Shown here: positions 1-47,882 of the stretch, one piece after another
Layout: every line of letters starts with the position of its first letter
How positions within the stretch are numbered: the first letter of the stretch is position 1
DNA from: a virus
Taxonomy: Duplodnaviria > Heunggongvirae > Uroviricota > Caudoviricetes
Reading direction: 5' to 3' (one strand)
Length of the DNA: 47,882 nt
IMG/VR virus record: IMGVR_UViG_2897375277_000002
Program-made: the position numbers and the translations under genes
The notes under the pieces: generated by a model
What the model was told of the DNA's origin: nothing
The model's input: the letters and a program-made list of their open reading frames with translations, nothing else
Databases searched by the model: none

Positions 1-54
1 CATCCAACCGCAGCACGTTCTTGCATACGACGTGCTGCGGCATAATCCCAATGA

Positions 55-639
55 TTACTCCCTGACAGGGTTCGTAGGCCACTCAATATCAGGTGCAGTT
101 GATGTATCAACACGGTTCAGCAACACCCGATACTTTTTCCAGGCTTCCAGCAATGAGGTTTCTTCCTCCGTTGCGATTTCCAGATCTACAGCATCCTGAA
201 GTGGCGCAATATGCTCACTGGCTACCTGCATCAGGCTGTTTTTTGTTTCTTCCGCCTCCCGGATCCGGAATAGTTTTTCTGCTTCTGCATCTTTCACCCA
301 GGCTGTGCCGTTCCACTTCTGATATTCCCCTTCCGGCGATAACCAGGTGACATTTTCCGGTAACGGACCGAGTTCAGAAATAAATAACGCGTCCCCTGAT
401 GCCACGTCATAAACTGTTTTACCCCGATGGTCTTCAACAAGATGCCACGATGCATCATCACTGTTGAAAACAGCCACGAAGCCAGCCGGAATATCTGGCG
501 GTGCAATATCGGTACTGTTTGCTGGCAGACCTGTATGAGGCGGAATGTATGCGTCACCTTCACCAATAAATTCATTAGTTCCGGCCAGCAGATTATAAAT
601 TGTTATGGTCCGTGGTTGTTCACTCATTCTGAATGCCAT
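55..639 (-). CDS. tfa: tail fiber assembly protein
   Basis: 194-aa ORF directly downstream of stf; translation [12 protein letters not shown]... matches lambda-type Tfa as I recall it; ATG at 637-639 (cat on + strand). Confidence 0.85.
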
Positions 640-3599
640 TATGCGAGCCTCACAATGTAGTTAAATGCGATGTTTTTGACGGTGTTTTCCGCGTTACCAG
701 CAGCGTTAACGGTGATGGTGTGTCCATGTGAGCCAATCGCAACAGAGTGCGTATGAGCACCAATACCGACAGTATGCGCGTGTGCACCTGCAGATGCTGC
801 TGTGCCGGACAGTGAGTGGGTATGCGCGCCAGCAGAGTTCGTATTCGCCATCGTGCCAACGCCCAGACCAACCGCCCCTTGTACCTGGTATGAGTTACTT
901 CCGACAGCTGTAGAACCATACTGATAGGTGTCTTTAAAAGTGCTTGTATTAAATCTGCGACCATCAACGTGCGAATGTGCTCCAGCCGAGCTTGTAGAGC
1001 CGCTCAGACTGTGCGTATGCGCCCCGGTGTTATTCGTGGATTTAGTGCCGTAATCAAACGACGATGTGGTTTTCGTACCCAAATCCGTACTGGATGCGCT
1101 GGCGCTGTGGGTGTGCGATTTAATGCCGTCCTGCTCCTGAGACAATACGGCACGACCACTGGCGGGCTTGCCCTTAATCGTCCAGCCACGCATATCAGGG
1201 ATCACGCCTGACGGATAAGCGACTGCAAGTTTCGGGTAGGCAGATTTGTCAAAAGTCTGCCCCTGCATCAGGGCATAACCAGACGGAACGGTATCCGATG
1301 GCCACGGGATTGGTGCGCCAGGCGGATAAAACTGCTCTGATGGCGTATAGAGTGAATAAACTGTACCGTCCGTTAACCCTTCCGGCTTATTAGCAGAATA
1401 TGCTGGTGACGTATGAATCGTCACGCTGGCATTACTGGTATAATCCCATTGAATATTTACACCAGTCGCATAATTTCCGATTGCAACGTAAATATCGTAA
1501 GTATCACCAGATGTATTGACCCAGGCAAAATTTGTAAACCCTGTCGATGTGCGCTGCCATAAAGCACCAGTAATCCCCTTCGGATTACCATTACCTGCAC
1601 GCAAAACAAGTTCAGATATACCTGCCTGTTGAGGTGACCCCACGTTAAATCCCGCGCCACCAATCAACGTAATTGAAACAACAGAACTCTCCTGTGGCAT
1701 GGTTACCGTTGCTAATTTGAACCAACCAGCACCACCGCTGAATGACATTGTTGTTGAGTTAAGCGTACCAATATCTTTCGGCGTCAGTGTTATATCCGCT
1801 GAAAGCGCCTTACCATTCACCTTACGGGCAGAAGGTACCCGACCATTCGCATTATCATTAGCTGCTTTCACTGCTTTCGGTGTCGCGGCAAGCGTTTCAG
1901 ATGCGCTGTTGGTTGCACTACTGAGCTGGACAATTCCTTTTTGTGCTGTCGTAGCGTCCTGAGCAGTATATTTCCCGTTAGCAAGGTCATAGGCTGCCTT
2001 TACCGACTTTGGCGTTGCCGCCAGCATTTCAGATGTGCTGTTGGTCGCGTTGCTAAGCTGAACTATCCCTTTCTGTGCTGTCGTTGCATCCTGTGCGGTG
2101 TATTTCCCGTTAGCCAGCTCATACGCGGCCTTAACGGCTTTTGGCGTTGCCGCCAGTGACTCGGAAGTGCTGTTAGTCGCACTGCTGAGCTGTACTATCC
2201 CCTTTTTCGTCGTGCTCGCATCCTCAAGCGCCACGGCGGATGCAATATCCTCTGCCCGTTTTGCCGCTGTCTCGGCGCGCGTTGCCGCGGATTCCGCCGT
2301 ACTTTTGCTCTGAGCTGCCGCCGTCGCACTGCCAGCTGCCTCTGTCGCCTTCGTGGATGCCGTCGTGGCGCTGCCCTTTGCTGCTGACGCCTGTCTGGTC
2401 GCCTCATCTTTTGAAGCAGACGCCGATGATGCCGATGACGCCGCCGAACTGGCGGACGATGCGGCAGCCGTTTTTGAGGATTCTGCGCTGGTTTCCGACG
2501 CTTTCGCGTTCGTCTCGGATGTCTTCGCTGCGGAAGCAGACCTCGCTGCTGCGCTGGCCTGTTCAGTGGCTTCGCCAGCCTTCGTTGTGGCTGTTGAAGC
2601 GGACGATGCGGCGCTTTCTGCCGATTTTCCGGCGGCGCTAGCACTGGCTGAGGCCTGCCCGGCACTTGTTGACGCTGCACTGGCAGACGACGCAGCCGCT
2701 GTTTTTGAGCCTGCCGCAGCTGAGGCACTCTGTTCCGCTGCCGTTTCAGAAGACCTGGCGTTTGTCTCAGACGTCTTTGCCGCCTTCGCGGAATTGCCTG
2801 CCGCCGTTGCCGAGGAAGCGGCACTACTGGCGCTTGATGATGCGTTCGTTTCTGATGATTTCGCTGCCTCTTTTGAGGCCGACGCATCCCGGGCTGAGGT
2901 GGCAGCTTCTGACGCCTTCGTGGTCGCGGCGGATGCAGAAGTGGCTGCTGATTGTTGTGACGCTGCCGCATTCGTTTCTGACGTTTTCGCCGCAGCGGCA
3001 CTGGTAGCTGCCGCGCTTTTTGAGGACTCTGCAGCAGCAGCACTTTTCGATGCTTCACTGGCCTTTGCTGATGCCGTTCCTGCGCTGGAAGATGCTGACT
3101 GAGCAGATGATGCAGCCTGTCCGGCTGACGTGCTGGCGGCACGAGCTGAGCCTGCAGCATCGGTTGCATGAGTTGCCGCCTCACTGGCAGATGTGCTGGC
3201 ATCACTGGCTGACTTCTTCGCGGCAGCCGTGTTCTGTGCCACTGCGGACGCGTTACGCGCCACCTCTTCCACCATCAGTTCAAAACGTCGCAGAGCCTCC
3301 GGACGGGCATCATCCTCCGTCATGGCACCGAGAAAATCATTCAGCGTACCGGGTCGGGAATCTTCATACACGGTGATGGTCCCGGCATGTGACGGCGGGA
3401 ATCCTTCCACCAACAGAATAACGCTGTACTGACCGTACTCAACGTCCATGCTGTAACGCCCGGCTTCATCCGGATTTTCTGAGGCCAGCGTGTTCACCAC
3501 CACCGTGGTGCTGTTACGTTTTGCTTTCAGCTGGATTGTGCAGTTCTGTACCGGTTTTCCTGTGCCGTCTTTCAGTACACCTGAAATCTTTACTGCCAT
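639..3599 (-). CDS. stf: side tail fiber protein (mosaic: lambda-like N-terminus, Ala/Ser-rich shaft, collar-like and His-rich C-terminal domain)
   Basis: ORF track gives 639..3605 from a GTG; in-frame ATG at 3599 yields [20 protein letters not shown]... as in lambda Stf. Long low-complexity Ala/Ser/Thr segment, three tandem 41-aa repeats, C-terminal GAHTHSLSG / GAHAHT His-rich repeats. Confidence 0.9.
1858..2232 (-). repeat. three tandem ~123-bp coding repeats inside stf (each encoding ~[44 protein letters not shown])
   Basis: Near-identical 41-aa units visible in the Stf translation and as repeated DNA on the + strand; boundaries approximate. Confidence 0.7.
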
Positions 3600-3610
3600 A
3601 TTCACCCCAC

Positions 3611-3637
3611 AAAAAAGCCCGCCTGAACCGGCGGGCT
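3611..3637 (-). terminator. putative intrinsic terminator downstream of lom
   Basis: On minus strand: AGCCCGCC-GGTTCA-GGCGGGCT stem-loop followed by TTTTTT; lies between lom stop and stf start. Confidence 0.5.
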
Positions 3638-3663
3638 GTCATAACACTGTGTTACCTGGCTAA

Positions 3664-4263
3664 TCAGAACTTATAACCGACACCCACGATGAAACCGTCA
3701 GTGCGCCAGTCGCCACTGCCGGAGCCTTCATAAGCGATATCAATGGCCACGGATTCGGTCGGGTTAAACTGCACGCCAGCTCCCCACGCCAGAGACGTGT
3801 TGCTGTGGCGACCGTCATCACTTCCGGTCAGCACATCGTGCGTTTTCCCCTTATTGTCAGTTACGCGGATATAATCCCCGGAGAAAGTCGACACACGGCT
3901 GTAAGCCATACCCGCCATCGCATACGCGCTGAACCATTCATTCACGCGCACAGACGGCCCCGCCATCACGCTGAACCAGCGGTTACGCACGGAATCTTCA
4001 TGCCAGCGGGTATCGCTGTAACGGGTAAGCTGGCGATTCTTGTCTCCTGCATAGCTGAATGACGTCACCAGCCCCAGTGTGTCCGTAAACTCATAACGGT
4101 ATTTCACGTTAATCCCGTTAAGATCATCGCTGCCGGGAACGTTCGTCGAGGCATGAAGATACCCCGCGCTCAGCGTGGACTGATGTTCAGATGCCCATGC
4201 AGGCGCACCGGATACGGCCAGACAAATGGCTGCGGACAAAATGGCGGCATAAAGTTTACGCAT
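3664..4263 (-). CDS. lom: outer membrane protein Lom (Ail/Lom family)
   Basis: 199-aa ORF with signal peptide ([24 protein letters not shown]) and C-terminal ...GVGYKF beta-barrel ending; matches lambda Lom as recalled. Confidence 0.9.
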
Positions 4264-4332
4264 AATTACCTCTCGCTTTTCTGCAATAAAAAAGGCACCA
4301 TTTCTGGTGCCCTTATATGGGTTATAACAATT

Positions 4333-7300
4333 TCAACGAATACTGATGCCGGAAGCGGCTTTTTTGGTCACAATCACCGTACAGTCGGTGATATTACCTG
4401 CCCACTGATTGCCTTTATGGAAAACCTTAAACTCCAGAGTGACGCTTCCCCTACCACTCGGCATATCAATAACCGCACTGTAGCTACCGGGAATGGCCCC
4501 TTTAGTTTCTCTGGATGCGATTAATACACCGTTTTTGCGAACTTCAAAACCATACCCCGTGTATCTTGTACCTCCCGGGTTATTACCACTTCCCGGATCG
4601 CTATACGCTATTCCGTTAAAGATAATGGGCGGAATAATGATTTGACGGTCAAAGTTATGATCATCGCTGATGGTGACTGTAACCGTCCCGTTTGGTGTTT
4701 CCGTATTACCCCACGTACCAGCCTGTTTCGGGAATGATTTGGATACAGCTTTAACGAAGTCACCTCTGACCTGAGTCGCCTCCAGCATGCCCTTAATCGT
4801 ACAGTTTTCATTTACCGTGACATTGTTGAGCGTCCCGGCGTTCGCATTCACACTGCCACTGATATCCGCATTTTTAGCGGTCAGCTTTCCGTCCGGTGTC
4901 AGGGAAAATGCCGGTGGATTACCGCCGCTGGTAATGGTCGGAGCCGTCAGGCGTTTCAGGAACACGTCGTTCATGAATATCTGGTTGCCCTGCGCCACAA
5001 ACATCGGCGTTTCATTCCCGTTTGCCGGGTCAATAAACGCGATACGGTTAGCAGCAACCAGAAACTGGCTCAGTTTGCCTTCCTCCGTGTCCTCCATACT
5101 GAGGCCAATACCCGCGACATAATGTTTGCCGTCTTTGGTCTGCTCAATTTTGACAGCCCACATGGCATTCCATTTATCGTTGGCATCCTTCCACTCTTTC
5201 GAAAACTCATCCAGTCTGCTGGCGTTATCCTCCGTCAGATCGACTTTTTCCAGCAGCTCTTTACCGAGATGGGATTCGGTTATCAGGCCTTTGAAAAAAT
5301 CCAGGTAACCTTCGGCATCATCGCTCGCCCGACCGACGGCCTCCACGAATGCCGATTTGCCAACGGTGTTCACACTGCGGATATAAAAGTAATAATCATG
5401 GCCCGGTTTGATATTGATACTGGCGGCTATCCAGTACAGCCCCGTGCCAAGGTAGCGGGCTGTGGTTTCAACCTGCCTGATATCGGTAATCCGCGTTTCC
5501 GAGAACCAGAACTCAAACTGTACAGTCGGATCATAAACCGCAAGATGCGGCGTGGCGGTTATCTGAAAATAGCCCGGCGTCAGCTCAATCCGCGATGGCG
5601 CTGCCGGTGCGGCAATCCGGAACGATACCGACGCCGGATCGCCCTGCTGCCCCCAGGCATTTACCGCCCGGACTGTCAGACTGTAATTTCCCAGAGCCAG
5701 CTGCCTGAAGCGGTATGTGGTTTCCGTCGTCCGGGCCGTGCTGACCAGCCGCTCACTGCCGTCATCCGCTGCCACGGTCAGGCGAAGCATAAAGCTCACG
5801 CCCTTCACCACCTTCGGCGTATCCCAGCGCGCCAGCACCTGGTATTCCCCGCTGTCTGCGGTGACTTCTGCGGTCAGGTGTTGCACTGCTGGCGGAGTGA
5901 CACCATTCACCGTGCCGCTCTGGTCGCCGTCAAAGTGCGCCCCGTTATCCACGATGGCCTCTTTCTCCGGTACATGCTGCACGGCAGTGATGGCATACGT
6001 GCCGTCGTCGTTCTCACGGATACTCACGCAGCGGAACAGGCGCTGGCGCAACGTCGGCAACTTCAGCCCCCACACGCTGTATTCAGCAACGCCGTCGGGA
6101 ACACGGCTCACTTTCACCTTCACGCCGTCGGTGACGGACTGGACCTCCACGCTGACCGGATTACCCTCACCGTCAACCAGGCTTATCAGCGTGGTGCCGG
6201 AGGATGGCAGCGTGATTTCACGGTCGAGCGTCAGCGTCCGGGTCTGGCTGTTTACCGCCAGCACGCGCCCGCCGGTGCTGATACCGGCATAGTCATCATC
6301 ACAGATTTCAATGACATCGCCCGGCACATGGCGAAGCCCTTCTGCGCCCACGCTGAAGTCCACGGTCTGCGTTTCCAGCAGTTCTGTTTTAATCAGCCAC
6401 AGCCCGGCGCGGTGTGCCTGCCCCCGGCTGGTACAGCCAAAAGCATCCATCTTCGTGACGTTACGACCGTAACGGGCAATGGCCTGCGTATCCTCCACAA
6501 GCTCTGTCGCCGTCTCCCAGCCGTTGTTCGGGTCAATCCAGTTCACCTCAACGGCATTATGGCGGTCTTTCAGGGCGCTGAAGCTGTAGCGGAACGGCGC
6601 GCCATCATCCGGCATCACCACATTACTGCGGTTATAGGTCCACACCTTATCCGATGGCCGGTCCTGCACAAACGTCAGCGTCTGCCCGTTCCATACCGGC
6701 ATACAGCGCATCGCCGAGCAGAAATCACTGAGCACATCCCACGCCTTGCGCTGCGTGGTCAGCCAGGCATTACAGGTAATACGCGGCTCCGTGCCACCAA
6801 AGCCATCCGGCACCGACTGGTCGCAATTCTGGCCGATGACATACAGCGCCCATTTATCCACATCCGCCGCACCAAGACGTTTCCCCATGCCGTAGCGCGG
6901 ATGGGTCAGCATATCCCACAGACACCAGGCCATGTTGTTGCTGTATGCCGGTTTAAACGTTCCGTCCCAGATACCGCTGTATTGCCGCGTCTGCGGGTTA
7001 TAATTCGACGGCACCTGCAGAATACGCCCGCGCAGATGATAATTACGGCTCACCTGCTGGCTGCCGAACTGCTCCGAGTCCACCTGCACGCCGACCAGTG
7101 CCGTGTTCGGGTAGCACTGTTTCACATCGATAATTTCGGTGTATGACGACCAGAGCGTTTTGTTCTGCAGCTGGTCTGTGGTGCTATCCGGCGTCATCCT
7201 GCGCATCCGGATATTAAACGGGCGCGGCGGCAGGTTATCCACCACCACCGAGGCCAGATACTGCGAGGTGGTTTTGCCCTTAATGGTGATGTCTTTTTCC

Positions 7301-7728
7301 GTCACCCAGCCACCATTACGCTGTATCTGAACCAGCAGGCGAACTTCCGACGGATTCCGGTCCCCCTTTGAGGTGGTTTCCACCAGTGCCTGTACACCGA
7401 AGGTAAAGCGCAGTCGGTCGATGTTTGCCGACGTGATGGTGCGGGTGATCGGCGTGTCGTATTTCACTTCCGTACCCAGCACCGTCTCGGAGCCGGAGGA
7501 TTCAAATCCCTCCGGCGGTGTCTGCTCCTGCTCACCGGCCCGGAAAACCACCGTGACACCGGAGATATTGGTATTCCCCTCACTGTTCAGCAGCACACTT
7601 TTTAATCCGTCCACCGGACCTTCAATCGGCCCTTCACTGATGGCGTCTATCACGCTCAGCATCTGGGATGATTTCAGGTTGTCCTTCGCTTCGCGCGGGG
7701 TATGCCCCTTACTGCTGCCTTTACCCAT
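4333..7728 (-). CDS. J: tail tip host-specificity protein J
   Basis: 1131-aa [40 protein letters not shown]... typical lambda gpJ; position after I. Confidence 0.95.
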
Positions 7729-7788
7729 TCGTCATGCTCCATAAACGATAAAACCGCCCTGAGGCGGTTTCACATAAAACGTTTTTCA

Positions 7789-8460
7789 TCAGCGACCAAT
7801 CACCACAACCTGACCACCATCCCCTTCGTCTGCCGTGCTGATCTCCTGAGAAGCCACCCGCGACCCCACGCGCATTTCACCGTACAGAACAGGCAGAACA
7901 TTGCCCTGGGCAACCATGTTATCCAGTGAGGAGAAATAGGTGTTCTGCTTACCGTTATCCGTTGTCTGTGTACGGGGAGTTCTGGCTTTCGGTGCCAGCA
8001 TCTGCGCCACACCACCAAGTACCATACTGGCACCGAGAGAAAACAGGATACCGGTCATACCACCGGCCCCAATGGCTGCCCCCCATGCTGCAAGGGTGGC
8101 TCCGGCAGTAAAGAATGATCCGGCAATGGCGGCAGCCCCCAGAACAATCTGGAATACGCCCCCTGACTTGGCCCCGGCGACTCTGGGAACAATATGAATC
8201 ACAGCGCCGTCAGGCAGAACCTCATGTAACTGCGCCGTCAATCCGGACGTGCTGACGTCCCGCCCGGAAATCCGTACCTGATACCAGCCGTCGCTCAGTT
8301 TCTGACGAAACGCCGGGAGCTGTGTGGCCAGCGCCCGAATGGCTTCAGCCCCCGTTTTCACACGAAGGTCGATGCGGCGGCCAAATCGTTGTAAATCCCC
8401 GTAAAGGCAGATGCGCGCCATGCCCGGTGACGCCAGAGGGAGTGTGTGCGTCGCTGCCAT
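7789..8460 (-). CDS. I: tail assembly protein I
   Basis: 223-aa ORF MAATHTLPLASPGMARICLYGDLQRFGRR... matching lambda gpI. Confidence 0.9.
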   Translation of the reverse strand: MAATHTLPLASPGMARICLYGDLQRFGRRIDLRVKTGAEAIRALATQLPAFRQKLSDGWYQVRISGRDVSTSGLTAQLHEVLPDGAVIHIVPRVAGAKSGGVFQIVLGAAAIAGSFFTAGATLAAWGAAIGAGGMTGILFSLGASMVLGGVAQMLAPKARTPRTQTTDNGKQNTYFSSLDNMVAQGNVLPVLYGEMRVGSRVASQEISTADEGDGGQVVVIGR

Positions 8461-9101
8461 TTGTCGGTATACCTCTCTCGTTTGCTCAGTTGTTCAGGAA
8501 TATGGTGCAGCAGCTCGCCGTCACCACAGTAAATGGCGGCATGATTCGGCACCGATGAACCAAAACAGCACAGCAGCACATCGCCCGGTTGTGCTGATGA
8601 CAACGGCACCTGATACAGCCCTGTGGCCTCCAGATTATCCAGATAGAGATTCTGACCGTGACGCCACCAGTCATCCCCGCGATGAAAATCCGGCATCTCA
8701 ATCCCCGCCAGATGATAAGCATCCCGGAACAGCGTGTAACAGTCCGTCACCCCGTGCTCAAAGCGCCGCCCGGTGAGATGCGGCACACAGCGGAACTTAT
8801 GAATCGTCCCCCGGCAGACCAGCCACCACGGCAAATCACTCTGCACCTGCAGCCGCCGGTCAGCCTCACTCAGCCAGGGCAGACCACCGGGATGACTGTG
8901 GACCAGTGCCACAATCTCACCCTGCATCTCTGCCTGCAGCCAGTCCTCCGGAGCCATCCGGAAATAATCCTCCGGCTCACCGGAAATATTCACGCAGGGA
9001 AAATATCTTTCCCCCTCCGGCGCTCTCACCACGAAGCCGCACGACTCCGCTGGCGCACATCGCCGGGCGTGCGCCAGAATCGCTGATTCTGCCTGTGTCA
9101 T
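8358..9101 (-). CDS. K: tail assembly protein K (JAB/MPN + NlpC/P60 domains)
   Basis: 247-aa ORF beginning 6 nt after L stop; contains HSHPGGLPWLSEAD (JAMM-like) motif. Classical lambda annotation is 199 aa, which would start at the internal Met at 8957. Overlaps I by 103 nt. Confidence 0.85.
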   Translation of the reverse strand: MTQAESAILAHARRCAPAESCGFVVRAPEGERYFPCVNISGEPEDYFRMAPEDWLQAEMQGEIVALVHSHPGGLPWLSEADRRLQVQSDLPWWLVCRGTIHKFRCVPHLTGRRFEHGVTDCYTLFRDAYHLAGIEMPDFHRGDDWWRHGQNLYLDNLEATGLYQVPLSSAQPGDVLLCCFGSSVPNHAAIYCGDGELLHHIPEQLSKRERYTDKWQRRTHSLWRHRAWRASAFTGIYNDLAAASTFV

Positions 9102-9106
9102 GGGAT

Positions 9107-9805
9107 TTACTGCGAAAGTTTGTTAATGGAAAGGAAGCCGCCAAAGTTGCCGACGTTATTGCGGAACTTACAACCGCTCAGGCATTTGCTGCATTTATCC
9201 TTCGTGATATCGGACGTTGGCTGGTCATATTCATCCGCGACCGCCGGACCGTGATAACCGCACTCATCGCCGCGATAGGTCCAGGTGCAGGTGTTGGCCA
9301 GCATGATACGTCCCGGAAAAACAGCGCCGTCCGTTTCCGTCGGCGTGGACAGTACAAAAGAGGCACTCACCGCGCTCAGTTCGCTGCACTGCTCAATGCG
9401 CCAACGGCTGATCACCTCCTGCTCCGGATCGGCGTCACTGTTTCCGTTGACGAAGTTCACCGCATCCAGAAAACGGGCGTAAACCTTACGCCGGACCACC
9501 GTTCCGCCGACCAGACTCTGCAGATCTTCCGCCATCCCGGTGACCATACCGTACAGGTTAGAAACCGTCAGCGTGGGGCGCGTACTGGTGCCTTTGCCAT
9601 TCAGTTCAAAACCACTCCCCTGAATGGGATACGGCTGATACTGTCGCCCCTGCCAGGTGACCGGCTCACCTTTTTCGTTCTGCTCATTACAGAAAAAATA
9701 ACGTTCTCCACCGACCTCTGTCAGATCGATTTCCCAGAGCACCACGCTGGCCGACTGCTCCGCACGGGTGCATTCATTCAGTGTTTCCTGCCGGATATCC
9801 TGCAT
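9107..9805 (-). CDS. L: tail tip assembly protein L
   Basis: 232-aa ORF MQDIRQETLNECTRAEQSASVVLWEIDL... with C-terminal Cys cluster (CSKCLSGC); matches lambda gpL. Confidence 0.9.
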   Translation of the reverse strand: MQDIRQETLNECTRAEQSASVVLWEIDLTEVGGERYFFCNEQNEKGEPVTWQGRQYQPYPIQGSGFELNGKGTSTRPTLTVSNLYGMVTGMAEDLQSLVGGTVVRRKVYARFLDAVNFVNGNSDADPEQEVISRWRIEQCSELSAVSASFVLSTPTETDGAVFPGRIMLANTCTWTYRGDECGYHGPAVADEYDQPTSDITKDKCSKCLSGCKFRNNVGNFGGFLSINKLSQ

Positions 9806-10134
9806 CAGTTCACCACCTGTTCAAACTCTGCGCTGAACTCAACACGCAGCATACTGACCCGCGACGACCATTTTGCGCAGGTCACCTTTATCTGCCGCCA
9901 CTCATAAGGCGGCGTCCACAGAAAGGCTTTCCAGCCCCCGTGCTCAGCCAGAAACGACTCCAGCGCCGCGGCCTCCCAACGGGGAACAGAAAGCGTCACG
10001 CTGTACGTTTTCAGGTCGGCATTCAGCCCGGCAGGCGCTCGCTGGGAATAGCCATCACCAAAGCGCACTTTCCTGACGGAAGGGGCCGAAGCCACATCCA
10101 TACCGGGTTTCACTTTCCAGCGGAAGGTCTTCAT
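9805..10134 (-). CDS. M: tail tip assembly protein M
   Basis: 109-aa ORF between H and L; matches lambda gpM length and sequence as recalled. Confidence 0.9.
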   Translation of the reverse strand: MKTFRWKVKPGMDVASAPSVRKVRFGDGYSQRAPAGLNADLKTYSVTLSVPRWEAAALESFLAEHGGWKAFLWTPPYEWRQIKVTCAKWSSRVSMLRVEFSAEFEQVVN

Positions 10135-12680
10135 CGTCCACCTCCGGAGAACAGACCACCATCGCGCATCTGTGCCTGAATTTCATCACGGGCACCCTTG
10201 CGGGCCATGTCATACACTGCCTTCAGCATCTGTGGACCTGGCAGACCATTCGTACCGTCGTTCTGAATCACCACGTTGTTGTTCTGCTCAAATCTGATAC
10301 CCTCTGAACGCCGCATTTGCGCCGGACTTCCGGTGCCACCGACATAACCACCGGTGGCATAGCCGCGCATCAGCCGGTAAAGATTCCCCACGCCAATCCG
10401 GCTGGTTGCCTCCTTCGTGAAGACAAATTCACCACGGTGAACAATCCCCGCTGGCTCATATTTGCCGCCGGTTCCCGTAAATCCTCCGGTCGCAAAATGG
10501 AATTTCGCCGCAGCTGCCTGAATGGCTGTGCCGCCTGACGCTGATGCGCCGCCGCCAATGGCGCTGCCTATACTTCCGACAATCCCCACCATTGCCTGCT
10601 TAAGCAGAATTTCTGTCATCATGGACAGCACGGAGCGGGTGAAGCTGCGCCAGTTCTGTTCACTGCCGGTCAGCATCGCCGCCATATTCTGTGCAATACC
10701 ATCAAAGGTCTGCGTGGCAGCACTTTTAACCTGCGACATACTGTCCGTGGCGCTCTCTTCCCACTCACTCCAGCCTGACCTGAGGCCTGCCATCCAGCTC
10801 CCGCGAAGCTGGTCTTCAGCTGCCCAGGTCTTTTTCTGCTCTGACATGACGTTATTCAGCGCCAGCGGATTATCGCCATACTGTTCCTTCAGGCGCTGTT
10901 CCGTGGCTTCCCGCGCTGCCTGCCGGTCAGTCAGCCCCCGGTTTTTTGCATCAATGGCGGCCCGTTTTGCCCGTTGCTGCTGTGCGAATTTATCCGCCTG
11001 CTGTGCCAGCGCGTTCAGGTGCTCCTGATAGGTGACCTTGTCGCCAAGTGCAGCCAGCTGGCGTTTGTACTCCAGCGTCTCATCTTTATGCGCCAGCAGG
11101 GATTTCTCCTGTGCAGACAGCTGGCGACGTTGCGCCGCCTCCTCCAGTACCGCGAACTGACTCTCCGCCTTCCACAAATCCCGGCGCTGCTGGCTGATTT
11201 TCTCATTTGCTCCGGCATGCTTCTCCAGCGTCCGGAGTTCAGCCTGAAGCGTCAGCAGGGCAGCATGAGCACTGTCTTCCTGACGATCGCCCGCAGACAC
11301 CTTCACGCCGGACTGTTTCGGCTTTTTCAGCGTCGCTTCATAATCCTTTTTCGCCGCCGCCATCAGCGTGTTGTAATCCGCCTGCAGGATTTTCCCGTCT
11401 TTCAGTGCCTTGTTCAGTTCTTCCTGACGGGCGGTATATTTCTCCAGCGGCGTCTGCAGCCGTTCGTAAGCCTTCTGCGCCTCTTCGGTATATTTCAGCC
11501 GTGACGCTTCAGTATCGCTCTGCTGCTGCGCATTTTTGTCCTGTTGACTCTGCTGTTCAGCCTTCTTTCTCGCGGCTTCAAGCGCAAGACGGGCCTTTTC
11601 ACGATCATCCCAGTAACGCGCCCGCGCTTCATCGTTAACAAAATAATCATCCTTGCGCAGACTCCAGATGTCGTCCGCTTTCTTAAACGCAGCCTCTGCC
11701 TTAATCAGCATCTCCTGCGCGGTATCAGGACGACCAATATCCAGCACCGCATCCCACATGGATTTGAATGCCCGCGCTGTCCTGTCTGCCCAGGTCTCCA
11801 GCGTACCCATGTTCTCTTTCAGGCGGCGGGTCTGGTCATCAAACCCTTTCGTCGCGGCCTCGTTCGCCGCCTGCAATGCCCCGGCTTCATCGCCGGAACG
11901 CTGCAACTGAGCAACATACGCAATCTGCTCCGCCGTCACGTTATGGAACTGGCGTGCCATCGCTGTCAGCCCTGACGTCGGGTCTGTGGTCAGCTTCCCG
12001 AAGGCTTCAGCGACCTTGTCCACCTCCACGCCGGATGCAGAGGAGAAACGCGCCACACTCTGGCTGATGGACGCAATCTGAGCCTCACCGCTTACCCCCG
12101 CCTTAACCAGTGCGCTGAGTGACTCGCTGGTCTGGTTAAACGTCAGCCCTGCCGCCTGCCCGGCTCTGGACAGGACCAGCATACGATCTGCCGTCAGTCC
12201 CGCCTGATTGCCGGAAAGGACCAGCGTTTTGTTGAAATCGGACAGGGTTGAGTTGCCCTGATACCAGGCATACGCCAGCGCACCGGTCGCCACCGCCAGC
12301 GAGGTGGTCCCCACCATCGACAGGGTGATCGCACCGGCAAGCCCCCTGAACATGGGGATCATCCCGCCGAAGGAGTCCTTCACCTGCCCCCCCTGTTGCA
12401 GCAGGATCAGCCACGGACTTTGCCCGCCTGCAAGCTGCGTGGCCACGTCGGTGAACTGTGCAGGCAGCATACGCATGGCGGCTTTATACTGCCCGATGGA
12501 AATCCCCGCTTTCTGTGCAGCCAGCGCCTGTCGGCTCAGCGACTGTTCAACGACTGCCGCTGTTTTTTTCGCATCACTTTCCGTACCGGAAAAATGACGC
12601 CTGACTCTGGCCATCTGCTCGTCAAATCTGGCCGCATCCAGACTCAAATCAACGACCAGATCGCCTACCGGTTCAGCCAT
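10131..12680 (-). CDS. H: tail tape measure protein H
   Basis: 849-aa ORF, coiled-coil rich with Gly-rich C-terminus; position after G/T; lambda gpH-like. Confidence 0.9.
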   Translation of the reverse strand: MAEPVGDLVVDLSLDAARFDEQMARVRRHFSGTESDAKKTAAVVEQSLSRQALAAQKAGISIGQYKAAMRMLPAQFTDVATQLAGGQSPWLILLQQGGQVKDSFGGMIPMFRGLAGAITLSMVGTTSLAVATGALAYAWYQGNSTLSDFNKTLVLSGNQAGLTADRMLVLSRAGQAAGLTFNQTSESLSALVKAGVSGEAQIASISQSVARFSSASGVEVDKVAEAFGKLTTDPTSGLTAMARQFHNVTAEQIAYVAQLQRSGDEAGALQAANEAATKGFDDQTRRLKENMGTLETWADRTARAFKSMWDAVLDIGRPDTAQEMLIKAEAAFKKADDIWSLRKDDYFVNDEARARYWDDREKARLALEAARKKAEQQSQQDKNAQQQSDTEASRLKYTEEAQKAYERLQTPLEKYTARQEELNKALKDGKILQADYNTLMAAAKKDYEATLKKPKQSGVKVSAGDRQEDSAHAALLTLQAELRTLEKHAGANEKISQQRRDLWKAESQFAVLEEAAQRRQLSAQEKSLLAHKDETLEYKRQLAALGDKVTYQEHLNALAQQADKFAQQQRAKRAAIDAKNRGLTDRQAAREATEQRLKEQYGDNPLALNNVMSEQKKTWAAEDQLRGSWMAGLRSGWSEWEESATDSMSQVKSAATQTFDGIAQNMAAMLTGSEQNWRSFTRSVLSMMTEILLKQAMVGIVGSIGSAIGGGASASGGTAIQAAAAKFHFATGGFTGTGGKYEPAGIVHRGEFVFTKEATSRIGVGNLYRLMRGYATGGYVGGTGSPAQMRRSEGIRFEQNNNVVIQNDGTNGLPGPQMLKAVYDMARKGARDEIQAQMRDGGLFSGGGR

Positions 12681-13511
12681 ACCGGACTCCTCCTGCGATC
12701 CCTTCTGATACTGTCATCAGCATTACGTCATCCTCCGTCATGTCCGCCACATCCGGGGAAGCGGGGATAACTTCATTCCCGTCCGGGCCAAAACGAACGC
12801 CTCCGGCAAGCCCTGCCGCTTTCTGCATCAGCACATCATCTTCAGGCTCTTCGTCAGCCTCGCGCCGGTTCAGCAGACTGAAATCCAGCGGATGCATATC
12901 CGGATCGCTGAAAAACAGGCTGAGCACGGTGTACGTCAGCCCGGAAAAGTGCATATCCAGCAGAACATCATGAAAATAATGGGTACTGTAAAAGCGGTGC
13001 CAGTCGGCATACTCCGTGGATGACATCCCGGCAAGCATGGCGCGCCAGTCGGGTCGCCCCATCTCACGCGCCAGTTTCAGGGCAAAACTCAGCTCACCGT
13101 CGAACACTTTCCCGCAGAAACAGGCTCTGCTGGCCCGGCGTCATCTGCCTGTTCAGGGGCATTATTCACCACAAACTCATACATTCCGGACAGCCGGTAC
13201 ACCACGTTTTCAGCATGAGAAATTGCCTCCGTGGGCCAGGTGGTAAGCACTTCCAGCTCAATCTGTTTAACGGCTTCATTCATGGACGGCATCTGCGTCT
13301 TCTGCGGATGGTTATGCCACAGGGACATCGCCACCAGAAACGCGCCGGTTCTGATGGCGTCTTCCACAGTAAACTTCCGGTTGCTGTCTGACTCCGCCTG
13401 TTCTGCCTGCCGTTTCATCAGGGCGAGATGCTCAATGCGCTGCAGGGCTGACAGTTCAGAAAGCGTGACGGTCACACCGTTATGTTCAAATGATTCGGTT
13501 TTCAGGAACAT
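12673..13511 (-). CDS. G-T: tail assembly chaperone G-T fusion (requires -1 programmed ribosomal frameshift)
   Basis: T frame (ORF 12673..13107; VFDGELSFALKLAREMG...) opens exactly at the slippery heptamer at the end of G; there is no independent ATG start for T. Confidence 0.75.
13089..13511 (-). CDS. G: tail assembly chaperone G
   Basis: 140-aa ORF MFLKTESFEHNGVTVTLSELSALQRIEHL... matching lambda gpG. Confidence 0.9.
   Translation of the reverse strand: MFLKTESFEHNGVTVTLSELSALQRIEHLALMKRQAEQAESDSNRKFTVEDAIRTGAFLVAMSLWHNHPQKTQMPSMNEAVKQIELEVLTTWPTEAISHAENVVYRLSGMYEFVVNNAPEQADDAGPAEPVSAGKCSTVS
13107..13113 (-). other. slippery heptamer G GGA AAG for the G->T -1 frameshift
   Basis: Minus-strand GGGAAAG (ctttccc on + strand) in the G zero frame (GGA-AAG = Gly-Lys), 5 codons before the G stop. 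Confidence 0.8.
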
Positions 13512-13526
13512 CGCTGACTCTCCGGA

Positions 13527-14213
13527 TTAACTGGCGGTGACGGTAATTTCTGCAACCGCAGCAAACTCACCATTACCGGATACAACCGGAATGTTGACCT
13601 TGCCTGCAGCAACGCCGTTCACGGTGATGGTCATACCACTGACCGACACGGTGGCTTTTGTTTTATCCGCAGACACCGCACGAAAGCTCTTGTCGGTTAC
13701 GCCCTCCGGCTGGAAGGCCACGGTCAACGTGGTGCTCTGCCCTTTCACCACCGAGGTGCTGGCAGGCGTGACGGTCATGCCGGTTGCCGCTGTTACCGTG
13801 CTGCGATCTTCTGCCATCGACGGACGTCCCACATTGGTGACTTTCACCGTGCGGGTGATCACTTCCTTCGCCGTCACCGCCTTACCGATACTGCTGACCC
13901 AGCCACGGAACACATCGACCGTGCCGTTCGGGAAGCGGATTTTATAGGCACGGGTATCGCCTTCATTAAACCACGCCAGCAGCGCCTGCTGCCCCTGCTC
14001 TCCGGGCATCCACGCCAGCGTGAAGCTGGTATCTCCGGCAGATTTCTGCCCCTGCCCGGTCGCAGTCCAGTCTGCATCTTCATCATCGAGATAGCTGTCG
14101 TCATAGGACTCAGCGGTCAGTTCGCCGGGCGTCAGGTCTTTAACTTTTGCCAGACGCGACCAGTCAACGTCTGAAAGCGGATTCGCATAAGGGTCACCGC
14201 TCCCCTTATAAAC
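13527..14213 (-). pseudogene. V: major tail protein V, C-terminal fragment (gene split by IS insertion)
   Basis: In-frame translation ...[18 protein letters not shown]...AEITVTAS matches lambda gpV from about residue 19 onward; the frame runs into the IS end at 14214. Confidence 0.9.
14206..14213. repeat. 8-bp target site duplication TTATAAAC (left copy)
   Basis: Identical 8-mer flanks both IS ends (14206-14213 and 16913-16920); both copies are V coding sequence. Confidence 0.8.
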
Positions 14214-14243
14214 GTAAGCGACTCGTCAGAACCGTATTGATAT

Positions 14244-15815
14244 TTACTGAGAGCTCAGATCAACTTTCCAGGGCAACAGATCGCGTACCCGGTTTGCCGG
14301 CCAGTCCTGGATATGTTCAATGACGTAACGCAGCCACTTTTCTGGCTCCACATTGTTCAGACGGCATGTGCCGATCAGCGAGTACAACACCGCCGCATGT
14401 TCACCACCGCTGTCGGAACCCGCGAACATCCAGTTTTTCCGGCCTACGGCCACTCCCCGTAAGGCGTTCTCTGCGATGTTGTTGTCGATTTCCACCCAGC
14501 CATTACTGCAGTACACGTTCAGTGCATCCCACTGTTTCAGCAGGTATGCGAACGCTTTTGCCGTATCTGAGTGACGCGACAGTGTTTTCATCTGTTGCTG
14601 TATCCAGTCATACAGTGACTGCATCAGTGGCGCGGCTCTGGCTTTTCTTGCCGCCAGACGCTGTTCTGCTGAACAGCCCCGGACCTCTGCCTCGATGGCA
14701 TACAGTTCACCGATACGCTGCAGGGCTTCCGTGGTGATGTAGGTGGGCGCTCTTGCATGCACATCGTGGATTTTTCTCCGGGCATGAGCCATACACGCGG
14801 CTTCCGTTATTCTGCCGGATTCGTATAACGCCCGGTAACCACCGTAAGCATCGGCCTGAAGCACACCGCTGTAACCGGCCAGGTGATTTTGTGGATGGAT
14901 ACCTTTCCGGTCCGGACTGTACGCGAACCAGACCGCCGGGGGCATCTGTGAACCGGCGTTACGGTCATCACGGACGTAGACCCACAGCCGGGCTGTCCGG
15001 GTTTTACCGCTGCCCGGCTCCTGGACCGGGACGGGGATATCATCAGCATGGACTTTACCGGGCATCAGCACATACTGGCGCAGGACGTCATACAGCGGCT
15101 CCAGCAGTTCAGCAACAGCACCTGTCCAGCGCCCCAGTGTGGCACGGCTCAGCTCCACTCCCTGACGACGGTATATTTCTGACTGGCGGTATAACGGCAG
15201 ATGGTCTGCATATTTCCCGGTGACAACATGGGCCAGAAGCCCCGCTCCGGCATAACTGCGTGCAATGGGTTTTGAAGGTACTGGTGCCTGCACGATATGG
15301 TCGCACCGGCAACAGGCCTGTTTCGGACGTTGTGTTTCGATAACCTTAAAGGCGCTGCTGATAAGCTCCAGTTGCTCTGACACATCACATCCCAGAGAAC
15401 TGAGTTCACCACCACAGGCAGGACAGCATTCCTCTTCCGGCCGGATAACCCGGGTTTCACGGGGAAGTGAGGCCGGTAACGGTTTACGGGCTGAAGACTG
15501 GCGCAGGGCGGATGGCAGTACCGGGTCATATTGCTCACCCAGCGTTTCCGCCATTTCTTCCTGAAGTGCGCTGATTCGCTCCTGTGCTTCCTGTATCTGC
15601 CGTTCGGTTTTTGCACGAAGTTTTTCTGAGCTTTTACCGAACTGCATACGTTGCAGTTTCGCAACCAGCGCCTTCAGCCGGTTGATTTCGGAAGCATAAG
15701 CCGCCACCCGCTGTGAGAGCAGGCGGTTGTATTCAGCCATCTGGCGGATGGTGTCCTGTTGCGTCTGCAACAGTGCCCGCAGGCGGGCGTTCTCATGAGC
15801 AAGTGAGGTGTCCAT
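14244..15815 (-). CDS. IS66-family transposase (TnpC-like)
   Basis: 523-aa ORF with N-terminal coiled coil and CxxC zinc-finger motifs (CCPACGGE...CCRCDH), typical of IS66 transposases. Confidence 0.85.
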
Positions 15816-15834
15816 ATCCTCACTTTACAACGGG

Positions 15835-16182
15835 TTATATGCGGATTCCAGCGCGTTCCGTTCGTTTCGGGTGCTTCCAGTTGATACCTTCAAGAAGCAT
15901 GGATAACTGAGCCGGAGTAAGGTGCACCTTGCCGTCACGGGTGACTGGCCAGACGAAGCGGCCCCGCTCCAGGCGTTTGGTGAAGAGGCACAGTCCGTCA
16001 CTGTCAGCCCACAACACTTTTATCTGGTCACCCCGGCGTCCGCGGAAGATGAACAGGTGTCCGGAGAACGGGTCATCCTTCAGGACGTTCTGAACTTTTG
16101 ATGCCAGGCCGTTAAAGCCATTTCGCATATCGGTGATACCTGCAACCAGCCAGATACGCGAACCTGCAGGGAGAGATATCAT
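15835..16182 (-). CDS. IS66 Orf2-like accessory protein (TnpB-like)
   Basis: 115-aa ORF MISLPAGSRIWLVAGITDMRNGFNGLA... typical IS66 orf2 product; ATGA overlap with the upstream ORF. Confidence 0.8.
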   Translation of the reverse strand: MISLPAGSRIWLVAGITDMRNGFNGLASKVQNVLKDDPFSGHLFIFRGRRGDQIKVLWADSDGLCLFTKRLERGRFVWPVTRDGKVHLTPAQLSMLLEGINWKHPKRTERAGIRI

Positions 16183-16859
16183 CAGTGGCTGCTCCCTTTT
16201 ATTTCGCGGATAAGTGTCTGTAATAACGCCGGCGTCAGTTTACCTTTAAGCCTGAGAGTTCCGGCCGGCAGAACCAGCTCACAACACAGACTGTCGGACG
16301 GTGTATTTATCTGCTCTGGTTCCTGTGCGGGGGCCGGGATTTTATTATCCGGCTCCGGCGTTAACGTCACGGGAAGCAGTGCCGGCATATTTTTTCCGGA
16401 AGGCAGCAGGCCACCTTTCCGGTATTGATGGCGCCAGTTGAAGAGCAGGTTATCGTTGATTCCGTTTTCCCGGGCGATCTGCGCCACACAGGCTCCGGGC
16501 TGCAGTGACTGCTCCACTAAGGCGATTTTAAACTCATAAGGGAAGTTGGGCCGCCGGGGACGTTTTTTTACCATGGGGGCTTCGGATATAACGGTGCTTT
16601 CAGGACGTACGACTGGTACCGTGGAAAATTGTCCGTAAAGGCAGGCATCAAGTTCCTGCTCCGACATGCCTGCGGGCAAAGGCCACGAAAGGCCAGCTCT
16701 CCGAAAGCGCACGAACATACTACAAACTGTTGATTTTGGTACACCCAGGCGACGCCCGGCCACAACCCGGGGTAAATGTTCTTCAAAGTGAAGACGTAAA
16801 GCTTCAGTGATCCAGGTCCGGTGTTTCATACGATAGTGTCCATTAAAAATGATGGACAT
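16182..16859 (-). CDS. IS66-family accessory protein (TnpA-like, HTH)
   Basis: 225-aa ORF, first gene of the IS operon; longer than typical TnpA so the true start may be internal. Confidence 0.6.
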   Translation of the reverse strand: MSIIFNGHYRMKHRTWITEALRLHFEEHLPRVVAGRRLGVPKSTVCSMFVRFRRAGLSWPLPAGMSEQELDACLYGQFSTVPVVRPESTVISEAPMVKKRPRRPNFPYEFKIALVEQSLQPGACVAQIARENGINDNLLFNWRHQYRKGGLLPSGKNMPALLPVTLTPEPDNKIPAPAQEPEQINTPSDSLCCELVLPAGTLRLKGKLTPALLQTLIREIKGSSH

Positions 16860-16912
16860 TATTTTTGTAGAGCCGGAGGAAACAGACCAGACGGTTTAAA
16901 TGAGCCGGTTAC

Positions 16913-16920
16913 TTATAAAC
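16913..16920. repeat. 8-bp target site duplication TTATAAAC (right copy)
   Basis: See left copy. Confidence 0.8.
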
Positions 16921-16974
16921 CCACAGGGTGGTCCCGGCACCTTTCACCGGCATTGTAGGATTTGGTACAGGCAT
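16913..16974 (-). pseudogene. V: major tail protein V, N-terminal fragment
   Basis: ATG at 16974 followed by [20 protein letters not shown], the lambda gpV N-terminus as recalled; interrupted at the IS boundary. The two fragments sum to 741 nt (246 aa + stop). Confidence 0.85.
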
Positions 16975-16981
16975 AGCGTCC

Positions 16982-17377
16982 TCACATTTCATAGGTAATG
17001 ACATAAGTCAGATCGGCTGAACTCCACAGGCCCGCATCATCGTCGCGCCGGTAGTCATAGCCGCTGGCCACCATACTGGTGATCAAATCTGACAGTGCCG
17101 GGATATCGCTCATCACCGGATAAATCCGGGACTCCATCCACGCATCCAGCTCTGAATCCGGCACCTGAGCAGGCAGGAAAACTTCGATATGCAGCTCCGC
17201 CTGCCAGGTATCGCTGTCCAGCTCTTCGCCCGTGTATTCAGCGCCGGTGAGATAAACGGCAACTGCCGGAAAATCCGCCTCATCAAAAACAGCGGGGCGA
17301 CCATCAAAAAACGTCGCCCCGGTGTCATGCTTCTCCAGTGCATCCAGTACGGCTGCACGGAGTTCAGTATGTTTCAT
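16982..17377 (-). CDS. U: tail tube terminator protein U
   Basis: 131-aa [29 protein letters not shown]... matching lambda gpU. Confidence 0.9.
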
Positions 17378-17952
17378 CGCTTTATTACCATCCTCAGTTG
17401 ATGCTGCAGCGCATAGCCCAGCTCTTTCGGAAGACGTTCACGCCGTATCCGCTCAATATTTTGTTTAAACGCCGTGGTCAGCGGCACCGCCATCGGGATT
17501 TTCACCACATCAATGGGGTAACGGTTTTTCCCGGCCACACGCTGCATGACATGCCACCGGCCATTTTTCAGTTGCTGAATAAACGCGCCGGGAATACGAC
17601 GGTTACCCACCACAAGCACGCTGCCGCCACCTTTCAGGGATGAACGCTGCCCCTTTTTACGACGCCTGCGGCGCGAAAGGAAAACCCGCGCATTACCCAG
17701 CTTGATTACGGGCAAATCCCCCCGGTTAACTTTGATTCTGGCCTGCGGATTTTTGACCGTGGCCCTTTTCAGCCTGGCCCTTTCCTTTACCAGTTTCCGG
17801 CGTACCTTTGTCTCACGAGCAACCTGTGACGCCGACTGCGATATCGCGGATGAAGCAACGCGGTTAATGGCCATTGCGGCGGCACCAGGCACCGCCGTTT
17901 TGCTGATACGGCTGAGGTTTTCAATGGCCTGCTCAAGACCTTTTATGGCCAT
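17374..17952 (-). CDS. Z: tail completion protein Z
   Basis: 192-aa ORF MAIKGLEQAIENLSRISKTAVPGAAAMAINRV... matching lambda gpZ. Confidence 0.9.
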   Translation of the reverse strand: MAIKGLEQAIENLSRISKTAVPGAAAMAINRVASSAISQSASQVARETKVRRKLVKERARLKRATVKNPQARIKVNRGDLPVIKLGNARVFLSRRRRRKKGQRSSLKGGGSVLVVGNRRIPGAFIQQLKNGRWHVMQRVAGKNRYPIDVVKIPMAVPLTTAFKQNIERIRRERLPKELGYALQHQLRMVIKR

Positions 17953-17963
17953 ACATCCCCCTT

Positions 17964-18317
17964 TCAGCGGCGACGGTTAACGGCAGGCGGTACGCCCCGC
18001 CCAAGCCAGAGATGACAGCTTCCACCATCATCCGGCGAAACCCGGTCTATCCAGAAGTTTTCCTCACCGATGGTCAGCGTGTCTCCACGCCGCAGCTGCC
18101 GCACATCATCAGTCCGGACAAACAGGGACGGGCTGGAGCCTTCAACGCGCACGCCCTGTCCGGCATAGCTGATATTTTCAGGGTCATCAAAAACACCACG
18201 TATTACTGCGCCGGACTGCTCACCGGATGTCATGGTGGCTGACGTTCCCATGTACCCGCGTATCGTTTCATCGGCGCGGACAATGGCAGCATCGAACAGG
18301 TTATCGAAATCAGCCAC
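17964..18317 (-). CDS. FII: head-tail joining protein FII
   Basis: 117-aa ORF ADFDNLFDAAIVRADETIRGYMG...; start codon here is GTG. Confidence 0.9.
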   Translation of the reverse strand: MADFDNLFDAAIVRADETIRGYMGTSATMTSGEQSGAVIRGVFDDPENISYAGQGVRVEGSSPSLFVRTDDVRQLRRGDTLTIGEENFWIDRVSPDDGGSCHLWLGRGVPPAVNRRR

Positions 18318-18328
18318 AGCGCCTCCCG

Positions 18329-18724
18329 TTATTGCATTCTGGCCAGGCCGCGCTCTGTCATTTCGGCTGCCACACCGGCAGAGACACGAAACGCCGTTCC
18401 CGGCAGCACAAATGCCACAGGTTCATCCCGCGTGGCGTGAAGTGCATCGGTATGCAGCGTCACCAGTGCCACAACCGTGACCAGAGCAGCCGTATCAGTC
18501 ACGGTATCCGTCTGTGCTGATACCACCTCATTTTCATGTCCGGTCAGCGCATTTTCCGGGCTGACAGACGAGTCCTGACCGGCTCCGTCATCCGTGTAAT
18601 CAAGCTCCTCTTCCAGCTCTGCCACACGGAGCGCCAGTTCTTCTTTCGTCCCCGTCAGGCTGACATCACGGTTCAGTTGCTCACCCAGCGACCGGAGACG
18701 GGCAATCAGTTCATCTTTCGTCAT
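18329..18724 (-). CDS. FI: DNA packaging protein FI
   Basis: Start set at internal ATG (MTKDELIARLRSLGEQLNRDV...) giving 132 aa as in lambda FI; ORF track extends 13 codons upstream. Confidence 0.85.
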   Translation of the reverse strand: MTKDELIARLRSLGEQLNRDVSLTGTKEELALRVAELEEELDYTDDGAGQDSSVSPENALTGHENEVVSAQTDTVTDTAALVTVVALVTLHTDALHATRDEPVAFVLPGTAFRVSAGVAAEMTERGLARMQ

Positions 18725-18765
18725 GGACTCCTCCACAGAGAGAAAATGGCCCCTAAGGGCCATGA

Positions 18766-19791
18766 TTACGCCAGTTGAACGGACACGAACTCATCAGGAT
18801 CAGCCAGCAGCATCAGCGGTGCTGACTGAATCATGGTGAACTCTCGCGCCGGATCGCCGGATGTCTTCCAGTTTTTCGGATAACGGGGAGACGCATTAAT
18901 ACCCTCACTCAATGCATCCGCATCCTGAATACAGCCATAGGTGCGCAGACCGCGTGCATGAGTGTTACCCAGCACCATCGTGTTGTCCGGCAGGAAGTTC
19001 TTTTTGACGCCGTTTTCCACGTACTGTCCGGAATACACGACGATGGCCACATCGCCATACATTCCCTTATAAGACACCGCTTTGCCCAGGTCTTTTACCG
19101 CTGTCTCCAGTTCGGAATGAGAGCCGCGACGGGTATCCAGCTTCTCCCTGACGGCTTTGAAGGAACGGAACAGCGCCCAGCCTTTCGGGTCAAACACGAT
19201 GATATTCACCACGCCGCTGGCGTTCAGCGCGTAGGCTTCGATATCGTCGGTCGGGTCATACGTGGACTTGTCACGCTTGCTCCACTCCGTGCCGCCGGAC
19301 TGCGTGATGTTGTTCGCCGCACTGCGGCCCATATCCACCTCAACCGGATCGAAGGCTTCACCGGTCATGGTGTATTTGCCCTTGAGCACGGCAGAAACTG
19401 CCTGCATCTCTTCGACCTGAGCAATGGCCAGCTCTTCGTCACGCATGTTCTGCATGATGATGCGACGGCGGCGGTAAGCCGGGTCCGCCAGATTCTGCGG
19501 ATCTTCATCCGGCAGGCGACGCAGGGTCATCTGCGGATTCACTTCATGCTTGGGTTTGACATATCCCGGCGTAAATTCAGAGGTGGAGCCGCCACGGGAA
19601 CGGATAACCTCACCGGAAACAATCGGCGAAACGTACAGCGCCATGTTTACCAGTCCCGGAATTTGTGAGAGATAGACTTTCTCCGTAGTGAAGGGATAGC
19701 TCTCACGGAAAAAGAGACGCAGAAACAGCGGATCAAACTTAAATTTCTGCTCATTTGCCGCCAGCAGCTGGGCGGTTGTGTACATCGACAT
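18766..19791 (-). CDS. E: major capsid protein E
   Basis: Start set at MSMYTTAQLLAANEQKFKFDPLFLRLFF... (341 aa), matching lambda gpE; ORF track extends 9 codons upstream. Confidence 0.95.
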   Translation of the reverse strand: MSMYTTAQLLAANEQKFKFDPLFLRLFFRESYPFTTEKVYLSQIPGLVNMALYVSPIVSGEVIRSRGGSTSEFTPGYVKPKHEVNPQMTLRRLPDEDPQNLADPAYRRRRIIMQNMRDEELAIAQVEEMQAVSAVLKGKYTMTGEAFDPVEVDMGRSAANNITQSGGTEWSKRDKSTYDPTDDIEAYALNASGVVNIIVFDPKGWALFRSFKAVREKLDTRRGSHSELETAVKDLGKAVSYKGMYGDVAIVVYSGQYVENGVKKNFLPDNTMVLGNTHARGLRTYGCIQDADALSEGINASPRYPKNWKTSGDPAREFTMIQSAPLMLLADPDEFVSVQLA

Positions 19792-19846
19792 AAAAAAATC
19801 CCGTAAAAAAAGCCGCACAGGCGGCCTTTAGTGATGAAGGGTAAAG

Positions 19847-20179
19847 TTAAACGATGCTGATTGCCGTTCCGGCAAACGCGGTCCGTTTTTTCGTCTCGTC
19901 GCTGGCAGCCTCCGGCCAGAGCACATCCTCATAACGGAACGTGCCGGACTTGTAGAACGTCAGTGTGGTGCTGGCCTGGTCAGCAGCAACTGCAAGAATG
20001 CCAACGGCAGCACCGTCGGTGGTGCCATCCCACGCAACCAGCTTACGGGTGGAGGTGTCCAGCATCAGCGGGGTCATTGCAGGCGCTTTCGCACTCAATC
20101 CGCCGGGCGCGGTTGCGGTATGAGCCGGGTCACTGTTGCCCAGCGGCTGGTAATGGGTAAAGGTTTCTTTGCTCGTCAT
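19847..20179 (-). CDS. D: capsid decoration protein D
   Basis: [31 protein letters not shown]... 110 aa, matching lambda gpD. Confidence 0.95.
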
Positions 20180-20188
20180 AAACATCCC

Positions 20189-20584
20189 TTACACTGGTGT
20201 GTTCAGCAAATCGTTAACGGCATCAGATGCCGGGTTACCTGCAGCCAGCGGTGCCGGTGCCCCCTGCATCAGACGATCCAGCGCAGTGTCACTGCGCGCC
20301 TGTGCACTCTGTGGTGCTGCGGCCAGAATACGGCGGGCCGTTTCCACGGTCATACCGGGGGTTTCGGCCAGCACGCATGCCTGTTCTTCGCGTCCGTGAG
20401 CCTCCTCACAGTTGAGGATCCCCATAATGCGACTGTTTTCTGCCGCAACCGCTGCGGTGATCTGCGCGTTCACGTCCGGCTGCGCAGCGCTGGCGTTCTC
20501 GCCCTCCGTCGCTTGCACCACGCCAGTAACGTCAGCCTGCGAAGCAGTGGCTGAAACAGTTGTTGATTGAGTCTCTTTGGTCAT
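20189..20584 (-). CDS. Nu3: scaffolding protein Nu3 (in-frame internal start within C)
   Basis: Internal ATG giving MTKETQSTTVSATASQADV... 131 aa, co-terminal with C, as in lambda. Confidence 0.8.
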   Translation of the reverse strand: MTKETQSTTVSATASQADVTGVVQATEGENASAAQPDVNAQITAAVAAENSRIMGILNCEEAHGREEQACVLAETPGMTVETARRILAAAPQSAQARSDTALDRLMQGAPAPLAAGNPASDAVNDLLNTPV

Positions 20585-21488
20585 TCGCCCTCCTGAGAGA
20601 CGGGATTTACGTGCATCCAGTGCATCACGCATGACGGTGATCGCATCGGTACTGTTCACAAGTTCATCAGCCAGTCCGGCATCAATGGCCTCCTGACCGC
20701 TGTACACTGCAGCCTCGGTATCCAGCACAGCCTGCACGGACAGGCCGGTATATGCCGACACCTTCTGTGCAAACATCCGGCGGGTTGCATCCATCCGGGA
20801 CTGCAGTGTTTCCCGGACATCATCCGGTAGATGGCTGTAGGGGTTGCCATCCACCTTATGGCTGCCGCTGTAAATCAGCGTGATTTCCACGCCCTGTTTC
20901 TCCAGCGCAGCACCGTAATTACTGTGAGCCATCATGACGCCGATGGAGCCTGTCCGGGCGGTCTGCGTGACCAGACGCCGGGAGGCGGCGCTGGCAAGCA
21001 GCTGACCTGCACTGCAGTTCATGTCGTTGGCCAGCGCCCATACCGGTTTTATGTCTCGCACACGGGCGATGATGTCAGCACAGTCAAATGCTCCCGCCAC
21101 CATCCCGCCCGGTGTGTCCATATCCAGCAGAATGCCGTCCACCATCGGATCGCTGGCAGCCTGTTGCAGACGGGCGATAATGCCGTTGTAACCGGTCATT
21201 CCCGAATACGGCTGCAGCGCCCGCGTCCGGCTGACCAGCGTACCGGACACCGGCAGCACGGCGATGCCGTTCATAACCTGATAACTGCGGGCCTGTCGTG
21301 GTCCGTCATCATCACCGGATAACGCCAGCGCCGCGGGTGCCTCTCCGGCAGTCAGGCTGTCGCCGGATACTGCATCCGTCAGGCGGCTGATCCCAAGCTG
21401 GCCTGCAAGCGCACAAAAGAAAACCCGCGCATAGGCGGGTTCAAGCATCAGCGGCTCATTAAAAGCCATGCTGGCAATATGCGGGAGA

Positions 21489-21508
<20 letters not shown>
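20189..21508 (-). CDS. C: capsid assembly protease C (S49 family)
   Basis: GTG start at 21508 (VTAELRNLPHIASMAFNEPLM...) gives 439 aa as in lambda gpC; overlaps B by 20 nt. Confidence 0.9.
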
Positions 21509-25189
<3,681 letters not shown>

Positions 25190-25215
<26 letters not shown>

Positions 25216-25735
25216 TCAGCAACCCCGGTATCAGTTCATCCAGCGCGGCTGCTTTGTTCATGGCTTTGATGATATCCCGTTTCAGGAAATCAACATGTCG
25301 GTTTTCCAGTTCCGGAAAACGCCGCTGCACCGACAGGGGGATCCCGTCGAGAATACTGGCAATTTCACCTGCGATCCGCGACAGCACGAAAGTACAGAAT
25401 GCGGTTTCCACCACTTCAGCGGAGTCTCTGGCATTTTTCAGCTCCTGTGCGTCGGCCTGCGCACGCGTAAGTCGATGGCGTTCGTACTCAATAGTCCCTG
25501 GCTGCAGATCTGTCTCGCTGGCCTGCCGCAGTTCTTCAACCTCCCGGCGCAGCTTTTCGTTCTCAATTTCAGCATCCCTTTCGGCATACCATTTTATGAC
25601 GGCGGCAGAGTCATAAAGCACCTCATTACCCTTCCCACCGCCTCGCAGAACGGGCATTCCCTGCTCCTGCCAGTTCTGAATGGTACGGATACTCGCACCG
25701 AAAATGTCAGCCAGCTGCTTTTTGTTGACTTCCAT
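25190..25735 (-). CDS. Nu1: terminase small subunit Nu1
   Basis: 181-aa ORF MEVNKKQLADIFGASIRTIQNWQEQGMPV... matching lambda Nu1; ATG confirmed. Confidence 0.95.
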
Positions 25736-25912
25736 TGTTCATTCCACGGACAAAAACAGAGAAAGGAAACGACAGAGGCCAAAAAGCCCGTTTTCAGCAC
25801 CTGTCGTTTCCTTTCTTTTCAGGGGGTGTTTTAAATAAAAACATTAAGTTACGGCGAAGAAGAACGGAAACGCCTTAAACCGGAAAATTTTCATAAATAG
25901 CGAAAACCCGCG

Positions 25913-25924
25913 AGGTCGCCGCCC
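25913..25924. other. cosN cohesive-end sequence (12 nt; GGGCGGCGACCT on minus strand)
   Basis: aggtcgccgccc on + strand is the reverse complement of the lambda 12-nt cohesive end; about 180 nt upstream of Nu1, with lambda right-end-like sequence on the other side. Confidence 0.85.
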
Positions 25925-26123
25925 CGTAACCTGTCGGATCGCCGGAAAGGACCCGCAAAATGATAATAATTATCATCTACATGTCACAACGTGCATCTAC
26001 GCCATCAAACCACGTCAAATAATCAATTATGACGCAGGTATCGTATTAATTGATCTGCATCAACTTAACGTAAAAACAACTTCAGACAATACAAATCAGC
26101 GACACTGAATACGGGGCAACCTC

Positions 26124-26318
26124 ATGTCAACGAAGAACAGAACCCGCAGAACAACAACCCGCAACATCCGCTTTCCTAACCAAATGATTGAACAAATTAA
26201 CATCGCTCTTGAGCATAAAGGGTCCGGGAATTTCTCAGCCTGGGTCATTGAAGCCTGCCGTCGGAGACTAACGTCAGAAAAGAGAGCATATACATCAATC
26301 AAAAGTGATGATGGATGA
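26124..26318 (+). CDS. small ribbon-helix-helix-like DNA-binding protein (lambda right-end ORF)
   Basis: 64-aa ORF MSTKNRTRRTTTRNIRFPNQMIEQINIALEHKGSGNFSAWVIEACRRRL...; RHH-like pattern; corresponds to the small ORF at the lambda right end as recalled. Confidence 0.6.
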   Translation: MSTKNRTRRTTTRNIRFPNQMIEQINIALEHKGSGNFSAWVIEACRRRLTSEKRAYTSIKSDDG

Positions 26319-26505
26319 ACATCCCGGTTTCTTCCACCATCGCACCGGAAAAGCGACTATGAGGGTAACCCTGCGTCTGTCAGCACAGTAAAACCCGGTG
26401 TGCATCGTTTTTGATTATTCCCGCACACTCACGCATAAGGAATTCCCCGTCGGGCTACGGTCATGGTTAATGCGGGAATACAGCGACGATACTGCGCATG
26501 ATGTG

Positions 26506-27054
26506 TCAGACTTGAATACCCTTATCGAATCCCGGTAATAAAAACTGTCCCTGTCTCTCCAGGCGTTTCAGCTTTGCAAGCAATTGAGGTTTTTTCGTTC
26601 TTCCCCAGCGATTGAGCAGCCGGCCAGACATACTGGCGACATCCTTCTCTTTCATATACTCCAGCATTATGGCGTTGCGTTCTGCTTCATAACTTTCGCT
26701 GTACTTACGGAGTTCTGCTGACATCCAGTTAAAGGCATTTATATAGGCCTCTTTAACGGCGTCGGCTTTTGCGCCATTAAATCCCATGACCAGCATAACG
26801 AAGCCACTAAAGTCCATGCGGTAGTAAATCTGTTTCTTGTCGAAAATCCCTAAGTCATTGATTTTTTCGGCAACGCAAAAATGCGCGCTCCGGAAATCTT
26901 CAGAGCAATGACAATTTTTCAGCGCCCTCAATACGTCCGCGTGACGCTTACCAAAAGCCTTTGCGATCTGGAAGGTGTCAGTTACCGGTTGACCTTCTGC
27001 TGCGGTAACTAACTGGCGAAAGTCAAAGTCATGATTCACAATTAATTCATTCAT
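26506..27054 (-). CDS. Rha-family phage regulatory protein
   Basis: Start set at MNELIVNHDFDFRQLVTAAEGQPVTDTFQIAKAFGKRHADVLRAL..., the typical Rha N-terminal signature; ORF track extends 23 codons upstream. Confidence 0.65.
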   Translation of the reverse strand: MNELIVNHDFDFRQLVTAAEGQPVTDTFQIAKAFGKRHADVLRALKNCHCSEDFRSAHFCVAEKINDLGIFDKKQIYYRMDFSGFVMLVMGFNGAKADAVKEAYINAFNWMSAELRKYSESYEAERNAIMLEYMKEKDVASMSGRLLNRWGRTKKPQLLAKLKRLERQGQFLLPGFDKGIQV

Positions 27055-27186
27055 GGCGTTACCTGCTACTTCGAAATGAACCTTTGCCGCACAGGAAACC
27101 AGCCCACCGAGGCTCGCCAGCACTAACTGGTATCCTCAAAGGCCCATTCCAAAGGGTCAGGTTCGGTGGTTATTGTGCGCTGCGGT

Positions 27187-27210
27187 GCGCGGTGAAATAC
27201 CTATACAAAA
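27187..27210 (-). terminator. possible weak intrinsic terminator downstream of Rz
   Basis: Minus strand GCCTCGC-AGAT-GCGGGGC (one G:U pair) followed by GTTTTTGT; uncertain because late transcripts are expected to continue toward cos. Confidence 0.3.
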
Positions 27211-27272
27211 ACGCCCCGCATCTGCGAGGCATTTTCCTGAAAGTCACTTGTTAAATTTCAGTGAAATTAAAA

Positions 27273-27710
27273 TTATTTTAAGCACTGCGTCCTAATGTAC
27301 TCCTGCAAGTAGTTAACCTGCGCGGTTATCCTGTCGATTCCACTTCGGAGACGGTAATAATTGAGTTCAGCATCTGCTGTAAGTCTTGGGCTTTCTCCAT
27401 CGCCCATGCCGCTGGCTCCGGTCTTTGACTTTGCACAGGAGGCGGCGACTTGCAGCCGCTTACGCCCAGCAGAAACATCATCACGGAGACTTTCGATAGT
27501 CGCGTTAGCATCAGCAAGCTCCTTTGTATATCTGGCATCGAGTTCTGCTACATCACGTTGACGCTTCTGCATATCAGCGATGATGGATGTGGCTTTATCG
27601 CGCTGGTCTTTGTAGGCGATGGCGTTATCACGGTAATGATTAACAGCCCATGACAGGCAGACGATGATGCAGATAACCAGAACGGAGATAATCGCGGTTA
27701 CCCTGCTCAT
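27273..27710 (-). CDS. Rz: spanin inner-membrane subunit Rz (i-spanin)
   Basis: [31 protein letters not shown]... N-terminal TM anchor plus coiled coil; immediately downstream of the endolysin with a 4-nt overlap. Confidence 0.85.
27326..27511 (-). CDS. Rz1: spanin outer-membrane lipoprotein Rz1 (o-spanin), embedded in Rz in the +1 frame
   Basis: [36 protein letters not shown]...: lipobox (LLGVSG-C) and Pro-rich mature region, wholly inside Rz. Confidence 0.75.
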
Positions 27711-28204
27711 TGTTGCCCCCACAAACAGACCTCACGCTCAATCTCACGACGAGTCATCAGGCCTTTCCATTGCTTACCGCCAGCGTATGTCCAGCGACGT
27801 AGCTGGTCACATGCGCCCTTGATATCGCCCTGGTTTATTTTGCGAAGAAGAGTAGATGCTCTGAAATTGCCTGCGCCCACGTTATAGACGAACGAGTAAA
27901 GAGCGCCGCGCGTTGTTTCCGGTATATCGACTTTGATGTACGGGTTAATTTGTCTGGCGACAGTGGCAAGGTCTTTATTCAGGAGGGCTTTGCATTCTGC
28001 TTCGGTATACGTTTTACCGAGCATAATGTCTTTTCCGGTGTGCCCGTAACATACAGTCCATACGCCAACGATATCTTTATATGGTATGTAGCTGACACCT
28101 TCCAGACCATCGTCACCACTCGGACCGGTGATAAGCACAGACGCTATGGCAACAGCCCCACCACCAATAGCAGCTGCAACAGCCTTGCGTAATGATGGCG
28201 ACAT
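27707..28204 (-). CDS. R: SAR endolysin (phage-21-type lysozyme R)
   Basis: 165-aa [33 protein letters not shown]... with weakly hydrophobic Gly/Ala-rich N-terminal SAR domain; matches phage 21 R as recalled. Confidence 0.85.
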
Positions 28205-28419
28205 TATTCACCTCTCGCAGCCTTACGCTTGTCTTCTCTGATTTTGAAGTACAGATTTGTCAGATAAGTCAGGAAGCCCAGAACCAGACTTCCCAGCACA
28301 CCAATAGCAGCCCACTGTGATGGACTGACCTGATCAAGCCACTGTAAAAACCAGTAGCCAGCACTGCCTGCGGAGGTGCCGTAGGCAATGCCCGTTGTTA
28401 ACTTGTCCATGGATTTCAT
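28204..28419 (-). CDS. S: pinholin S (phage-21-type, dual-start motif)
   Basis: Start set at [71 protein letters not shown] (71 aa; Met1 and Met4 dual starts); ORF track extends 30 codons upstream. Confidence 0.85.
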
Positions 28420-28608
28420 AGCCTCACCTCCGCAAATAACGGATGGTGTACACGGTTCGGAACGAAGAGGGAAAGGTATAGAAGTTACATTAGCGTAAGG
28501 CTTGAACATCTATTCAAAAAGAAAAACGCCAGCGATTATTCTGGCGTAGCTGAAAGCATCATACAATTATCAAATACGAAAATTAGAAAATCATTAAAAC
28601 GCATCACG

Positions 28609-29340
28609 TTACATCATTTCTTTTTCTAAAAAAAATCTTGATGAATATTGATGGGGAGGAACACCAAAATATCTTCTGAAAACACTTACAAAATATGACG
28701 TGTTTTCATAACCGCATATCTCAGCAACTTTTCCAACAGAATATAAATTGTAGCTTAATAACCTTTCCGCCATCACCATTCGCTCTTCAAGAATTAATTT
28801 ACTAAATGATAAGCCTTCGTGCTTTAATTTTCTTTTTAACAGGCTTTCACTCAGATACAGCCTTGAAGATATATCACAAAGTCTCCATGCTGCAGATATA
28901 TCCGTGTGAATAATAGCCTTAACTTTACTTCCTAAACTATTAAGACATCCAAATAAAAAACTTTGCACTATTTTCTCTGAAGATAAGATAGCAAGACATG
29001 CAAGTGATATTTGATTTCTAACAACATCCACAGTTCTGCCATCACAATTCAAGCATGCAATCAAGTTCTTTAACAATGAAAAATCTTCACATTCCACCAT
29101 CAAGTATGCCGGATAAAACCTTCTTACAGAAAAAGGTGAGAGTGTGTTGCTTTTAAAGAAATCATTAACTGTTTTCTCTTCAACATCTACGATCATTACA
29201 TGATCTATATTTGATGAAAAAAAATCTTTTAAATTGTAATCAATGAGAACAGCACTTCCTTTTTTAAACAAAATATCTTCTTTACCAATTCGGACATCAA
29301 ACGAGTTCAACACCAAAATGATAGAACATATGTATGGCAT
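28609..29340 (-). CDS. AraC/XylS-family transcriptional regulator (cargo)
   Basis: C-terminal AraC-type HTH (VGKVAEICGYENTSYFVSVFRRYFGVPPHQY); ATG at 29340 preceded by AGGTGG; visibly AT-rich coding sequence; ORF track start is 29349 (GTG). Confidence 0.75.
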   Translation of the reverse strand: MPYICSIILVLNSFDVRIGKEDILFKKGSAVLIDYNLKDFFSSNIDHVMIVDVEEKTVNDFFKSNTLSPFSVRRFYPAYLMVECEDFSLLKNLIACLNCDGRTVDVVRNQISLACLAILSSEKIVQSFLFGCLNSLGSKVKAIIHTDISAAWRLCDISSRLYLSESLLKRKLKHEGLSFSKLILEERMVMAERLLSYNLYSVGKVAEICGYENTSYFVSVFRRYFGVPPHQYSSRFFLEKEMM

Positions 29341-29691
29341 ATTATCCACCTGATATCATTGGGGTTACACCAGGTAAGTATAGGTGGAAAATCAATATTC
29401 GCCAGTTCAACAATAAGGAAAATCTCATTGCATCACAAGTATAAAATCATGTATTTAACTCACAAAAACAAATTATTAAACTAATCTGTTATATTATATA
29501 TAGCTGCGTGGAATCATAATATTATATATTTTGACTGACATGTTTACCAAATTTAAATTGCATCTCAATGGTTTGTTCAGCGTAAACAGAGTTTTTATAC
29601 AAACTGACACTCTGGGTATCATAGTGTAGTTTTTACGATTGTAAATATCCTGCATGCAGGAACTCATCCTTTTGGATGATATCGCATACAA

Positions 29692-30651
29692 TTAATTTAC
29701 CATCAGTCTTAGAGCCAGTTCGTCCGGATAGGGATCGAAGTAATTCTGTGTAAGCAAGTAATCATTAGGATACTCACCCAGATAATGCTTCAGCAGAGTC
29801 AACGGCGCAAGAAGAGGTAATGTGCCAGAACGATAGTTAAGTATAACCTCGCTCAACTCTTTACGCTGGCGTGTACTTAAGTAGTTACTAAAATACCCCT
29901 GTATATGCATCAGCACATTCGTGTGATTTTTACGTGATGCAGGTTTTCTGAGAATCGCCATCAGCTTATCACGATACACCTCAAAGTATGATTCAAGGTC
30001 CGCCCACTCGTGTATTGCAGCCACAAATGGTCCCATATCTTTATAGCCTGCCTGACTATGCGCCAACAACTGAAGCTTATAACGACTATGAAAAGCTAAT
30101 AACTCTCTTCTTGATAATTTCTCCTTGTAAAGGTGATTGAGCTCATGCAAAGCAAAAACTCTTTCAACAAAATTCTCACGAAGCACTGGATCATGTAATC
30201 GCCCATCCTCTTCAACCGGTAGCCAGGAAAACTTTTCCATCAAAGTGCTCGTAAATAGTCCCACTCCATCTTTACGACCTCGATTACCATTTTCATCATA
30301 GACACGCACGCGCTCCATGCCACAGCTGGGAGATTTAGCACAAACCACAAACCCCGATACATCCTTTAATTTGTCCATATAAGAACGACTAAACTCTGTC
30401 ATTCTCTCTGTCACATCCTCATTCTGGTCGTGGCTGAAACACATCCGTATATTTCCTTGCGTCGAGCGCACAAGACGTAGAGCAGGACGCGGAACTGGCA
30501 GCCCTATAGCCATTTCCGGACATACTGGTCTGAATGTTACCCATTCCACTAATTTGTCCATTAAAAAGTCAGCTCTTTTGTGACCACCATCAAAACGAAC
30601 AGCAGAACCGGCCAAACAACCGCTGATTCCAATCACAGGTTTTTTTATCAT
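29692..30651 (-). CDS. DUF523/DUF1722-like fusion protein (YbgA-like C-terminus; function unknown)
   Basis: 319-aa ORF MIKKPVIGISGCLAGSAVRFDGGHKR...; N-terminus resembles DUF523 (TudS-like Cys-containing) proteins, C-terminal half YbgA-like; strong SD (GGGGAGAAT) before ATG. Family assignment from memory only. Confidence 0.55.
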   Translation of the reverse strand: MIKKPVIGISGCLAGSAVRFDGGHKRADFLMDKLVEWVTFRPVCPEMAIGLPVPRPALRLVRSTQGNIRMCFSHDQNEDVTERMTEFSRSYMDKLKDVSGFVVCAKSPSCGMERVRVYDENGNRGRKDGVGLFTSTLMEKFSWLPVEEDGRLHDPVLRENFVERVFALHELNHLYKEKLSRRELLAFHSRYKLQLLAHSQAGYKDMGPFVAAIHEWADLESYFEVYRDKLMAILRKPASRKNHTNVLMHIQGYFSNYLSTRQRKELSEVILNYRSGTLPLLAPLTLLKHYLGEYPNDYLLTQNYFDPYPDELALRLMVN

Positions 30652-30843
30652 ATTCTCCCCCTTGACTAATTCATTAACACATAAACTGTGTAGTGCACGG
30701 AATAAATTGCCTTTCTGGCGTCATCACTGACAATTTTTCTGTTATGGACTATTCCTAATATAGTATGAAAGTTCTTTAAGTGATCGGTCGTAATCATCTA
30801 TCTTTCATACTTACTCTCAACTATCAAAAGTACAGGATTTATT

Positions 30844-31368
30844 ATGAAGTTATGGCCTGTGTTGACTGGCATTGCACTCTCTTTCACTCTTATAGCATGT
30901 AAGGCCCCGACACCACCTAAAGGTGTGCAGCCGATTACAAATTTTGACGCCAACCGCTACCTCGGAAAATGGTATGAAATAGCTCGCCTCGAGAACCGGT
31001 TCGAACGTGGTCTGGAACAGGTCAGCGCTACCTATGGAAAACGGAACGACGGAGGGATTCGTGTACTTAACCGTGGATACGATCCAACGAAAAATAAATG
31101 GAGCGAGAGCGAAGGTAAAGCATACTTTACTGGAGATACTAAAACTGCAGCGTTGAAGGTTTCGTTTTTTGGCCCCTTCTATGGTGGCTATAATGTAATC
31201 AAACTGGATGATGAGTATAAGTATGCTCTTGTCAGTGGTCCGAACAGAGAATACCTATGGATTCTGGCAAGGACCCCAACTATTCCAGATAAAGTAAAAG
31301 CAGACTATGTGCGAACCGCTCAAAAGTTGGGATTCAATGTCAATGAATTATTATGGGTTAAACAATAA
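30844..31368 (+). CDS. bacterial lipocalin (Blc-like outer-membrane lipoprotein)
   Basis: 174-aa ORF with lipoprotein signal (LIAC lipobox) and lipocalin motifs (NFDANRYLGKWYEIARLENRFERG; KVSFFGPFYGGYNVI); oriented opposite to late transcription. Confidence 0.8.
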   Translation: MKLWPVLTGIALSFTLIACKAPTPPKGVQPITNFDANRYLGKWYEIARLENRFERGLEQVSATYGKRNDGGIRVLNRGYDPTKNKWSESEGKAYFTGDTKTAALKVSFFGPFYGGYNVIKLDDEYKYALVSGPNREYLWILARTPTIPDKVKADYVRTAQKLGFNVNELLWVKQ

Positions 31369-31396
31369 AATCCCTACCCGAAATAATACTTATTAG

Positions 31397-31423
31397 AAAA
31401 AAACCAGCCTTTGGGGAGGCTGG
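31397..31423 (-). terminator. intrinsic terminator downstream of Q (tR'-like)
   Basis: Minus strand CCAGCCT-CCCCAA-AGGCTGG followed by TTTTTTT; about 100 nt downstream of the Q stop, where lambda has PR'/6S RNA/tR'. Confidence 0.6.
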
Positions 31424-31523
31424 CTAAATCAGGAAACAAGCTGTTATATGATAATAACTACGTTGCGATTCCAACATTTAAAATGTTAGACTAATGAGAA
31501 TCAGACAGCAACTTTTCCTTTAA
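31424..31523 (-). promoter_or_regulatory. expected late promoter PR' / Q-utilisation region (not resolved to motifs)
   Basis: Position between Q stop and the tR'-like terminator; AT-rich; -35/-10 not confidently assigned. Confidence 0.35.
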
Positions 31524-31901
31524 TTATTTCGAACAATCAGCATCCATCTCCAATCGGAGATCCAACACCATCAGCATACCCTCCACTACGCCCTCAGCTT
31601 TCTGGAGCATCCTGCCAACCCAACAATCAGATCGCCCATGCTTACGTGCAAGCGCCATAAAAGTCATGCCGCCGACATAATAGTCCACCAATAAATCATG
31701 CAAATCGCTGTTGTTCTTTTTCAGACGGGCCATGCACCCGCAAATGATCATCGCGTCATCGTCACAACATTGCGGGCGAGATTTTACTTTTGAAGGAATT
31801 AATCCCTTAAAACCGGCGGCAATGGACGACCAGGTCACATCTTCATGATTATTAGCCGCCCACGCTCCCCAACGCTCAAGAACCATCTGAATATCACGCA
31901 T
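31524..31901 (-). CDS. Q: late-gene antiterminator Q (DLP12 QuuD / phage-82-type)
   Basis: Start set at [56 protein letters not shown]... matching DLP12 QuuD as recalled; ORF track extends 5 codons upstream. Confidence 0.85.
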
Positions 31902-31986
31902 CAACTTACTCCACAAAACTCAGACCAGAACGCCAATTACAAGCAAAAATCAACAAAACAGTATTAGTTGATTGTTATCTCTGACT

Positions 31987-32127
31987 TCATACTCCTGCTC
32001 CTGTCAGTGTTTTGGCGTAATTCTTCAGTATTCGGTAATCGGTCAAAACAGAGCCGGGGAAACGATATAAGCGCAGACGCCCCCAGCGGTGGCGAAGAAG
32101 TTCTGCCATATTAAACTCAAACATCAT
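31987..32127 (-). CDS. ylcG: small protein YlcG-like (46 aa)
   Basis: Unlisted small [49 protein letters not shown]; its ATG overlaps the rusA stop (ATGA); lies between rusA and Q as in DLP12. Confidence 0.5.
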
Positions 32128-32486
32128 TCATTCCCCATTTCGGTGATGGTCAGTTCCAGCCTCCCACCTTTGGTAACAGGCATCTTCACAACGCGGTAAT
32201 CAACGACCTGAGCATCATCCAGCCAGAAACCTGCTTTAGTGAGTGCGTCAAAAGCGGCTTTTTGCAGATTATCCAGGTCACGGCTACGGCGATCCGGCAT
32301 GTGGCACTCAATGCGGATTTTCACAGGCATAGCCAGGCCGATATCCAGCATTGCGTTTTTAATGATTCGGGCGACGTTATCGCGGTATGCCTGCCCCTCT
32401 GCACTGACGTGCGTGCGCCCGCGATTATGGCGGTAATAGCGATTATTGCTCGGAGGCCAGGGTAATGTGATACTGTAGGTATTCAC
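32124..32486 (-). CDS. rusA: Holliday junction resolvase RusA
   Basis: 120-aa [33 protein letters not shown]... matching E. coli RusA; start codon here is GTG. Confidence 0.9.
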
Positions 32487-32773
32487 GCCTTAATAACCCC
32501 CTCTTTCAGCCAGATAACCTGTGTTCTCGCCATACCTTCCAGCGCGCATTCTTTTGCATATGCAGCATCGACAAAATGTGTGCGGCGGTCGATTTCGTCG
32601 TGGCAGGCAGAACATGCAATGGTGGCAATCAGGTCTGGCGGTTTGATACCGGTACCGCACAATCCAGCCAGCCGGATATGTGCCAGTACAGACGTTTCAG
32701 AATTGCCATTACATACGCCAGGGATTCTTACCAGGCATTCCCGACCACGCGCTGCTTTTCTCAAATCAGCCAT
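32483..32773 (-). CDS. ybcO: YbcO-like DUF1364 protein (putative nuclease)
   Basis: Start set at [24 protein letters not shown]... (96 aa) matching DLP12 YbcO; ORF track extends 13 codons upstream. Confidence 0.8.
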
Positions 32774-32936
32774 GATTCCTCCTTGCTGCCAGTCGCAACC
32801 ATTTTTTATCAACCAGGCTAGCGGTATATCCGAGCAGTGTTGGTATTTCGGATGGCTTCAGCTCAGGCTTACGCTTACGACGATTTGATACTCTGTAGAT
32901 GTGTCCGTTCATGACACGAATAAGCGGTGTAGCCAT
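32766..32936 (-). CDS. ninE: NinE-like protein (56 aa)
   Basis: Unlisted [59 protein letters not shown]; its ATG overlaps the ybcN stop (TAATG) and its stop overlaps the ybcO start. Confidence 0.6.
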   Translation of the reverse strand: MATPLIRVMNGHIYRVSNRRKRKPELKPSEIPTLLGYTASLVDKKWLRLAARRNHG

Positions 32937-33391
32937 TACGCCTCCTGCTTGTCGCGGAGCAGCTGGAACTCGCAGCTCTGCGGAATAGTCAGGTGGCAGC
33001 CAATATTCACCGCCCAGGCTTCAACCTTACACAGGAAGACATACATCTCTCCGGTATCAAGATCGGAGGTATGGCGTAACGACTGGATAGTGGTGATATC
33101 ACCGGTTACGACATCAACCAGGTCTTTGGTTTCATAACCGAGATATGTGTGTTTGAGAGCATCTTTTACCCAAGCTGGAGTGGCGAACGTTTTACCCCTG
33201 CTGATGAGGTATTCACTGATTTCGCTGTACCACATGTGGCTGAGTGCATTCTGGGAAAGACTGCGTTTCTCACGCCACGGTTTAAGCACCATGCGAAAGC
33301 ATTTGCCCTCCTCCAGATAAGGCTGGATCTGCCGACCGATAGCGGTGAAGTTGCCGCGATGTAATTTGATGCCGTCTTGTGAGAGGTTCAC
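32936..33391 (-). CDS. ybcN: YbcN-like DUF1367 protein
   Basis: 151-aa [41 protein letters not shown]... matching DLP12 YbcN; start codon GTG. Confidence 0.8.
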
Positions 33392-33605
33392 GCTTCACCT
33401 CCGCAGAGGTCAAACGCTAGATGCAAAGAATTGCAGGTGCATTTCTGCATCTGTGAAGGGAGAAGAGAGTTTGGATTGTATGTGCGCATAAACGTCCCCG
33501 TTTAGCGCAGAAGTCACCGGAGTTGTTCAGGCTCCGGTGACATAATTATGCCGTGTTGATTTCCCAAAATCAAAATCGATAGAATTGCTCCTTCTTAAAA
33601 CACTT

Positions 33606-34403
33606 TTACTCTCTGGAAGCTTTTCTTATCTCTCTTGGTGTTATATTAAAACGATTATGAAATCTTTCAGTAAAACGAGAAGGACACTTATAACCATTTT
33701 CTCTGGCAATCTCGCTTATAGGTTTTACCGTCGTTTGTATAGCAGACAACGCATTATTTAACCTCACATCGTCCAGTATACTTTGGAAACTTACCCCCTC
33801 GCTTGCTAGACGGCGATGTAATGTAGAAACAGAAATGTAGAGATATCGAGCAACCTTGTTTGCTGTCCATTTTGTGCCGGGTTCGGATAGCAGCAGGTTA
33901 TAACAACGACTTATCAATGATTGTTTACTATATGATAAAAGTAAATGATTAACATGATTCACTCCTAACGAAAGTAGAACGCCCATTGCTAAGTGCTCCT
34001 GAATTTTAGTTGAGAAGCCTCGGGAAACAGATGTTTTTAGTTGCTCCCAACAATATATTAACTCAGGATTCTGAGGTAAAAAGAAACTTGTTTTGTTACG
34101 TATTTGATCAGTTACCGTATAAAGTTTTTGGAAACTCTCAATTAAATCAATGGGTAAGTAAAGCATTTCTGCAAGATAAAGCCCTGCTTCAGGATAATTC
34201 TCAATATAAAATTCATAACCACAAGGAAATAATATTATTTGATTATTATCAACAGTTAAAGTATGCGTCTCCCAATTGATAACTTTCTTTCCCTGACGGA
34301 TACGACACAAAGCTGGCATAAGAGGCTTAACCCTATGAATCTCATGATGTTTATGCATCCGTATTTCTTCGATCTTTAAGTTAGTCTTACCTCTTGCCAG
34401 CAT
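33606..34403 (-). CDS. ybcM: AraC-family transcriptional regulator YbcM-like
   Basis: 265-aa ORF with C-terminal AraC HTH ([36 protein letters not shown]...); matches DLP12 YbcM as recalled; AT-rich. Confidence 0.8.
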
Positions 34404-34412
34404 ACTCTCACC

Positions 34413-34964
34413 CTACTTTATCTCATAAACTGGTGTTATCTCAGCGGTTGCGATTTTATTAGCATTAAGCATATAACCAACTAACGCTCCGCTGGAGTTA
34501 GAATCTACAGGAATCTTTTCAGTTTTTAGAGCCCATACTTTAAACTGGTAATGATGTGGTTTATCTCCTTTAGGAGGACATGCGCCACCAAACCCAGCAT
34601 AGCCAAAATCATTTCGGCCTTGAACAGCACCAGTCGGCAGTTTTGTTCCATCACGTCTCCCTGCATCAACGGGCAAATATGTTATTGTTGCTGGAATATT
34701 AACAACAGTCCAATGCCACCAACCACTGCCTGTAGGTGCATCTGGATCATATACAGTTACGGCAAAGCTTTTGGTACCTTCAGGAACACCAGACCAGGTT
34801 AATGAGGGCGATGTATTACCACCTTCACACCCAAATCCAGAAAAGACATGAGACGTTGTAAGTTGCTCTCCTGTTTTTATTTCATTACTAGTGACCTGAA
34901 ATGCTGCAGCCTGCGCAGAAAATGTTATGAATGCCAATACAGTTGAAACGATAAGTGTTTTCAT
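34413..34964 (-). CDS. ybcL: periplasmic PEBP/RKIP-family protein YbcL-like
   Basis: 183-aa ORF with signal peptide (MKTLIVSTVLAFITFSAQA) and PEBP-like motifs (VYDPDAPTGSGWWHW); matches DLP12 YbcL. Confidence 0.85.
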   Translation of the reverse strand: MKTLIVSTVLAFITFSAQAAAFQVTSNEIKTGEQLTTSHVFSGFGCEGGNTSPSLTWSGVPEGTKSFAVTVYDPDAPTGSGWWHWTVVNIPATITYLPVDAGRRDGTKLPTGAVQGRNDFGYAGFGGACPPKGDKPHHYQFKVWALKTEKIPVDSNSSGALVGYMLNANKIATAEITPVYEIK

Positions 34965-35180
34965 AAAAACCTCTTTGTTATGACCTATCGTTATTTTATT
35001 TGATATTCCTTTATCTCATTATGCATAAAGGCGCAATTTTTATGCAAAAGCAATCACAATTGTACCCCCAACCCAATTATTTGCCACAATATACACAAAG
35101 CACATTGATACTATCTAAAAACTCTGCTTTATTATTAGTAATACCTACGAAAGTCGGTGTTATTTTTTAACCTATCATTC

Positions 35181-35230
35181 AAAATACGTGACATACACCA
35201 TTTTGCTCATAATAATTTGTCACGTATTTT
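35181..35230. repeat. 13-bp perfect inverted repeat AAAATACGTGACA ... TGTCACGTATTTT with 24-bp spacer
   Basis: Read directly from the + strand in the AT-rich spacer between ybcL and ybcK. Confidence 0.7.
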
Positions 35231-35428
35231 CAGTATTTGAATCTGCGACCAAGAGTTCTCACCTAACAAATGATTAAGATTGTATAGCTCATTTACTACC
35301 CCAATACAGCCGTACAAAACTCGCTTGTGGGAGCAAACAAAGTAATTACCCATTAAGTTTCGTCAAAGATAATTAATTCTGTCTTGCACTTTATCACCAT
35401 AGCATAACTTAAAATCCGAGATCATTAT

Positions 35429-36955
35429 TTAGAAATAAATCTCACCATCAACCATATATTTGAGAGCACTTATCGCCTGCTGGGCGGATATTACTTTCAT
35501 TAAAGGGTAGTGTTTAAAAACAATGCCATTCATAAAATAGATATCACAGGTTTTATTATCCGTATTAATTATGATTTTTTCGAATGTTTTATAGGCAAGT
35601 GTACGGCATAACTCTCGTCCATTTTTACTGGTTAAGTCAATAGCATAAAAATCACTGAATGAATTTACACCTTTACTCTTCAAAGTTTTCAATGATACCG
35701 AAGCCCTTCGTAATTCCTTATCTAATAGTCTTATTTTCTCTACTATAGCGGTAACTTCAGGCGCGACAGACAATGCAACGATTAAATTATTAATTTTCAT
35801 CTGAAGCTCAATAATTTTTAACTCTAAAGTTTCATTAGCATCTTTCTTGTTTTCAACTGGTTGAATTTTGCTACAATTAAAAAGCAATTCATTAATGATA
35901 TTATAATCAACCAAATCTCTTTTTATTGATGGCCTGTCACATCGATGTAATCTTCTCATCGGACAAACATAATAGCCATGCAAACTTCCAGATACCGCAT
36001 GAACAATCATGGTATTACCACAAGCCTCACACTTCATAACTGTTCGAAGTAGATTTATTAGCATAGGATTCTTGCTACTATTGCTAATACCAAAAGGTGC
36101 CAACCGAATTTCCTGTACAGCGTAAAACAAATCATCTGATATGACTCTGGGATAATAGCCAGCGATTTCACTTATCCCTTTCCCTCTTGCACGATATGAA
36201 GGTACGCATATACCTATCAGAGCTTTATTCGCTAATAATTTTTCAATTACAGAAGGTCCCCATGCACTTTCTTTTCCTGAGAAATTCTTTACAGCATGAT
36301 CATTTAAATACTTGGCTATTGCATTCAATGAGCGCCTTTCCATCCTGAGTTTAAAAATTAGCTCAATAGTTTTCACCCTGTCGGGGTCTGGAACAAAAGC
36401 CGTTCTTTTGTCATCTAAGGAGAGCCATCTCGGACAAGACGCCGTCATAATCGTACCTGATTCCAGTGCATCCTGCCGTTTTTTCTTCCATGATAATTTA
36501 ACCCGACTTGACTTTATCTCGCTTTCTTCATTTGCCCTTTGTGCTATAAGTATGGCTTTTATTAATGAATATGGCTCATTCAAAGAGTCAATATTATAGA
36601 CTGTATTGTCGCAAAGAGTTATAACATCAATACCGTGATTCAAAATCAATTTCAGACGTTCAATCGCTTCACCGACTTTTTCTCTTGAAAGTCTGTCCAG
36701 ACTTTCAACTAACAATGTAGTTCCTGGCAATATATAACCATGCTCTATAGCATCTAAAAATTCCGAAAAAGCTCCTGATTGTGCATGCTTTCCTTTGAAT
36801 GCACTTAATCCTAAATCTTCATATGTTATGGTATCAAGATAATAATCACTATTTACCTTTAACCATTCAGCAATAAGTCTTCTCTGTCGGTTTAATGAGT
36901 CACCAGACATCTGACCTGGTGATGAAAATCGCATATATGCTATGGCTTTTTTCAT
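35429..36955 (-). CDS. ybcK: large serine recombinase (YbcK-like)
   Basis: 508-aa ORF; N-terminal resolvase-like catalytic domain (AIAYMRFSSPGQ... with Ser) plus large C-terminal domain with Cys cluster; AT-rich. Confidence 0.8.
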   Translation of the reverse strand: MKKAIAYMRFSSPGQMSGDSLNRQRRLIAEWLKVNSDYYLDTITYEDLGLSAFKGKHAQSGAFSEFLDAIEHGYILPGTTLLVESLDRLSREKVGEAIERLKLILNHGIDVITLCDNTVYNIDSLNEPYSLIKAILIAQRANEESEIKSSRVKLSWKKKRQDALESGTIMTASCPRWLSLDDKRTAFVPDPDRVKTIELIFKLRMERRSLNAIAKYLNDHAVKNFSGKESAWGPSVIEKLLANKALIGICVPSYRARGKGISEIAGYYPRVISDDLFYAVQEIRLAPFGISNSSKNPMLINLLRTVMKCEACGNTMIVHAVSGSLHGYYVCPMRRLHRCDRPSIKRDLVDYNIINELLFNCSKIQPVENKKDANETLELKIIELQMKINNLIVALSVAPEVTAIVEKIRLLDKELRRASVSLKTLKSKGVNSFSDFYAIDLTSKNGRELCRTLAYKTFEKIIINTDNKTCDIYFMNGIVFKHYPLMKVISAQQAISALKYMVDGEIYF

Positions 36956-37140
36956 GGTGACACCTGCTAACGTATGCTTTTATAAACCTTAGTGGTGGGA
37001 TATAATTTTTGTTTAATTTTTATTTAAAAAGACAATTAAGGTCACATTATCTTGAATATACAACAATAATCGTATTGCAATTTTCTTACGCCATAATCTT
37101 GAAAGCACAAAAGAATACATAAAAAATAAAGACATTAACA

Positions 37141-37179
37141 AAAAGCATAAAACGAGGCTCATATAAATATAAGAGCCTC
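37141..37179 (-). terminator. intrinsic terminator downstream of emrE
   Basis: Minus strand GAGGCTC-(12-nt loop)-GAGCCTC followed by GTTTTATGCTTTTT. Confidence 0.5.
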
Positions 37180-37209
37180 CATATTTTAGTCGTTTAGAAA
37201 CAAATTATT

Positions 37210-37542
37210 TTAATGTGGTGTGCTTCGTGACAATAAATTAATAACCAACACACCGGCACAAATCAACATCATGCCTATAATAGCTGGCAGGTCCAGCCGT
37301 TGGTCGAAAAGTCCCCATGACAGTAAGCTAATCAGGACAATACCGACTCCTGACCAGATAGCATAAGCAATCCCTGTAGGAATATAAGCCAGCGTCTGAG
37401 CTAATAACCAGAATGATGCACAATAACAAATAATTGTACCAACAGATGGCCATAACCGTGTAAAACCTTCTGAAAACTTCATTAAGGTTGTACCAATGAC
37501 CTCTGCAAGTATTGCACCACCAAGATAAATATAAGGGTTCAT
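37210..37542 (-). CDS. emrE: SMR-family multidrug efflux transporter EmrE
   Basis: Start set at MNPYIYLGGAILAEVIGTTLMKFSEGFTRLWPSVGTIICY... (110 aa), matching E. coli EmrE; ORF track extends 18 codons upstream. Confidence 0.9.
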   Translation of the reverse strand: MNPYIYLGGAILAEVIGTTLMKFSEGFTRLWPSVGTIICYCASFWLLAQTLAYIPTGIAYAIWSGVGIVLISLLSWGLFDQRLDLPAIIGMMLICAGVLVINLLSRSTPH

Positions 37543-37609
37543 AGCATATTCTTTCCTGTTCAAACTGGAGAGAATTGTACTACAGTTTGAACTCAACTCA
37601 CCTGTTTCA

Positions 37610-37912
37610 TCATTGTGTACCCATTGATGTTCTTTTATATACCCTCAATACCCGTTTCATCGCGGCACTCTGGCGACACTCCTTAAAAATCAGATTCGTG
37701 CTCACCTTTCCTTCCCGTTCTTCTCTGGTAGCGAACCGGTAATACACCGTTCGCCAGACCTTACCATCAACGACCAGGATTCCTGCCCGCGCCATTTTAG
37801 CCGCAGCCTGATTTATGCTGGTTACGGTTGCGCCTGTTACCGCGGCAACGTCCTGTGCACAGAAGCTCTTATGCGTCCCCAGGTAATGAATAATTGCCTC
37901 TTTGCCCGTCAT
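37610..37912 (-). CDS. ren: Ren exclusion protein
   Basis: 100-aa ORF MTGKEAIIHYLGTHKSFCAQDVAAVTGATVTSINQAAAKMARAG... matching lambda Ren; directly downstream of P. Confidence 0.85.
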   Translation of the reverse strand: MTGKEAIIHYLGTHKSFCAQDVAAVTGATVTSINQAAAKMARAGILVVDGKVWRTVYYRFATREEREGKVSTNLIFKECRQSAAMKRVLRVYKRTSMGTQ

Positions 37913-38610
37913 ACACTTGCTCCTTTCAGTCCGAACTTAGCTTTAATTTCTGCGATCTTCGCCAGAGCCTGTGCACGATTTAGAGGTCTACCGCCCATAA
38001 CAGGAAGTTGTTTTACTGGTTCAGGTATCGTCTCACCACGGTTAATTCGCGCTGTCATACAGGTCAGTTCATCGGCAGCCTTGCGCCGTAATTCCGCGTC
38101 AGTCAGCGCATTGGCCCGCATGTTCTGGTACAAGTTGGTAACCAACCAGTAATGCGCGTTCGATTTCCACGGATAAGACTCTGCATCCGGATACAGGCCA
38201 CGCTTCCGGCAATACTCGTAAACCATATCAACCAGCTCGCTGACGTTTGGCAGCCCGGCGTTAACAGATGCTTCTTCCCGGCACCAGGCGACAAACTGCC
38301 CGGGTGATGGCAGGAATGGTCGATTCTGCCGACGGGCTACGCGCATTCCAGCGTTAACCTGTTCCATTGTGGTGATCCCGTTTTCCCGGAAAGCCAGAAC
38401 CCACTGGCGGCGGATTTCGTTCAGTTCATTCTGGTCACGGTTAGCCAGGCTCGCCGGGAAAGTTGCCAGTAACTGGCTGAACACACCGTTGATGATCTGC
38501 GCTACCTGCTGTACCTGTGGCTTTTCGTCGTACTGTTCCGGCATGTTGTTGGCGATCCGGCGCATCTGCTCACAGTCAAAGTTAACCATCTGTGCGGCGA
38601 TGTTTTTCAT
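37909..38610 (-). CDS. P: replication protein P (DnaB helicase loader)
   Basis: 233-aa ORF MKNIAAQMVNFDCEQMRRIANNMPEQYDEKPQ... matching lambda P. Confidence 0.95.
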   Translation of the reverse strand: MKNIAAQMVNFDCEQMRRIANNMPEQYDEKPQVQQVAQIINGVFSQLLATFPASLANRDQNELNEIRRQWVLAFRENGITTMEQVNAGMRVARRQNRPFLPSPGQFVAWCREEASVNAGLPNVSELVDMVYEYCRKRGLYPDAESYPWKSNAHYWLVTNLYQNMRANALTDAELRRKAADELTCMTARINRGETIPEPVKQLPVMGGRPLNRAQALAKIAEIKAKFGLKGASV

Positions 38611-39536
38611 AGCTCCACCCCGTAAATCCAGTCAGTGTTCGTCAGGTCGAGTTTTGGTTTGCCGGCTGTCACGCCAGCCTGTTGCTTGTTTCGGTTGATT
38701 TCGAGCTGGGTCCACTTGTCGCGGAGTTTGGCCGGACTTAGCACGTTACCGGACCAGAAGTTGTCCTGGCATGCCCAGCGGAACAGCACGCACATGTCGC
38801 GGTGGTTACGTCCGTCACGTTCACGCATCAGGCGGATATCGTTAGCCCACCCTGCAAAATTCGGTTTTCTGGCTGATGGCGCGATGGTCTTCACCATGTC
38901 AAACATCCACTCTGCGGCGGTCAGGTCTTCTGCTGTCCCCCACTTGCTGCCGCTCTGAATTGCAGCATCCGGTTTCACCACAGGAAGATCGTTTTCTGAC
39001 TGGTCAGAGGATTCGCCAGAATTCTCTGACGAAAAAGGTTTTATATTGTCTTTTGTTAGTTTGTCTTTTGTGTTTACCTGATTCGGGTAAACGTCTTTAC
39101 CTGATTTGGGTAAACTTTTCTTACCTGATTCAGGTAAATTTACCTCTTTCAGGTAAACTTTATTTTTCTTACCTGATTCGGGTAATGTTGACCATTCACT
39201 GACCACATTATTAATGCCGATATTCCGCCCGCTCTGAATAAAAATCCCACGCTTTACCAGAACACTTTTTGCAGCAGAACACTTGTGCGGCAATATCCCG
39301 GTCAACTCGGAAAGTTGCTCGTTGCTCACCCAATCCAGTTTTTTATTAAAGCCATATGTTTTGCGCATGACAGCCAGAAAGACCAGAAGCTGGTGCTGTG
39401 TTAATCCGGCCAGCATCACAGCTTCCAGCAACTCATTTGCAATGCGCGTATAACCATCATCGAGATCTGCCACGCGCGGCTCCTTTTGTGCCACATCCGG
39501 CACTGGAAAATTGAATATCTCAGCAGTGTTTGCCAT
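38607..39536 (-). CDS. O: replication initiator protein O
   Basis: Start set at ATG 39536 (strong SD GGGAGGAATT) giving MANTAEIFNFPVPDVAQKEPRVADLDDGYTRIANELLEA...; ori iterons lie inside the coding sequence; ORF track extends 30 codons upstream. Confidence 0.9.
   Translation of the reverse strand: MANTAEIFNFPVPDVAQKEPRVADLDDGYTRIANELLEAVMLAGLTQHQLLVFLAVMRKTYGFNKKLDWVSNEQLSELTGILPHKCSAAKSVLVKRGIFIQSGRNIGINNVVSEWSTLPESGKKNKVYLKEVNLPESGKKSLPKSGKDVYPNQVNTKDKLTKDNIKPFSSENSGESSDQSENDLPVVKPDAAIQSGSKWGTAEDLTAAEWMFDMVKTIAPSARKPNFAGWANDIRLMRERDGRNHRDMCVLFRWACQDNFWSGNVLSPAKLRDKWTQLEINRNKQQAGVTAGKPKLDLTNTDWIYGVEL
39074..39185. repeat. replication origin iterons: five copies of an approximately 17-bp palindromic unit (TTACCTGATTCGGGTAA-like)
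   Basis: Copies at about 39074, 39097, 39121, 39140 and 39169, each an internal inverted repeat (TTACC...GGTAA); an AT-rich tract at 39030-39073 follows on the O-downstream side, as in ori-lambda. Confidence 0.85.
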
Positions 39537-39622
39537 AATTCCTCCCGCAATGAGTGTGTTACGATTTGCACCTGAAAGTCGGTTCTGTTCGCGCAGACCG
39601 GCTTTCGCCATTTCCGAACCTG

Positions 39623-39805
39623 TCATATTGCCCCCAGCATGGTGGTGACCATCGCCATCAGTGGACCAGCCAGATCCGGGTCCACACGAAACATCGACAC
39701 AATGCCTTCACTCATCTCCTTCAGTTTCTGGTGGCGTGGTGCGTTGAGAATGACAGCCTGTTTTGCCTCACTGAGTTCCTTTTCCATTTCAGCCAGCCGA
39801 GCCAT
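39623..39805 (-). CDS. hypothetical small protein between cII-position gene and O
   Basis: 60-aa ORF with ATG start; no family recognised. Confidence 0.35.
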   Translation of the reverse strand: MARLAEMEKELSEAKQAVILNAPRHQKLKEMSEGIVSMFRVDPDLAGPLMAMVTTMLGAI

Positions 39806-39835
39806 GAAGCTATCCTGCTCAACCAGGTGGCCGCG

Positions 39836-40168
39836 CTATTCCAGCGGTAGTACCGCCAGAATTGCCGGGGTCAGTTCACGCACGTTATTTCGGTATTTTT
39901 CAGAATCGAATTTGTTATCGAGGAAGCGGAACAGCTTCTGGCGTGCACGGCTGACATCATCAGGAAAATCGATGGTGCCGCCGCCCTGCTCCCGATACTC
40001 ATTCACAATGAGTGCGGCAACAACATCCTGATTATCTGCAGCCGACCAGGCGCGAACGGCATCACGGATTTTTTCGTGGCCTAGCGCCTGTTTTGTTTGA
40101 GAACGATTTATCACCGCAGTCGGGCTAAATCCGCTAGTCTGTTGGTATGTAAGTGGTTGCATAGTCAT
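39836..40168 (-). CDS. hypothetical protein at the cII position (possible CII-like regulator)
   Basis: 110-aa ORF downstream of cro and upstream of O; no similarity to lambda CII that I can recognise. Confidence 0.5.
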   Translation of the reverse strand: MTMQPLTYQQTSGFSPTAVINRSQTKQALGHEKIRDAVRAWSAADNQDVVAALIVNEYREQGGGTIDFPDDVSRARQKLFRFLDNKFDSEKYRNNVRELTPAILAVLPLE

Positions 40169-40192
40169 TGCCTTATCAGTTAACGCCGCAGA

Positions 40193-40420
40193 TTAGGCGG
40201 CAGAATTACTCGCGTTAAACAATGGTGCGAGGTCGGGACGAATATCTGCTGGTTTAATCTTTCCACCAGTGGCTGAGACAATTTTCATTACATAGCGGGC
40301 ATCAATTCCGCCACCGTGTAGCCAACGCCAAACAGTGGGCTGGGCTACACCGCATAGATCTGCCAGTCGTTTTTGACTACCTGTAATACTGATTGCGAGT
40401 TGAATGGTTTGATTTGTCAT
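40193..40420 (-). CDS. cro: Cro-like HTH repressor
   Basis: 75-aa ORF MTNQTIQLAISITGSQKRLADLCGVAQPTVWRWLHGG... (HTH); divergent from cI across an operator-containing spacer. Confidence 0.8.
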   Translation of the reverse strand: MTNQTIQLAISITGSQKRLADLCGVAQPTVWRWLHGGGIDARYVMKIVSATGGKIKPADIRPDLAPLFNASNSAA

Positions 40421-40530
40421 TATTAATTCCCATTGGTATTACAATGAATAAATAATAGCAATGCGTATTAATCATAACAATAGCAAAACGTGTTTTGACC
40501 ATCAATACGCAAGCGTATAAATTAAAACTT
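40421..40530. promoter_or_regulatory. OR region with putative PR (minus strand: -35 TTGTTA at 40475-40480, 17-nt spacer, -10 TATTAT at 40452-40457) and AATAGCAA(T) operator motifs
   Basis: Hexamers and motif copies (40454-40462, 40479-40486) read directly; the same motif recurs in the putative OL. Confidence 0.55.
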
Positions 40531-41223
40531 ATGAAAAAAGAAACTCTTGCTGATCGCTTAAACCTAGCGATGGAACAATCTGGAATGTCTCAAGGCGCTC
40601 TTGCAAAGGCGTCTGGCGTAGCTCAACCCACAATCTGGAGACTGACAAGCGGCAACGCGCGCGGCTCAACAAAAATTGTTGAAATAGCTAATGCATTGGG
40701 TGTTCGAACAGAGTGGCTCTCATCAGGCATAGGCCCGATGAGAAATGACGGTCAACAATTAGGGAAGCCTACTGCCAACCATCCCAAATACTTCAAGATT
40801 GACGTTCTTGATATAGAAGTGAGTGCCGGGCCGGGAGTCATCAACCGTGAGTTTGTAGAAGTTCTACGCTCGGTTGAGTACTCGTTTGACGATGCTCGTC
40901 ACATGTTCGATGGTAGGAAGGCAGAAAATATCCGCATCATTAACGTACGCGGTGACAGCATGTCAGGAACGATTGAACCTGGTGATCTTCTATTCGTTGA
41001 TATCACGGTTAAATCTTTCGACGGTGATGGTATCTATGCGTTTCTGTACGACGACACAGCCCATGTAAAGCGCCTGCAAATGATGAAGGATAAGCTGCTG
41101 GTTATCTCTGATAACAAAAGCTACTCACCGTGGGACCCGATCGAGAAAGATGAGATGAACCGGGTATTTATCTTCGGGAAAGTTATTGGGAGCATGCCGC
41201 AGACGTATAGGAAGCATGGATAG
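40531..41223 (+). CDS. cI: CI-type repressor (N-terminal HTH, C-terminal S24 LexA-like peptidase domain)
   Basis: MKKETLADRLNLAMEQSGMSQGALAKASGVAQPTIWRL... with C-terminal ...GDSMSGTIEPGDLLFVD... (Ser-Lys dyad type). ORF track starts at a TTG at 40495; ATG 40531 preferred, likely leaderless. Confidence 0.85.
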   Translation: MKKETLADRLNLAMEQSGMSQGALAKASGVAQPTIWRLTSGNARGSTKIVEIANALGVRTEWLSSGIGPMRNDGQQLGKPTANHPKYFKIDVLDIEVSAGPGVINREFVEVLRSVEYSFDDARHMFDGRKAENIRIINVRGDSMSGTIEPGDLLFVDITVKSFDGDGIYAFLYDDTAHVKRLQMMKDKLLVISDNKSYSPWDPIEKDEMNRVFIFGKVIGSMPQTYRKHG

Positions 41224-41303
41224 TACCAATTAAAAATTATCAACCGGGCATTGTGCTCATTCAGTAAAACAACTTAATTATTCATTTTAGAATGGAGAAC
41301 TTA

Positions 41304-42365
41304 ATGGATACTTTAAAATATGAGAAATTCTCTGATTTTGATCACAATGACCCATTTTTTGACTCTTTAAAAAAAGATTATAAAGAGTTTCCTCTTTGGT
41401 TAGAAAAAAAAGCCAGAGAAGGAGAATCAGCTTATGTGCTCTATGATGACAAGCATAAAATCGAAGGTTTTATGTATCTAAAAGAAAATGATGATGCAAA
41501 TGACATTAATCCAGCGCTCCCACCAGGACGTCATCTAAAGATAGGAACATTCAAATTTGAATCTAAAGGCACCCTTCGCGGACAACGATTTCTAAAAAAA
41601 GCGTTTGACCATGCATTTTCATCAAAATCTGATGATATTTATGTTACTGTTTTCGACAAACACGTCCATCTAATAAAACTTTTCCAAACGTACGGATTTT
41701 ACATTCATGGTGAAAAAGAAACACATAACGGGAAAGAGTTTGTATATGCGAGGTCTTTGCATGAGCCTTATGGTGATATTTTATTAGATTACCCTCGAAT
41801 AATGACATCAAGGGCCAACAAATATTTACTGGCGATTTATCCCGAATATCACACTAGACTATTCCCTGATTCAAAACTTGTAAATGAATCACCAGATATT
41901 GTCAAAGATATATCCCATGCTAACAGCATTCATAAAATTTACATATGTGGAATGCGTTCTGTGATGGGAATGAAAAGAGGAGATATCATTGTCATCTATA
42001 GAACCGGAGACAAAAAAGGGCCAGCTCGCTATCGTTCTGTAGCCAGTACATTATGTGTAGTTGAGAGCGTAAAAAATATTTCTGAATTTTTAAGCGAAGA
42101 TAGTTTTGTAGACTATTGTATTCGTTTTAGCGTATTTTCTGAAGATGAACTCAGAAAAATCTATAAAGAACGTCGATACCCTTTCATTATAAGATTCACA
42201 TACAATCTGTCTTTGCCAAAGAGACCCAATCGTGCTATTTTAATAGATCATGTGGGGCTAAATGGTTCGCGTGCATTCCGATGGAGTCACTTTAAACTCA
42301 CAAATGAGCAGTTCTTAAAGATCATCGAGTTAGGCAAGATAAATGAAAGTTTTATTATCCATTAA
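41304..42365 (+). CDS. GNAT-like acetyltransferase domain protein with uncharacterised C-terminal domain (rex-position cargo gene 1)
   Basis: ORF 41292..42365; ATG at 41304 has an SD (GGAGAA). Segment LRGQRFLKKAFDHAF...DDIYVTVFDKHVHLIKLFQTYGFYIHGE resembles GNAT motifs A/B; AT-rich; no lambda counterpart. Confidence 0.6.
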   Translation: MDTLKYEKFSDFDHNDPFFDSLKKDYKEFPLWLEKKAREGESAYVLYDDKHKIEGFMYLKENDDANDINPALPPGRHLKIGTFKFESKGTLRGQRFLKKAFDHAFSSKSDDIYVTVFDKHVHLIKLFQTYGFYIHGEKETHNGKEFVYARSLHEPYGDILLDYPRIMTSRANKYLLAIYPEYHTRLFPDSKLVNESPDIVKDISHANSIHKIYICGMRSVMGMKRGDIIVIYRTGDKKGPARYRSVASTLCVVESVKNISEFLSEDSFVDYCIRFSVFSEDELRKIYKERRYPFIIRFTYNLSLPKRPNRAILIDHVGLNGSRAFRWSHFKLTNEQFLKIIELGKINESFIIH

Positions 42366-42720
42366 GCCTGAGTTTGCAGAAAAAATATTGAACGGAACAA
42401 AGCGGTTCGAGTTTCGTAAAGGTATATTCAAAAATCCGCAAATTAGCACCGTTGTTATTTATGCCACGATGCCATTAGGTAAAGTTGTTGGTCAATTCCG
42501 TATTGAATCAATACTAAGTGACGAACCGGAATCTCTTTGGAAAAAGACGGAAAAACACGCAGGTATTTCTAAGCAATTTTATGACTCATATTATTCAGGT
42601 AGAGAAAAGGCCTACGCAATAAAAATTGGTGAAGTGGAAAGATATAAAGAACCAATTCCTATCTCTGCTCTAGGTAGTAATATTAAGCCACCACAATCAT
42701 ATCTTTACCTACCTGCGTAA
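42343..42720 (+). CDS. ASCH-domain (PUA-like) protein (rex-position cargo gene 2)
   Basis: 125-aa ORF MKVLLSIKPEFAEKILNGTKRFEFRKG... with the ASCH N-terminal signature; overlaps gene 1 by 23 nt. Confidence 0.65.
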   Translation: MKVLLSIKPEFAEKILNGTKRFEFRKGIFKNPQISTVVIYATMPLGKVVGQFRIESILSDEPESLWKKTEKHAGISKQFYDSYYSGREKAYAIKIGEVERYKEPIPISALGSNIKPPQSYLYLPA

Positions 42721-42724
42721 GAAT

Positions 42725-42751
42725 CCCGGCCACCGTGCCGGGTTTTCTTTT
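42725..42751 (+). terminator. intrinsic terminator ending the cI / cargo operon
   Basis: CCCGGC-CACCGT-GCCGGG hairpin followed by TTTTCTTTT immediately after the ASCH gene stop. Confidence 0.7.
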
Positions 42752-42837
42752 GTCCCCTCATCACACAAACCGTTCGAAAAACCACCACATCCTCCCTTCA
42801 GTTATCGCTATGCGATGCAAGTCACAAAATTAATTCT

Positions 42838-42918
42838 TTTTGCTATCAAACAGTTAATATCAAAACACATCAATCAATAGCAATAAGTATTGATACAGCC
42901 AATAGCAATAGCTATTAT
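42838..42918 (+). promoter_or_regulatory. putative OL/PL: -35 TTGATA (42890-42895), 17-nt spacer, -10 TATTAT (42913-42918), with CAATAGCAAT operator copies at 42875-42884 and 42900-42909
   Basis: Consensus-like hexamers with 17-nt spacing on the + strand pointing toward gam/bet/exo; the operator motif is shared with OR. Confidence 0.55.
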
Positions 42919-42991
42919 CACCATGTCGCAACAACACAACGATACGGCAATCACCTGATTCACCGTTGCGATGACCGCTTAGATCCGCAGC

Positions 42992-43402
42992 TTGAATTTC
43001 AGCAGGCTCCGGGGAGTGCGAGGGGTGAAGCGGACGCGTGAACGTCGGTGTGACCAGCTGAAATCAACTCAACACCTCATACCTCAGTCGCTTCAACGAG
43101 GCGGCTTAGTTATGACAACCGGCGGCCATCCACCGCCTGAATACGCGCAGAAGTCTCTATATGTTCAGCAGCCCAGCTTACGGGCAGGAGTTTTTATGGT
43201 TCATCAACATTACGGAACGCAGACCGTTAATCGCGGTGCGGTCATGCCAGGAATGCTGGTCAAACACAAAGATGGTACCTGGACTGCATCAGCTAATTTA
43301 CGCGGACGGCTTTATCTGCATCGCGGCATCGAGCGCACTTATACCCGTGATTTGCTCGTGGAAGTTTTTCTCGACGGACGCGGTAACGGCCTGAATCGCT
43401 AA
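42992..43402 (+). CDS. hypothetical early-left protein with Arg-rich N-terminus (possible N/Nun-like antiterminator; start uncertain)
   Basis: ORF begins at TTG 42992; alternative in-frame GTG at 43016/43025 (…VKRTRERR…) or ATG at 43112. First ORF after the putative PL; no confident family match. Confidence 0.35.
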
Positions 43403-43477
43403 TCCCCTTTCCTGTTTTCCTAATCAGCCTGGCATTTCGCGGGCGATATTTTCACAGCCATTTTCAGGAGTTCAGCC

Positions 43478-43774
43478 ATGAACGCTTATTACATTCAGGA
43501 TCGTCTTGAGGCTCAGAGCTGGGCGCGTCACTACCAGCAGATCGCCCGTGAAGAGAAAGAGGCAGAACTGGCAGACGACATGGAAAAAGGCCTGCCCCAG
43601 CACCTGTTTGAATCGCTATGCATCGATCATTTGCAACGCCACGGGGCCAGCAAAAAAGCCATTACCCGTGCGTTTGATGACGATGTTGGGTTTCAGGAGC
43701 GCATGGCAGAACACATCCGGTACATGGTTGAAACCATTGCTCACCACCAGGTTGATATTGATTCAGAGGTATAA
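43478..43774 (+). CDS. gam: Gam (RecBCD inhibitor), short form
   Basis: 98-aa [42 protein letters not shown]... matching lambda GamS; the in-frame upstream region has no start before a stop. Confidence 0.9.
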
Positions 43775-43779
43775 AACGG

Positions 43780-44565
43780 ATGAGTACAGCACTCGCAACG
43801 CTGGCAGGGAAGCTGGCTGAACGTGTCGGCATGGATTCTGTCGACCCACAGGAACTGATCACCACTCTTCGCCAGACGGCATTTAAAGGTGATGCCAGCG
43901 ATGCGCAGTTCATCGCATTGCTGATCGTCGCCAACCAGTACGGCCTTAATCCGTGGACGAAAGAAATTTACGCCTTCCCTGATAAGCAGAACGGCATTGT
44001 TCCGGTGGTGGGCGTTGATGGCTGGTCCCGCATCATCAATGAAAACCAGCAGTTTGATGGCATGGACTTTGAGCAGGACAATGAATCCTGTACATGCCGG
44101 ATTTACCGCAAGGACCGTAATCATCCGATCTGCGTTACCGAATGGATGGATGAATGCCGCCGCGAACCATTCAAAACCCGCGAAGGCAGAGAAATCACGG
44201 GGCCGTGGCAGTCGCATCCCAAACGGATGTTACGGCATAAAGCCATGATTCAGTGTGCCCGTCTGGCCTTCGGATTTGCTGGTATCTATGACAAGGATGA
44301 AGCCGAGCGCATTGTCGAAAATACTGCATACACTGCAGAACGTCAGCCAGAACGCGACATCACTCCGGTTAACGATGAAACCATGCAGGAGATTAACACT
44401 CTGCTGATCGCCCTGGATAAAACATGGGATGACGACTTATTGCCGCTCTGTTCCCAGATATTTCGCCGCGACATTCGCGCATCGTCAGAACTGACACAGG
44501 CCGAAGCAGTGAAAGCTCTTGGATTCCTGAAACAGAAAGCCACTGAGCAGAAGGTGGCAGCATGA
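43780..44565 (+). CDS. bet: Bet single-strand annealing protein (RecT family)
   Basis: 261-aa [40 protein letters not shown]... matching lambda Bet. Confidence 0.95.
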
Positions 44566-45242
44566 TACCGGACATTATCCTGCAGCGTACCGGGATCGAC
44601 GTGAGAGCTGTCGAACAGGGGGATGATGCATGGCACAAATTACGGCTCGGCGTCATCACCGCTTCAGAAGTTCACAACGTGATAGCAAAGCCCCGCTCAG
44701 GAAAGAAGTGGCCTGACATGAAAATGTCCTACTTCCACACCCTGCTGGCTGAGGTTTGCACCGGTGTGGCTCCGGAAGTTAATGCTAAGGCGCTGGCCTG
44801 GGGAAAACAGTACGAGAACGACGCCAGAACCCTGTTTGAATTCACTTCCGGCGTGAATGTTACTGAATCCCCGATCATCTATCGCGACGAAAGTATGCGC
44901 ACCGCCTGCTCTCCCGATGGTTTATGCAGTGACGGCAACGGCCTTGAACTGAAATGCCCGTTTACCTCCCGGGATTTCATGAAGTTCCGGCTCGGTGGTT
45001 TCGAGGCCATAAAATCGGCTTACATGGCCCAGGTGCAGTACAGCATGTGGGTGACGCGAAAAGATGCCTGGTACTTTGCCAACTATGACCCGCGCATGAA
45101 GCGTGAAGGCCTGCATTATGTCGTGATTGAGCGGAATGAAAAGTACATGGCGAGTTTTGACGAGATGGTGCCGGAGTTCATCGAAAAAATGGACGAGGCA
45201 CTGGCTGAAATTGGTTTTGTATTTGGGGAGCAATGGCGATGA
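44562..45242 (+). CDS. exo: lambda-type 5'-3' exonuclease Exo
   Basis: 226-aa [40 protein letters not shown]... matching lambda Exo. Confidence 0.95.
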
Positions 45243-45421
45243 CGCATCCTCACGATAATATCCGGGTAGGCGCGATCACTTTCGTCTACTCCGTTACAAA
45301 GCGAGGCTGGGTATTTCCCGGCCTTTCTGTTATCAGAAATCCACTGAAAGCACAGCGGCTGGCTGAGAAGATAAATAATAAACGGGAGGCGGTATGCACA
45401 AAGCATCTCCTGTTGAGTTAA
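45233..45421 (+). CDS. hypothetical protein (lambda orf60a-like)
   Basis: 62-aa [36 protein letters not shown]...; position downstream of exo as in lambda. Confidence 0.6.
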
Positions 45422-45579
45422 GAACGAGTATTGAGATGGCACATAGCCTTGCTCAAATTGGAGTCAGGTTTGTGCCAATACCAGTAGAAACAGACGAAGA
45501 ATTTCATACGTTAGCCACATCCCTTTCACAAAAGCTGGAAATGATGGTGGCGAAAGCAGAAGCAGATGAGAGAGACTAG
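45394..45579 (+). CDS. hypothetical protein (lambda orf63-like)
   Basis: 61-aa ORF with ATG; syntenic with lambda small ea-region ORFs. Confidence 0.55.
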   Translation: MHKASPVELRTSIEMAHSLAQIGVRFVPIPVETDEEFHTLATSLSQKLEMMVAKAEADERD

Positions 45580-45595
45580 GTATGACAACCACTGA

Positions 45596-45877
45596 ATGCA
45601 TTTTTCTGGCAGCGGGCTTCATATTCTGTGTGTTTATGCTTGCCGACATGGGGCTTGTTCAGTGACACCTCAGCAAGAAAACGCCCTTCGCAGCATTGCC
45701 CGTCAGGCTAATTCTGAAATCAAAAAAGCCAGACAGCAGTTTCCGGATAAAAACGTCGATGACATTTGCCGTAGCGTACTAAAGAAGCACCACGAAACGG
45801 TAACGCTAATGGGATTCACACCGACTCATTTAAGCCTGGCGATCGGCATGTTGAATGGCATCTTTAAGGAACGGTGA
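45596..45877 (+). CDS. hypothetical protein (lambda orf61-like; start uncertain)
   Basis: 93-aa ORF; the lambda-like portion begins near the in-frame GTG at 45662 (VTPQQENALRSIARQ...). Confidence 0.5.
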   Translation: MHFSGSGLHILCVYACRHGACSVTPQQENALRSIARQANSEIKKARQQFPDKNVDDICRSVLKKHHETVTLMGFTPTHLSLAIGMLNGIFKER

Positions 45878-45975
45878 ACATGAAAAGCAAAATCATCAGG
45901 GAGCTACAGGCTCCTTTTTTATTATTCGCATTTACCCTCAAGCGTATTAATCAACAATTCAGGGATTAATGAAAG

Positions 45976-46194
45976 ATGACAGACATCATTGATTCAGCAT
46001 CAGAAATCGAAGAATTACAGCGCAATACAGCAATAAAAATGCGTCGTCTGAACTACCAGACTGTATCCGCAACTCATTGTTGTGAGTGTGGCGATCCGAT
46101 AGATGAGCGAAGACGCCTGGCTGTTCAGGGTTGTCGGACTTGTGCAAGTTGCCAGGAGGAGATCGAACTTAAGAACAAACAATGGGGACTGTGA
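45976..46194 (+). CDS. TraR/DksA-family C4 zinc-finger protein
   Basis: 72-aa ORF with CxxC...CxxCxxC spacing (HCCECGDPIDERRRLAVQGCRTCASCQ). Confidence 0.65.
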   Translation: MTDIIDSASEIEELQRNTAIKMRRLNYQTVSATHCCECGDPIDERRRLAVQGCRTCASCQEEIELKNKQWGL

Positions 46195-46241
46195 TGGCCT
46201 CAAAGCAGCAAATTTCAACATCGTCCAACTGAGGTGTAAAA

Positions 46242-46520
46242 ATGTTCAGAATCATTTTTCCTAACACCTGGTACGTCGACCACCACGGCACTCCCTGCAA
46301 AATCCTGCGTTCTACCCACAACAAAGTTCACTACATCCGAAAAGGCAGAACATGTATCGCCAGCATGTTCCGCTTTAATCATGACTTTGAACCTGTGAAT
46401 AAAGCTGATGCAGATCGGATAGCAGAAGAGATCGAAACGGCAGAACACATTAAGAAGTTACGTGACATGCGTTCAAAAAGCAGAGGTAACCATGGAATCA
46501 TACAGCCTCACACTCGATGA
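46242..46520 (+). CDS. hypothetical protein
   Basis: 92-aa ORF with ATG; no family recognised; overlaps xis start by about 29 nt. Confidence 0.45.
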   Translation: MFRIIFPNTWYVDHHGTPCKILRSTHNKVHYIRKGRTCIASMFRFNHDFEPVNKADADRIAEEIETAEHIKKLRDMRSKSRGNHGIIQPHTR

Positions 46521-46863
46521 GGCCTGTCAGTTTCTTAAGATATCCAGACCAACCGCCACCAACTGGATACGAACAGGCCGCCTACAGGCAACACGCAAAG
46601 ATCCAACCAAGCCAAAATCTCCTTACCTCACAACACGGCAAGCCTGCATTGCGGCGCTTCAGTCTCCGCTGCATACTGTCCAGGTGAGCGCGGGTGATGG
46701 CATAACAGAGGAAAGAAAATGTCACTCTTCCGCAGAAATGAAATATGGTATGCCTCGTATTCGCTCCCGGGCGGGAAACGAATTAAGGAATCTCTTGGCA
46801 CAAAGGACAAGCGGCAAGCTCAGGAGTTGCACGACAAGCGAAAAGCAGAACTCTGGCGAGTAG
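46492..46863 (+). CDS. xis: excisionase-like protein (HTH)
   Basis: ATG with SD (AGGT); N-terminus [31 protein letters not shown] is an excisionase-type HTH; directly upstream of and overlapping int. Confidence 0.7.
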
Positions 46864-47882
46864 AAAAGCTAGGGGATTTACCTGATGTCACTTTTGAAGA
46901 GGCCTGCCTAAGATGGCTTGAGGAAAAAGCTGATAAAAAATCTCTCGATTCAGATAAAAGCCGGATTGAGTTCTGGCTTGAACATTTTGAGGGTATAAGG
47001 CTTAAAGATATCTCGGAGGCAAAGATTTACTCTGCTGTAAGCAGAATGCATAACAGAAAGACGAAAGAAATATGGAAACAGAAAGTTCAGGCCGCCATCA
47101 GGAAAGGTAAAGAACCGCCTGTTTATGAACCAAAGCCAGTATCAACTCAGACAAAGGCAAAGCATCTTGCCATGATAAAGGCCATTCTCCGTGCTGCAGA
47201 ACGCGACTGGAAGTGGCTGGAAAAAGCGCCTGTCATCAAGATACCAGCGGTCAGAAACAAGCGAGTCAGATGGCTGGAAAAGGAGGAAGCAAAACGCCTT
47301 ATTGATGAGTGCCCCGAACCACTGAAATCTGTCGTCAAGTTTGCGCTGGCAACTGGTCTGAGAAAGTCGAACATCATAAATCTGGAATGGCAACAAATCG
47401 ACATGCAGCGACGAGTTGCCTGGGTGAATCCAGAAGAGAGCAAATCAAACCGCGCCATTGGTGTGGCGCTGAACGATACCGCCTGTAAAGTGTTGCGTGA
47501 TCAAATAGGCAAGCATCACAAATGGGTGTTTGTACATACCAAGGCGGCTAAGCGAGCAGATGGAACATCAACGCCTGCGGTCAGGAAGATGCGCATCGAC
47601 AGCAAAACATCATGGCTATCAGCTTGTCGTCGTGCAGGAATTGAAGATTTCCGTTTCCATGACCTCAGACACACCTGGGCAAGCTGGCTGATTCAGTCAG
47701 GCGTCCCATTATCAGTGCTTCAGGAAATGGGCGGATGGGAGTCCATAGAAATGGTTCGTAGGTATGCTCACCTTGCGCCTAATCATTTGACAGAGCATGC
47801 GAGGAAAATAGACGACATTTTTGGTGATAATGTCCCAAATATGTCCCACTCTGGAATTATGGAGGATATAAAGAAGGCGTAA
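46719..47882 (+). CDS. int: tyrosine integrase (P22/DLP12 IntD-type)
   Basis: 387-aa [37 protein letters not shown]... with catalytic-region motifs ([10 protein letters not shown]...GGW...VRRYAHL); ends with TAA at the window edge. Confidence 0.95.

Follow-up and report, generated by a model that had tools for sequence, protein, structure and literature searches.

In our study, ISCro1, an insertion sequence of the IS66 family, was found within the tail-tube gene V of a lambda-like prophage of Escherichia coli (GenBank CP024282.1). It is highly probable (approximately 0.9) that the element was transposed into V, that the event was recent, and that loss of the tail tube is its expected consequence. 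The window studied here, that is, the whole stretch of DNA analysed, is 47,882 nucleotides (47.9 kb) long, and V was found to lie on its minus strand in two pieces.

The 5′ fragment of V was located at 16913–16974 (minus strand) and contained nucleotides 1–62 of the gene, which comprise codons 1–20 and two bases of codon 21. The ATG was found at 16974–16972 and the frame was broken after nucleotide 62. The fragment was 100% identical to residues 1–21 of lambda gpV; the first base of the IS completes Lys21, and a TAA inside the IS (16909–16911) comes next. The first four bases of ISCro1 (G-TAA) thus provide the end of Lys21 and a stop, so that the 5′ fragment encodes only residues 1–21 of gpV. 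The 3′ fragment, at 13527–14213 (minus strand), contained codons 19–246 and the stop codon, including the repeated 8 bp, and V ended at 13527. The initial annotation had placed the start of V at 16974 and its interruption at 16913, and both positions were borne out by minus-strand frame analysis. Its resumption point at 14213 was in frame, but nucleotides 14213–14206 are the second copy of the repeat, and the non-duplicated continuation of V starts at 14205. No in-frame start codon was found in the 3′ part between the upstream stop and Met87, where the longest ORF was 13527–14009 (160 aa), and an uninterrupted V reading frame for the full protein was absent.

When the element and one copy of the repeat were removed in silico, an in-frame ORF of 741 nt encoding 246 aa was restored. 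The joined fragments aligned with lambda gpV at 245 of 246 identical residues. The restored protein matched the Pfam families Phage_TTP_12 (2.5e-70) and Big_2 (1.5e-19), and the ORF contained the gpV-type features, namely an N-terminal tail-tube domain, a C-terminal Ig-like (Big_2) domain and a position between U and G. The tail terminator gene U (16982–17377, minus strand) was intact and encoded a protein 100% identical to lambda gpU, and the tail assembly chaperone gene G (13089–13511, minus strand), the first gene downstream of the disrupted V, was also intact. A tblastn search of the 47.9-kb window found no second V-like sequence, and V is therefore not intact elsewhere in it.

The inserted element occupied nucleotides 14214–16912 (minus strand; 2,699 bp), with tnpA-tnpB-tnpC running in the direction of the phage late operon. 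The whole element was 100% identical to many E. coli copies labelled ISCro1 by PGAP, and its identity was judged against these RefSeq/PGAP-labelled copies ("IS66-like element ISCro1 family"). The records whose best match to the element was at least 99% identical numbered 1,782. The element is multi-copy in E. coli. The tnpA gene (16182–16859, minus strand; 225 aa) contained an HTH_Tnp_1 domain at residues 102–159 (8.5e-15), whereas a Pfam search gave no significant match for the N-terminal ~100 residues. The ATG of tnpB (15835–16182, minus strand; 115 aa), which encodes an IS66 Orf2-like protein (TnpB_IS66, 4.7e-40), shares one base with the stop codon of tnpA. The tnpC gene (14244–15815, minus strand) encodes a DDE transposase of 523 aa with LZ_Tnp_IS66, zf-IS66, DDE_Tnp_IS66 and DDE_Tnp_IS66_C domains; the DDE_Tnp_IS66 match (2.5e-103) covered profile positions 1–283 of 284. 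The left terminal inverted repeat was GTAACCGGCTCATTTAAACCGTCTGG (16887–16912, minus strand) and the right one, at 14214–14239 (minus strand), had the reverse complement GTAAGCGACTCGTCAGAACCGTATTG. Both were GTAA-initiated and the pair was imperfect, with 18 of 26 positions identical.

Both ends of the IS were abutted by a perfect 8-bp direct repeat, GTTTATAA, which reads TTATAAAC on the plus strand. The first copy of this target-site duplication (TSD) was located at 16913–16920 (minus strand; lambda 9009–9016) and the second, adjoining the other IS end, at 14206–14213 (minus strand). This 8-mer occurs three times in the 47.9-kb window, and the chance of a given 8-mer abutting both ends is ~1.5e-5. 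Elements of the IS66 family (IS679 and others) have three ORFs, GTAA termini and 8-bp duplications, and all of these were found in the present element. The description in the initial annotation, which had recognised an intervening 2,699 bp with IS66-type tnpA, tnpB and tnpC, GTAA-initiated imperfect inverted repeats and flanking direct repeats, agrees with the exact length, the Pfam domain set and both kinds of repeat; the element is now assigned to ISCro1 through its match to the PGAP-labelled copies. TSDs of 8 bp were also present at 24 further ISCro1 copies. Mobility of ISCro1 is indirectly supported by the many independent insertion sites at which near-identical copies were found.

The window was 100% identical to CP024282.1 over the 18.55 kb compared, and the insertion was common to both. 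Three relatives (L102, L103 and L105) differed by 4 mismatches in 6.5 kb of flank (99.94% identical) and contained an intact V of 246 aa with a single GTTTATAA. Such near-identical prophages with an intact V and one copy of the 8-mer represent the empty site and argue for a recent insertion. A recent date is also indicated by the IS itself, which shows no difference from active-looking copies elsewhere. IS copies are a classic source of misassembly and ISCro1 is multi-copy in E. coli, so we considered an assembler having misplaced a copy in V. This is very improbable: the 8-bp sequence occurs once in the empty-site relatives and is perfectly duplicated here, as transposition but not misjoining would produce, and the same architecture was found at neighbouring positions in many independently finished genomes.

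Apart from V, the prophage looks complete, and point defects are beyond the reach of sequence comparison. The initial annotation had likewise called it otherwise intact-looking, and the full-length late genes from nu1 to tfa, the presence of early and lysis genes, and the empty-site relatives are in keeping with this. The late operon was collinear with that of lambda (nu1-A-W-B-C-D-E-FI-FII-Z-U-V-G-T-H-M-L-K-I-J) at 88–100% amino acid identity, all genes being full length and V alone being split; from nu1 to tfa, V excepted, the alignments were full length and free of frameshifts or stops. In the cos region, lambda coordinates 1 and 48502 adjoin at window position 25924/25925. Lambda-type late genes were combined with a DLP12-type integrase and early region. 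Genes for integration, recombination and immunity were present (an integrase, a Xis-like HTH protein, exo, bet, gam, kil, a CI-like repressor, a Cro-like protein and CII), and the replication-to-lysis region contained O, P, ren, NinB, RusA, a Q-like protein, holin, endolysin and Rz. Small regulatory genes, an N analogue among them, were not recognised in the prophage.

That no N-like antiterminator was recognised could mean that the IS is only one of several lesions, in a prophage that was already defective or carries further point defects, and that a single insertion is too simple an account. Sequence does not reveal whether the repressor, Cro, Q and int/xis work, H has 849 aa rather than the 853 of lambda, and J shares only 88% identity with its lambda counterpart, all of which would fit such a history. 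We regard it as unlikely, because the late genes align end to end with the lambda proteins, the regulatory, replication and lysis modules gave full-length family matches, and V is intact in relatives whose flanks are 99.9% identical.

In the event that we propose, a copy of ISCro1 would have transposed into the tail-tube gene V, and staggered cleavage of the target followed by repair would have duplicated the 8 bp at lambda 9009–9016. Translation of V would then end after 21 residues at the TAA of the IS terminus, and the remaining 225 codons, with no start signal before Met87, would be expected to yield no functional tail tube protein. Late transcription, antiterminated by Q, would be expected to continue across the IS, and the genes from G to J are probably still expressed. 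Without functional gpV, induction should lead to heads filled with DNA and to tail initiator complexes, with tails absent. The loss of tails, and with it the defective state of the prophage, is deduced from the genetics of lambda V mutants. Exceptions could arise where V is provided in trans by another lambdoid prophage, or where the IS is, on rare occasions, excised precisely between the two copies of the 8-bp repeat.

Either exception could leave the prophage functionally alive, with packaging, tails and transfer; this is possible, although we think it doubtful. In its favour, most of the 5,426 E. coli genomes carry U/V-type sequence, often in several copies; 4,095 of the 5,426 matched the U/V junction query, which also includes 200 nt of the IS. 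The packaging range of lambda accommodates 47.9 kb, and the window with its IS falls within it. In E. coli O157 Sakai, lambdoid prophages with head or tail defects were packaged and even transferred, apparently through complementation by co-resident prophages (PMC2669165). Since tail proteins can come in trans from other lambdoid prophages resident in the cell (PMC2669165), the term defective means non-autonomous here and not necessarily inert. Complementation would nevertheless leave this genome unable to make its own tail tube, which is the consequence that we propose.

The insertion site in V is not arbitrary: it lies within a stretch of ~260 bp, running from ~130 bp before the end of U through the U/V spacer to approximately nucleotide 128 of V, that has been repeatedly and independently hit by ISCro1 in other E. 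coli strains. In a survey of 5,426 complete E. coli genomes (RefSeq), at least 15 independent ISCro1 insertions were found in 245 bp (lambda 8821–9065), against ~1.2 expected. The 15 insertions occupied 10 distinct targets, each with its own 8-bp TSD, and both orientations were present. The enrichment at U/V relative to the surrounding 4.3 kb had a binomial P of 8e-15. A wider count gave 17 independent insertions in 12 different 8-bp targets (lambda 8821–9082), a density approximately 40-fold that of the late operon around them, and in diverged prophages some identical targets had received as many as four insertions. With control probes placed at other points of the late region, no insertion was found inside the probe, and no ISCro1 insertion was found in the survey from nucleotide 112 of V to ~2 kb downstream. 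In a sample of IMG/VR contigs, only one of 28 ISCro1 insertions in lambda-like genes was at V, so that the enrichment depends chiefly on the RefSeq survey. The target preference of ISCro1 was weak and palindromic, with A/T at TSD positions 3 and 6 in 86% of the sites and, at the second base outside the TSD, C on the left and G on the right.

We lean slightly towards lambda 8821–9082 being a regional hot spot for ISCro1 in lambda-like prophages. Selection or retention offers another account, in which the transposase has no preference and insertions elsewhere have been lost; every insertion of the cluster affects the expression of U or V, and both orientations are present, as expected if only gene inactivation counts. 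This account is improbable, since tail formation would be lost just as well through an insertion at any other point of V, or in G, T or H, yet none was found in the ~2 kb beyond nucleotide 112 of V. Inactivation of a tail gene does not rescue the host from lysis on induction, and a host benefit limited to these 260 bp is hard to see. The repeated use of identical 8-bp targets in prophages whose flanks differ by 1–5% points to site choice. If the regional hot spot reflects true targeting, the IS66-family transpososome may recognise a larger-scale feature of the DNA (for example, a bend, a structural state or a bound protein), which would offer an initial insight into how targets are chosen in a family with a poorly known mechanism.

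Several local explanations of the clustering were tried and rejected. Mimicry of the IS ends was not supported: the best 30-nt matches to IRL and IRR in lambda lie elsewhere (e.g., 30728 and 22491) with none at U/V, and the terminal 150 nt of either end aligned to the hot spot no better than to 86–93% of other 300-nt tiles. AT-richness did not account for the cluster, as a dip to 45% GC at lambda 8900–8960 is equalled or exceeded by dips at 9710 and 10220 without insertions. A local cluster of good targets was likewise rejected; a matrix built from sites outside the hot spot ranked the held-out hot-spot sites only moderately, and more high-scoring positions were found at 9550–10550, where there was no insertion. 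No IHF consensus was found between lambda 8475 and 9942, and at U/V there were no promoter-like or terminator-like signals and no unusual single-strand folding (z-score −1.75). A preference for gene ends was absent at the 14 sites outside the hot spot (KS p = 0.48). An apparent single orientation in a one-sided junction search was due to query bias, both orientations being recovered by the two-sided query. The tnpA end faced the U/V boundary in 13 of 17 insertions, which was not significant (Fisher p = 0.057, with the centre chosen post hoc). No account of an ISCro1 or IS66 hot spot in lambda U/V or tail genes came up in a limited literature search.

The finding is ordinary prophage damage and matters little taken alone; it is made less unusual by the RefSeq annotation, which already flags such events in other genomes. 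It is a clean textbook case in which a recent IS insertion makes a complete-looking prophage non-autonomous, and a single disrupted essential gene of this kind can be missed by callers that judge prophage intactness by counting genes. With the corresponding empty site preserved in a near-identical relative, it can serve as a convenient natural V-null allele. The part possibly worth further work is the recurrent use of U/V by ISCro1 across unrelated E. coli strains. To our knowledge, the target choice of the IS66 family is essentially uncharacterised, and the 260-bp insertion-attracting fragment could serve directly in transposition assays.

Among known hot spots, that of IS1 in pBR322 is located at an IHF site. 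In the afa/dr regulatory region, ISCro1, ISEc10 and another insert share one site (PMC8764528). Like these two, the U/V stretch combines many independent insertions within a short distance with no strict target sequence, whereas searches of it for an IHF-like motif, promoter, terminator, unusual structure or IS-end mimic were negative. The name ISCro1 was first given to the element in Citrobacter rodentium ICC168, which carries 24 copies as a result of its expansion (PMC3072379). Every copy examined here was 2,699 bp long with an 8-bp TSD and the order tnpA-tnpB-tnpC, and only the insertion site differed; the ISCro1 of ST131 was given as 2,824 bp (PMC8764528), in contrast to the 2,699 bp of the present copies. 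ORF organisation, Pfam domains, terminal GTAA and the 8-bp TSD are common to ISCro1, IS679 and other IS66-family elements, but IS679 is a different member, listed apart from ISCro1 in C. rodentium (PMC3072379). The 225-aa tnpA ORF, with ~100 residues upstream of HTH_Tnp_1, is a feature of ISCro1 itself. With regard to the consequence for the phage, heads form in lambda V amber mutants and tails do not. The loss of gpV after residue 21 should likewise amount to a null allele, although its cause here is an IS and not a nonsense mutation. Lesions in morphogenetic genes and a biological role through complementation connect the present case with the prophages of E. coli O157 Sakai (PMC2669165), which carry multiple lesions, whereas the prophage described here appears to have one.

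In the reading of positions 13400-17100, the ATG of gene V was found at 16974 on the minus strand, and the gene was broken after nucleotide 62 (16913) by an insert of 2,699 bp spanning 16912-14214. The octamer GTTTATAA, which occurs three times across the entire window, lies flush against both ends of the insert (16913-16920 and 14206-14213), confirming the 8-bp target duplication proposed in the initial annotation. Removal of the insert together with one octamer in silico restored a 741-nt ORF, and V therefore resumes in frame, as had been claimed. The 246-aa product matched Phage_TTP_12, the lambda tail tube family (2.5e-70), plus Big_2, and was identical to lambda gpV at 245 of 246 positions. 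The 5' fragment encodes 21 residues followed by TAA; the insert opens with G-TAA, which completes Lys21 and then stops translation, and gpV is truncated at residue 21. In the 3' fragment a TGA lies in frame five codons ahead of the junction, and no start codon was found ahead of Met87 (ORF 13527-14009). An intact V elsewhere in the window was looked for, and no second V-like sequence was found.

The insert ends, GTAACCGGCTCATTTAAACCGTCTGG and, inverted, GTAAGCGACTCGTCAGAACCGTATTG, match at 18 of 26 positions and form imperfect terminal inverted repeats initiated by GTAA. The insert contained three ORFs, all co-directional with the phage late genes: tnpA (225 aa; HTH_Tnp_1), tnpB (115 aa; TnpB_IS66), whose ATG overlaps the tnpA stop codon, and tnpC (523 aa), with a leucine zipper, a zinc finger, a DDE_Tnp_IS66 match covering profile positions 1-283 of 284 and an IS66 C-terminal element. 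The inverted repeats and the IS66-type genes are thus those read earlier from the sequence. By its ORF set, GTAA termini and 8-bp duplication the insert belongs to the IS66 family, and it entered V by a DDE-type insertion with duplication of 8 bp. Numerous E. coli plasmids and complete genomes contain the full 2,699 bp at 100% identity, and there the transposase is annotated as 'IS66-like element ISCro1 family'. The element was matched in 3,018 of 5,426 genomes, and the best match reached at least 99% identity in 1,782 records. The name ISCro1 was given in Citrobacter rodentium, in which the element has multiplied to 24 copies (PMC3072379).

The exact V::IS junction was not found in the RefSeq complete-genome collection. 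CP024282.1 (GCA_002741375.1) encodes an 849-aa tape-measure protein identical to that of the window, and it showed the same V::IS architecture with 100% identity across 18,550 bp. Three further assemblies sharing this tape-measure allele (loci L102, L103 and L105) contained an intact V of 246 aa, a single GTTTATAA copy at the insertion site and 4 mismatches to the window across 6.5 kb of flank upstream of the junction. Together with the window they are a classical filled-site/empty-site pair, which demonstrates that the transposition was recent and speaks against misassembly.

The window is a lambda-like prophage in reverse orientation. Lambda nu1, A, W, B, C, D, E, FI, FII, Z, U, G, T, H, M, L, K, I and J aligned end to end at 88-100% identity, from first to last residue, which bears out the description of the morphogenetic genes besides V as intact-looking. 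The two ends of the lambda genome (coordinates 1 and 48502) abut at window 25924/25925, the arrangement expected of a prophage. A Lom-like gene, the side tail fibre gene and tfa were found 3' of J. The side tail fibre gene (639-3605, minus strand) is one unbroken ORF of 988 aa, whereas the lambda reference contains two ORFs (orf-401 and orf-314); the prophage encodes a complete Stf plus Tfa. The other arm contained genes for a Rha-like regulator, Rz, endolysin, holin, a Q-like antiterminator, RusA, an HNH protein, NinB, ren, P and O, together with genes for a CII-like protein, a Cro-like HTH protein (40193-40420) and a CI-like repressor (40495-41223), the genes kil, gam, bet and exo, and genes for an Xis-like HTH_17 protein and for a tyrosine integrase that ends at the window edge. 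The early region is similar to that of the DLP12-site prophages (intD, ybcK, ybcM). Two genes directly downstream of the CI-like repressor (41292-42720, plus strand), in the position held by rexAB in lambda, matched the PADLOC candidate defence system PDC-M11 (A, 357 aa, 2e-133; B, 125 aa with an ASCH domain, 7e-52). The nin/Q-to-lysis region (28609-37596) contained non-phage cargo resembling that of DLP12-site prophages: a large YbcK-like serine recombinase (35429-36955), a QacE/EmrE-like small multidrug transporter (37210-37596), two AraC-type regulators (28609-29349 and 33606-34403), a PEBP-family protein, a lipocalin and a DUF523/DUF1722 protein. Apart from V, the prophage looks complete.

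The lambda tail tube subunit is gpV, and phages with a null V allele form heads but lack tails. As lambda late transcription is Q-antiterminated, it would be expected to read through the IS, and G-J would still be expressed. The window with the IS measures 47.9 kb, so the genome would remain within packaging range, and V could on rare occasions be restored by an exact excision of the IS between the 8-bp repeats. Since co-resident lambdoid prophages can complement defective ones (PMC2669165), the prophage should be called non-autonomous, not dead.

In a junction search, which detects one orientation only, ISCro1 was found beside U at slightly differing offsets in other genomes, and the seven insertions retrieved each had their own perfect 8-bp duplication. 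A second query, composed of a 200-nt probe covering the 3' end of U and V nucleotides 1-62, the IS and the reverse-complemented probe, covered either orientation and ~2 kb to each side of the probe. It gave 34 records, whose junctions were mapped to lambda coordinates. At least 17 independent insertions, at 12 different 8-bp targets and in both orientations, were found in a hot spot of ~260 bp around the U/V junction (lambda 8821-9082, window 16850-17110; loci L001-L007, L082, L088-L093, L099 and L101 besides the window). The IS was opposite to the late genes at 8821-28, 8885-92 and 8940-47 (four genomes: L089, L091, L092, L101) and co-directional at 8906-13, 8928-35, 8948-55, 9008-15, 9009-16 (the window), 9029-36, 9058-65 and 9075-82 (an IMG/VR contig); at 8961-68 it was once co-directional and twice opposite (L004, L088, L099). 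Among genomes sharing 8940-47 or 8961-68 the flanks differ by 1-5% and the IS copies by 0-2 nt, indicating independent insertions at the same octamer. Another reused octamer, with flank and IS differences in the same ranges, was found at lambda 8525-8532 (L094, L095), and some reused octamers were occupied in both orientations. Such reuse in prophages with diverged flanks suggests that ISCro1 has strongly preferred individual sites despite its weak consensus.

The insertion density in the hot spot was ~40-fold above that of the surrounding late operon. In the rest of the surveyed 4.3 kb no more than six events were found, two of them at 8525 (one in each orientation) and the others at 7615, 7623, 8198 and ~8693, with none in the survey from lambda 9083 to ~11,060. 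In RefSeq only, 15 of 21 events fell within 245 bp against 1.2 expected (binomial P = 8e-15), and 10 of 15 when distinct positions were counted (P = 8e-10). The ISCro1 copy of EC1722-1 (L006) is 2,607 bp with tnpC annotated as frameshifted, hence a decaying copy, and the prophage of strain A1 (L007) contained an extra IS3-family insertion in FI, a sign of stepwise prophage decay. E. coli O103:H2 strain 129 (L096, locus 1-4200) contained a tandem ISCro1 pair beside a truncated U, suggesting insertion beside an existing copy or an IS-mediated deletion.

Two control probes covered prophage copy numbers similar to those of the U/V probe. For the gene C probe, at least six or seven events lay no more than 2 kb away, with no insertion within the probe among the matches listed, and the H/M junction probe gave four events and none within the probe itself. 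Among the gene C matches listed, a second recurrent site was found at ~lambda 6199, around nucleotide 60 of the major capsid gene E, in both orientations and in several unrelated strains (H159-H162, H164, H167; also L061). A large set of EHEC genomes (O26:H11, O103 and related strains; H168-H187) has in common an ISCro1 insertion in the lambda-like prohead protease/scaffold gene C, ~25 bp from the probe, apparently one event that was inherited or has spread in the group. In IMG/VR contigs only 1 of 28 ISCro1 insertions beside lambda-like genes was at V, the others being scattered over J, A, B, C, D, E, FII, Z, I and lom, and this smaller sample tempers the U/V enrichment.

The 37 reconstructed targets (window and L001-L101) showed a weak palindromic preference, with A/T in 86% at each of duplication positions 3 and 6, A nearly absent from position 4, and a C and a G located two bases outside the duplication, the C on its leading and the G on its trailing side. 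When trained on other sites, a matrix predicted no hot-spot excess of good targets and placed more good sites at 9550-10550, where no insertions were found. GC content, likeness to IS ends, the IHF consensus, promoter/terminator patterns, single-strand folding and a general gene-end bias also fail to account for the clustering. In 13 of the 17 events the tnpA end pointed toward the U/V boundary, a tendency that is non-significant given the post-hoc choice of centre. Selection is unconvincing as the cause, because insertions deeper in V, or in G, T or H, would abolish tails equally and tail loss does not spare the host on induction. Targeting by some regional feature is a proposed explanation, judged more probable than not.

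IS-disrupted prophage genes are commonplace, and in the sister cases RefSeq annotation already marks them as pseudogenes. Neither the element, a known IS, nor the gene, lambda V, is new. The initial finding is correct and its interpretation supported, but ordinary. In the literature searched, no account of lambda tail genes carrying ISCro1 or IS66 elements was found, and modest added interest comes only from the repeated hits at the U/V junction. One paper notes ISCro1 among the elements of an IS hot spot in the afa/dr regulatory region (PMC8764528).

Follow-up and report, generated by a model that had tools for sequence, protein, structure and literature searches.

A probable composite moron with rudS, a Blc-type lipocalin gene and an AraC-family regulator gene between Q and S of a lambda-like Escherichia coli prophage

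Introduction

The [4Fe-4S] desulfidase RudS turns the 4-thiouridine at position 8 of tRNA (s4U8) back into uridine, and s4U is a UVA chromophore that cross-links tRNA, leading to growth delay and the stringent response. One tested enzyme of this type, RudS_vir (H3V29_gp66), is encoded by phage 1H12. Its overexpression in E. coli lowers tRNA s4U in vivo, with a weaker effect than that of other RudS enzymes, and it gave the shortest 4-thiouracil lag among the tested RudS enzymes; RudS overexpression also results in a shorter UVA growth delay (Jamontas et al., NAR 2024, PMC11417400). The same paper lists the [4Fe-4S] cysteine positions of RudS_vir and RudS_ST (its Table 1), treats MerR-linked rudS loci as light-inducible, describes orf242-orf319 of Salmonella SPI-2 as a related chromosomal locus, and states that E. 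coli is without RudS; it does not cover the genomic context of the phage gene, namely the lipocalin gene, the AraC gene and the Q-S slot.

Several other cargo genes of lambdoid prophages are relevant here. Stx phages carry stx in the slot between Q/tR' and S, where the stxAB genes are co-oriented with late transcription, and the K-12 prophage DLP12 has nmpC in this slot, antisense to late transcription. The EHEC regulators of the GAD acid-resistance island PatE, PsrA and PsrB are likewise prophage-borne, being AraC/XylS proteins of about 245 aa from very AT-rich genes located at the prophage end. Finally, blc is listed as a moron of infant-gut lambda-like coliphages, with over 50% of the 19 lambdas carrying it (Mathieu et al., 2020, PMC6969025); the parts of that report drawn on here treat blc alone, as a membrane-biogenesis moron, and link it neither to rudS nor to a chromosomal ancestor.

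Here we analyze a prophage contained in a window of 47,882 nucleotides (IMGVR_UViG_2897375277_000002; the window denotes this whole stretch), for which a three-gene AT-rich cargo island had been predicted in the Q-S slot.

Position, flanking genes and composition of the island

The interval 28420-31523, from Q to the lysis genes of this E. coli lambda-like prophage, holds three genuine AT-rich accessory ORFs at the coordinates and on the strands of the original prediction: the AraC-family gene (28609-29340, minus strand), rudS (29692-30651, minus strand) and the lipocalin gene (30844-31368, plus strand). The domain guesses of that prediction (AraC, DUF523/DUF1722, Blc-like lipocalin) are upheld by Pfam and NCBIfam profile matches, and its claim of AT-richness by a windowed check, in which the island (GC 0.382 versus 0.506 for the whole window) is among the lowest 5% of 3.1-kb windows. 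Within the island the composition is uneven, with GC values of 0.318 for araC, 0.434 for rudS and 0.442 for blc, and the flanking genes Q and S have values of 0.484 and 0.491, respectively. Homology to K-12 DLP12 stops at 31542, at the end of Q, and restarts at 28430, at the start of S, with nmpC as the occupant between the homologous Q and S in K-12; thus, the proposed stx/nmpC position is correct. The island is missing from this otherwise homologous phage, deviates in GC content (0.38 versus 0.51) and has its own downstream terminator between araC and S (28547-28526), as expected of a moron. Its replacement by nmpC in K-12 DLP12 and its presence in approximately 18% of E. coli genomes mark it as accessory rather than phage housekeeping. 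On the late strand, as with stxAB, rudS and araC occupy the interval from pR'/tR' to S, whereas blc is on the opposite strand, like nmpC; however, the cargo is unrelated to that of either known occupant, and the island has neither a toxin nor a porin.

The late antiterminator Q (31524-31901, minus strand, 125 aa) is of the QuuD/DLP12 type (PF06530, Phage_antitermQ, 2.5e-51), has 89% nucleotide identity to K-12 quuD, and has counterparts of the same type beside rudS in 79 out of 80 related prophage loci. We assign a segment read off the minus strand at 31483-31511, comprising TTGCTG, 17 nt and TAACAT, as the candidate late promoter pR'. This segment was absent from the output of a consensus promoter scan; the motif recurs with at most one mismatch in 77 of the 80 loci, the single change falling in the spacer and not in the hexamers in the loci that were inspected individually (L001, L002, and L083), and the -10 element of phage 1H12 reads TAATGT. 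The late strand does contain the predicted Q-proximal terminator, a hairpin at 31425-31402 followed by a T-run, and the terminator scan delimits it as a tR'-like intrinsic terminator at 31395-31425 (minus strand), AGCCAGCC-loop-GGCTGG with T7. The 101-nt leader that holds tR' has a predicted fold of -27.2 kcal/mol (z = -4.3), and tR' is found with at most two mismatches in 79 of the 80 loci and in identical form in phage 1H12 and the BL21 Qin prophage.

At the other end of the island, the same scan identified an intrinsic terminator between araC and S (28517-28547, minus strand; ACGCCAG-loop-CTGGCG and a T-run), the hairpin of which is identical in phage 1H12 and was found in 59 of the 80 loci. 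The first lysis gene encodes an S21-type pinholin of 71 aa (28204-28419, minus strand; PF04971, 3.4e-35), whose DLP12 homologue in K-12 is essD. It is followed by the gene for a SAR-type endolysin of 165 aa (27707-28204, minus strand), which has an N-terminal hydrophobic SAR-like segment in its translation and is annotated as an endolysin in phages IdasGreatGrand and 1H12.

The rudS gene

The 319-aa protein encoded by rudS, which has AAGGGGGAG immediately 5' of its ATG, combines an N-terminal TudS/DUF523 domain (PF04463, residues 7-149, 3e-40) with a C-terminal DUF1722 domain (PF08349, residues 192-309, 2e-40), and the TudS structure 6Z92 matches it at 2e-4. RudS_vir of phage 1H12 shares 93% identity with it and has the same length and TudS-DUF1722 architecture. 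Cys12, Cys44, and Cys110 are all present at the positions listed for RudS_vir and RudS_ST (PMC11417400), and the catalytic Glu, Arg and Ser residues shared with RudS_vir can be read off the sequence in the motifs C44-P-E46, R55, and S107-P-S109-C110, which were mapped to residues E51, S111, S113, and R60 of RudS_KT by offset and not by alignment. Judged by its sequence, this gene product is a RudS-type tRNA s4U desulfidase; the earlier label 'DUF523/DUF1722-like' was accurate for the domains, and the function can now be named, given the tested orthologue RudS_vir. In phage 1H12, rudS has the same neighbours as here (blc, araC, Q, and S), although its module is a different allele with 89.7% nucleotide identity to that of the window. 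Contrary to the statement that E. coli is without RudS (PMC11417400), we found the gene on prophages in approximately 20% of complete E. coli genomes.

The Blc-type lipocalin

The gene at 30844-31368 (plus strand), antisense to late transcription, encodes a Blc-like outer-membrane lipocalin lipoprotein of 174 aa (PF08212, Lipocalin_2, 7e-44). It falls in the NCBIfam Blc subfamily NF007786 over residues 1-174 (316 bits, cut-off 267), and the PDB structures of Blc match it (3MBT, 3.5e-69; 3MBT and 1QWD at the 1e-68 level). The signal sequence MKLWPVLTGIALSFTLIAC19-K with the lipobox L-I-A-C19 was read off the translation; no Asp occupies position +2, which would direct the protein to the outer membrane, where it would serve as a lysophospholipid-binding lipoprotein of the Blc type. 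The protein is 60% identical to K-12 Blc versus 77-82% to a rudS-linked paralogue of other Enterobacteriaceae, which is encoded divergently beside merR-rudS in the chromosomes of Enterobacter, Serratia, and Leclercia. By these identities, the phage lipocalin is a paralogue of E. coli blc, and orthology with the chromosomal gene next to ampC was rejected at only 60% identity to K-12 Blc. The phage records LR595xxx and LR597xxx of Mathieu et al. (2020) are among the matches to the module (H27-H37), and the blc gene treated in the part of that report considered here (PMC6969025) is this gene, in these very phages.

The AraC-family regulator

The third gene (28609-29340, minus strand) encodes a PatE/YdeO-like AraC-family regulator of 243 aa; its ATG at 29340 is preceded by the Shine-Dalgarno sequence AGGTGG, and RefSeq annotates an identical 732-nt gene. 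The protein has a C-terminal double helix-turn-helix DNA-binding domain (HTH_18, 1e-14; HTH_AraC, 2e-11), to which the nearest structure is GadX 3MKL (2.6e-20), and belongs to phrog_1450, a function-unknown group. Its best family match is a full-length one to NCBIfam YdeO at 127.5 bits; with a cut-off of 348 bits and 32% identity to K-12 YdeO, assignment as the YdeO equivalog was rejected. With Sakai ECs_0287, the Sp1 regulator, which from its Sp1/OI-8 position is presumably PatE (Z0321), the protein shares 54% identity over its full length, the DNA-binding half being markedly better conserved than the N-terminal half. AppY is 32% identical, likewise YdeO. Thus, the AraC protein is not an orthologue of PatE, YdeO or AppY, and its gene occupies the Q-S slot, whereas the PatE/PsrA/PsrB class is found at the prophage end. 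PatE, PsrB, YdeO, and GadX act on host acid-resistance promoters, as reviewed elsewhere. Probable targets of the AraC protein would therefore be host promoters, and the best guess from the 54% identity would be the acid-fitness regulon of the GAD/hdeA type.

Two pieces of probably different origin

The chromosomes of Citrobacter, Enterobacter, Serratia, and Klebsiella encode 319-aa RudS proteins with 67-77% identity to the phage RudS. Of 62 enterobacterial chromosomal loci, 38 have the arrangement blc<>merR>rudS and three the arrangement blc<>rudS, so that the divergent pair is found in 41 of 62, and araC occurs in none of them. The Enterobacter, Leclercia, and Serratia loci resemble the phage pair in divergent orientation, protein sizes (174 and 319 aa) and protein identity (67-82%), but they possess a MlrA/BluR-like MerR regulator, whereas the phage copy does not, is more AT-rich and lies inside the predicted Q-dependent late operon. 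In the phage, blc and rudS are separated by a 192-bp divergent spacer (30652-30843, GC 0.34), which has no merR gene, unlike 38 of the 62 chromosomal loci, and is 90% identical between two phage alleles; the corresponding spacer in C. sedlakii is 188 bp long, and no alignable match to the Citrobacter chromosomal spacers was found. A 43-codon ORF in this spacer is probably not a gene, as its copy in phage 1H12 is truncated in the alignment.

The conserved unit is thus lipocalin plus RudS, and not the pairing of AraC with a secreted lipoprotein that had originally been put forward; the AraC gene is a moron of the Q-S slot in its own right. In 61 prophages that have a single rudS/blc allele in common, all 14 with the araC allele of 80-90% have the 177-aa lysozyme, and 42 of the 47 with the allele of at least 95% have the SAR endolysin. 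The araC alleles therefore track the lysis cassette and reassort against rudS/blc. Between the two parts lies the 351-bp rudS-araC spacer (29341-29691, GC 0.31), where the module diverges most (65% identity and indels between alleles) and which is likely the recombination joint and possibly the promoter region of araC. Two 10/12 sigma-70-like matches fall in this spacer (29645-29618 and 29550-29521); across the island, such matches are not above chance (14 versus 12.2 +/- 3.7 in shuffled sequence).

Since blc and rudS form a chromosomal pair and the AraC gene is separate and linked to the lysis cassette, the island is probably a composite moron of two independently acquired pieces in a DLP12/lambda-like Q-S slot. 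The first piece, the blc-rudS pair, would come from an enterobacterial chromosomal blc<>merR->rudS locus with loss of MerR; its true donor is unsampled, given that identity to the chromosomal relatives is just 67-77% and that these are richer in GC. The second piece, the very AT-rich araC moron, would travel with the lysis cassette. Alternatively, the AraC protein could be dedicated to the local control of blc and rudS, having replaced MerR and brought a new signal, so that the three genes would form a single functional unit. We consider this rather unlikely. It would account for the co-occurrence of araC (993 E. coli genomes) with the whole module (988), for the missing merR and for the fact that araC directly follows rudS in the same orientation. 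However, in other lambdoid prophages close AraC relatives, at 64% and 57% identity, stand alone in the interval from Q to the holin gene, with no blc or rudS and with Q belonging to different families (PF03589, PF06323), and the reassortment of araC alleles over a constant rudS/blc allele, the sharply different GC content (0.32 versus 0.43-0.44) and the host acid-resistance targets of the nearest characterised relatives also argue against it; moreover, an operator-like repeat common to the two spacers was sought and none was found. The near-total co-occurrence of both pieces in E. coli carriers could also mean a joint function.

Predicted expression and possible benefit to the phage

The anatomy of the composite moron would fit read-through into rudS and araC that depends on Q. 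After induction, RNA polymerase modified by Q would start at pR', pass tR', cross blc in antisense and then transcribe rudS and araC, the first late genes ahead of S, while autonomous rudS and araC transcripts in the lysogen would end at the pre-S terminator, before the holin gene. The same anatomy would fit lysogenic conversion by the island. By removing s4U, RudS would be expected to blunt the UVA response. The sequence analysis shows the identities of the genes, their synteny, origin and prevalence, the purifying selection and the terminators; we infer the promoters, the Q dependence, the AraC targets and a fitness benefit.

A possible, though less favoured, alternative is that RudS mainly benefits the phage as an auxiliary late gene and not by lysogenic conversion: as the first Q-dependent product it would strip s4U during lytic growth, avoiding UVA cross-linking and stringent shutdown of translation after induction by sunlight or UV, and it might also allow salvage of thiolated nucleotides. 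The late-strand location of rudS directly after tR' and before S, the loss of the chromosomal MerR regulator and the joint travel of the pR'-tR' segment with rudS in 79 of 80 loci all point in this direction, as do the shortened UVA growth delay upon RudS overexpression and the short 4-thiouracil lag of RudS_vir. Against this reading, the late phase may be too brief for remodelling of the tRNA pool, and retention of the lipocalin gene despite its antisense orientation suggests selection in the lysogen. Defective prophages, moreover, retain parts of the module, such as blc in BL21 Qin, and the prophage of the window keeps the three genes intact with IS66 in its tail genes.

A candidate defence pair, PDC-M11, adjoins cI in the same prophage, and its ASCH-domain protein PDC-M11B is encoded at 42343-42720. 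ASCH proteins have reportedly been found to act as tRNA ac4C erasers. It is conceivable, though speculative, that the prophage uses erasure of tRNA modifications as a strategy, with the MerR-free RudS and PDC-M11B forming an 'epitranscriptome-editing' toolkit; the s4U-stripping RudS would then let sunlight-induced lytic growth escape the s4U-triggered stringent response. That the island itself is an anti-phage defence or superinfection-exclusion locus seems very improbable. Many AT-rich prophage islands serve defence, and this one is accessory, lies in a prophage hot spot and shares the prophage with PDC-M11; however, PADLOC models gave no match at E <= 0.01 for any of the three proteins, all of which belong to clear non-defence families.

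Distribution and selection

Among 5426 complete E. coli genomes, 988 have the whole module, which also occurs in isolated phages. It is common, its parts are already partly described, and as a system it is not of a new kind. The three genes could in principle be decaying passengers with no current function, given that IS3 or IS1 interrupts the module in several genomes, rudS is truncated in the BL21 Qin prophage, where blc is kept, and araC is disrupted in a few IMG/VR loci. This explanation is already disfavoured and hardly credible, as the ORFs are intact in approximately 1000 genomes, the catalytic residues are conserved, and all three genes are under purifying selection (dN/dS 0.06-0.25, with dS 0.2-0.37 between alleles).

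Implications

The value of these findings lies in a well-defined experimental opportunity and not in biology of a new kind. An ancient chromosomal lipocalin-RudS unit that was taken up by phages without its regulator would represent a testable rewiring of a host stress module into a phage late operon, and the AraC gene would be an additional member of the PatE/PsrB class of prophage regulators that reprogram host acid resistance and virulence. If the proposed strategy of erasing tRNA modifications were true, temperate coliphages would carry an epitranscriptome-editing toolkit, and approximately one fifth of E. coli would possess it. Lambdoid prophages bring rudS to about one complete E. coli genome in five, in the slot used for the toxin genes of Stx phages; thus, prophage content may explain differences between strains in tRNA s4U level, UVA growth delay and stringent response.

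Organization of the lipocalin-rudS-araC cargo

The cargo between the late antiterminator gene Q (31524-31901, minus strand, 125 aa, PF06530) and the holin gene S (28204-28419, minus strand, 71 aa, phage-21 pinholin family PF04971) comprises a blc-like lipocalin gene (30844-31368, plus strand, 174 aa) with the lipobox LIAC19, the rudS gene (29692-30651, minus strand, 319 aa) encoding the domains PF04463 (2-thiouracil desulfurase, formerly DUF523) and PF08349 (DUF1722), and an araC-family gene (28609-29340, minus strand, 243 aa) with an AraC-type HTH domain (Pfam, NCBIfam). The original prediction had named these three ORFs with their strands, assigned them to the AraC, DUF523/DUF1722 and Blc-like lipocalin families, and placed them between a Q-proximal terminator and a pinholin gene; the ORF list, the Pfam and NCBIfam matches and the terminator scan bear out each of these points. 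The scan located a strong tR'-like terminator 100 nt 3' of Q (31425-31402, late strand) and a second terminator directly ahead of S (28547-28526, late strand), hereafter the pre-S terminator. The 101-nt leader stretch holding tR' folds at z = -4.3, and the terminator is kept in 79 of 80 related prophage loci. A candidate late promoter pR' (TTGCTG-17-TAACAT, 31511-31483, minus strand) was read off the sequence and is absent from the output of the consensus promoter scan; its motif recurs with at most one mismatch in 77 of the same 80 loci, and in three loci inspected one by one the change sits in the spacer.

The predicted AT-richness relative to the flanks is also seen in windowed GC content, which is 0.382 for 28420-31523 vs 0.506 for the window, within the lowest 5% of 3.1-kb windows, and is uneven across the island (araC 0.318, rudS 0.434, blc 0.442). 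Promoter-like matches are not enriched in the island by the promoter scan, the search for operator-like direct or inverted repeats common to its spacers returned only short, chance-level matches, and the Rfam search of 28300-31700 at E ≤ 1 gave only a sub-threshold match on the tR' hairpin plus noise. At gathering thresholds, the sole Rfam match in the whole window is IS009 (98-296, minus strand, 227 bits), located far from the island, within the prophage end devoted to tail-fibre assembly. Two short ORFs were rejected as genes: the 65-codon ORF at 29494-29691 falls in an indel-rich spacer with 65% identity between alleles, and the 43-codon ORF at 30666-30797 is shortened by a stop in Escherichia phage 1H12, which carries the other allele of the module.

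Genomic context of the island

The segment between Q and S is the classic cargo site of stx and nmpC. The window represents a DLP12/lambda-like prophage, from the tail-fibre genes through to the integrase at the window end, and the corresponding gene order in RefSeq E. coli genomes is intD ... ybcK-ybcL-ybcM-ybcN-ninE-ybcO-rusA-ylcG-Q, followed by genes for a lipocalin, a YbgA-family protein and an HTH protein, then essD and lysozyme. As predicted, the island occupies the nmpC slot by BLASTN and annotation: in K-12 DLP12 this slot is filled by nmpC, antisense to Q, whereas the window carries the lipocalin/rudS/araC cargo there. Homology to K-12 ends at 31542 and returns at 28430 (BLASTN), and the exchangeable cargo is this entire stretch, the pR'-tR' leader included. 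The LF82 prophage Perceval likewise has nmpC in the slot, so that the moron transcriptome of LF82 is uninformative for this cargo. Published work on orf6/orf10 of the APEC prophage phiv142-3 deals with unrelated genes, and that on the HnrS sRNA is unrelated as well.

Other accessory regions were observed in the same prophage. Within the nin region there is a further AT-rich cargo island (33606-36955, minus strand; GC 0.35-0.42), which as in K-12 DLP12 encodes YbcM (a second AraC-family regulator, which has 265 aa and weakly matches ExsA_N), the PEBP/Raf-kinase-inhibitor-like protein YbcL, and the large serine recombinase YbcK. A Rha-family anti-repressor-like gene (Phage_pRha plus ORF11CD3; 26506-27123, minus strand) is situated between the lysis cassette and the terminase genes. 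An IS66-family element on the minus strand (14244-16859), with genes for an HTH transposase (16182-16859), TnpB (15835-16182) and a DDE transposase (14244-15815), is inserted in the tail-gene region beside a 160-aa ORF (13527-14009); the prophage is probably defective for tail assembly.

RudS and tRNA 4-thiouridine

RudS proteins were defined as TudS-DUF1722 fusions that remove 4-thiouridine (s4U) from tRNA (Jamontas et al., NAR 2024, PMC11417400). One of the six enzymes assayed in that study was RudS_vir, encoded by H3V29_gp66 of phage 1H12; RudS overexpression lowered tRNA s4U 4.7- to 26-fold, and overexpression of RudS_KT shortened the UVA-induced growth delay (PMC11417400). Across its full length of 319 residues, the window RudS shares 93% identity with RudS_vir; it also has Cys12, Cys44 and Cys110 in common with RudS_vir, and matches the catalytic residues E51, R60, S111 and S113 of RudS_KT with E46, R55, S107 and S109. 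The same study mentions neither the lipocalin and AraC genes nor the Q-S position, and describes E. coli as lacking RudS (PMC11417400), a statement that is qualified by the presence of rudS in 1064 of 5426 complete E. coli genomes. The standard expression strain BL21(DE3), which served as host for measuring tRNA s4U and for the UVA assay (PMC11417400), retains Q and an intact blc-like lipocalin gene in its Qin prophage (NC_012971.2, 1588189-1589052; locus L083), where araC is gone and IS3 has left only a 147-nt remnant of rudS. BL21(DE3) is thus a natural rudS-null, a status that bears on the published RudS assays.

A separate AT-rich two-gene cassette (GC 0.35; 41292-42720, plus strand) occupies the rexAB position, directly 3' of cI (40495-41223). 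Its products, a 357-aa protein without a Pfam match and a 125-aa ASCH-domain protein, match PDC-M11A (2e-133) and PDC-M11B (7e-52), a candidate defence pair in PADLOC. Since ASCH proteins were reported as tRNA ac4C erasers in a 2026 preprint, the prophage may carry two tRNA-modification erasers, RudS and the ASCH protein.

Chromosomal origin of the lipocalin-rudS pair

RudS homologs of exactly 319 aa with 67-77% identity are encoded on the chromosomes of Citrobacter, Klebsiella, Enterobacter, Serratia, Pectobacterium and other genera. A divergent lipocalin gene adjoins rudS in 41 of 62 chromosomal loci: in 38 of them, a 174-aa lipocalin is divergent from a MerR-family (MlrA/BluR-like) regulator that is followed by rudS, and in three more the lipocalin and rudS diverge without MerR. 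One such MerR-less locus, in Citrobacter sedlakii, has a spacer of 188 bp vs 192 bp in the window. Jamontas et al. regard the MerR-linked rudS loci as inducible by light, with reference to a drop in s4U under UVA in Enterobacter cloacae (PMC11417400). In another 16 chromosomal loci, a SnoaL-SDR-amine oxidase-DUF1365-CFA synthase-DUF2878-DUF3833 cluster ends with rudS. In Citrobacter and Klebsiella (loci L004-L009, L019 and others), this arrangement is a conserved nine-gene cluster of SnoaL, SDR, amine oxidase, DUF1365, cyclopropane-fatty-acid synthase, DUF2878, a 175-aa protein without a Pfam match, DUF3833 and terminal rudS; rudS is present twice in Citrobacter braakii ATCC 51113 (L019 and L020).

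The window lipocalin belongs to the Blc subfamily (316 bits vs a cut-off of 267, NCBIfam), and is 77-82% identical to the rudS-linked paralog vs 60% to K-12 Blc, which marks the divergent lipocalin-rudS pair as an ancestral chromosomal unit that this phage lineage acquired without MerR. Alignment of the phage lipocalin-rudS spacer with the Citrobacter chromosomal spacers revealed no conservation beyond the coding ends, thus no regulatory motif is transferable from Citrobacter.

Separate history of the araC gene

An AraC gene was found in none of the 62 chromosomal rudS loci. The best full-length match of the phage AraC protein is YdeO, at 127 bits vs a cut-off of 348 (NCBIfam); the protein is 32% identical to both AppY and YdeO, and GadX is the best match of its DNA-binding domain among solved structures. 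Its homologs constitute a small, almost exclusively E. coli family (28 clusters). Relatives with 64% and 57% identity stand alone between Q and the holin gene in other lambdoid prophages, which encode Q of other families (PF03589 and PF06323). Another relative (52-54% identity) is ECs_0287 at the end of the Sakai prophage Sp1. No other AraC-type regulator is encoded by the Sp1/CP-933H (OI-8) element, so that ECs_0287, from this position, presumably corresponds to PatE (Z0321), which is described in a review as an RpoS-dependent activator of gadE/hdeA.

Between the window and 1H12, the araC products are 83% identical (dS 0.37), compared with 93% for rudS (dS 0.29) and 97% for blc (dS 0.20), and the rudS-araC spacer retains only 65% identity. 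In a set of 61 IMG/VR prophages that have essentially the same rudS/blc allele, the 80-90% araC allele accompanies the 177-aa lysozyme in all 14 cases, and the allele of at least 95% accompanies a SAR endolysin in 42 of 47. The araC alleles thus follow the lysis cassette, which together with the divergence of araC and the spacer points to a recombination joint between rudS and araC. The cargo observation of the original prediction is confirmed, but its interpretation is only partly supported: a single three-gene unit gives way to a composite island.

Distribution and selection

Of 5426 complete E. coli genomes, 988 carry the 3.2-kb segment at a coverage of 80% or more; individually, araC, rudS and blc occur in 993, 1064 and 1042 of the 5426. 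Isolated phages with the segment include IdasGreatGrand (99.3%), as well as 1H12 and eleven 'Lambda_ev' infant-gut phages (~89.7%). Two short contigs of the 'Candidatus Nanosynbacter' MAG JARKOR01, one with rudS and araC (L071) and one with blc and rudS (L076), encode proteins 94-100% identical to those of the E. coli prophage module, almost certainly by binning contamination.

The PHROGs of all three proteins are of unknown function. A defence locus is very improbable, and we rejected this reading since none of the three island proteins matches a PADLOC defence model. That the genes are decaying passengers is hardly credible: IS elements break some module copies, but most are intact, and dN/dS between the window and 1H12 (araC 0.25, rudS 0.11, blc 0.06) indicates purifying selection on all three genes.

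Proposed expression and role

We propose that in the lysogen tR' would stop pR' transcripts, and the pre-S terminator any autonomous rudS/araC transcripts. Once the prophage is induced, polymerase modified by Q would read through both terminators, crossing blc antisense and expressing rudS and araC before the lysis genes. RudS would lower tRNA s4U, blunting the UVA/stringent-response brake; that it is rather a late gene of benefit to the phage is possible, if on the doubtful side. Blc acts in envelope lipid homeostasis, and the phage lipocalin may work likewise. By analogy with PatE/PsrB, the AraC protein may act on host promoters; a role as a replacement local regulator is unlikely.

The window copy belongs with known kinds, because each of its elements has been described before: the Q-S slot, RudS_vir, prophage AraC regulators of the PatE/PsrB type, an established class according to a review, and blc, which a report on 19 infant-gut lambda phages describes as a moron in more than half of them (PMC6969025). 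Within the literature searched, the composite island, the derivation of the lipocalin-rudS pair from a MerR-controlled chromosomal locus, and the occurrence of rudS on prophages in ~20% of complete E. coli genomes are new. Overall, the feature is ordinary in kind and moderately interesting as an experimental way into the erasure of tRNA s4U from within a phage late operon.

Follow-up and report, generated by a model that had tools for sequence, protein, structure and literature searches.

Predicted operators of a lambdoid immunity switch: 16-bp dyads with a sequence specificity different from that of lambda

The octamer AATAGCAA occurs as a pair in each of the two immunity regulatory regions of the window (the whole stretch of viral DNA analysed, 47.9 kb), and its copies are very probably operator half-sites in the immunity switch of this lambdoid phage, that is, predicted binding sites for its cI and Cro proteins. 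As a set, these are ordinary operators in a lambda-style arrangement, with a different sequence specificity that is apparently undescribed. We base this reading on the positions of the sites, their dyad symmetry and spacing, their overlap with predicted promoters, their conservation in relatives and the covariation of their sequence with the DNA-binding helix of the repressor.

Dyad sites in the two regulatory regions

An exact search of the window found four copies of AATAGCAA, all on the plus strand, at 40454, 40479, 42876 and 42901. Two lie in the cro-cI intergenic region and two upstream of PL, and the members of each pair are 25 bp apart. The initial annotation had placed motif copies at 40454-40462 and 40479-40486 and noted their recurrence in a putative OL. 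Both of these copies were found, as AATAGCAAT (40454-40462) and CAATAGCAA, the latter with a trivial one-base offset (40478-40486), and the copies at 42876 and 42901 account for the recurrence. Its proposal that the motif is an operator is upheld by placement and conservation but was incomplete, in that the motif appears to be one half-site of a 16-bp dyad whose symmetry had been missed; likewise, both of its OR copies are present, but a third OR site and the additional sites described below had escaped it. The predicted binding unit is AATAGCAA followed by its reverse complement TTGCTATT, with a 14-bp consensus core (ATAGCAA/TTGCTAT) in which the outer positions are conserved and the centre is free, as in phage 434.

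The number of octamer copies in the window is not significant alone (four observed against 1.94 expected, with at least four in 7 of 100 shuffles), and the evidence from AATAGCAA rests on its placement, as 25-bp pairs in both regulatory regions, and not on the raw count. As tests of significance, the whole-window 8-mer count was replaced by a dyad pattern and a local simulation. When the two regions, whose AT content is 73% and 64%, were simulated with a first-order Markov model, 14 of 20000 runs produced one 8-mer repeated in each region. The dyad pattern AATASSNNNNSSTATT, with at most one mismatch allowed, has six matches against 1.07 expected, all of them inside the two regulatory regions, and six matches were reached in none of 100 shuffles. 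A position weight matrix (PWM) was trained on five of the sites with the site at 40425 held out; the matrix recovered this sixth site with a score of 16.7, compared with a best background score of 11.7.

The OR sites (40425-40519) lie between the divergent cro and cI genes, as placed by open reading frames and Pfam (Table 1). OR1, OR2 and OR3 start at 40454, 40479 and 40504 and form tandem 16-bp dyads at 25/25 bp centre spacing, or about 2.3-2.4 helical turns. OR1 is an exact match to the dyad pattern, and its PWM score (21.2) ranks second in the window. The start of OR2, 25 bp from that of OR1, is at position -52 from the cI ATG in relatives, and its right half (CGTGTT), which like OL3 is a poor dyad match, continues into the strongly conserved TTGAC of the PRM -35. 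OR3, which nearly all relatives have at -27 from the cI ATG, is self-complementary at 12 of 16 positions and has one mismatch to the dyad pattern and a variant half-site, AATACG. The candidate fourth site on the OR side falls within the 25-nt cro leader and has a counterpart 29-30 bp from OR1 in most relatives, where the conservation peaks are the positions A2, T3, T13 and T15 in the 16-mer rather than the Shine-Dalgarno sequence.

On the other side of cI, OL1, self-complementary at 14 of 16 positions, is the window's best dyad, has the top PWM score (21.4) and is conserved in same-immunity phages. OL2 starts 25 bp from the OL1 start and is conserved while its flanking spacers vary, and the register of OL1 and OL2 to PL is exactly that of OR1 and OR2 to PR. 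A possible weak OL3 is invariant in same-immunity phages, and at its position Klebsiella phage 6 LV-2017 holds a strong site, AATAGCCATTGCTATC, likewise 19 bp from OL2. A possible OL4 is also invariant in the same-immunity phages, and its register, 69 bp upstream of OL1, is kept in the window, BTP1, the Klebsiella phage, ST-29 and APC_JM3.2. Downstream of cI, every relative checked has a further cluster of sites spaced 25 bp apart. The OR and OL clusters of the window are 2397 bp apart, as against 2359 bp in lambda.

Table 1. Predicted operators, promoters and regulatory genes of the window (strand "." where none applies).
Feature	Positions	Strand	Sequence	Description
Cro gene	40193-40420	-		75 aa; YdaS family (PF15943); recognition helix QPTVWRW
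Candidate fourth OR-side site	40425-40440	.	AATTCCCATTGGTATT	about +5 to +20 of PR transcript, over cro Shine-Dalgarno
PR candidate	40452-40480	-	TTGTTA, TATTAT	-35 at 40480-40475, 17-nt spacer, -10 at 40457-40452; consensus scan
OR1	40454-40469	.	AATAGCAATGCGTATT	covers PR spacer and first 4 nt of PR -10
OR2	40479-40494	.	AATAGCAAAACGTGTT	overlaps first 2 nt of PR -35; abuts PRM -35
PRM candidate	40495-40523	+	TTGACC, TAAATT	-35 at 40495-40500, 17-nt spacer, -10 at 40518-40523; consensus scan
OR3	40504-40519	.	AATACGCAAGCGTATA	between PRM -35 and -10, overlapping the -10
cI gene	40531-41223	+		230 aa; predicted repressor with 434-like HTH N-terminal domain and S24 autocleavage domain
Possible OL4	42832-42847	.	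AATTCTTTTTGCTATC	good right half-site, TTGCTAT
Possible weak OL3	42857-42872	.	AATATCAAAACACATC	19 bp from OL2; scores only 6.5 of 9
OL2	42876-42891	.	AATAGCAATAAGTATT	overlaps first 2 nt of PL -35
PL candidate	42890-42918	+	TTGATA, TATTAT	-35 at 42890-42895, 17-nt spacer, -10 at 42913-42918; 10 of 12 consensus matches
OL1	42901-42916	.	AATAGCAATAGCTATT	covers PL spacer and first 4 nt of PL -10

Promoters, regulators and the proposed switch

The minus-strand PR candidate of the initial annotation (TTGTTA, 17 nt, TATTAT) was recovered by a consensus scan. The scan returned 9 promoter-like sites in a 3-kb stretch, compared with 8.6 expected; since this yield is close to chance, support for PR, PRM and PL comes from their position and conservation and not from the scan. 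Relatives keep the TTG and TAT of the PR -35 and -10, respectively; across 62 relatives, the information content is 1.8 bits or more for the TTGAC of the PRM -35 and, in the PRM -10, for T1, A2 and T6. The PL candidate reads towards kil (43112-43402). The operators overlap the predicted PR, PRM and PL, themselves consensus matches only, exactly and in a lambda-like register. No Shine-Dalgarno sequence is visible for cI, and the PRM candidate ends 7 nt before the cI ATG; judged by this geometry, the cI mRNA is probably leaderless.

The cI protein scores above the Pfam cut-offs for both HTH_3 (28.3 bits; cut-off 23) and Peptidase_S24 (67.2 bits; cut-off 23.3), and the S24 motifs Ala99-Gly100, GDSM (Ser143) and KRL (Lys180) are all present, a combination that identifies it by sequence as an S24 autocleaving repressor of the LexA/cI type. 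Its N-terminal domain, a predicted homologue of the five-helix HTH domain formed by residues 1-69 of the 434 repressor, matches that repressor over about 60 residues with 32-36% identity (phmmer, E 1.5e-5 to 1e-4). An AF2 model, built from the single sequence with one of five models confident (pLDDT 83.9; others 47-55), best matches 434 Cro and 434 repressor in a Foldseek search (2cro, 2or1 and 1pra; TM 0.72-0.92, rmsd 1.2-1.9 A). Helix 3 of the model spans residues 32-40, and the recognition helix, QPTIWRL, is residues 32-38. Cro is matched by the Pfam family YdaS_toxin (E 9.6e-15), and among solved structures it is closest to the Xylella prophage Cro 3bd1 and to XPH1 5w8y. The stretch GVAQPT(I/V)WR is common to cI and Cro. 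Upstream of cI, 46 of 77 relatives have a divergent open reading frame with a helix of the QPxVWxW type, as counted by a looser, frame-independent search; the ORF heuristic had overlooked the Cro gene in the Erwinia/Pantoea group.

In the switch that we propose, a cI or Cro dimer would bind each 16-bp site, presumably through the same helix, QPT(I/V)WR. In a lysogen, cI dimers on OR1 and OR2 would cover the PR spacer and -10 and the edge of the -35, and dimers on OL1 and OL2 would cover the same parts of PL, so that early leftward and rightward transcription would be off. We infer this binding, and with it the order of occupancy, cooperativity between dimers and looping between OR and OL. Activation of PRM may also be part of the switch, since cI bound at OR2 would reach to within 1 bp of the PRM -35 and might stimulate transcription of cI, whereas occupation of OR3, which lies inside PRM, would lower cI synthesis. 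On DNA damage, cI would cleave itself at Ala99-Gly100 by means of Ser143 and Lys180, allowing PR and PL to fire, and Cro made from PR would then bind the same sites and shut PRM.

Conservation, covariation and other explanations for the repeats

Phages sharing the repressor also share the motif, as the initial annotation had required, while the spacers vary. Among six same-immunity phages, most substitutions are located in the spacers between OR1 and OR2 and between OL1 and OL2 or immediately flank the sites; OR1 is invariant, and the operators contain only three single changes. Beyond these, we examined 78 prophage loci from many Enterobacterales genera, with cI N-terminal domains 50-95% identical to that of the window, and found that ATAGC, which occurs 263 times in the 78 regions, is the commonest 5-mer upstream of cI. 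Of 84 regions of relatives, 75 contain an array of three sites spaced 24-25 bp apart. In some 80 Enterobacterales relatives that keep the helix, the array stands at fixed distances from the cI start, and spacers and site centres drift; since the peptide pattern used to retrieve these 80 genome loci contained the recognition helix, they test retention of the operators and not covariation. The conservation profile was taken from an alignment anchored only on the cI start, anchoring on half-site scores being circular for the positions scored. In 62 relatives aligned in this way, outer operator positions carry 1.2-1.7 bits (1.3-1.7 in OR1), site centres 0.5-0.9 and spacers 0.4-0.5. Not all of the conservation within sites can be credited to repressor binding, because it is partly shared with promoter hexamers and the cro Shine-Dalgarno sequence.

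The predicted operator sequence co-varies with the DNA-binding helix of the repressor, on the basis of only three other helix types in a handful of phages. The helices QPTIWR and QPSVWK pair with the half-site ATAGC, and in phage Fraca OR1 is a perfect palindrome, AATAGCAATTGCTATT. A comparison with other lambdoid immunity types, as suggested in the initial annotation, gave ATAAC or ACAAC half-sites for the other helices: phages with the helix QPAIQK (HK639 and Stx1 phages) have ATAAC dyads, and the recombinants IdasGreatGrand and PhiR26_1, which have the same cI C-terminal domain as the window and the helix QAAIQK, lack the ATAGC motif and have dyads of the ACAAC type. More generally, the window's operators are absent from the phages that share only the cI C-terminal domain.

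Another way to view the repeats is as by-products of AT-rich promoter sequence (-10-like or UP-like) that bind no protein and recur as PR resembles PL. The AT-richness of both regions, the overlap of the sites with -10 and -35 hexamers and the non-significant whole-window octamer count would all fit. However, OR3 and the 40425 site share the dyad though they are not in equivalent promoter positions, there is no promoter rationale for dyad symmetry (perfect in Fraca OR1), conservation peaks track the dyad (ATA...TAT) and dip at its centre, and the motif shifts with the recognition helix while the promoter architecture is unchanged. We therefore regard this origin as very improbable. It is scarcely credible that the motif is instead bound by a host factor or by some other phage regulator (a CII-like or YdaT-like activator, IHF, Fis or LexA). 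The reverse complement TTGCTATT does contain TTGC, which is the half-site of lambda CII, and the AT-rich regions resemble IHF and Fis sites in composition, but the 25-bp spacing is not that of a 10-bp TTGC-N6-TTGC repeat, there is no LexA box, and a site for a host factor would stay the same in heteroimmune phages that infect a single host. The motif also follows the cI/Cro helix in phages with mutually unrelated cII genes (a 282-nt c2 in BTP1, a 540-nt YdaT-like gene in the window). Spacing and the covariation with the helix of cI and Cro thus led us to reject CII, LexA, IHF and Fis as binders.

If the sites are operators, they might still serve only one regulator or be split between the two, for example with the ATACG-type (OR3) read by Cro and the ATAGC-type by cI. 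The Cro family (YdaS, PF15943) differs from the 434-like N-terminal domain of cI; across many genera OR3 has AATACG on its OR2-proximal side where OR1 and OR2 have AATAGC; and in some relatives with the same cI helix the Cro helix is different (KQPSVSRW in Fraca, for instance). Against such a division, the helices of cI and Cro share QPT(I/V)WR in the window and most relatives, as expected of proteins that read the same sites, which leaves it unlikely. A half-site preference, comparable to those of lambda OR1 and OR3, would refine and not contradict the reading of the sites as operators common to cI and Cro.

Relation to known immunity systems

The claim in the initial annotation that the immunity specificity is distinct from lambda holds: neither OR nor OL contains operators of the lambda type, with no 17-mer within five mismatches of the lambda operator consensus, and the cI proteins of the two phages share 24% identity (E 0.022). 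Conversely, the immunity region of the annotated lambda record has no array of the window's operator type. On these grounds the predicted immunity of the window is not imm-lambda. The layout is nevertheless that of lambda in several respects, with divergent cI and cro flanking three tandem dyad operators and another cluster some 2.4 kb away at PL, O1 covering the spacer and -10, O2 touching the -35, OR2 abutting the PRM -35 and OR3 inside PRM. A probably leaderless cI start, a repressor with an S24 autocleavage domain and its Ala-Gly, Ser and Lys, and accessory genes in the rexAB slot are likewise common to both. Centre spacings differ slightly (24/23 for OR and 24/20 for OL in lambda, 25/25 and 25/19 in the window), and the operators themselves are unrelated, AATAGCAATTGCTATT (16 bp) in the window against TATCACCGCCGGTGATA (17 bp) in lambda. 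Cro of the window is of the YdaS family, and its comparison with that of lambda is marginal (26% identity over 46 residues, E 0.004). In the window, additional candidate sites also lie over the cro leader and upstream of OL3, and no N gene was seen between PL and kil. A putL-like antiterminator RNA, annotated in the PL-kil leader of HK639, found no convincing similarity in that of the window (fold z -0.44 relative to shuffles), and Rfam gave only chance-level eukaryotic matches in 39500-43500.

The nearest structural relative is the repressor/operator system of phage 434, whose operators are 14 bp long with the form ACAA-N6-TTGT. The length and logic of the 14-bp core, with 4-5 conserved outer base pairs and a variable centre, are the same, as is the sharing of helix-3 residues between repressor and Cro, and the first glutamine of helix 3 (Gln32 in the window, Gln28 in 434) is kept along with the first operator base, A. 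Differences lie in the half-site (ATAGC in the window, ACAA(T/G) in 434), in helix 3 (QPTIWR and QQSIEQ, respectively), in one further base pair conserved on each side in the window (A...T), which extends the site to 16 bp, and in Cro, which is a YdaS-family protein and not, as 434 Cro is, a paralogue of the repressor domain. The predicted system of the window is thus 434-like in architecture but different in specificity, and is not imm434. Phage HK022 has an extra operator, O_FR, downstream of PR and of the same specificity as its three OR sites. The candidate fourth OR-side site of the window likewise lies downstream of the PR start, but in the cro leader over the Shine-Dalgarno sequence, whereas O_FR is further downstream, beyond cro.

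By sequence comparison, the immunity type of the window is shared with the Salmonella phages BTP1 and ST104. Their cI N-terminal regions are 76% identical to that of the window over 91 aa (tblastn) with an identical recognition helix, and their Cro is of the same type (KQPTVWRW). BTP1 has a near-identical OR array (AATAGCAATTAGTATT, AATAGCAAAACGTGTT and AATACTCAAGCGTATA) and OL sites 25 bp apart. Since the helix is identical and the operators are nearly so, the phage of the window and BTP1 are probably homoimmune or close to it. BTP1 differs in its Lederbergvirus podovirus backbone, the window being a Bievrevirus-like lambda relative, and in host genus, in having an N gene and a short c2 activator, and in the accessory genes downstream of cI (bstA in BTP1). 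The ST104 repressor has been listed as a specificity type of its own, unstudied (PMC2629481). BTP1 cI is reported to be the expressed repressor of the prophage, and its transcription, together with bstA, to begin at a single site (PMC7067206); BTP1, from the invasive ST313 lineage, shows an unusually high spontaneous induction that is unexplained (PMC5322425). A literature search that covered few subscription journals found no published operator description for this immunity type, for BTP1 or for ST104, and no published binding data for this repressor type; the word 'operator' is absent from both BTP1 papers.

These results confirm the lambda paradigm and do not change it. Knowing the operators would allow homoimmune prophages to be predicted, virulent mutants and reporter fusions to be designed, and the question of whether operator strength explains the leaky repression of BTP1 to be put to the test. 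They would also supply a fourth specificity in the 434-family repressor/operator series (QPTIWR/ATAGC, QPAIQK/ATAAC, QAAIQK/ACAAC and, in 434 itself, QQSIEQ/ACAA) for orthogonal synthetic switches. We put forward only tentatively, as somewhat doubtful, that the immunity group has a conserved 4+4 operator layout in place of a plain lambda-style 3+3, and that the helix/half-site series amounts to a recognition code of the 434 family. Phages of E. coli, Salmonella and Klebsiella all keep the register of the fourth OL position (42832-42847), and the extra sites at 40425-40440 and 42832-42847, if real, could form a layer of roadblock or translational occlusion at cro or act as extra partners in OR-OL looping. 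The immunity type is common: of 5426 complete E. coli genomes, 719 contain OR together with the N-terminal region of cI, and the same recognition helix occurs in prophages of many Enterobacterales genera.

Predicted operators and promoters of the immunity region

Features of the immunity region and flanking genes; operators and promoters are predictions, the promoters as consensus matches
Feature	Position	Strand	Sequence or remark
EmrE/SMR-type small multidrug efflux gene	37210-37596	-	
P	37909-38610	-	
O	38607-39626	-	
cII-like gene	39623-40168	-	YdaT family
cro	40193-40420	-	YdaS family
cro-cI intergenic region	40421-40530		110 bp
Candidate fourth OR site	40425-40440		AATTCCCATTGGTATT
OR1	40454-40469		AATAGCAATGCGTATT
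OR2	40479-40494		AATAGCAAAACGTGTT
OR3	40504-40519		AATACGCAAGCGTATA
PR -35 / -10	40480-40475 / 40457-40452	-	TTGTTA / TATTAT
PRM -35 / -10	40495-40500 / 40518-40523		TTGACC / TAAATT
cI	40531-41223	+	HTH_3 and Peptidase_S24
Accessory ORF	41292-42365	+	357 aa, no Pfam match
Accessory ORF	42343-42720	+	125 aa, ASCH domain
Terminator-like hairpin	42725-42742	+	
AT-rich region with OL sites and PL	42832-42918		
OL4	42832-42847		kept in register across relatives
OL3	42857-42872		weak in window, strong in Klebsiella phage
OL2	42876-42891		AATAGCAATAAGTATT
OL1	42901-42916		AATAGCAATAGCTATT
PL -35 / -10	42890-42895 / 42913-42918		TTGATA / TATTAT
kil	43112-43402	+	

The window holds a lambdoid phage in the orientation opposite to the standard lambda map. 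Between cro and cI, AATAGCAAT lies at 40454-40462 and CAATAGCAA at 40478-40486, and AATAGCAA occurs exactly four times in the 47.9 kb, at 40454, 40479, 42876 and 42901, always on the + strand. This count is unremarkable by itself (4 found, 1.94 expected in the whole window); all four copies belong to the two regulatory regions, each of which has a pair spaced by 25 bp, bearing out the coordinates and the recurrence in OL given by the initial annotation. When these two AT-rich stretches alone were simulated with a Markov model, 14 of 20000 runs gave an 8-mer common to the two and repeated in each.

The 8-mer AATAGCAA forms the left arm of an imperfect palindrome of 16 bp, whose OL1 copy is self-complementary at 14 of the 16 positions, and the equivalent of OR1 in phage Fraca is the perfect palindrome AATAGCAATTGCTATT, which fixes the dyad consensus. 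Allowing at most one mismatch, the dyad pattern AATASSNNNNSSTATT gives six matches, all in the OR and OL regions (1.07 expected), a number reached in none of 100 shuffles. The sixth match, the candidate fourth OR site, scores 16.7 with a position weight matrix built without it, within the OR2/OR3 range, and the best score outside the predicted sites is 11.7. The earlier proposal of operators with a specificity other than lambda's stands but was incomplete: its motif is a half-site, and OR3 was missed because both OR3 halves are the variant AATACG.

The PR proposed earlier was recovered with its 17-nt spacer; OR1 lies over the spacer and the first four nucleotides of its -10, and OR2 over the first two of its -35. 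OL1 and OL2 stand in exactly the same register to PL. A single base pair separates the end of OR2 from the PRM -35; OR3 is placed between this hexamer and the PRM -10. The end of this -10 is 7 nt from the cI ATG (40518-40533 region), and no Shine-Dalgarno sequence is visible upstream of 40531. A PRM start lying 7 nt past the -10 would coincide with the ATG at 40531; together with the missing Shine-Dalgarno, this makes it probable that PRM gives a leaderless cI mRNA, like that of lambda. Relatives keep this arrangement of the PRM -10 and cI start.

The candidate fourth OR site and the extra OL positions are probable additional operators. The former spans about +5 to +20 of the predicted PR transcript, over the cro Shine-Dalgarno, and its counterparts in relatives lie 29-30 bp from OR1. 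Its conserved positions (A2, T3, T13 and T15 of the 16-mer) are operator outer positions and are more strongly conserved than the Shine-Dalgarno, with the better half differing between clades. At OL, four positions are in register in the window, BTP1, a Klebsiella phage and APC_JM3.2, and three of the four in ST-29.

Conservation of the operator array

The window shares 99.9% identity over 40190-41230 with Escherichia phages 4A7, Lambda_4C10, D2, 1W and 3W, and 96-99% with Perceval, PhiR70_1, PhiR68_2 and PhiR30_1. At OR, six same-immunity phages differ by substitutions in the OR1-OR2 spacer (3 of 9 positions) and left of OR1, and by one change inside an operator (OR2 right half, position 12 of 16). 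The variable OL positions are in the OL1-OL2 spacer and the 3 bp directly upstream of OL2, with two single changes within sites. All six phages keep the same six strong sites, despite differing genes between cI and OL.

Searching with the N-terminal 91 residues of cI (tblastn) recovered Salmonella P22-like phages ST104, BTP1 and SE1 (76% identity), the Klebsiella phage (73%), Fraca (69%), a Yersinia phage (54%) and APC_JM3.2 (48%). In all of them a QP(T/S)(I/V)W(R/K) helix is kept together with the three-site array seen here (in BTP1 AATAGCAATTAGTATT, AATAGCAAAACGTGTT and AATACTCAAGCGTATA), and a second site cluster at 25-bp spacing follows downstream of cI. A scan of one genome per species found 80 loci, in Kluyvera, Citrobacter, Enterobacter, Erwinia, Pantoea, Mixta, Proteus, Providencia, Morganella, Xenorhabdus, Serratia, Edwardsiella and other genera; as the search pattern included the recognition helix, this set shows operator retention where the helix is retained, not covariation.

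With no prior motif, the commonest 5-mer in 78 cI-upstream regions was ATAGC (263 occurrences), and ATAGC-N4-GCTAT and ATACG-N4-CGTAT were among the commonest exact dyads. Measured from the start of cI, the sites in relatives are near -77, -52 and -27. The three-site array with 24-25 bp spacing was found in 75 of 84 regions, an anchoring that used its own half-site score, and we therefore repeated the analysis on 62 loci aligned with the cI start as sole anchor. There, the outer six positions of each half-site carried 1.2-1.7 bits, the four central positions of each site 0.5-0.9 bits and the spacers 0.4-0.5 bits, with the PRM -35 TTGAC and -10 positions T1, A2 and T6 near 2 bits.

Recognition helices and immunity specificity

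Recognition helices and operators by group
Group	cI helix 3	Cro helix	Operator
Window and relatives	QPTIWR / QPSVWK	QPTVWR (window)	ATAGC half-site
HK639, Stx1a-converting phages	SQPAIQKM		ATAACC-N2-GGTTAT type
IdasGreatGrand, PhiR26_1	SQAAIQKI	SQQAVYKW	AACCATGGTTGT-type dyads, half-site ACAAC

In six phages (IdasGreatGrand, PhiR47_2, Turner, PhiR34_1, PhiR5_1 and PhiR26_1) the match to the window cI gene is limited to its C-terminal half, at 92-97% identity. In the two inspected, IdasGreatGrand and PhiR26_1, which are predicted to be heteroimmune, the N-terminal cI domain, Cro and the operators are all unlike the window's, which together with the shared C-terminal domain places the recombination junction inside cI, near codon 80. 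The relevant stretches are 2663-2766 and 2660-2763 of the respective records, and 6.5 kb of each contains no window-type sites. The sites of all groups fit a single 14-bp frame, A-N-A-N-C...G-N-T-N-T, with the differences at positions 2 and 4.

Residues 6-66 of cI align with the DNA-binding domain of 434 repressor (E 1.5e-5 to 1e-4). A single-sequence AlphaFold model (best pLDDT 83.9, the four other models being poor) shows five helices, the third spanning residues 32-40, and is closest to 434 Cro (2cro, TM 0.81/0.92, rmsd 1.4 A) and 434 repressor. Gln32 is aligned with 434 Gln28, Pro33 with Gln29 and Arg37 with Gln33. In 434 repressor-operator structures, Gln28 recognises the first adenine and Gln33 base pairs 4-5; by analogy, the retained glutamine would suit a conserved A1, and the arginine a G at position 4. 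Cro, whose closest relatives of known structure are the Xylella prophage Cro 3bd1 and XPH1 5w8y, has GVAQPTVWRW where cI has GVAQPTIWRL, and 46 of 77 relatives have, upstream of cI, a divergent ORF with this helix core. The autocleavage motifs of cI (Ala99-Gly100, Ser143 in GDSM, Lys180 in KRL) make RecA-stimulated autocleavage the likely induction route.

Operator centres are 25/25 bp apart at OR and 25/(19) at OL, compared with 24/23 and 24/20 in the annotated lambda record, and OR and OL are separated by 2397 bp (2359 bp in lambda). The two cI proteins are 24% identical, and neither OR nor OL in the window contains lambda-type operators; the half-site also differs from that of 434 (ATAGC against ACAA). 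The predicted switch would work like lambda's and read DNA like 434, and is neither imm-lambda nor imm434.

The immunity is of the ST104/BTP1 repressor type, which a 2008 comparison of P22-like phages treated as a separate, unstudied specificity (PMC2629481) and which 719 of 5426 complete E. coli genomes carry. BTP1 cI is the expressed prophage repressor (PMC7067206); the two BTP1 papers, this one included, do not mention operators, and a literature search with most subscription journals outside its reach gave no relevant match for operator sequences. The sites predicted here form a textbook-style operator set for a common and widespread immunity specificity, one that seems not to have been described before.

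Neighbouring genes and leaders

Between PL and kil (42919-43111) there is no N-like antiterminator ORF. The related phage HK639 has a putL-like antiterminator RNA annotated at this position; the window leader shows no convincing similarity to it, has no match in Rfam and gives a fold no better than that of shuffled sequence (z -0.44).

The cII-like gene has an in-frame amber codon (TAT to TAG at 39836-39838, minus strand) that splits it into 110-aa and 60-aa ORFs, so this phage copy may establish lysogeny poorly. In 4C10 and Perceval the ORF is unbroken (540-546 nt) and its remaining sequence nearly identical. Base 40431, in the cro leader beside the Shine-Dalgarno and at the centre of the candidate fourth operator, is C in the window and T in five aligned relatives; it is probably the one mismatch in 1041 bp to the near-identical records 4A7, D2, 1W and 3W.

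The rexAB slot, downstream of cI and before the terminator-like hairpin, is filled by the two accessory ORFs; its genes vary among phages of the same immunity type, and in BTP1 include bstA. The efflux gene lies beside ren and P, also in relatives, and is annotated as EmrE/SMR-type in the Perceval, 4C10 and PhiR phages.

Follow-up and report, generated by a model that had tools for sequence, protein, structure and literature searches.

The two overlapping genes that lie between the cI-type repressor gene and the putative PL promoter of a lambda-like Escherichia coli prophage were assigned, with near certainty, to the GNAT-EVE/ASCH family (PDC-M11, GevTA). It is fairly probable that they form a toxin–antitoxin defence module, carried as a moron in the slot that rexAB occupies in lambda and expressed in the lysogen. 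The pair had attracted attention in a sequence-only reading of the window (the whole stretch of DNA that was analysed, 47 882 nucleotides; IMG/VR record IMGVR_UViG_2897375277_000002), in which it was put forward as a candidate for an undescribed and unnamed defence system, plausibly of the toxin/immunity type. The first part of this claim had to be given up: the pair has been described computationally (2013/2020), catalogued and named. It is covered both by PDC-M11 of PADLOC and by GenBank record PV340567.1 (Escherichia phage PhiR47_2, 99.9% identical), in which the genes carry the depositor's annotation "GevT toxin" and "GevA antitoxin". The second part agrees with these entries and with the prediction by Bell, Wolf and Koonin (BMC Biol. 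2020, 18:159) that (PIN)-GNAT-EVE + ASCH (+AAA_17) operons are toxin–antitoxin systems.

A PADLOC scan at E≤1 returned the PDC-M11 models alone; in PADLOC this is a candidate system only. Eight records of lambdoid E. coli phages carry the cassette at 99.9–100% nucleotide identity. A literature search under the Gev names and GNAT-EVE turned up Bell et al. (2020) and lists of PADLOC output but nothing else, and no description of a biochemical mechanism of GevTA was found in the literature searched. As a finding the cassette therefore adds little, being catalogued, named and predicted as a toxin–antitoxin system since 2020; it is of use as a clean and genetically tractable example of a very widespread module.

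Gene pair and immunity region

The coordinates first read for the two same-strand genes downstream of cI were confirmed. gevT (PDC-M11A; positions 41304–42365, plus strand) encodes a GNAT-EVE protein of 353 amino acids, identified from PADLOC, PHROG, the GenBank label and an AF2 model, and gevA (PDC-M11B; 42343–42720, plus strand) encodes an ASCH-domain protein of 125 amino acids, identified from PF04266, PADLOC and its match to ZmASCH. The two frames share 23 nt (42343–42365, plus strand), through which their translation is probably coupled. For gevT, an alternative ATG upstream at 41292 would give 357 amino acids; the ATG at 41304 is the likelier start because a GGAG lies 6 nt upstream, homologues start at the equivalent residue, and the representative of the 100%-identical cluster has 353 amino acids. 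That both are genuine genes, and did not arise as open frames by chance, follows from 1631 homologues of gevT and 2443 of gevA (each at E≤1e-3) and from the conservation of the pair across many bacterial phyla.

Upstream of the pair lies the repressor gene (40531–41223, plus strand; HTH_3 and Peptidase_S24), the start of which is the RefSeq start and was set by correspondence with L003. It is preceded by a PRM-like promoter (TTGACC-17-TAAATT, 40495–40523, plus strand) and, divergent from this, by a PR-like promoter (40480–40452, minus strand), both consensus matches only. Two AATAGCAA..TATT copies with 25-bp spacing form the OR operator-like repeats (40451–40494, no strand assigned), which are placed between these two promoters. 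At the right edge of the region, OL operator-like repeats (CAATAGCAATAAGTATT / CAATAGCAATAGCTATT, 25-bp spacing; 42875–42916) overlap a PL-like promoter known from its consensus match (TTGATA-17-TATTAT, 42890–42918, plus strand), the two together occupying 42875–42918 (plus strand), and kil, gam, bet and exo follow downstream of OL. With repeats of the AATAGC-N4-GCTATT type at OR and at OL, gevTA falls within the immunity region and in the position of rexAB, in agreement with the sequence-only reading.

In the 80-nt spacer between cI and gevT (41224–41303, plus strand; Shine–Dalgarno GGAG at 41294–41297) neither a terminator-like site nor a stable fold was predicted (z +0.86), which makes the suggested co-transcription with cI likely. 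The strong intrinsic terminator that had been noted ahead of the putative PL was also recovered (42725–42751, plus strand; six G–C pairs, then a T-run; ΔG −15.6 kcal/mol, z −3.1) and ends the cI-gevT-gevA unit. The frequency of promoter-like sites within gevT did not exceed that of shuffled sequence, and a scan of positions 40000–44000 against Rfam gave matches at chance level only. From this operon layout we infer that gevTA would be transcribed together with the repressor in the lysogen.

The module is AT-rich, as first described, with a GC content of 0.33–0.38 versus 0.46–0.55 in the flanks. It is also discrete: homology is limited to 41304–42721, and the same cassette was found behind at least two different repressor alleles.

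Lambda RexAB shares with gevTA the location downstream of cI within the immunity region and a terminator before OL/PL. It consists of two lysogen-expressed genes directed against superinfecting phage, an expression logic that we infer for gevTA. The likeness ends with the slot; RexA and RexB are without homology to GevT and GevA (the PADLOC scan gave PDC-M11 only). RexA and RexB are thought to be a sensor plus a membrane channel, whereas GevT and GevA are predicted to have soluble enzyme or reader folds. Other cargo of the cI–PL interval includes sieB or BstA-type genes. The example shows that lambdoid phages generally use this "rex slot" to take up defence cargo, a part played in P2-like phages by the equivalent CI–int slot.

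Domains and conserved sites of GevT and GevA

GevT consists of a GNAT acetyltransferase fold (residues 1–152; 41304–41759, plus strand) followed by an EVE/ASCH-like domain of the PUA superfamily, a reader of nucleic acid (residues 165–353; 41796–42362, plus strand). The AF2 model is of high confidence (pLDDT 93.4, pTM 0.90), and the full-length protein matches PDC-M11A (E 2.1e-133, spanning 6–356 of 357) and phrog_6345 (E 1e-186). The GNAT-like character read from the first ORF thus corresponds to its N-terminal domain, and the structural comparison placed the β-rich C-terminal part that had been left unassigned. The expected ASCH profile PF04266 was found for GevA (E 2.5e-8). Neither Pfam nor NCBIfam gave a significant match when searched with GevT alone. 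PDB sequences held no match to a profile built from the C-terminal domain of GevT; the best structural match of this domain is ZmASCH. The nearest well-studied relatives of the EVE domain, THYN1 and VcaM4I, are readers of modified DNA.

Catalysis by the GNAT domain is not assured, since the acetyl-CoA loop (K88-G-T-L-R-G93) departs from Q/RxxGxG/A and Phe127 stands at the usual position of the α4 catalytic Tyr.

By its sequence, GevA is a canonical free-standing ASCH protein, as had been supposed. Besides PF04266 it matches PDC-M11B (E 6.8e-52, covering 1–123 of 125) and retains the general ASCH signature GxKxxExR. Its closest solved relative is ZmASCH (5GUS; E 8e-16 in the sequence search, 1e-17 with a profile), an ssRNA-specific ribonuclease of Zymomonas mobilis (PDB 5GUS/5GUQ) in which RNA cleavage requires the hydroxyl of the cleft Tyr that is matched in GevA (Kim et al. 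2017). Among 81 sequences, K20, E23, R25, Y40 and Y83 of GevA are conserved to 100% and Q118/S119 to 99%. The conserved residues correspond to Arg32, Tyr47, Tyr90, Gln127 and Ser128 of ZmASCH, and Thr49 is likewise kept. Within the cleft, Tyr47 (Y40) and Ser128 (S119) are retained; the column of Lys53 holds G46, with K47 adjacent. The predicted nucleic-acid cleft is accordingly invariant across phyla.

ZmASCH differs from GevA in context as well as in the column of Lys53, as it has no adjoining GNAT-EVE gene. It was considered as a GevA orthologue within a Gev operon and rejected, the neighbouring 375-amino-acid protein being unrelated to GevT (hhalign probability 0.1%).

Both GevA and the targeting domain of GevT are closest to ZmASCH. 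When profiles of the GevA family and of the C-terminal domain of GevT were compared, an N-terminal strand motif, K-x-LL-S/A-I-x-PE, was all that aligned, and weakly (probability 16–30%), so that paralogy of the two is supported by fold only.

Distribution and genomic neighbours

An ASCH partner accompanies the GNAT-EVE gene in 80 of 80 genomic loci from various phyla and in 79 of 80 viral loci. In 75 of the 80 genomic loci the two genes are on the same strand and overlap; exactly 23 nt is the modal overlap of these pairs (38/75), again across phyla. Natural fusions of the types PIN-GNAT-EVE-ASCH and ASCH-PIN-GNAT-EVE also occur and, together with these counts, speak for an obligate partnership of GevT and GevA. 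TIR or PIN is fused N-terminally to some GevT relatives, which supports an effector logic for GevT. At some loci gevT and the ASCH gene converge or lie apart. A third gene, encoding an AAA_17/18 P-loop protein, is a frequent but not obligatory accessory: roughly 11 of 80 other loci have it, Vibrio and Shewanella also carry it, and Bell et al. (2020) deemed it non-essential. The present locus has no such gene, the terminator lying directly 3′ of gevA. The locus thus shows the features common to the PDC-M11 class: GNAT with a C-terminal EVE-like domain, an adjacent ASCH gene, and a γ-proteobacterial prophage habitat. GNAT-EVE proteins are frequent in β/γ-proteobacterial prophages (Bell et al. 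2020).

The cassette recurs after CI repressors, in lambdoid and in P2/186-like prophages: 46 distinct upstream neighbours included HTH_3 in 26 cases, S24 in 14 and Phage_CI_repr in 12, and an integrase or RecE follows downstream of the recurring prophage cassettes. Defence genes show only a modest enrichment among the immediate genomic neighbours, many of which are ordinary housekeeping genes. Restriction–modification, Gabija, SoFic and TIR genes are scattered among the neighbours of homologues, and the cassette is cargo of a TniQ-Cas transposon of V. cholerae, where it adjoins SNIPE-domain and SIR2 genes.

The cassette is present in 275 of 5426 complete E. coli genomes (ca. 5%). In strain E138 gevT is broken by IS1 with gevA intact, which supports a toxin logic. 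The "frameshifted" gevT of strain SCU-485 was dropped as evidence, since gam, bet and exo nearby carry frameshifts as well, which points to errors of assembly as the likely cause.

Proposed function and alternatives

According to the favoured reading as a toxin–antitoxin defence module, gevTA would share the transcript of the repressor in the lysogen and would act in abortive infection or exclusion. GevT would be the effector: its reader domain would guide the GNAT domain to a substrate linked to nucleic acid, most likely aminoacyl-tRNA or another RNA, the acetylation of which would stop translation and growth. GevA would keep GevT from acting until this control is disturbed by superinfection. 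Lysogen expression is supported by the operon layout and by the recurrence after CI repressors. Several points count against the reading: "toxin/antitoxin" is a GenBank annotation and PDC-M11 a candidate only, the acetyl-CoA loop is deviant and Phe127 replaces Tyr, and the neighbours show only modest enrichment for defence genes.

Aminoacyl-tRNA or RNA as the specific target is a tentative proposal modelled on TacT and AtaT, both of them GNAT toxins; DNA may also be the target in view of the relatives THYN1 and VcaM4I. For toxic GNAT enzymes, aminoacyl-tRNA acetylation is the best-precedented chemistry (cited by Bell et al. 2020), and a DNA target for GNAT-EVE was, according to the same authors, proposed by Iyer et al. 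(NAR 2013, 41:7635). The type II systems TacAT, AtaRT, KacAT and ItaRT, overlapping operons that encode a toxin of GNAT fold and a small neutralising protein, resemble GevTA in this plan. However, the toxins of TacAT, AtaRT and KacAT are stand-alone GNAT proteins of about 170 amino acids with an RHH/HTH DNA-binding antitoxin encoded upstream, whereas GevT is a 353-amino-acid GNAT-EVE fusion with an ASCH partner encoded downstream. With the toxin gene first and no DNA-binding antitoxin, GevTA would be atypical of type II, which likewise counts against the toxin–antitoxin reading.

The range of mechanisms is narrowed by the conservation of the GevA cleft, the ZmASCH-like fold of the GevT reader and the TIR, PIN and ASCH fusions. 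GevA would more likely be a ligand-sensing or substrate-handling inhibitor than a simple labile plug, a preference based on the ASCH–GNAT-EVE cis fusions in relatives and on the invariant RNA-binding cleft. DarTG, in which a nucleic-acid-modifying toxin is reversed by an enzymatic antitoxin, and CapRel, a fused toxin–antitoxin whose cis antitoxin domain senses a phage product, are compatible with this cleft and with the ASCH fusions; they are functional analogies only, with no sequence or fold relation to GevTA.

How GevA might act on nucleic acid can be put in two ways, neither of them likely. In the first, GevT and GevA would be a reversible-modification pair: GevT would acetylate a base or aminoacyl-tRNA, and GevA would remove the mark or degrade the marked RNA, so that neutralisation would be catalytic, in the manner of DarTG, and not by binding. 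An antitoxin that does no more than bind a protein would not be expected to keep its cleft invariant. Enzymes are known among ASCH proteins (the RNase ZmASCH; YqfB, deposited under PDB entry 9kyf as an ac4C amidohydrolase), and convergent or separated ASCH genes fit action in trans on a substrate. Yet the RNase activity is not simply transferable to GevA, given that ZmASCH has no GevT-like neighbour, and the cis fusions fit regulation as well as catalysis. Moreover, the more specific idea of the sequence-only reading, an acetyltransferase paired with a YqfB-type deacetylase, gained no specific support: no solved YqfB chain was found at E≤10, with phmmer or a profile, among PDB chains including 9kyf, and GevA, being ZmASCH-like, would by these comparisons fall outside the YqfB subfamily. 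Given the strict conservation of the GevA cleft, the idea may nevertheless hold.

In the second, which we hold to be similarly doubtful, GevA would be no passive antitoxin but an RNA-binding or RNA-processing ASCH regulator, of one fold subfamily with the targeting domain of GevT, that competes for, or processes, GevT's own nucleic-acid ligand, possibly a modified or phage-derived one. If this were true, GevT would provide the first demonstrated case of a toxin acetylating a nucleic-acid-linked substrate that a modified-base reader domain picks out, and the immune logic would be that of a reader-guided writer plus a decoy or eraser, unlike classical type II toxin–antitoxin systems.

Less probable still is pure addiction, in which the selfish cassette would serve to stabilise the prophage or its own presence and would play no part against other phages. 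A compact and mobile cassette with sharp edges and low GC, its patchy spread by horizontal transfer across phyla, the toxin–antitoxin-like organisation and annotation, and the many housekeeping neighbours would all suit it. The repeated use of the CI-adjacent lysogen slot in unrelated phage families, a site of known exclusion genes, argues for the defence module instead, as do the defence genes co-localised in the Tn7-like transposon with TniQ and Cas genes, the TIR/PIN effector fusions and the selection of the cassette as a PADLOC defence candidate; addiction and anti-phage roles are not mutually exclusive and may coexist.

Least probable, and in our view improbable, is a benefit to the phage itself through acetylation of modified DNA or RNA bases against restriction, or through manipulation of the host, hypotheses that go back to Iyer et al. 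(2013), as relayed by Bell et al. (2020), and to the latter authors: genes behind PRM and upstream of OL/PL are expected to be expressed during lysogeny rather than specifically in lytic growth, the time at which phage DNA would have to be protected, the depositor annotated a toxin and an antitoxin, and the pair occurs outside phages as well.

Locus, transcription unit and immunity region

The genes gevT (ORF1, 41304-42365, + strand, alternative start at 41292) and gevA (ORF2, 42343-42720, + strand) were read as two ORFs overlapping by 23 nt, as the sequence-only reading had described. The ATG at 41304 is preferred as the start of gevT because GGAG lies 6 nt upstream, because homologues begin at the equivalent residue, and because the cluster representative, which is 100% identical, has 353 aa. 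The GC content is 0.33-0.38 across both genes versus 0.46-0.55 in both flanks, so the module is indeed AT-rich. A cI-type repressor gene (40531-41223, + strand; HTH_3 and Peptidase_S24 domains) precedes gevT by an 80-nt spacer, in which a search for a terminator-like site returned none and RNA fold prediction gave no structure (z +0.86). The strong intrinsic terminator proposed downstream of gevA was recovered at 42725-42751 (hairpin with six G-C pairs and a T-run behind it; dG -15.6 kcal/mol, z -3.1). From this layout, gevT and gevA would be co-transcribed with cI.

Operator-like repeats of the AATAGC-N4-GCTATT type, each set comprising two palindrome copies at 25-bp spacing, were located at 40451-40494, overlapping or lying between divergent PRM-type and PR-type promoter-like sites, and at 42875-42916, overlapping a PL-like promoter (42890-42918) that is followed by kil, gam, bet and exo. 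Both sets are candidate repressor operators. This operator/promoter layout on both sides places gevT and gevA inside the immunity region, in exactly the slot that rexAB occupies in lambda, as had been claimed. The cI ATG (40531) comes 7 nt after the end of the -10 hexamer in the PRM-like promoter, which suggests that the cI mRNA is leaderless, as it is in lambda.

At the cro position lies a gene of the YdaS family (PF15943), and the cII-position gene carries a YdaT_toxin domain (PF06254), both at 39836-40420 on the - strand; the immunity region is of the Rac/YdaST type, not of the lambda cro/cII type. Between the PL-like promoter and kil (43196-43402), no N-like antiterminator gene was seen (42919-43195). 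The leader of about 280 nt and the long ORF at 42992-43402 gave no Pfam or Rfam match and showed no unusual RNA fold (z -0.67). A second AT-rich patch (35429-37596, - strand, GC 0.31-0.39), with the replication genes/ren on one side and the late region on the other, encodes a 508-aa large serine recombinase (Resolvase, Recombinase and Zn_ribbon_recom domains) and an EmrE-like small multidrug resistance transporter (PF00893, E 4e-35).

Prior description and occurrence

The pair had been taken for an undescribed defence system; it is an already known candidate. PADLOC-DB models PDC-M11A and PDC-M11B match GevT (E 2.1e-133) and GevA (E 6.8e-52), respectively, at full length. The 1528-bp region is 99.9-100% identical across eight lambdoid E. 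coli phage records, and one record, PV340567.1 (Escherichia phage PhiR47_2), annotates the genes as 'GevT toxin' and 'GevA antitoxin'. The PhiR phages form the Laub laboratory's panel of lambda-related temperate phages, for which Brenes & Laub 2025 is the citation. 'Gev' most probably stands for GNAT-EVE. According to Bell et al. 2020, who credit the first description to Iyer et al. 2013, the operons of this clade almost invariably include an ASCH gene and frequently one for an AAA_17 ATPase, and are predicted to function as toxin-antitoxin modules, none of which had been characterised as of that writing; GNAT-EVE proteins are common in beta- and gamma-proteobacterial prophages. The interest that remains lies in the chemistry of GevTA; the present analysis adds the conservation of a cleft, a ZmASCH-like reader domain, a TIR fusion and a recurring CI-adjacent slot.

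The exact cassette was found in 275 of 5426 complete E. coli genomes, single-copy and chromosomal, following at least two different repressor alleles. Against four loci with the identical cassette and different immunity (L001, L002, L103 and L109), the sole divergence was at 40164-40767, a stretch spanning cro, OR and the DNA-binding N-terminal half of cI; the C-terminal domain of cI, gevTA and the OL/PL region are about 97% identical across those phages. With a more distant allele, homology is confined to 41304-42721, which defines the cassette boundaries. In E. coli E138 (NZ_AP022351.1, locus L004, 3081-4917), IS1 splits gevT and leaves gevA, cI and the flanks intact, a single case of the pattern expected if the first gene were toxic.

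The GevT family comprises 1421 clusters at 50% identity (E<=1e-3). Species-representative genomes yielded 287 relatives, the best 80 of which come from Proteobacteria, Bacteroidota, Firmicutes, Acidobacteriota, Cyanobacteria, Chloroflexota and Verrucomicrobiota at 45-74% identity; such identity across many phyla is the pattern of horizontal spread. A GevA homologue adjoins GevT at all 80 of these loci, on the same strand and overlapping at 75 (most commonly by 23 nt, 38 cases), with four pairs convergent and one separated. Viral contigs yielded 263 relatives, and the pair is kept at 79 of 80 loci. Fusions among the homologues comprise TIR_2-GNAT-EVE (P0244), PIN-GNAT-EVE (P0312), PIN-GNAT-EVE-ASCH (P0306) and ASCH-PIN-GNAT-EVE (P0322); the available text of Bell et al. 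2020 makes no mention of a TIR fusion.

Predicted structures and proposed mode of action

GevT has no Pfam match of its own, so the expected profile hits were obtained for GevA only (PF04266, E 2.5e-8), which is an ASCH protein as had been read. The AlphaFold2 model of GevT (60 homologues; pLDDT 93.4, pTM 0.90) has two domains, and on this model the N-terminal GNAT fold is certain: the segment previously singled out as GNAT-like aligns with PaiA at its acetyl-CoA loop and alpha4. In GevT this loop is K88-G-T-L-R-G93 and retains only the last glycine of Q/RxxGxG/A, and Phe127 occupies the usual position of the catalytic tyrosine. Y130 is retained by 90% or more of the sequences, and K79, K84, Y113, G131 and E145 are invariant; this strict conservation argues for an active enzyme. 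The C-terminal domain, which the sequence-only reading could not place, scored highest in fold comparison with ZmASCH (5GUQ, 13.1), followed by the EVE proteins 1wmm, 2gbs, 2ar1 and THYN1 (11.0-11.5), VcaM4I (10.2), YTH domains (8.3-9.0) and YqfB (8.3). Searches of this domain at the sequence level (Pfam; profile against PDB sequences) gave no supporting match, and its predicted EVE/ASCH-like assignment rests on the fold and on the placement of the GevT-type clade among EVE domains by Bell et al. 2020.

ZmASCH is the only significant solved relative of GevA (E 8e-16; profile search 1e-17). Its cleft was mapped onto GevA by pairwise alignment, with the cleft residues taken from Kim et al.: Arg32, Tyr47, Thr49, Tyr90, Gln127 and Ser128 correspond to R25, Y40, T42, Y83, Q118 and S119. 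Among 81 GevA homologues from many phyla, conservation is 98-100% at these positions and at the ASCH signature K20/E23/R25.

GevTA, whose domain make-up, obligate pairing, operon layout and habitat are matters of observation, would act in the manner of a toxin-antitoxin module; produced together with cI in the lysogen, it would guard the host from superinfection through abortive infection or growth arrest. The effector is likely to be GevT because TIR or PIN domains are fused to it in relatives, because IS1 breaks gevT and spares gevA in E138, and because the depositor names it the toxin. Its reader domain would most plausibly bring the GNAT domain to a substrate linked to nucleic acid. For GNAT toxins the precedent is aminoacyl-tRNA (Bell et al. 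2020), but the closest characterised relatives of the reader domain by fold comprise modified-DNA as well as RNA readers, so that a DNA target is also possible.

GevA is probably more than a plug on the toxin because the ZmASCH-like cleft is invariant, because ASCH is fused in cis in some relatives, which rules out any mechanism resting solely on a labile antitoxin, and because GevA falls in the same fold subfamily as the reader domain of the toxin itself. A role as a ligand-sensing or substrate-competing inhibitor is favoured. A pure addiction module is a rival reading of the pair, as is a modification system benefiting the phage. An enzymatic 'eraser' role for GevA is possible, but the YqfB-like deacetylase suggested earlier lends it no specific support, since the GevA profile matched no solved YqfB chain even at E<=10.

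Genomic settings of relatives

The CI-adjacent prophage slot recurs among the relatives. Among 46 distinct upstream neighbours on viral contigs, HTH_3 occurs in 26, Peptidase_S24 in 14 and Phage_CI_repr in 12; downstream, integrases (13 of 44) and RecE-type exonucleases (7 of 44) were found. At the 80 genomic loci, an AAA_17/18 gene is an immediate neighbour as third gene in 11 cases, integrases are in 5 and S24 repressors in 4. Defence genes are scattered among these neighbours, namely those for a type III restriction enzyme, GajB, a type I methyltransferase and SoFic, and TIR-TM and PDC-S candidates.

In P2/186-like prophages of Klebsiella and Aeromonas, the pair lies between CI and int. In Vibrio cholerae (L005-L008, 6240-9953), it is cargo of a TniQ/Cas (type I-F, Tn7-like) transposon, an AAA_17/18 P-loop gene overlaps the pair as a third gene, and a SNIPE/T5orf172-domain gene, umuDC and a 1270-aa SIR2_2 protein are neighbours; Shewanella carries a three-gene islet. 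An extra unannotated ORF of 250-379 aa lies between the CI repressor and gevT in P2/186-like prophages and Haemophilus (L009/L010/L012, 6903-7976; L015, 5987-6991; L013, 6234-6986). These ORFs have no Pfam match, the one in Klebsiella ends in a hydrophobic tail at its C-terminus, and they could represent a defence gene in its own right or a third component. In Neorhizobium sp. (L101, 2280-4902), a ZmASCH-like ASCH gene overlaps the end of the gene for a 721-aa protein with weak GNAT matches and a faintly GevT-like C-terminus (hhalign E 0.015). This locus, which may be a larger variant of the GevTA theme, is neighboured by a Type ISP restriction C-terminal-domain gene, a reverse transcriptase, an integrase and a Prim-Pol gene.

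Follow-up and report, generated by a model that had tools for sequence, protein, structure and literature searches.

How does a lambdoid phage express its early left operon when no N gene stands at its head? The question is raised by the interval 42752-43477 of a 47,882-nt viral sequence (IMGVR_UViG_2897375277_000002; "the window" below is this whole stretch). An original prediction, made from the letters of the window, had placed a putative PL -10 at 42913-42918, only ~560 bp from the gam start at 43478, with neither N nor cIII between them; these coordinates are right, and N and cIII genes are indeed absent. It had also called the arrangement unusually compact. The short distance stands but the rarity was overstated: blastn with 42880-43200 finds matches in 2,231 of 5,426 complete E. 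coli genomes, covering at least 80% of the query in 2,042 of them. The same PL-leader-kil-gam layout is present in isolated Bievrevirus phages, four of which (4A7, 4C10, 1W and 3W) are 99% identical to the window across 42752-43477, and its presence there argues against the suggestion that an antitermination module has merely been lost by decay. The description that is well supported is that of an N-less lambdoid PL operon whose leader is an untranslated mosaic of ~270 nt and whose first gene is a KilR-type kil; the early-left operon of an N-less lambdoid of Bievrevirus type, with a right operon of YdaS/YdaT type, would begin in this interval.

The window is a lambdoid prophage whose left operon lies on the + strand, as do PL and all features given below that lie downstream of it. 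Its immunity region comprises a YdaS-type cro (40193-40420, - strand), just past which, after a gap of only 24 nt, comes a YdaT-type analogue of cII, and a cI-like repressor gene (40495-41223) with two moron genes 3' of it (41292-42365 and 42343-42720, the second of ASCH type). According to a terminator scan the cI-moron operon is closed by an intrinsic terminator on the + strand (42725-42752; CCCGGCCACCGTGCCGGG plus a T-run, hairpin 42725-42742), which is kept just upstream of PL in relatives carrying other morons. PL itself (42890-42918) is sigma-70-like, with -35 TTGATA at 42890-42895, a 17-nt spacer and -10 TATTAT at 42913-42918; it matches the consensus at 10 of 12 positions and is the best promoter match in 38000-47882. 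Two OL operator copies overlap it, CAATAGCAATAAGTATTG (42875-42892) and CAATAGCAATAGCTATTA (42900-42917), so that operator sequence occupies 42875-42917. The operator motif, YAATA-N8-TATTR, occurs three times in the 47.9-kb window against 0.12 expected, the third copy (40453-40470) being in the PR/PRM region. As far as sequence goes, then, PL is genuine, the operators that it shares with OR confirming it. The start of its transcript is placed at ~42925, and the mosaic boundary with other immunity types falls at 42926, that is, at this presumed start; firing there, PL would serve a KilR/phi80-type kil first, then gam, bet and exo.

The original prediction saw a single ORF, 42992-43402, in this interval and no recognisable kil. 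The ORF has these coordinates but is not one gene: it is a non-coding leader fused in frame to kil (43196-43402, 68 aa), which starts at ATG 43196, with the Shine-Dalgarno sequence AGGAG (43186-43190) 6 nt ahead of it. The kil product matches PHROG 294 (E 1.7e-37, residues 1-67) and NCBIfam PRK11354, KilR (E 3.6e-17); because its score with the latter, 62 bits, lies under the cutoff of 92, it is to be regarded as a relative of KilR and not as an equivalog. It shares 36% identity with the KilR of Rac and 40% with the Kil of phi80, and we take it to belong to this KilR/phi80 family, not with the short Kil peptide of lambda. Among 79 related loci, representing 50 distinct sequences, 16 of the 18 polymorphic sites in kil fall in third codon positions, and 18 of the changes are synonymous against 2 that are non-synonymous; the start codon is kept across genera while the sequence 5' of it diverges. 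PGAP/RefSeq annotates the same 207-nt CDS (68-aa Kil) in related prophages, and close relatives likewise name the gene Kil; the region itself is in that sense already in the databases. Codon-position signature and family match thus mark kil as a real translated gene of the Kil/KilR family, in the early-left operon and beside the recombination genes, and by family homology its product is a putative FtsZ inhibitor. Some records extend "Kil" too far, to 136-140 aa. After 76 nt kil is followed by gam (43478-43774; Pfam Gam E 9e-65), encoding the RecBCD inhibitor, then by bet and exo, as annotated in relatives.

The part of the ORF upstream of kil has, as originally noted, no ATG before 43112 and contains the stretch ...VKRTRERR..., from which it had been proposed that translation from an in-frame GTG may yield a divergent antiterminator of the N/Nun type that binds RNA through an arginine-rich motif. 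KRTRERR does look like such a motif, presumably resembling the TRRRERR of lambda N, and GGGGAG stands 7 nt 5' of the GTG at 43025. Against this, a coding signature is absent. Across the 79 loci the 204 nt of kil frame from 42992 to 43195 hold 25 polymorphic sites, distributed 10/6/9 over the codon positions and comprising 11 synonymous, 14 non-synonymous and one nonsense change (CAG to TAG at 43085); close relatives have a 5-nt insertion and 1-nt indels, and a stop or insertion breaks the frame in 10 of the 79 loci. Profile and homology searches of the whole ORF, the check that had been suggested, found a family for the kil part alone: the Arg-rich peptide has no Pfam, PHROG or NCBIfam match, its tblastn matches are confined to its own phage lineage, and nothing similar occurs elsewhere in 50,697 phage records. 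The 68-aa Kil is all that PGAP calls here, and the bases in question form helices of the RNA module B described below. Since coding signature and family match are both lacking, we reject the N/Nun-type protein, to which we would now accord almost no probability; by these sequence criteria coding selection does not act on the Arg-rich stretch, and its frame is non-coding. The match of the ORF to a known protein of another kind, its sole real gene being kil, is just the kind of outcome that was to refute the original proposal.

The first ~270 nt of the PL transcript, accordingly, are untranslated, and comparison with relatives resolves this leader (42926-43195) into a mosaic of three modules, A, B and C. 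Module A (42926-42958) is a CA-rich, variable 5' segment in place of which O157-type relatives have unrelated sequence; over its first 65 nt the leader as a whole is rich in C and poor in G (GC skew -0.23 to -0.30). Folding of the entire leader is no more stable than that of shuffled sequences (z -0.38), nor is that of its sub-segments except 43084-43145 (z -2.1), and module B alone gives z values of about -0.2 to -0.95. Comparative analysis, by RNAalifold on 20 sequences of ~4 types, presents module B (~42970-43068) as a structured RNA whose start lies ~45 nt past the inferred +1 and whose helices form two domains over ~84-85 nt. The first is made up of the helices 42976-42978/43018-43020 and 42985-42987/43010-43012 plus 42989-42994/43003-43008, the second of 43021-43022/43058-43059 plus 43024-43026/43053-43055 and 43030-43031/43048-43049 plus 43033-43035/43044-43046. 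In the pair counts 99.5% of cells are paired, compared with 25-40% when the partners are slid, and four pairs have changed on both sides, compared with 0-1. The covariation score is 0.171 against 0.095 in shuffles, none of 500 of which reaches 0.171, for ~4 independent sequence types and a structure derived from the same sequences that were scored.

Many IMG/VR prophage contigs share a PL-leader scaffold of the form ...AGCCAGCGGCGAAGTGGAG-[X]-TTACCAGCAGCTCTTTGCGAGGGGCTGACGG, also written ...CCATCGAAACGAAACATCGACAGCTGAGCGAAGTTAGCCAGCGGCGAAGTGGAG-[X]-TTACCAGCAGCTCTTTGCGAGGGGCTGACGG..., in which the flanks are identical around a slot X. In 33 loci the slot is filled by an HK639-type putL; in four others (L171, L236, L243 and L314) it is filled by module B, which replaces the putL base for base. 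Nor is module B tied to one immunity: it lies 3' of at least 8 different PL/immunity (operator) types. Following a phi80-type PL one finds nutL and N (phi80 itself), put (L316) or module B (L235, L236, L314), and following an HK639-type PL either put (HK639, L246) or module B (L233, L242). The leader-start sequence of phi80 PL recurs in those module-B prophages that have a phi80-type PL. The gene that comes first after module B varies in turn, being an HNH endonuclease gene, a 141-aa ORF, a Cys-rich 62-aa ORF, a homologue of HK639 gene 45 (HK639_45, directly after module B in L314) or kil. Isolated phages with module B are limited to 16 Bievrevirus-like coliphages. The swap shows that these DNA segments are interchangeable, not that their functions are identical; on sequence comparison, module B is a covarying two-domain structure that is equivalent to putL in the slot that it occupies.

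The put RNAs of HK022, HK639 and their relatives act in cis, independently of protein, and bind RNA polymerase (PMC9378689). The terminator read-through that put promotes is blocked by mutations in the zinc-binding domain of beta'. Module B resembles them in being found in N-less phages, tens of nucleotides 3' of PL, as ~85 nt in two stem-loop domains, which agrees in location and shape with the pattern expected of put (just 3' of PL, ~70 nt, two stem-loops), and in taking the exact place of the HK639-type putL in the shared leader scaffold. As in HK639 and CobraSix there is a left-operon copy only, beside a right operon of YdaS/YdaT type. It differs from them in helices and conserved bases, with similarity neither in sequence nor to a covariance model. 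Such a model (R1), built from 8 HK022-type put RNAs, recovers the putR copies of UPF_BP1 and phiEt88, on which it had not been trained, at E ~1e-12 to 1e-13; run on the window with filters off, it returns a best E of ~1 and nothing in the leader, and it finds no put in 12 module-B loci. The leader does not match the put consensus (GAACGGC ... GUCGG ... GGCGGGYUCAGGANGARCGGCAAU), cmscan of 40000-44000 against Rfam at E up to 10 reports nothing within 42750-43480, and in sequence module B matches neither put nor any family in Rfam. The conjecture of unrecognised nut or put sites has therefore fared unevenly: neither a boxA nor an HK022-type put was found, while the idea of a put-like site gains support from the presence of module B in the putL slot.

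The nut half of that conjecture would make module B a site recruiting a factor in trans, either an unrecognised phage protein or the host Nus factors alone, as in rrn. phi80 does carry nutL in the same leader region, and N proteins, being small and disordered, are hard to find by homology. Yet a search for boxA (CGCTCTTTA-like) that allowed 1 mismatch found none in the leader and none 3' of cro; the closest sequence, CGCTTAGA at 42976, is a poor match. A lambda-type N, in the sense of a small basic Arg-rich protein encoded by the first gene after PL, is absent, that gene being kil; the full annotation of phage 4A7 likewise contains no N, only a Q-like antiterminator. Moreover, module B is followed by different genes in different prophages and so lacks a conserved companion gene. 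We regard a nut-type site as improbable.

What distinguishes the window from its relatives further downstream also explains its compactness. In 8 module-B loci and 54 put loci alike the slot is followed by 0.4-1.9 kb of genes, a strong intrinsic terminator (of which ACCCGCTCCGGCGGGTTTTTT is a canonical example) and then module C. In loci of the window type (80 loci) module B abuts module C with no gene or terminator between them; the segment between the put/nut slot and module C, which in relatives consists of one or more genes plus tL1, is absent, and the region is compact for that reason. Because no terminator separates module B from kil, gam, bet and exo in the window type, these genes need no antitermination. 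The operon does contain an intrinsic terminator further on (45898-45927; AGGGAGCTACAGGCTCCTT, 45898-45916, plus a T-run), found by the terminator scan, conserved in phage 4A7 and placed between the exo-side genes and a TraR-like gene, xis and int; it would be the obvious target for any antitermination. Between PL and exo, and in the right operon from PR to Q, no strong intrinsic terminator is predicted, so that the phage might manage without any antitermination at all.

Module C (43077-43195) can be described as a post-tL1 leader cassette. It consists, in order, of CATACCT, a hairpin (43086-43094/43098-43106), a near-invariant 26-mer, ATGACAACCGGCGGCCATCCACCGCC (43112-43137), that includes a second hairpin (43121-43125/43133-43137), a variable spacer, the conserved block GCGCAGAAGTCT (43145-43156) and a 3' end that is one of three alternatives, each carrying the Shine-Dalgarno sequence. 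The first hairpin is supported by covariation: over 39 distinct variants 98% of cells pair (98.7% for both hairpins together), against 36-55% when slid, 6 of its 9 pairs have changed on both sides, and there are 84 double-change cells where shuffles give 26.7±3.6, with none of 500 shuffles reaching 84. The cassette stands 5' of more than 30 unrelated small genes, usually directly after a strong intrinsic terminator; in phi80, HK639, HK225 and more than 100 prophage contigs this terminator is of tL1 type. It is present also in phi80, HK639, HK225, CobraSix, S9-5, ENT1 and KO-TP1; in phi80 it comes directly after N-tL1A, ~90% identical to the HK225 query copy, and in HK639 after the gp44 terminator. 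The phi80 and HK639 records annotate "terminator" features on or beside it, a literature search found no paper on its sequence, and neither module B nor module C has an Rfam family.

The cassette is probably a leader that controls translation of the first gene past tL1. It carries the ribosome-binding site of that gene, and in the window the kil Shine-Dalgarno sequence is predicted to be able to pair with 43150-43159. A short upstream reading frame may take part: the 26-mer holds a possible start, MTTGGHPPP, whose frame usually stops at a TAA in the conserved block; the window type does not have that TAA, and there the frame enters kil. The spacer from the 26-mer to the next conserved block measures 4, 5, 7, 9, 18 or 20 nt, so the block is not in fixed frame with the 26-mer. 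Other roles for these elements were considered. That the 26-mer is purely peptide-coding is unlikely, its sole internal substitution, C/T at position 8, giving Thr to Ile; the count applies to loci most of which were retrieved with the 26-mer pattern itself, and phi80 has one further change. A sigma-70 promoter is not indicated, inspection revealing no conserved -10 or -35, and the cassette is not a substitute for N, because it occurs with N (phi80), with put (HK639) or with neither.

The abutment of modules B and C invites the view that the leader is a functionless scar of deletion or recombination, left by the loss of N and tL1: the two modules meet exactly where relatives have genes and a terminator, and module boundaries coincide with mosaic joints. 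A scar does not account for a leader that is 96-100% identical across several immunity types in ~2,000 E. coli genomes, or for compensatory base changes in both modules. The 3' 90 nt of the leader, besides, have 4 polymorphic sites compared with 16 at the 68 third-codon positions of kil, and indels are rare. We consider it very improbable that the leader is such a scar; this view and that of a nut-type site both rank below the two readings that follow.

The reading that we favour, tentatively and with somewhat less than an even chance of being right, is that the phage, an N-less lambdoid, has in module B a candidate for a cis-acting antiterminator that is put-like, represents a new sequence class and is allelic with putL. 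It is based on position, interchangeability with putL, structure and the failure to find an alternative signal. Module B RNA would act in cis on the RNA polymerase transcribing it, in the manner of HK022/HK639 put RNA, and would allow PL transcripts to pass later terminators without N protein, for example that at 45898-45916, beyond which lie the TraR-like gene, xis and int; it would also carry transcription through Rho-dependent sites.

The main competitor, which we hold to be rather unlikely, dispenses with early antitermination: the phage would be N-independent in the way of lambda nin, the leader would serve as a brake or tuning device for the toxic kil, operating through Rho-dependent attenuation in the C-rich 5' part, sequestration of the Shine-Dalgarno sequence and the upstream reading frame, and module B would have a role in regulation or stability and none in terminator read-through. 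The absence of any strong predicted intrinsic terminator from PR to Q or from PL to exo, the base composition of the first 65 nt and the pairing potential of the Shine-Dalgarno sequence are all consistent with it, and HK639 and CobraSix, with the same type of right operon, do without putR. Rac offers a parallel (NC_000913; PMC8175672): its kilR, encoding the KilR-family toxin 36% identical to window Kil, lies behind a long untranslated leader that gives rise to an Hfq-bound sRNA, KilS; the prophage lacks N, and its immunity is of RacR/YdaS/YdaT type. Control of kilR through Rho/NusG is reported in a further paper (PMC5793797). The Rac leader is, however, unrelated in sequence and ends in the intrinsic terminator that yields KilS, whereas the window leader has no such terminator. 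A brake on kil, furthermore, leaves unexplained the precise exchange of module B and putL within a shared scaffold, and the expression of genes beyond the strong tL1-type terminator that precedes the cassette in the 8 module-B prophages mentioned above; nor does it sit easily with a conserved canonical terminator within the PL operon.

The order in phi80 (NC_021190) is PL - nutL (boxA, boxB) - N - tL1A - tL1B - kil; the window has the same Kil family and the same cassette but no N, boxA/boxB or tL1A hairpin, and kil comes directly after the cassette. With lambda it shares the operon logic of PL, kil, gam, bet and exo, then xis and int, including a terminator inside the operon, and it differs in the absence of N, ral, sieB, ea10 and cIII. 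Extending the argument, and more tentatively still, we propose that module B represents a third class of lambdoid early antitermination device, namely a protein-independent cis RNA, unlike put in sequence, that is exchangeable with putL and with the phi80 nutL+N region and is carried by prophages in some 40% of the complete E. coli genomes; and, in the same proposal, that the cassette is a covarying RNA element, so far undescribed, governing the first delayed-early left gene in many lambdoids, phi80 and HK639 among them.

To our knowledge, processive antitermination by RNA alone has so far been known from essentially one sequence family, put, which has become a structural model for the reprogramming of RNA polymerase by nascent RNA. 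Were module B to act as suggested, nature would offer, in an unrelated RNA exchangeable with put, a second and independent solution for comparison, and this would explain how delayed-early left genes are expressed in very common N-less lambdoid prophages of E. coli. Delayed-early left expression in other N-less lambdoids has been noted as an open point (PMC12315714). Isolated phages such as 4A7, 4C10 and Perceval make this reading of module B directly testable.

As to module A and the leader's possible partners, no YdaT-type operator was found within the leader, and no antisense partner of the leader elsewhere in the window. An AgvB-like anti-sRNA at PL was considered and rejected, AgvB being located 3' of PR'. 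Module A does contain CAACAACACAAC (42929-42940), which is complementary to the R1 seed of GcvB, and it also contains ACGGCAAT (42945-42952).

KilR-type genes seem, as a rule, to be preceded by a long regulatory leader. In Citrobacter and Kluyvera (loci L009 and L012-L015) kil is likewise the first gene 3' of a PL-like promoter; their leader differs from that of the window, carrying, ~90 nt before kil, a long hairpin, CTTCGCGGTGGTG...CACCACCAGCGAAG, together with an inner hairpin and a stem that sequesters the SD. In the Rac prophage of E. coli K-12 (L104) the annotated sRNA KilS (4406-4503, minus strand) lies within the 5' UTR of kilR, and its 3' end is an intrinsic terminator.

The cassette that ends the window's PL leader (43077-43195) contains a short frame, MTTGGHPPP..., whose stop in most phages is a TAA within the conserved block. 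This TAA has been lost in the window lineage, leaving the frame (43112-43198) fused in phase with kil; a 96-aa Kil isoform is therefore formally possible, and the PPP of the cassette frame would be an EF-P-dependent stall site. Two public annotations around the cassette look questionable. The "tL1B rho-dependent terminator" of phi80 (NC_021190; L228) falls within an unannotated 69-aa ORF, MSDLEFGLKIY... (2643-2852), that comes after the cassette, and the feature annotated as a "terminator" in HK639 (L097, 4688-4716) is the conserved second hairpin of the cassette itself.

In leader module A, which forms the 5' end of the PL transcript, the 12 nt CAACAACACAAC (42929-42940) are perfectly complementary to the R1 seed of GcvB, GUUGUGUUGUUG, and the pairing reaches 15 bp if G-U is allowed. 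When the leader was dinucleotide-shuffled 1,000 times, just 4 of the shuffled sequences reached 12 nt, a figure uncorrected for the post hoc choice of GcvB. The segment is a candidate that could act as an sRNA target or as a sponge site, for which AgvB offers a parallel, although AgvB sits 3' of PR' and the window site at the start of the PL transcript. Module A also includes ACGGCAAT (42945-42952), a match to the invariant GGCAAU core of stem II of put, the cis-acting antiterminator RNA of HK022 and HK639, and the put-core-like ACGGGCAAT is held in the apical hairpin of module B, the structured RNA of the leader, in its L171 type (L171 8530-8633, minus strand); the matches in both modules may be due to chance. 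In one subtype (L231, L232, L235, L237, L238, L241, L242), GAGGAGAAACTCAAATGAAGCACTAA is found ~60-100 nt 3' of module B; it constitutes a mini-ORF of three codons, MKH, whose SD is strong, and the ~350 nt after it show no obvious gene.

The YdaT-type cII analogue of the window (39626-40168, minus strand) has an in-frame stop at codon 111 (39836-39838), and this copy of the prophage may thus be defective in establishing lysogeny; the gene of the related phage 4A7 is intact, at 180 aa. In the nin region, the perfect palindrome TTGATT-N6-AATCAA (33556-33573) is of the form reported as the site of CP-933P YdaT (PMC9986795). Since promoter-like matches on both strands coincide with it, 33556-33573 may be a YdaT-controlled promoter, by analogy with lambda PaQ.

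The rexAB position after cI (41292-42720) looks like a variable slot for defence or exclusion morons. It holds a 357-aa ORF (PHROG 6345) that is acetyltransferase-like towards its N-terminus and overlaps a gene with an ASCH domain. The cargo differs in relatives: an O157:H7 prophage, for example, encodes a SIR2-family protein here, and phage Perceval a transmembrane protein.

Follow-up and report, generated by a model that had tools for sequence, protein, structure and literature searches.

A probable repressor-controlled left operator and promoter (OL/PL) in a lambdoid prophage, assigned by comparison with OR/PR and with lambda

Does the short non-coding stretch between the repressor operon and kil of a lambdoid prophage hold its left operator and early-left promoter (OL/PL), and which repressor specificity would it serve? 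We addressed this question in a window of 47,882 nucleotides (the whole stretch of viral DNA that was analysed), in which a sequence-only reading had proposed an OL/PL built from a near-consensus promoter, two tandem copies of a 10-mer and an inverted TTGCTAT. Our analysis indicates that positions 42830-42925 very probably form the repressor-controlled OL/PL of a lambda-like temperate phage. The support for the identity first proposed is comparative, and comes from the position of the element, the motif and geometry that it shares with OR/PR, its linkage to cI, its co-variation with the repressor and its alignment to lambda. Read in this manner, the element would be an ordinary lambda-like left early promoter of textbook layout, overlapped by candidate repressor sites; the assignments are useful for annotation and engineering and leave the understanding of lambdoid regulation unchanged.

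The locus and its gene order

The window is a lambdoid prophage with 99.8% identity, over 40100-43500, to the Escherichia phages 4A7 and Lambda_4C10 (genus Bievrevirus). Its genes and sites follow the order cro, OR, cI, GevT/GevA-like cargo, terminator, OL/PL element, leader and kil-gam-bet-exo (Table 1). Lambda has the same layout of cI, rexAB, terminator, OL/PL and early-left genes, with the window carrying other cargo in place of rexAB. The earlier proposal placed PL downstream of the operon terminator and facing the early-left genes, and this arrangement was confirmed, with kil-gam-bet-exo as the direct targets. The terminator itself is kept in PhiR47_2, PhiR5_1 and Perceval although their cargo differs.

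Table 1. Positions of the repressor, operator, promoter and leader features in the window
Feature	Position	Strand	Remarks
cII-like gene	39836-40168	-	YdaT-type by Pfam
cro-like gene	40193-40420	-	YdaS-type by Pfam
OR	about 40450-40525 (40452..40523)		
PR	-35 at 40475-80; -10 at 40452-57	-	putative
OR1	40454-69		AATAGCAATGCGTATT; candidate operator
OR2	40479-94		AATAGCAAAACGTGTT; candidate operator
OR3	40504-19		AATACGCAAGCGTATA; candidate operator
PRM candidate	-35 TTGACC 40495-500; -10 TAAATT 40518-23	+	17 nt between hexamers
cI repressor gene	40531-41223	+	230 aa; Pfam HTH_3 and Peptidase_S24
Two cargo genes	41292-42720		annotated GevT/GevA in PhiR47_2
Intrinsic terminator	42725-42752	+	closes the cI-cargo operon; 6-bp all-GC stem, then TTTTCTTTT
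OL/PL element	about 42830-42925		putative
Distal inverted half-site	42840-42847	-	GATAGCAA
Tentative OL3	42856-42871		AATATCAAAACACATC; weak; 20 bp from OL2; aligns with lambda operator-l3
OL2	42876-42891		AATAGCAATAAGTATT; OR-derived matrix score 17.9; candidate operator
PL -35 hexamer	42890-42895	+	TTGATA
OL1	42901-42916		AATAGCAATAGCTATT; perfect dyad, 0 mismatches; OR-derived matrix score 18.8; candidate operator
PL -10 hexamer	42913-42918	+	TATTAT; predicted start about 42925
PL leader	42925-43195	+	non-coding, ~270 nt; ends at the kil start codon, 43196
kil	43196-43402		gam, bet and exo further downstream

The two cargo genes encode a 357-aa protein with no Pfam hit and a 125-aa ASCH-domain protein in overlapping reading frames, which the PhiR47_2 annotation names GevT toxin and GevA antitoxin; a literature search returned no paper on GevT/GevA. 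In relatives, the slot between cI and OL holds HipA/HipD, BstA or other genes. The 80-nt junction between the cargo terminator and OL (42750-42829) is conserved across cargo and immunity types, and contains a 13-bp palindrome, ATCGCTATGCGAT, at 42805-17.

Operators and hexamers of PL, read against OR

Direct reading of the sequence bore out TTGATA and TATTAT exactly 17 nt apart on the + strand, as well as the two copies of CAATAGCAAT at 42875-42884 and 42900-42909, which are the only exact copies in the window. The tandem 10-mer is thus present as had been described, but it is not the repeating unit: the real unit is a 16-bp dyad operator, AATAGC-N4-GCTATT, which in the frame of the 434 repressor reads as a 14-bp core, ATAG-N6-CTAT. 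OL1 spans the promoter spacer and runs four bases into the -10 hexamer, in a geometry that matches OR1 over PR, and OL2, 25 bp from OL1, abuts and overlaps the -35 hexamer. Among the three OR sites, the distance from one to the next is again 25 bp. When PL and PR are set out on their sense strands they agree column for column (TTGATA/TTGTTA, a 17-nt spacer, TATTAT/TATTAT), and the earlier claim that the OL architecture mirrors OR held, with the two promoters in exact register and operators at matching positions. At both promoters the right half of O1 (GCTATT) provides the TATT of the -10 hexamer, O1 stops two bases short of the -10 end and O2 abuts the -35 hexamer; at least two candidate dyad operators overlap PL in a register identical to that of OR1 and OR2 over PR.

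Taken alone, the PL promoter match does not exceed chance expectation for this AT-rich region. Its hexamers, with their 17-nt spacer and 10/12 promoter match, are among the two best in 39800-43800, where 9 promoter-like matches were found against 9.2 expected from shuffles. Motif counts are similarly unexceptional, with four copies of the 8-mer AATAGCAA against 1.9 expected and seven of the 7-mer ATAGCAA against 6.2. These raw motif and promoter counts are not significant, and it is arrangement, conservation and co-variation that carry the case. The four copies of AATAGCAA form two same-strand pairs, each at 25 bp, in both intergenic regions flanking the cI operon; among 1000 Markov simulations of AATAGCAA, two or more close pairs arose in none and one pair in 5. 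We also built a weight matrix from OR sites only (those of the window phage and its relatives), which hence serves as a non-circular test of OL. Across the whole 47.9-kb window, this matrix placed 42901 and 42876 as the top non-OR positions, with the best match outside OR/OL at 12.2.

Additional features were noted on the OR side. Downstream of the PR start, AATTCCCATTGGTATT at 40425-40440 may provide a fourth site for the repressor or for Cro; it falls in the cro 5′ UTR, in the region of the ribosome-binding site. The OR-derived matrix gives this sequence 17.4, more than OR2 and the fifth-best score in the window, and Perceval and Klebsiella phage 6 retain it in part. The -10 hexamer of the PRM candidate ends 7 nt before the cI ATG, which implies that cI mRNA from PRM is leaderless, like that of lambda.

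The start of the predicted PL transcript was placed from known relatives. In ST104 and BTP1 the homologous -10 hexamer, TATTGT, lies 6 nt before ATCAGCAGGACGC, which is followed by boxA CGCTCTTTAA and then N/24, and lambda has ATCAGCAGGACGC at the equal position. The lambda PL transcript presumably starts at the A of ATCAGCAGGACGC, and the spacing between -10 and ATCAGCAGGACGC in lambda, ST104 and BTP1 places the predicted start of the window transcript near 42925. We considered and rejected a leaderless mini-ORF from ATG 42923, since the ATG is lost (ATA) in many relatives.

Linkage to cI and comparison with known phages

A scan for cI in IMG/VR and GTDB genomes yielded 86 loci, and in about 70 of them, where the flank sufficed, cI is followed by an OL-like segment at a distance of 0.9-2.1 kb. 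The distance from cI to OL takes at least 20 different values and GevTA is present in only 11 loci. We collected 51 distinct OL variants, some of them from Salmonella, Kluyvera, Citrobacter and Raoultella loci with about 70-80% identity. Among the 51, the ATA/TAT half-site cores (in OL2, ATA and ATT cores), the TT of the -35 hexamer and T-A-T-x-x-T of the -10 hexamer (its positions 1-3 and 6) are invariant. The G of the -35 hexamer is kept by at least 85% of the variants, and the non-operator spacer bases 42896-42900 are highly variable. Hexamers and 17-nt spacing of the sigma-70 type are thus kept across diverged lineages.

The OL segment also changes together with the repressor. PhiR47_2 shares GevTA, the terminator, the left junction and the leader with the window, and its cI is identical in the C-terminal domain and differs in the N-terminal helix-turn-helix; here exactly 42829-42925 is replaced by a segment with ACAAC..GTTGT dyads, which also fill its OR. 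The same type-B pairing is found in PhiR5_1, which carries HipA cargo and has ACAAC..GTTGT sites at OR and OL; its cI, too, departs from that of the window in the N-terminal helix-turn-helix and is identical in the C-terminal domain. Conversely, Perceval, ST104 and BTP1 have other cargo, a type-A helix-turn-helix and AATAGC sites at both OR and OL. From these pairings we conclude that the OL type tracks the DNA-binding domain of the repressor and not the cargo or flanks, with AATAGC for type A and ACAAC/GTTGT for type B. The type-B sites (L002 5765-5860 and L096; PhiR47_2, PhiR5_1) read ACAAC-TTTT-GTTGT and related sequences, equal to the 434 consensus ACAA-N6-TTGT, and the type A/B cI pair represents a clean natural domain swap of DNA-binding specificity.

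For lambda, the record NC_001416 annotates operator-l1, -l2 and -l3, overlapping PL, at 35591-35651. No gaps are needed to align lambda and the window with ST104, PhiR47_2, a Kluyvera locus and an L088-type locus from the shared AAAATAAATTCAT junction to the start, which brings the window element into positional register with the annotated OL1-OL3/PL of lambda. Throughout the six sequences TTGA of the -35 hexamer is invariant, with lambda TTGACA aligned to TTGATA and lambda GATACT opposite TATTAT or TATTGT. As in lambda, O1 lies over the spacer and the -10 hexamer, O2 lies at the -35 hexamer and a three-site partner, OR, is found about 2.4 kb away; the operator spacing is nearly alike, at 24 and 20 bp in lambda and 25 and 20 bp in the window. 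In other respects the two differ. The lambda operator, TATCACCGCCAGTGGTA, is unrelated to AATAGC-N4-GCTATT, as is the specificity, and the window repressor has a 434-like (HTH_3) rather than a lambda-like DNA-binding domain. Moreover, the window is without nutL, N and cIII, so that PL leads straight to kil, and it has a weak site 3 and an extra distal half-site.

The closest match of the N-terminal domain of the window cI is to solved 434 repressor domains (E about 1e-5), and its C-terminal domain matches UmuD. In the 434 frame, the operators of the window (ATAG-N6-CTAT) and of 434 (ACAA-N6-TTGT) are both 14-bp dyads in which outer contacts of 4 bp enclose a centre of 6 bp. They differ in the outer contact bases, ATAG or ATAC in the window and ACAA in 434, and the recognition helix of the window repressor reads QPTIWRL instead of QQSIEQL; the relationship is distant. 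DNA recognition thus appears closest to 434, within what is, by alignment, the layout of lambda OL/PL.

By the same comparisons, the nearest relatives of the same predicted specificity are Salmonella BTP1 and ST104. In BTP1, ST104 and SE1 (Salmonella P22-like phages), cI is 85% identical to the window protein with an identical helix-turn-helix, and the operator motif at OR and OL, the -35 TTGATA and the 17-nt spacing are shared; BTP1 likewise carries defence cargo (bstA) between cI and OL. They differ from the window in OL1 (AATACTCAATGCTATT), in the -10 hexamer (TATTGT) and in what follows PL, which in these phages is a lambda-like 5′ leader, boxA and the N/24 antiterminator. RNA-seq of a BTP1 lysogen gives about 152 TPM for cI, 117 for bstA and 13 for N (PMC7067206 supplement), values that are population averages for a phage with high spontaneous induction, and for a relative rather than the window phage. 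The low N level downstream of BTP1's homologous promoter is indirect evidence that fits repression at PL. HK022 is a more distant comparison, alike in its N-less lambdoid early-left operon and in a cI of the same broad family (40% identity), and unlike in its operators (TGAAC-N5-GTTCA) and in having putL at the transcript start and nun downstream, both of which the window lacks. The ST104 record describes its cI as 'similar to HK022', but HK022-type immunity was rejected for the window because cI is only 40% identical and the operators differ.

Our literature search found no paper that prints these operator sequences or describes the immunity type at the operator level, and the repressor specificity seems undescribed at sequence level. 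The immunity type to which the operator and promoter assignments apply is very common: this cI is encoded on at least 508 IMG/VR contigs, and E. coli Bievrevirus phages (4A7, Perceval) share the type with Salmonella BTP1 and ST104. The assignments predict homo- and hetero-immunity, with type A (AATAGC) set against type B (ACAAC), and OL fixes the right-hand boundary of the cI-to-OL cargo slot for defence systems (GevTA, HipA, BstA, RexAB).

In the mechanism that we propose, the sigma-70 promoter PL would drive kil, gam, bet and exo rightward from a start near 42925. In the lysogen, cI dimers would occupy the 16-bp dyads OL1, over the spacer and the -10 hexamer, and OL2, at the -35 hexamer, and would exclude RNA polymerase from PL; binding at the two sites is probably cooperative, given their distance of 25 bp. 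The repressor would also bind OR1-OR3, 2.4 kb off, shutting off PR and regulating its own promoter, and upon induction, RecA-stimulated self-cleavage of cI through its S24 domain would free both promoters. The weak site at 42856-71 and the inverted half-site at 42840-47 could offer the repressor a third or fourth contact point, or else contact IHF. We infer repressor binding, promoter activity, cooperativity and N-independence at PL from the sequence comparisons above.

Alternative readings, upstream sites and the PL leader

Could the repeats instead be chance products of AT-rich sequence, or recombination scars at a mosaic junction, with fortuitous hexamers and early-left genes transcribed from elsewhere? 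Promoter-like matches at chance frequency, 8-mer and 7-mer counts near expectation, and the location of the OL segment between two conserved junction sequences would all suit such an account. It does not explain why the clustering of the motif was not reproduced in 1000 simulations, why hexamers, spacing and half-site cores are conserved in E. coli, Salmonella, Kluyvera, Citrobacter and Raoultella loci where neighbouring bases vary, or why the segment both co-varies with the cI helix-turn-helix and aligns to lambda's annotated OL/PL, and we consider it scarcely credible. A more serious alternative accepts PL and concerns the inverted TTGCTAT upstream. This heptamer is present, one base to the right of where it had first been placed (42840-42846 rather than about 42839-42845), and a single inverted 7-mer would carry no significance on its own; its column pattern, gctATCAa, is conserved across diverged relatives. 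The half-site lies upstream of the position equivalent to lambda OL3 and overlaps an IHF-consensus match, TATCAAACAGTTA, at 42844-42856, so that it could be not an operator but part of an IHF site, TTGCTATCAAACAGTTA, which bends the DNA and modulates PL. The match, about -75 from the start, agrees exactly with WATCAANNNNTTR and is kept in 5/8 diverged lineages, and the full 16-mer at 42832-47 has four mismatches to the operator dyad and falls outside the 15 best positions of the OR-derived matrix. The left half of this 16-mer, AATTC, was rejected as an operator half-site because lambda and the type-B phages have it too, as part of a common junction, which is also in keeping with the IHF account, and IHF is said, in work of 1990 by Giladi and colleagues, to stimulate lambda PL from an upstream site. 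However, ST104/BTP1, L011 and L088-type loci have lost the IHF consensus and yet retain GCTATCA or TTATCA, and at the corresponding position the type-B phages carry a half-site cognate to their own immunity, ACAACCAT, a pattern that points to a contact specific for the immunity type. A purely IHF-related role is thus possible, if somewhat less probable than not, and the inverted TTGCTAT may act as an additional operator contact, as an IHF site or in both roles. The tentative OL3 is weak in the window: the OR-derived matrix has its 15 best positions at 9.3 or more, and 42856-71 is not among them. Better dyads occupy the OL3 position in Kluyvera locus L008 and Raoultella locus L011.

A further alternative leaves OL/PL in place and invokes a cis-acting antitermination RNA of the HK022 put type, rather than N, within the 270-nt leader as a requirement for early-left expression. 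N-less lambdoid phages can use RNA antiterminators just downstream of PL, as HK022 does (PMC9378689), and this precedent favours the idea, as do the lack of an N gene or nut site in the window, the conservation of the leader in both immunity types and a hairpin at 43078-43114 with compensatory changes. No N/nut module of the lambda, P22 or phi80 type is present downstream of PL in the window; between 42925 and 43195 we found no N-like ORF with a coding signature, no boxA/boxB and no nutL, whereas ST104 and BTP1, with the same OL, have boxA and N/24. Against a put-like RNA, neither similarity to HK022 putL nor an Rfam match was found for the leader; no inverted repeat links it to the PR operon, where a putR-like second copy would be expected, and no ~70-nt two-stem RNA with a second copy past PR was found. 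The leader's folding is no better than that of shuffled sequence (z = -0.21), and predictions gave no strong terminator from PL to exo. The hairpin follows a terminator in HK225, and both a terminator and N in phi80, which is the wrong side for antiterminating the terminator in question. The put-like leader RNA was accordingly rejected, and an antitermination requirement of this kind is very unlikely. Given no N gene and no strong leader terminator, PL transcription probably reaches the recombination genes without antitermination, and as the simplest reading we infer that the early operons are independent of N. On the other side of the switch, the cro-cII gap is only 24 nt (within 39836-40420, - strand), which leaves no room for nutR or tR1 and, taken with the missing N, suggests early expression independent of antitermination.

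The non-coding nature of the leader is apparent from the codon positions of variable sites, which number 8/9/7 and 6/4/7 within 42992-43195 against 10/11/39 in kil. With no third-position bias before 43196, we place the kil start there and take the leader as non-coding. Some records annotate ORF 42992-43402 as a long 'Kil'; an N-like arginine-rich peptide from this ORF, whose arginine-rich N-terminus resembles the corresponding motif of N proteins, was rejected on the same ground.

The leader nevertheless contains a long hairpin, CAUACCUCAGUCGCUUC-AAC-GAGGCGGCUUAGUUAUG, in the 43078-43137 region, which buries GAGG and an AUG (43112) and is followed by an invariant 26-nt stretch, ATGACAACCGGCGGCCATCCACCGCC (a 'MTTGGHPPP' mini-frame). 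Four stem pairs of the hairpin (43078-43114) show compensatory changes, and the constraint on the mini-frame looks to be at the RNA/DNA level, since its changes are non-synonymous and without codon bias. HK225, Klebsiella KO-TP1, Enterobacter ENT1 and phi80 have conserved versions of the element, each immediately preceded by an intrinsic terminator. In HK225 and KO-TP1 kil follows shortly after it, in phi80 the element comes after N, and ENT1 carries no annotation. The element may act as a translational or RNA switch for kil.

A broader extension, which we regard as unlikely, is that the whole early programme runs without an antiterminator (no N, nut or put), with OL as a possible four-contact array and a kil switch in the leader. 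If true, OL would comprise OL1, OL2, the weak OL3 and the distal inverted half-site, which lies upstream of the start by about 70-90 bp, and this array, together with the fourth OR-side site in the cro leader (40425-40440), would support a long-range OL-OR loop unlike that of lambda; separately, the hairpin with its 'MTTGGHPPP' mini-frame could be an undescribed translational or RNA switch controlling kil.

Elsewhere in the window, a cluster of short TTTACCTGATTCGGGTAAA-type inverted repeats at 39072-39158, within the O-like replication gene, probably represents origin iterons, and 98-296 (- strand), in the side-tail-fibre/tail-fibre-assembly region of the prophage, gives a strong Rfam match to IS009 (227 bits).
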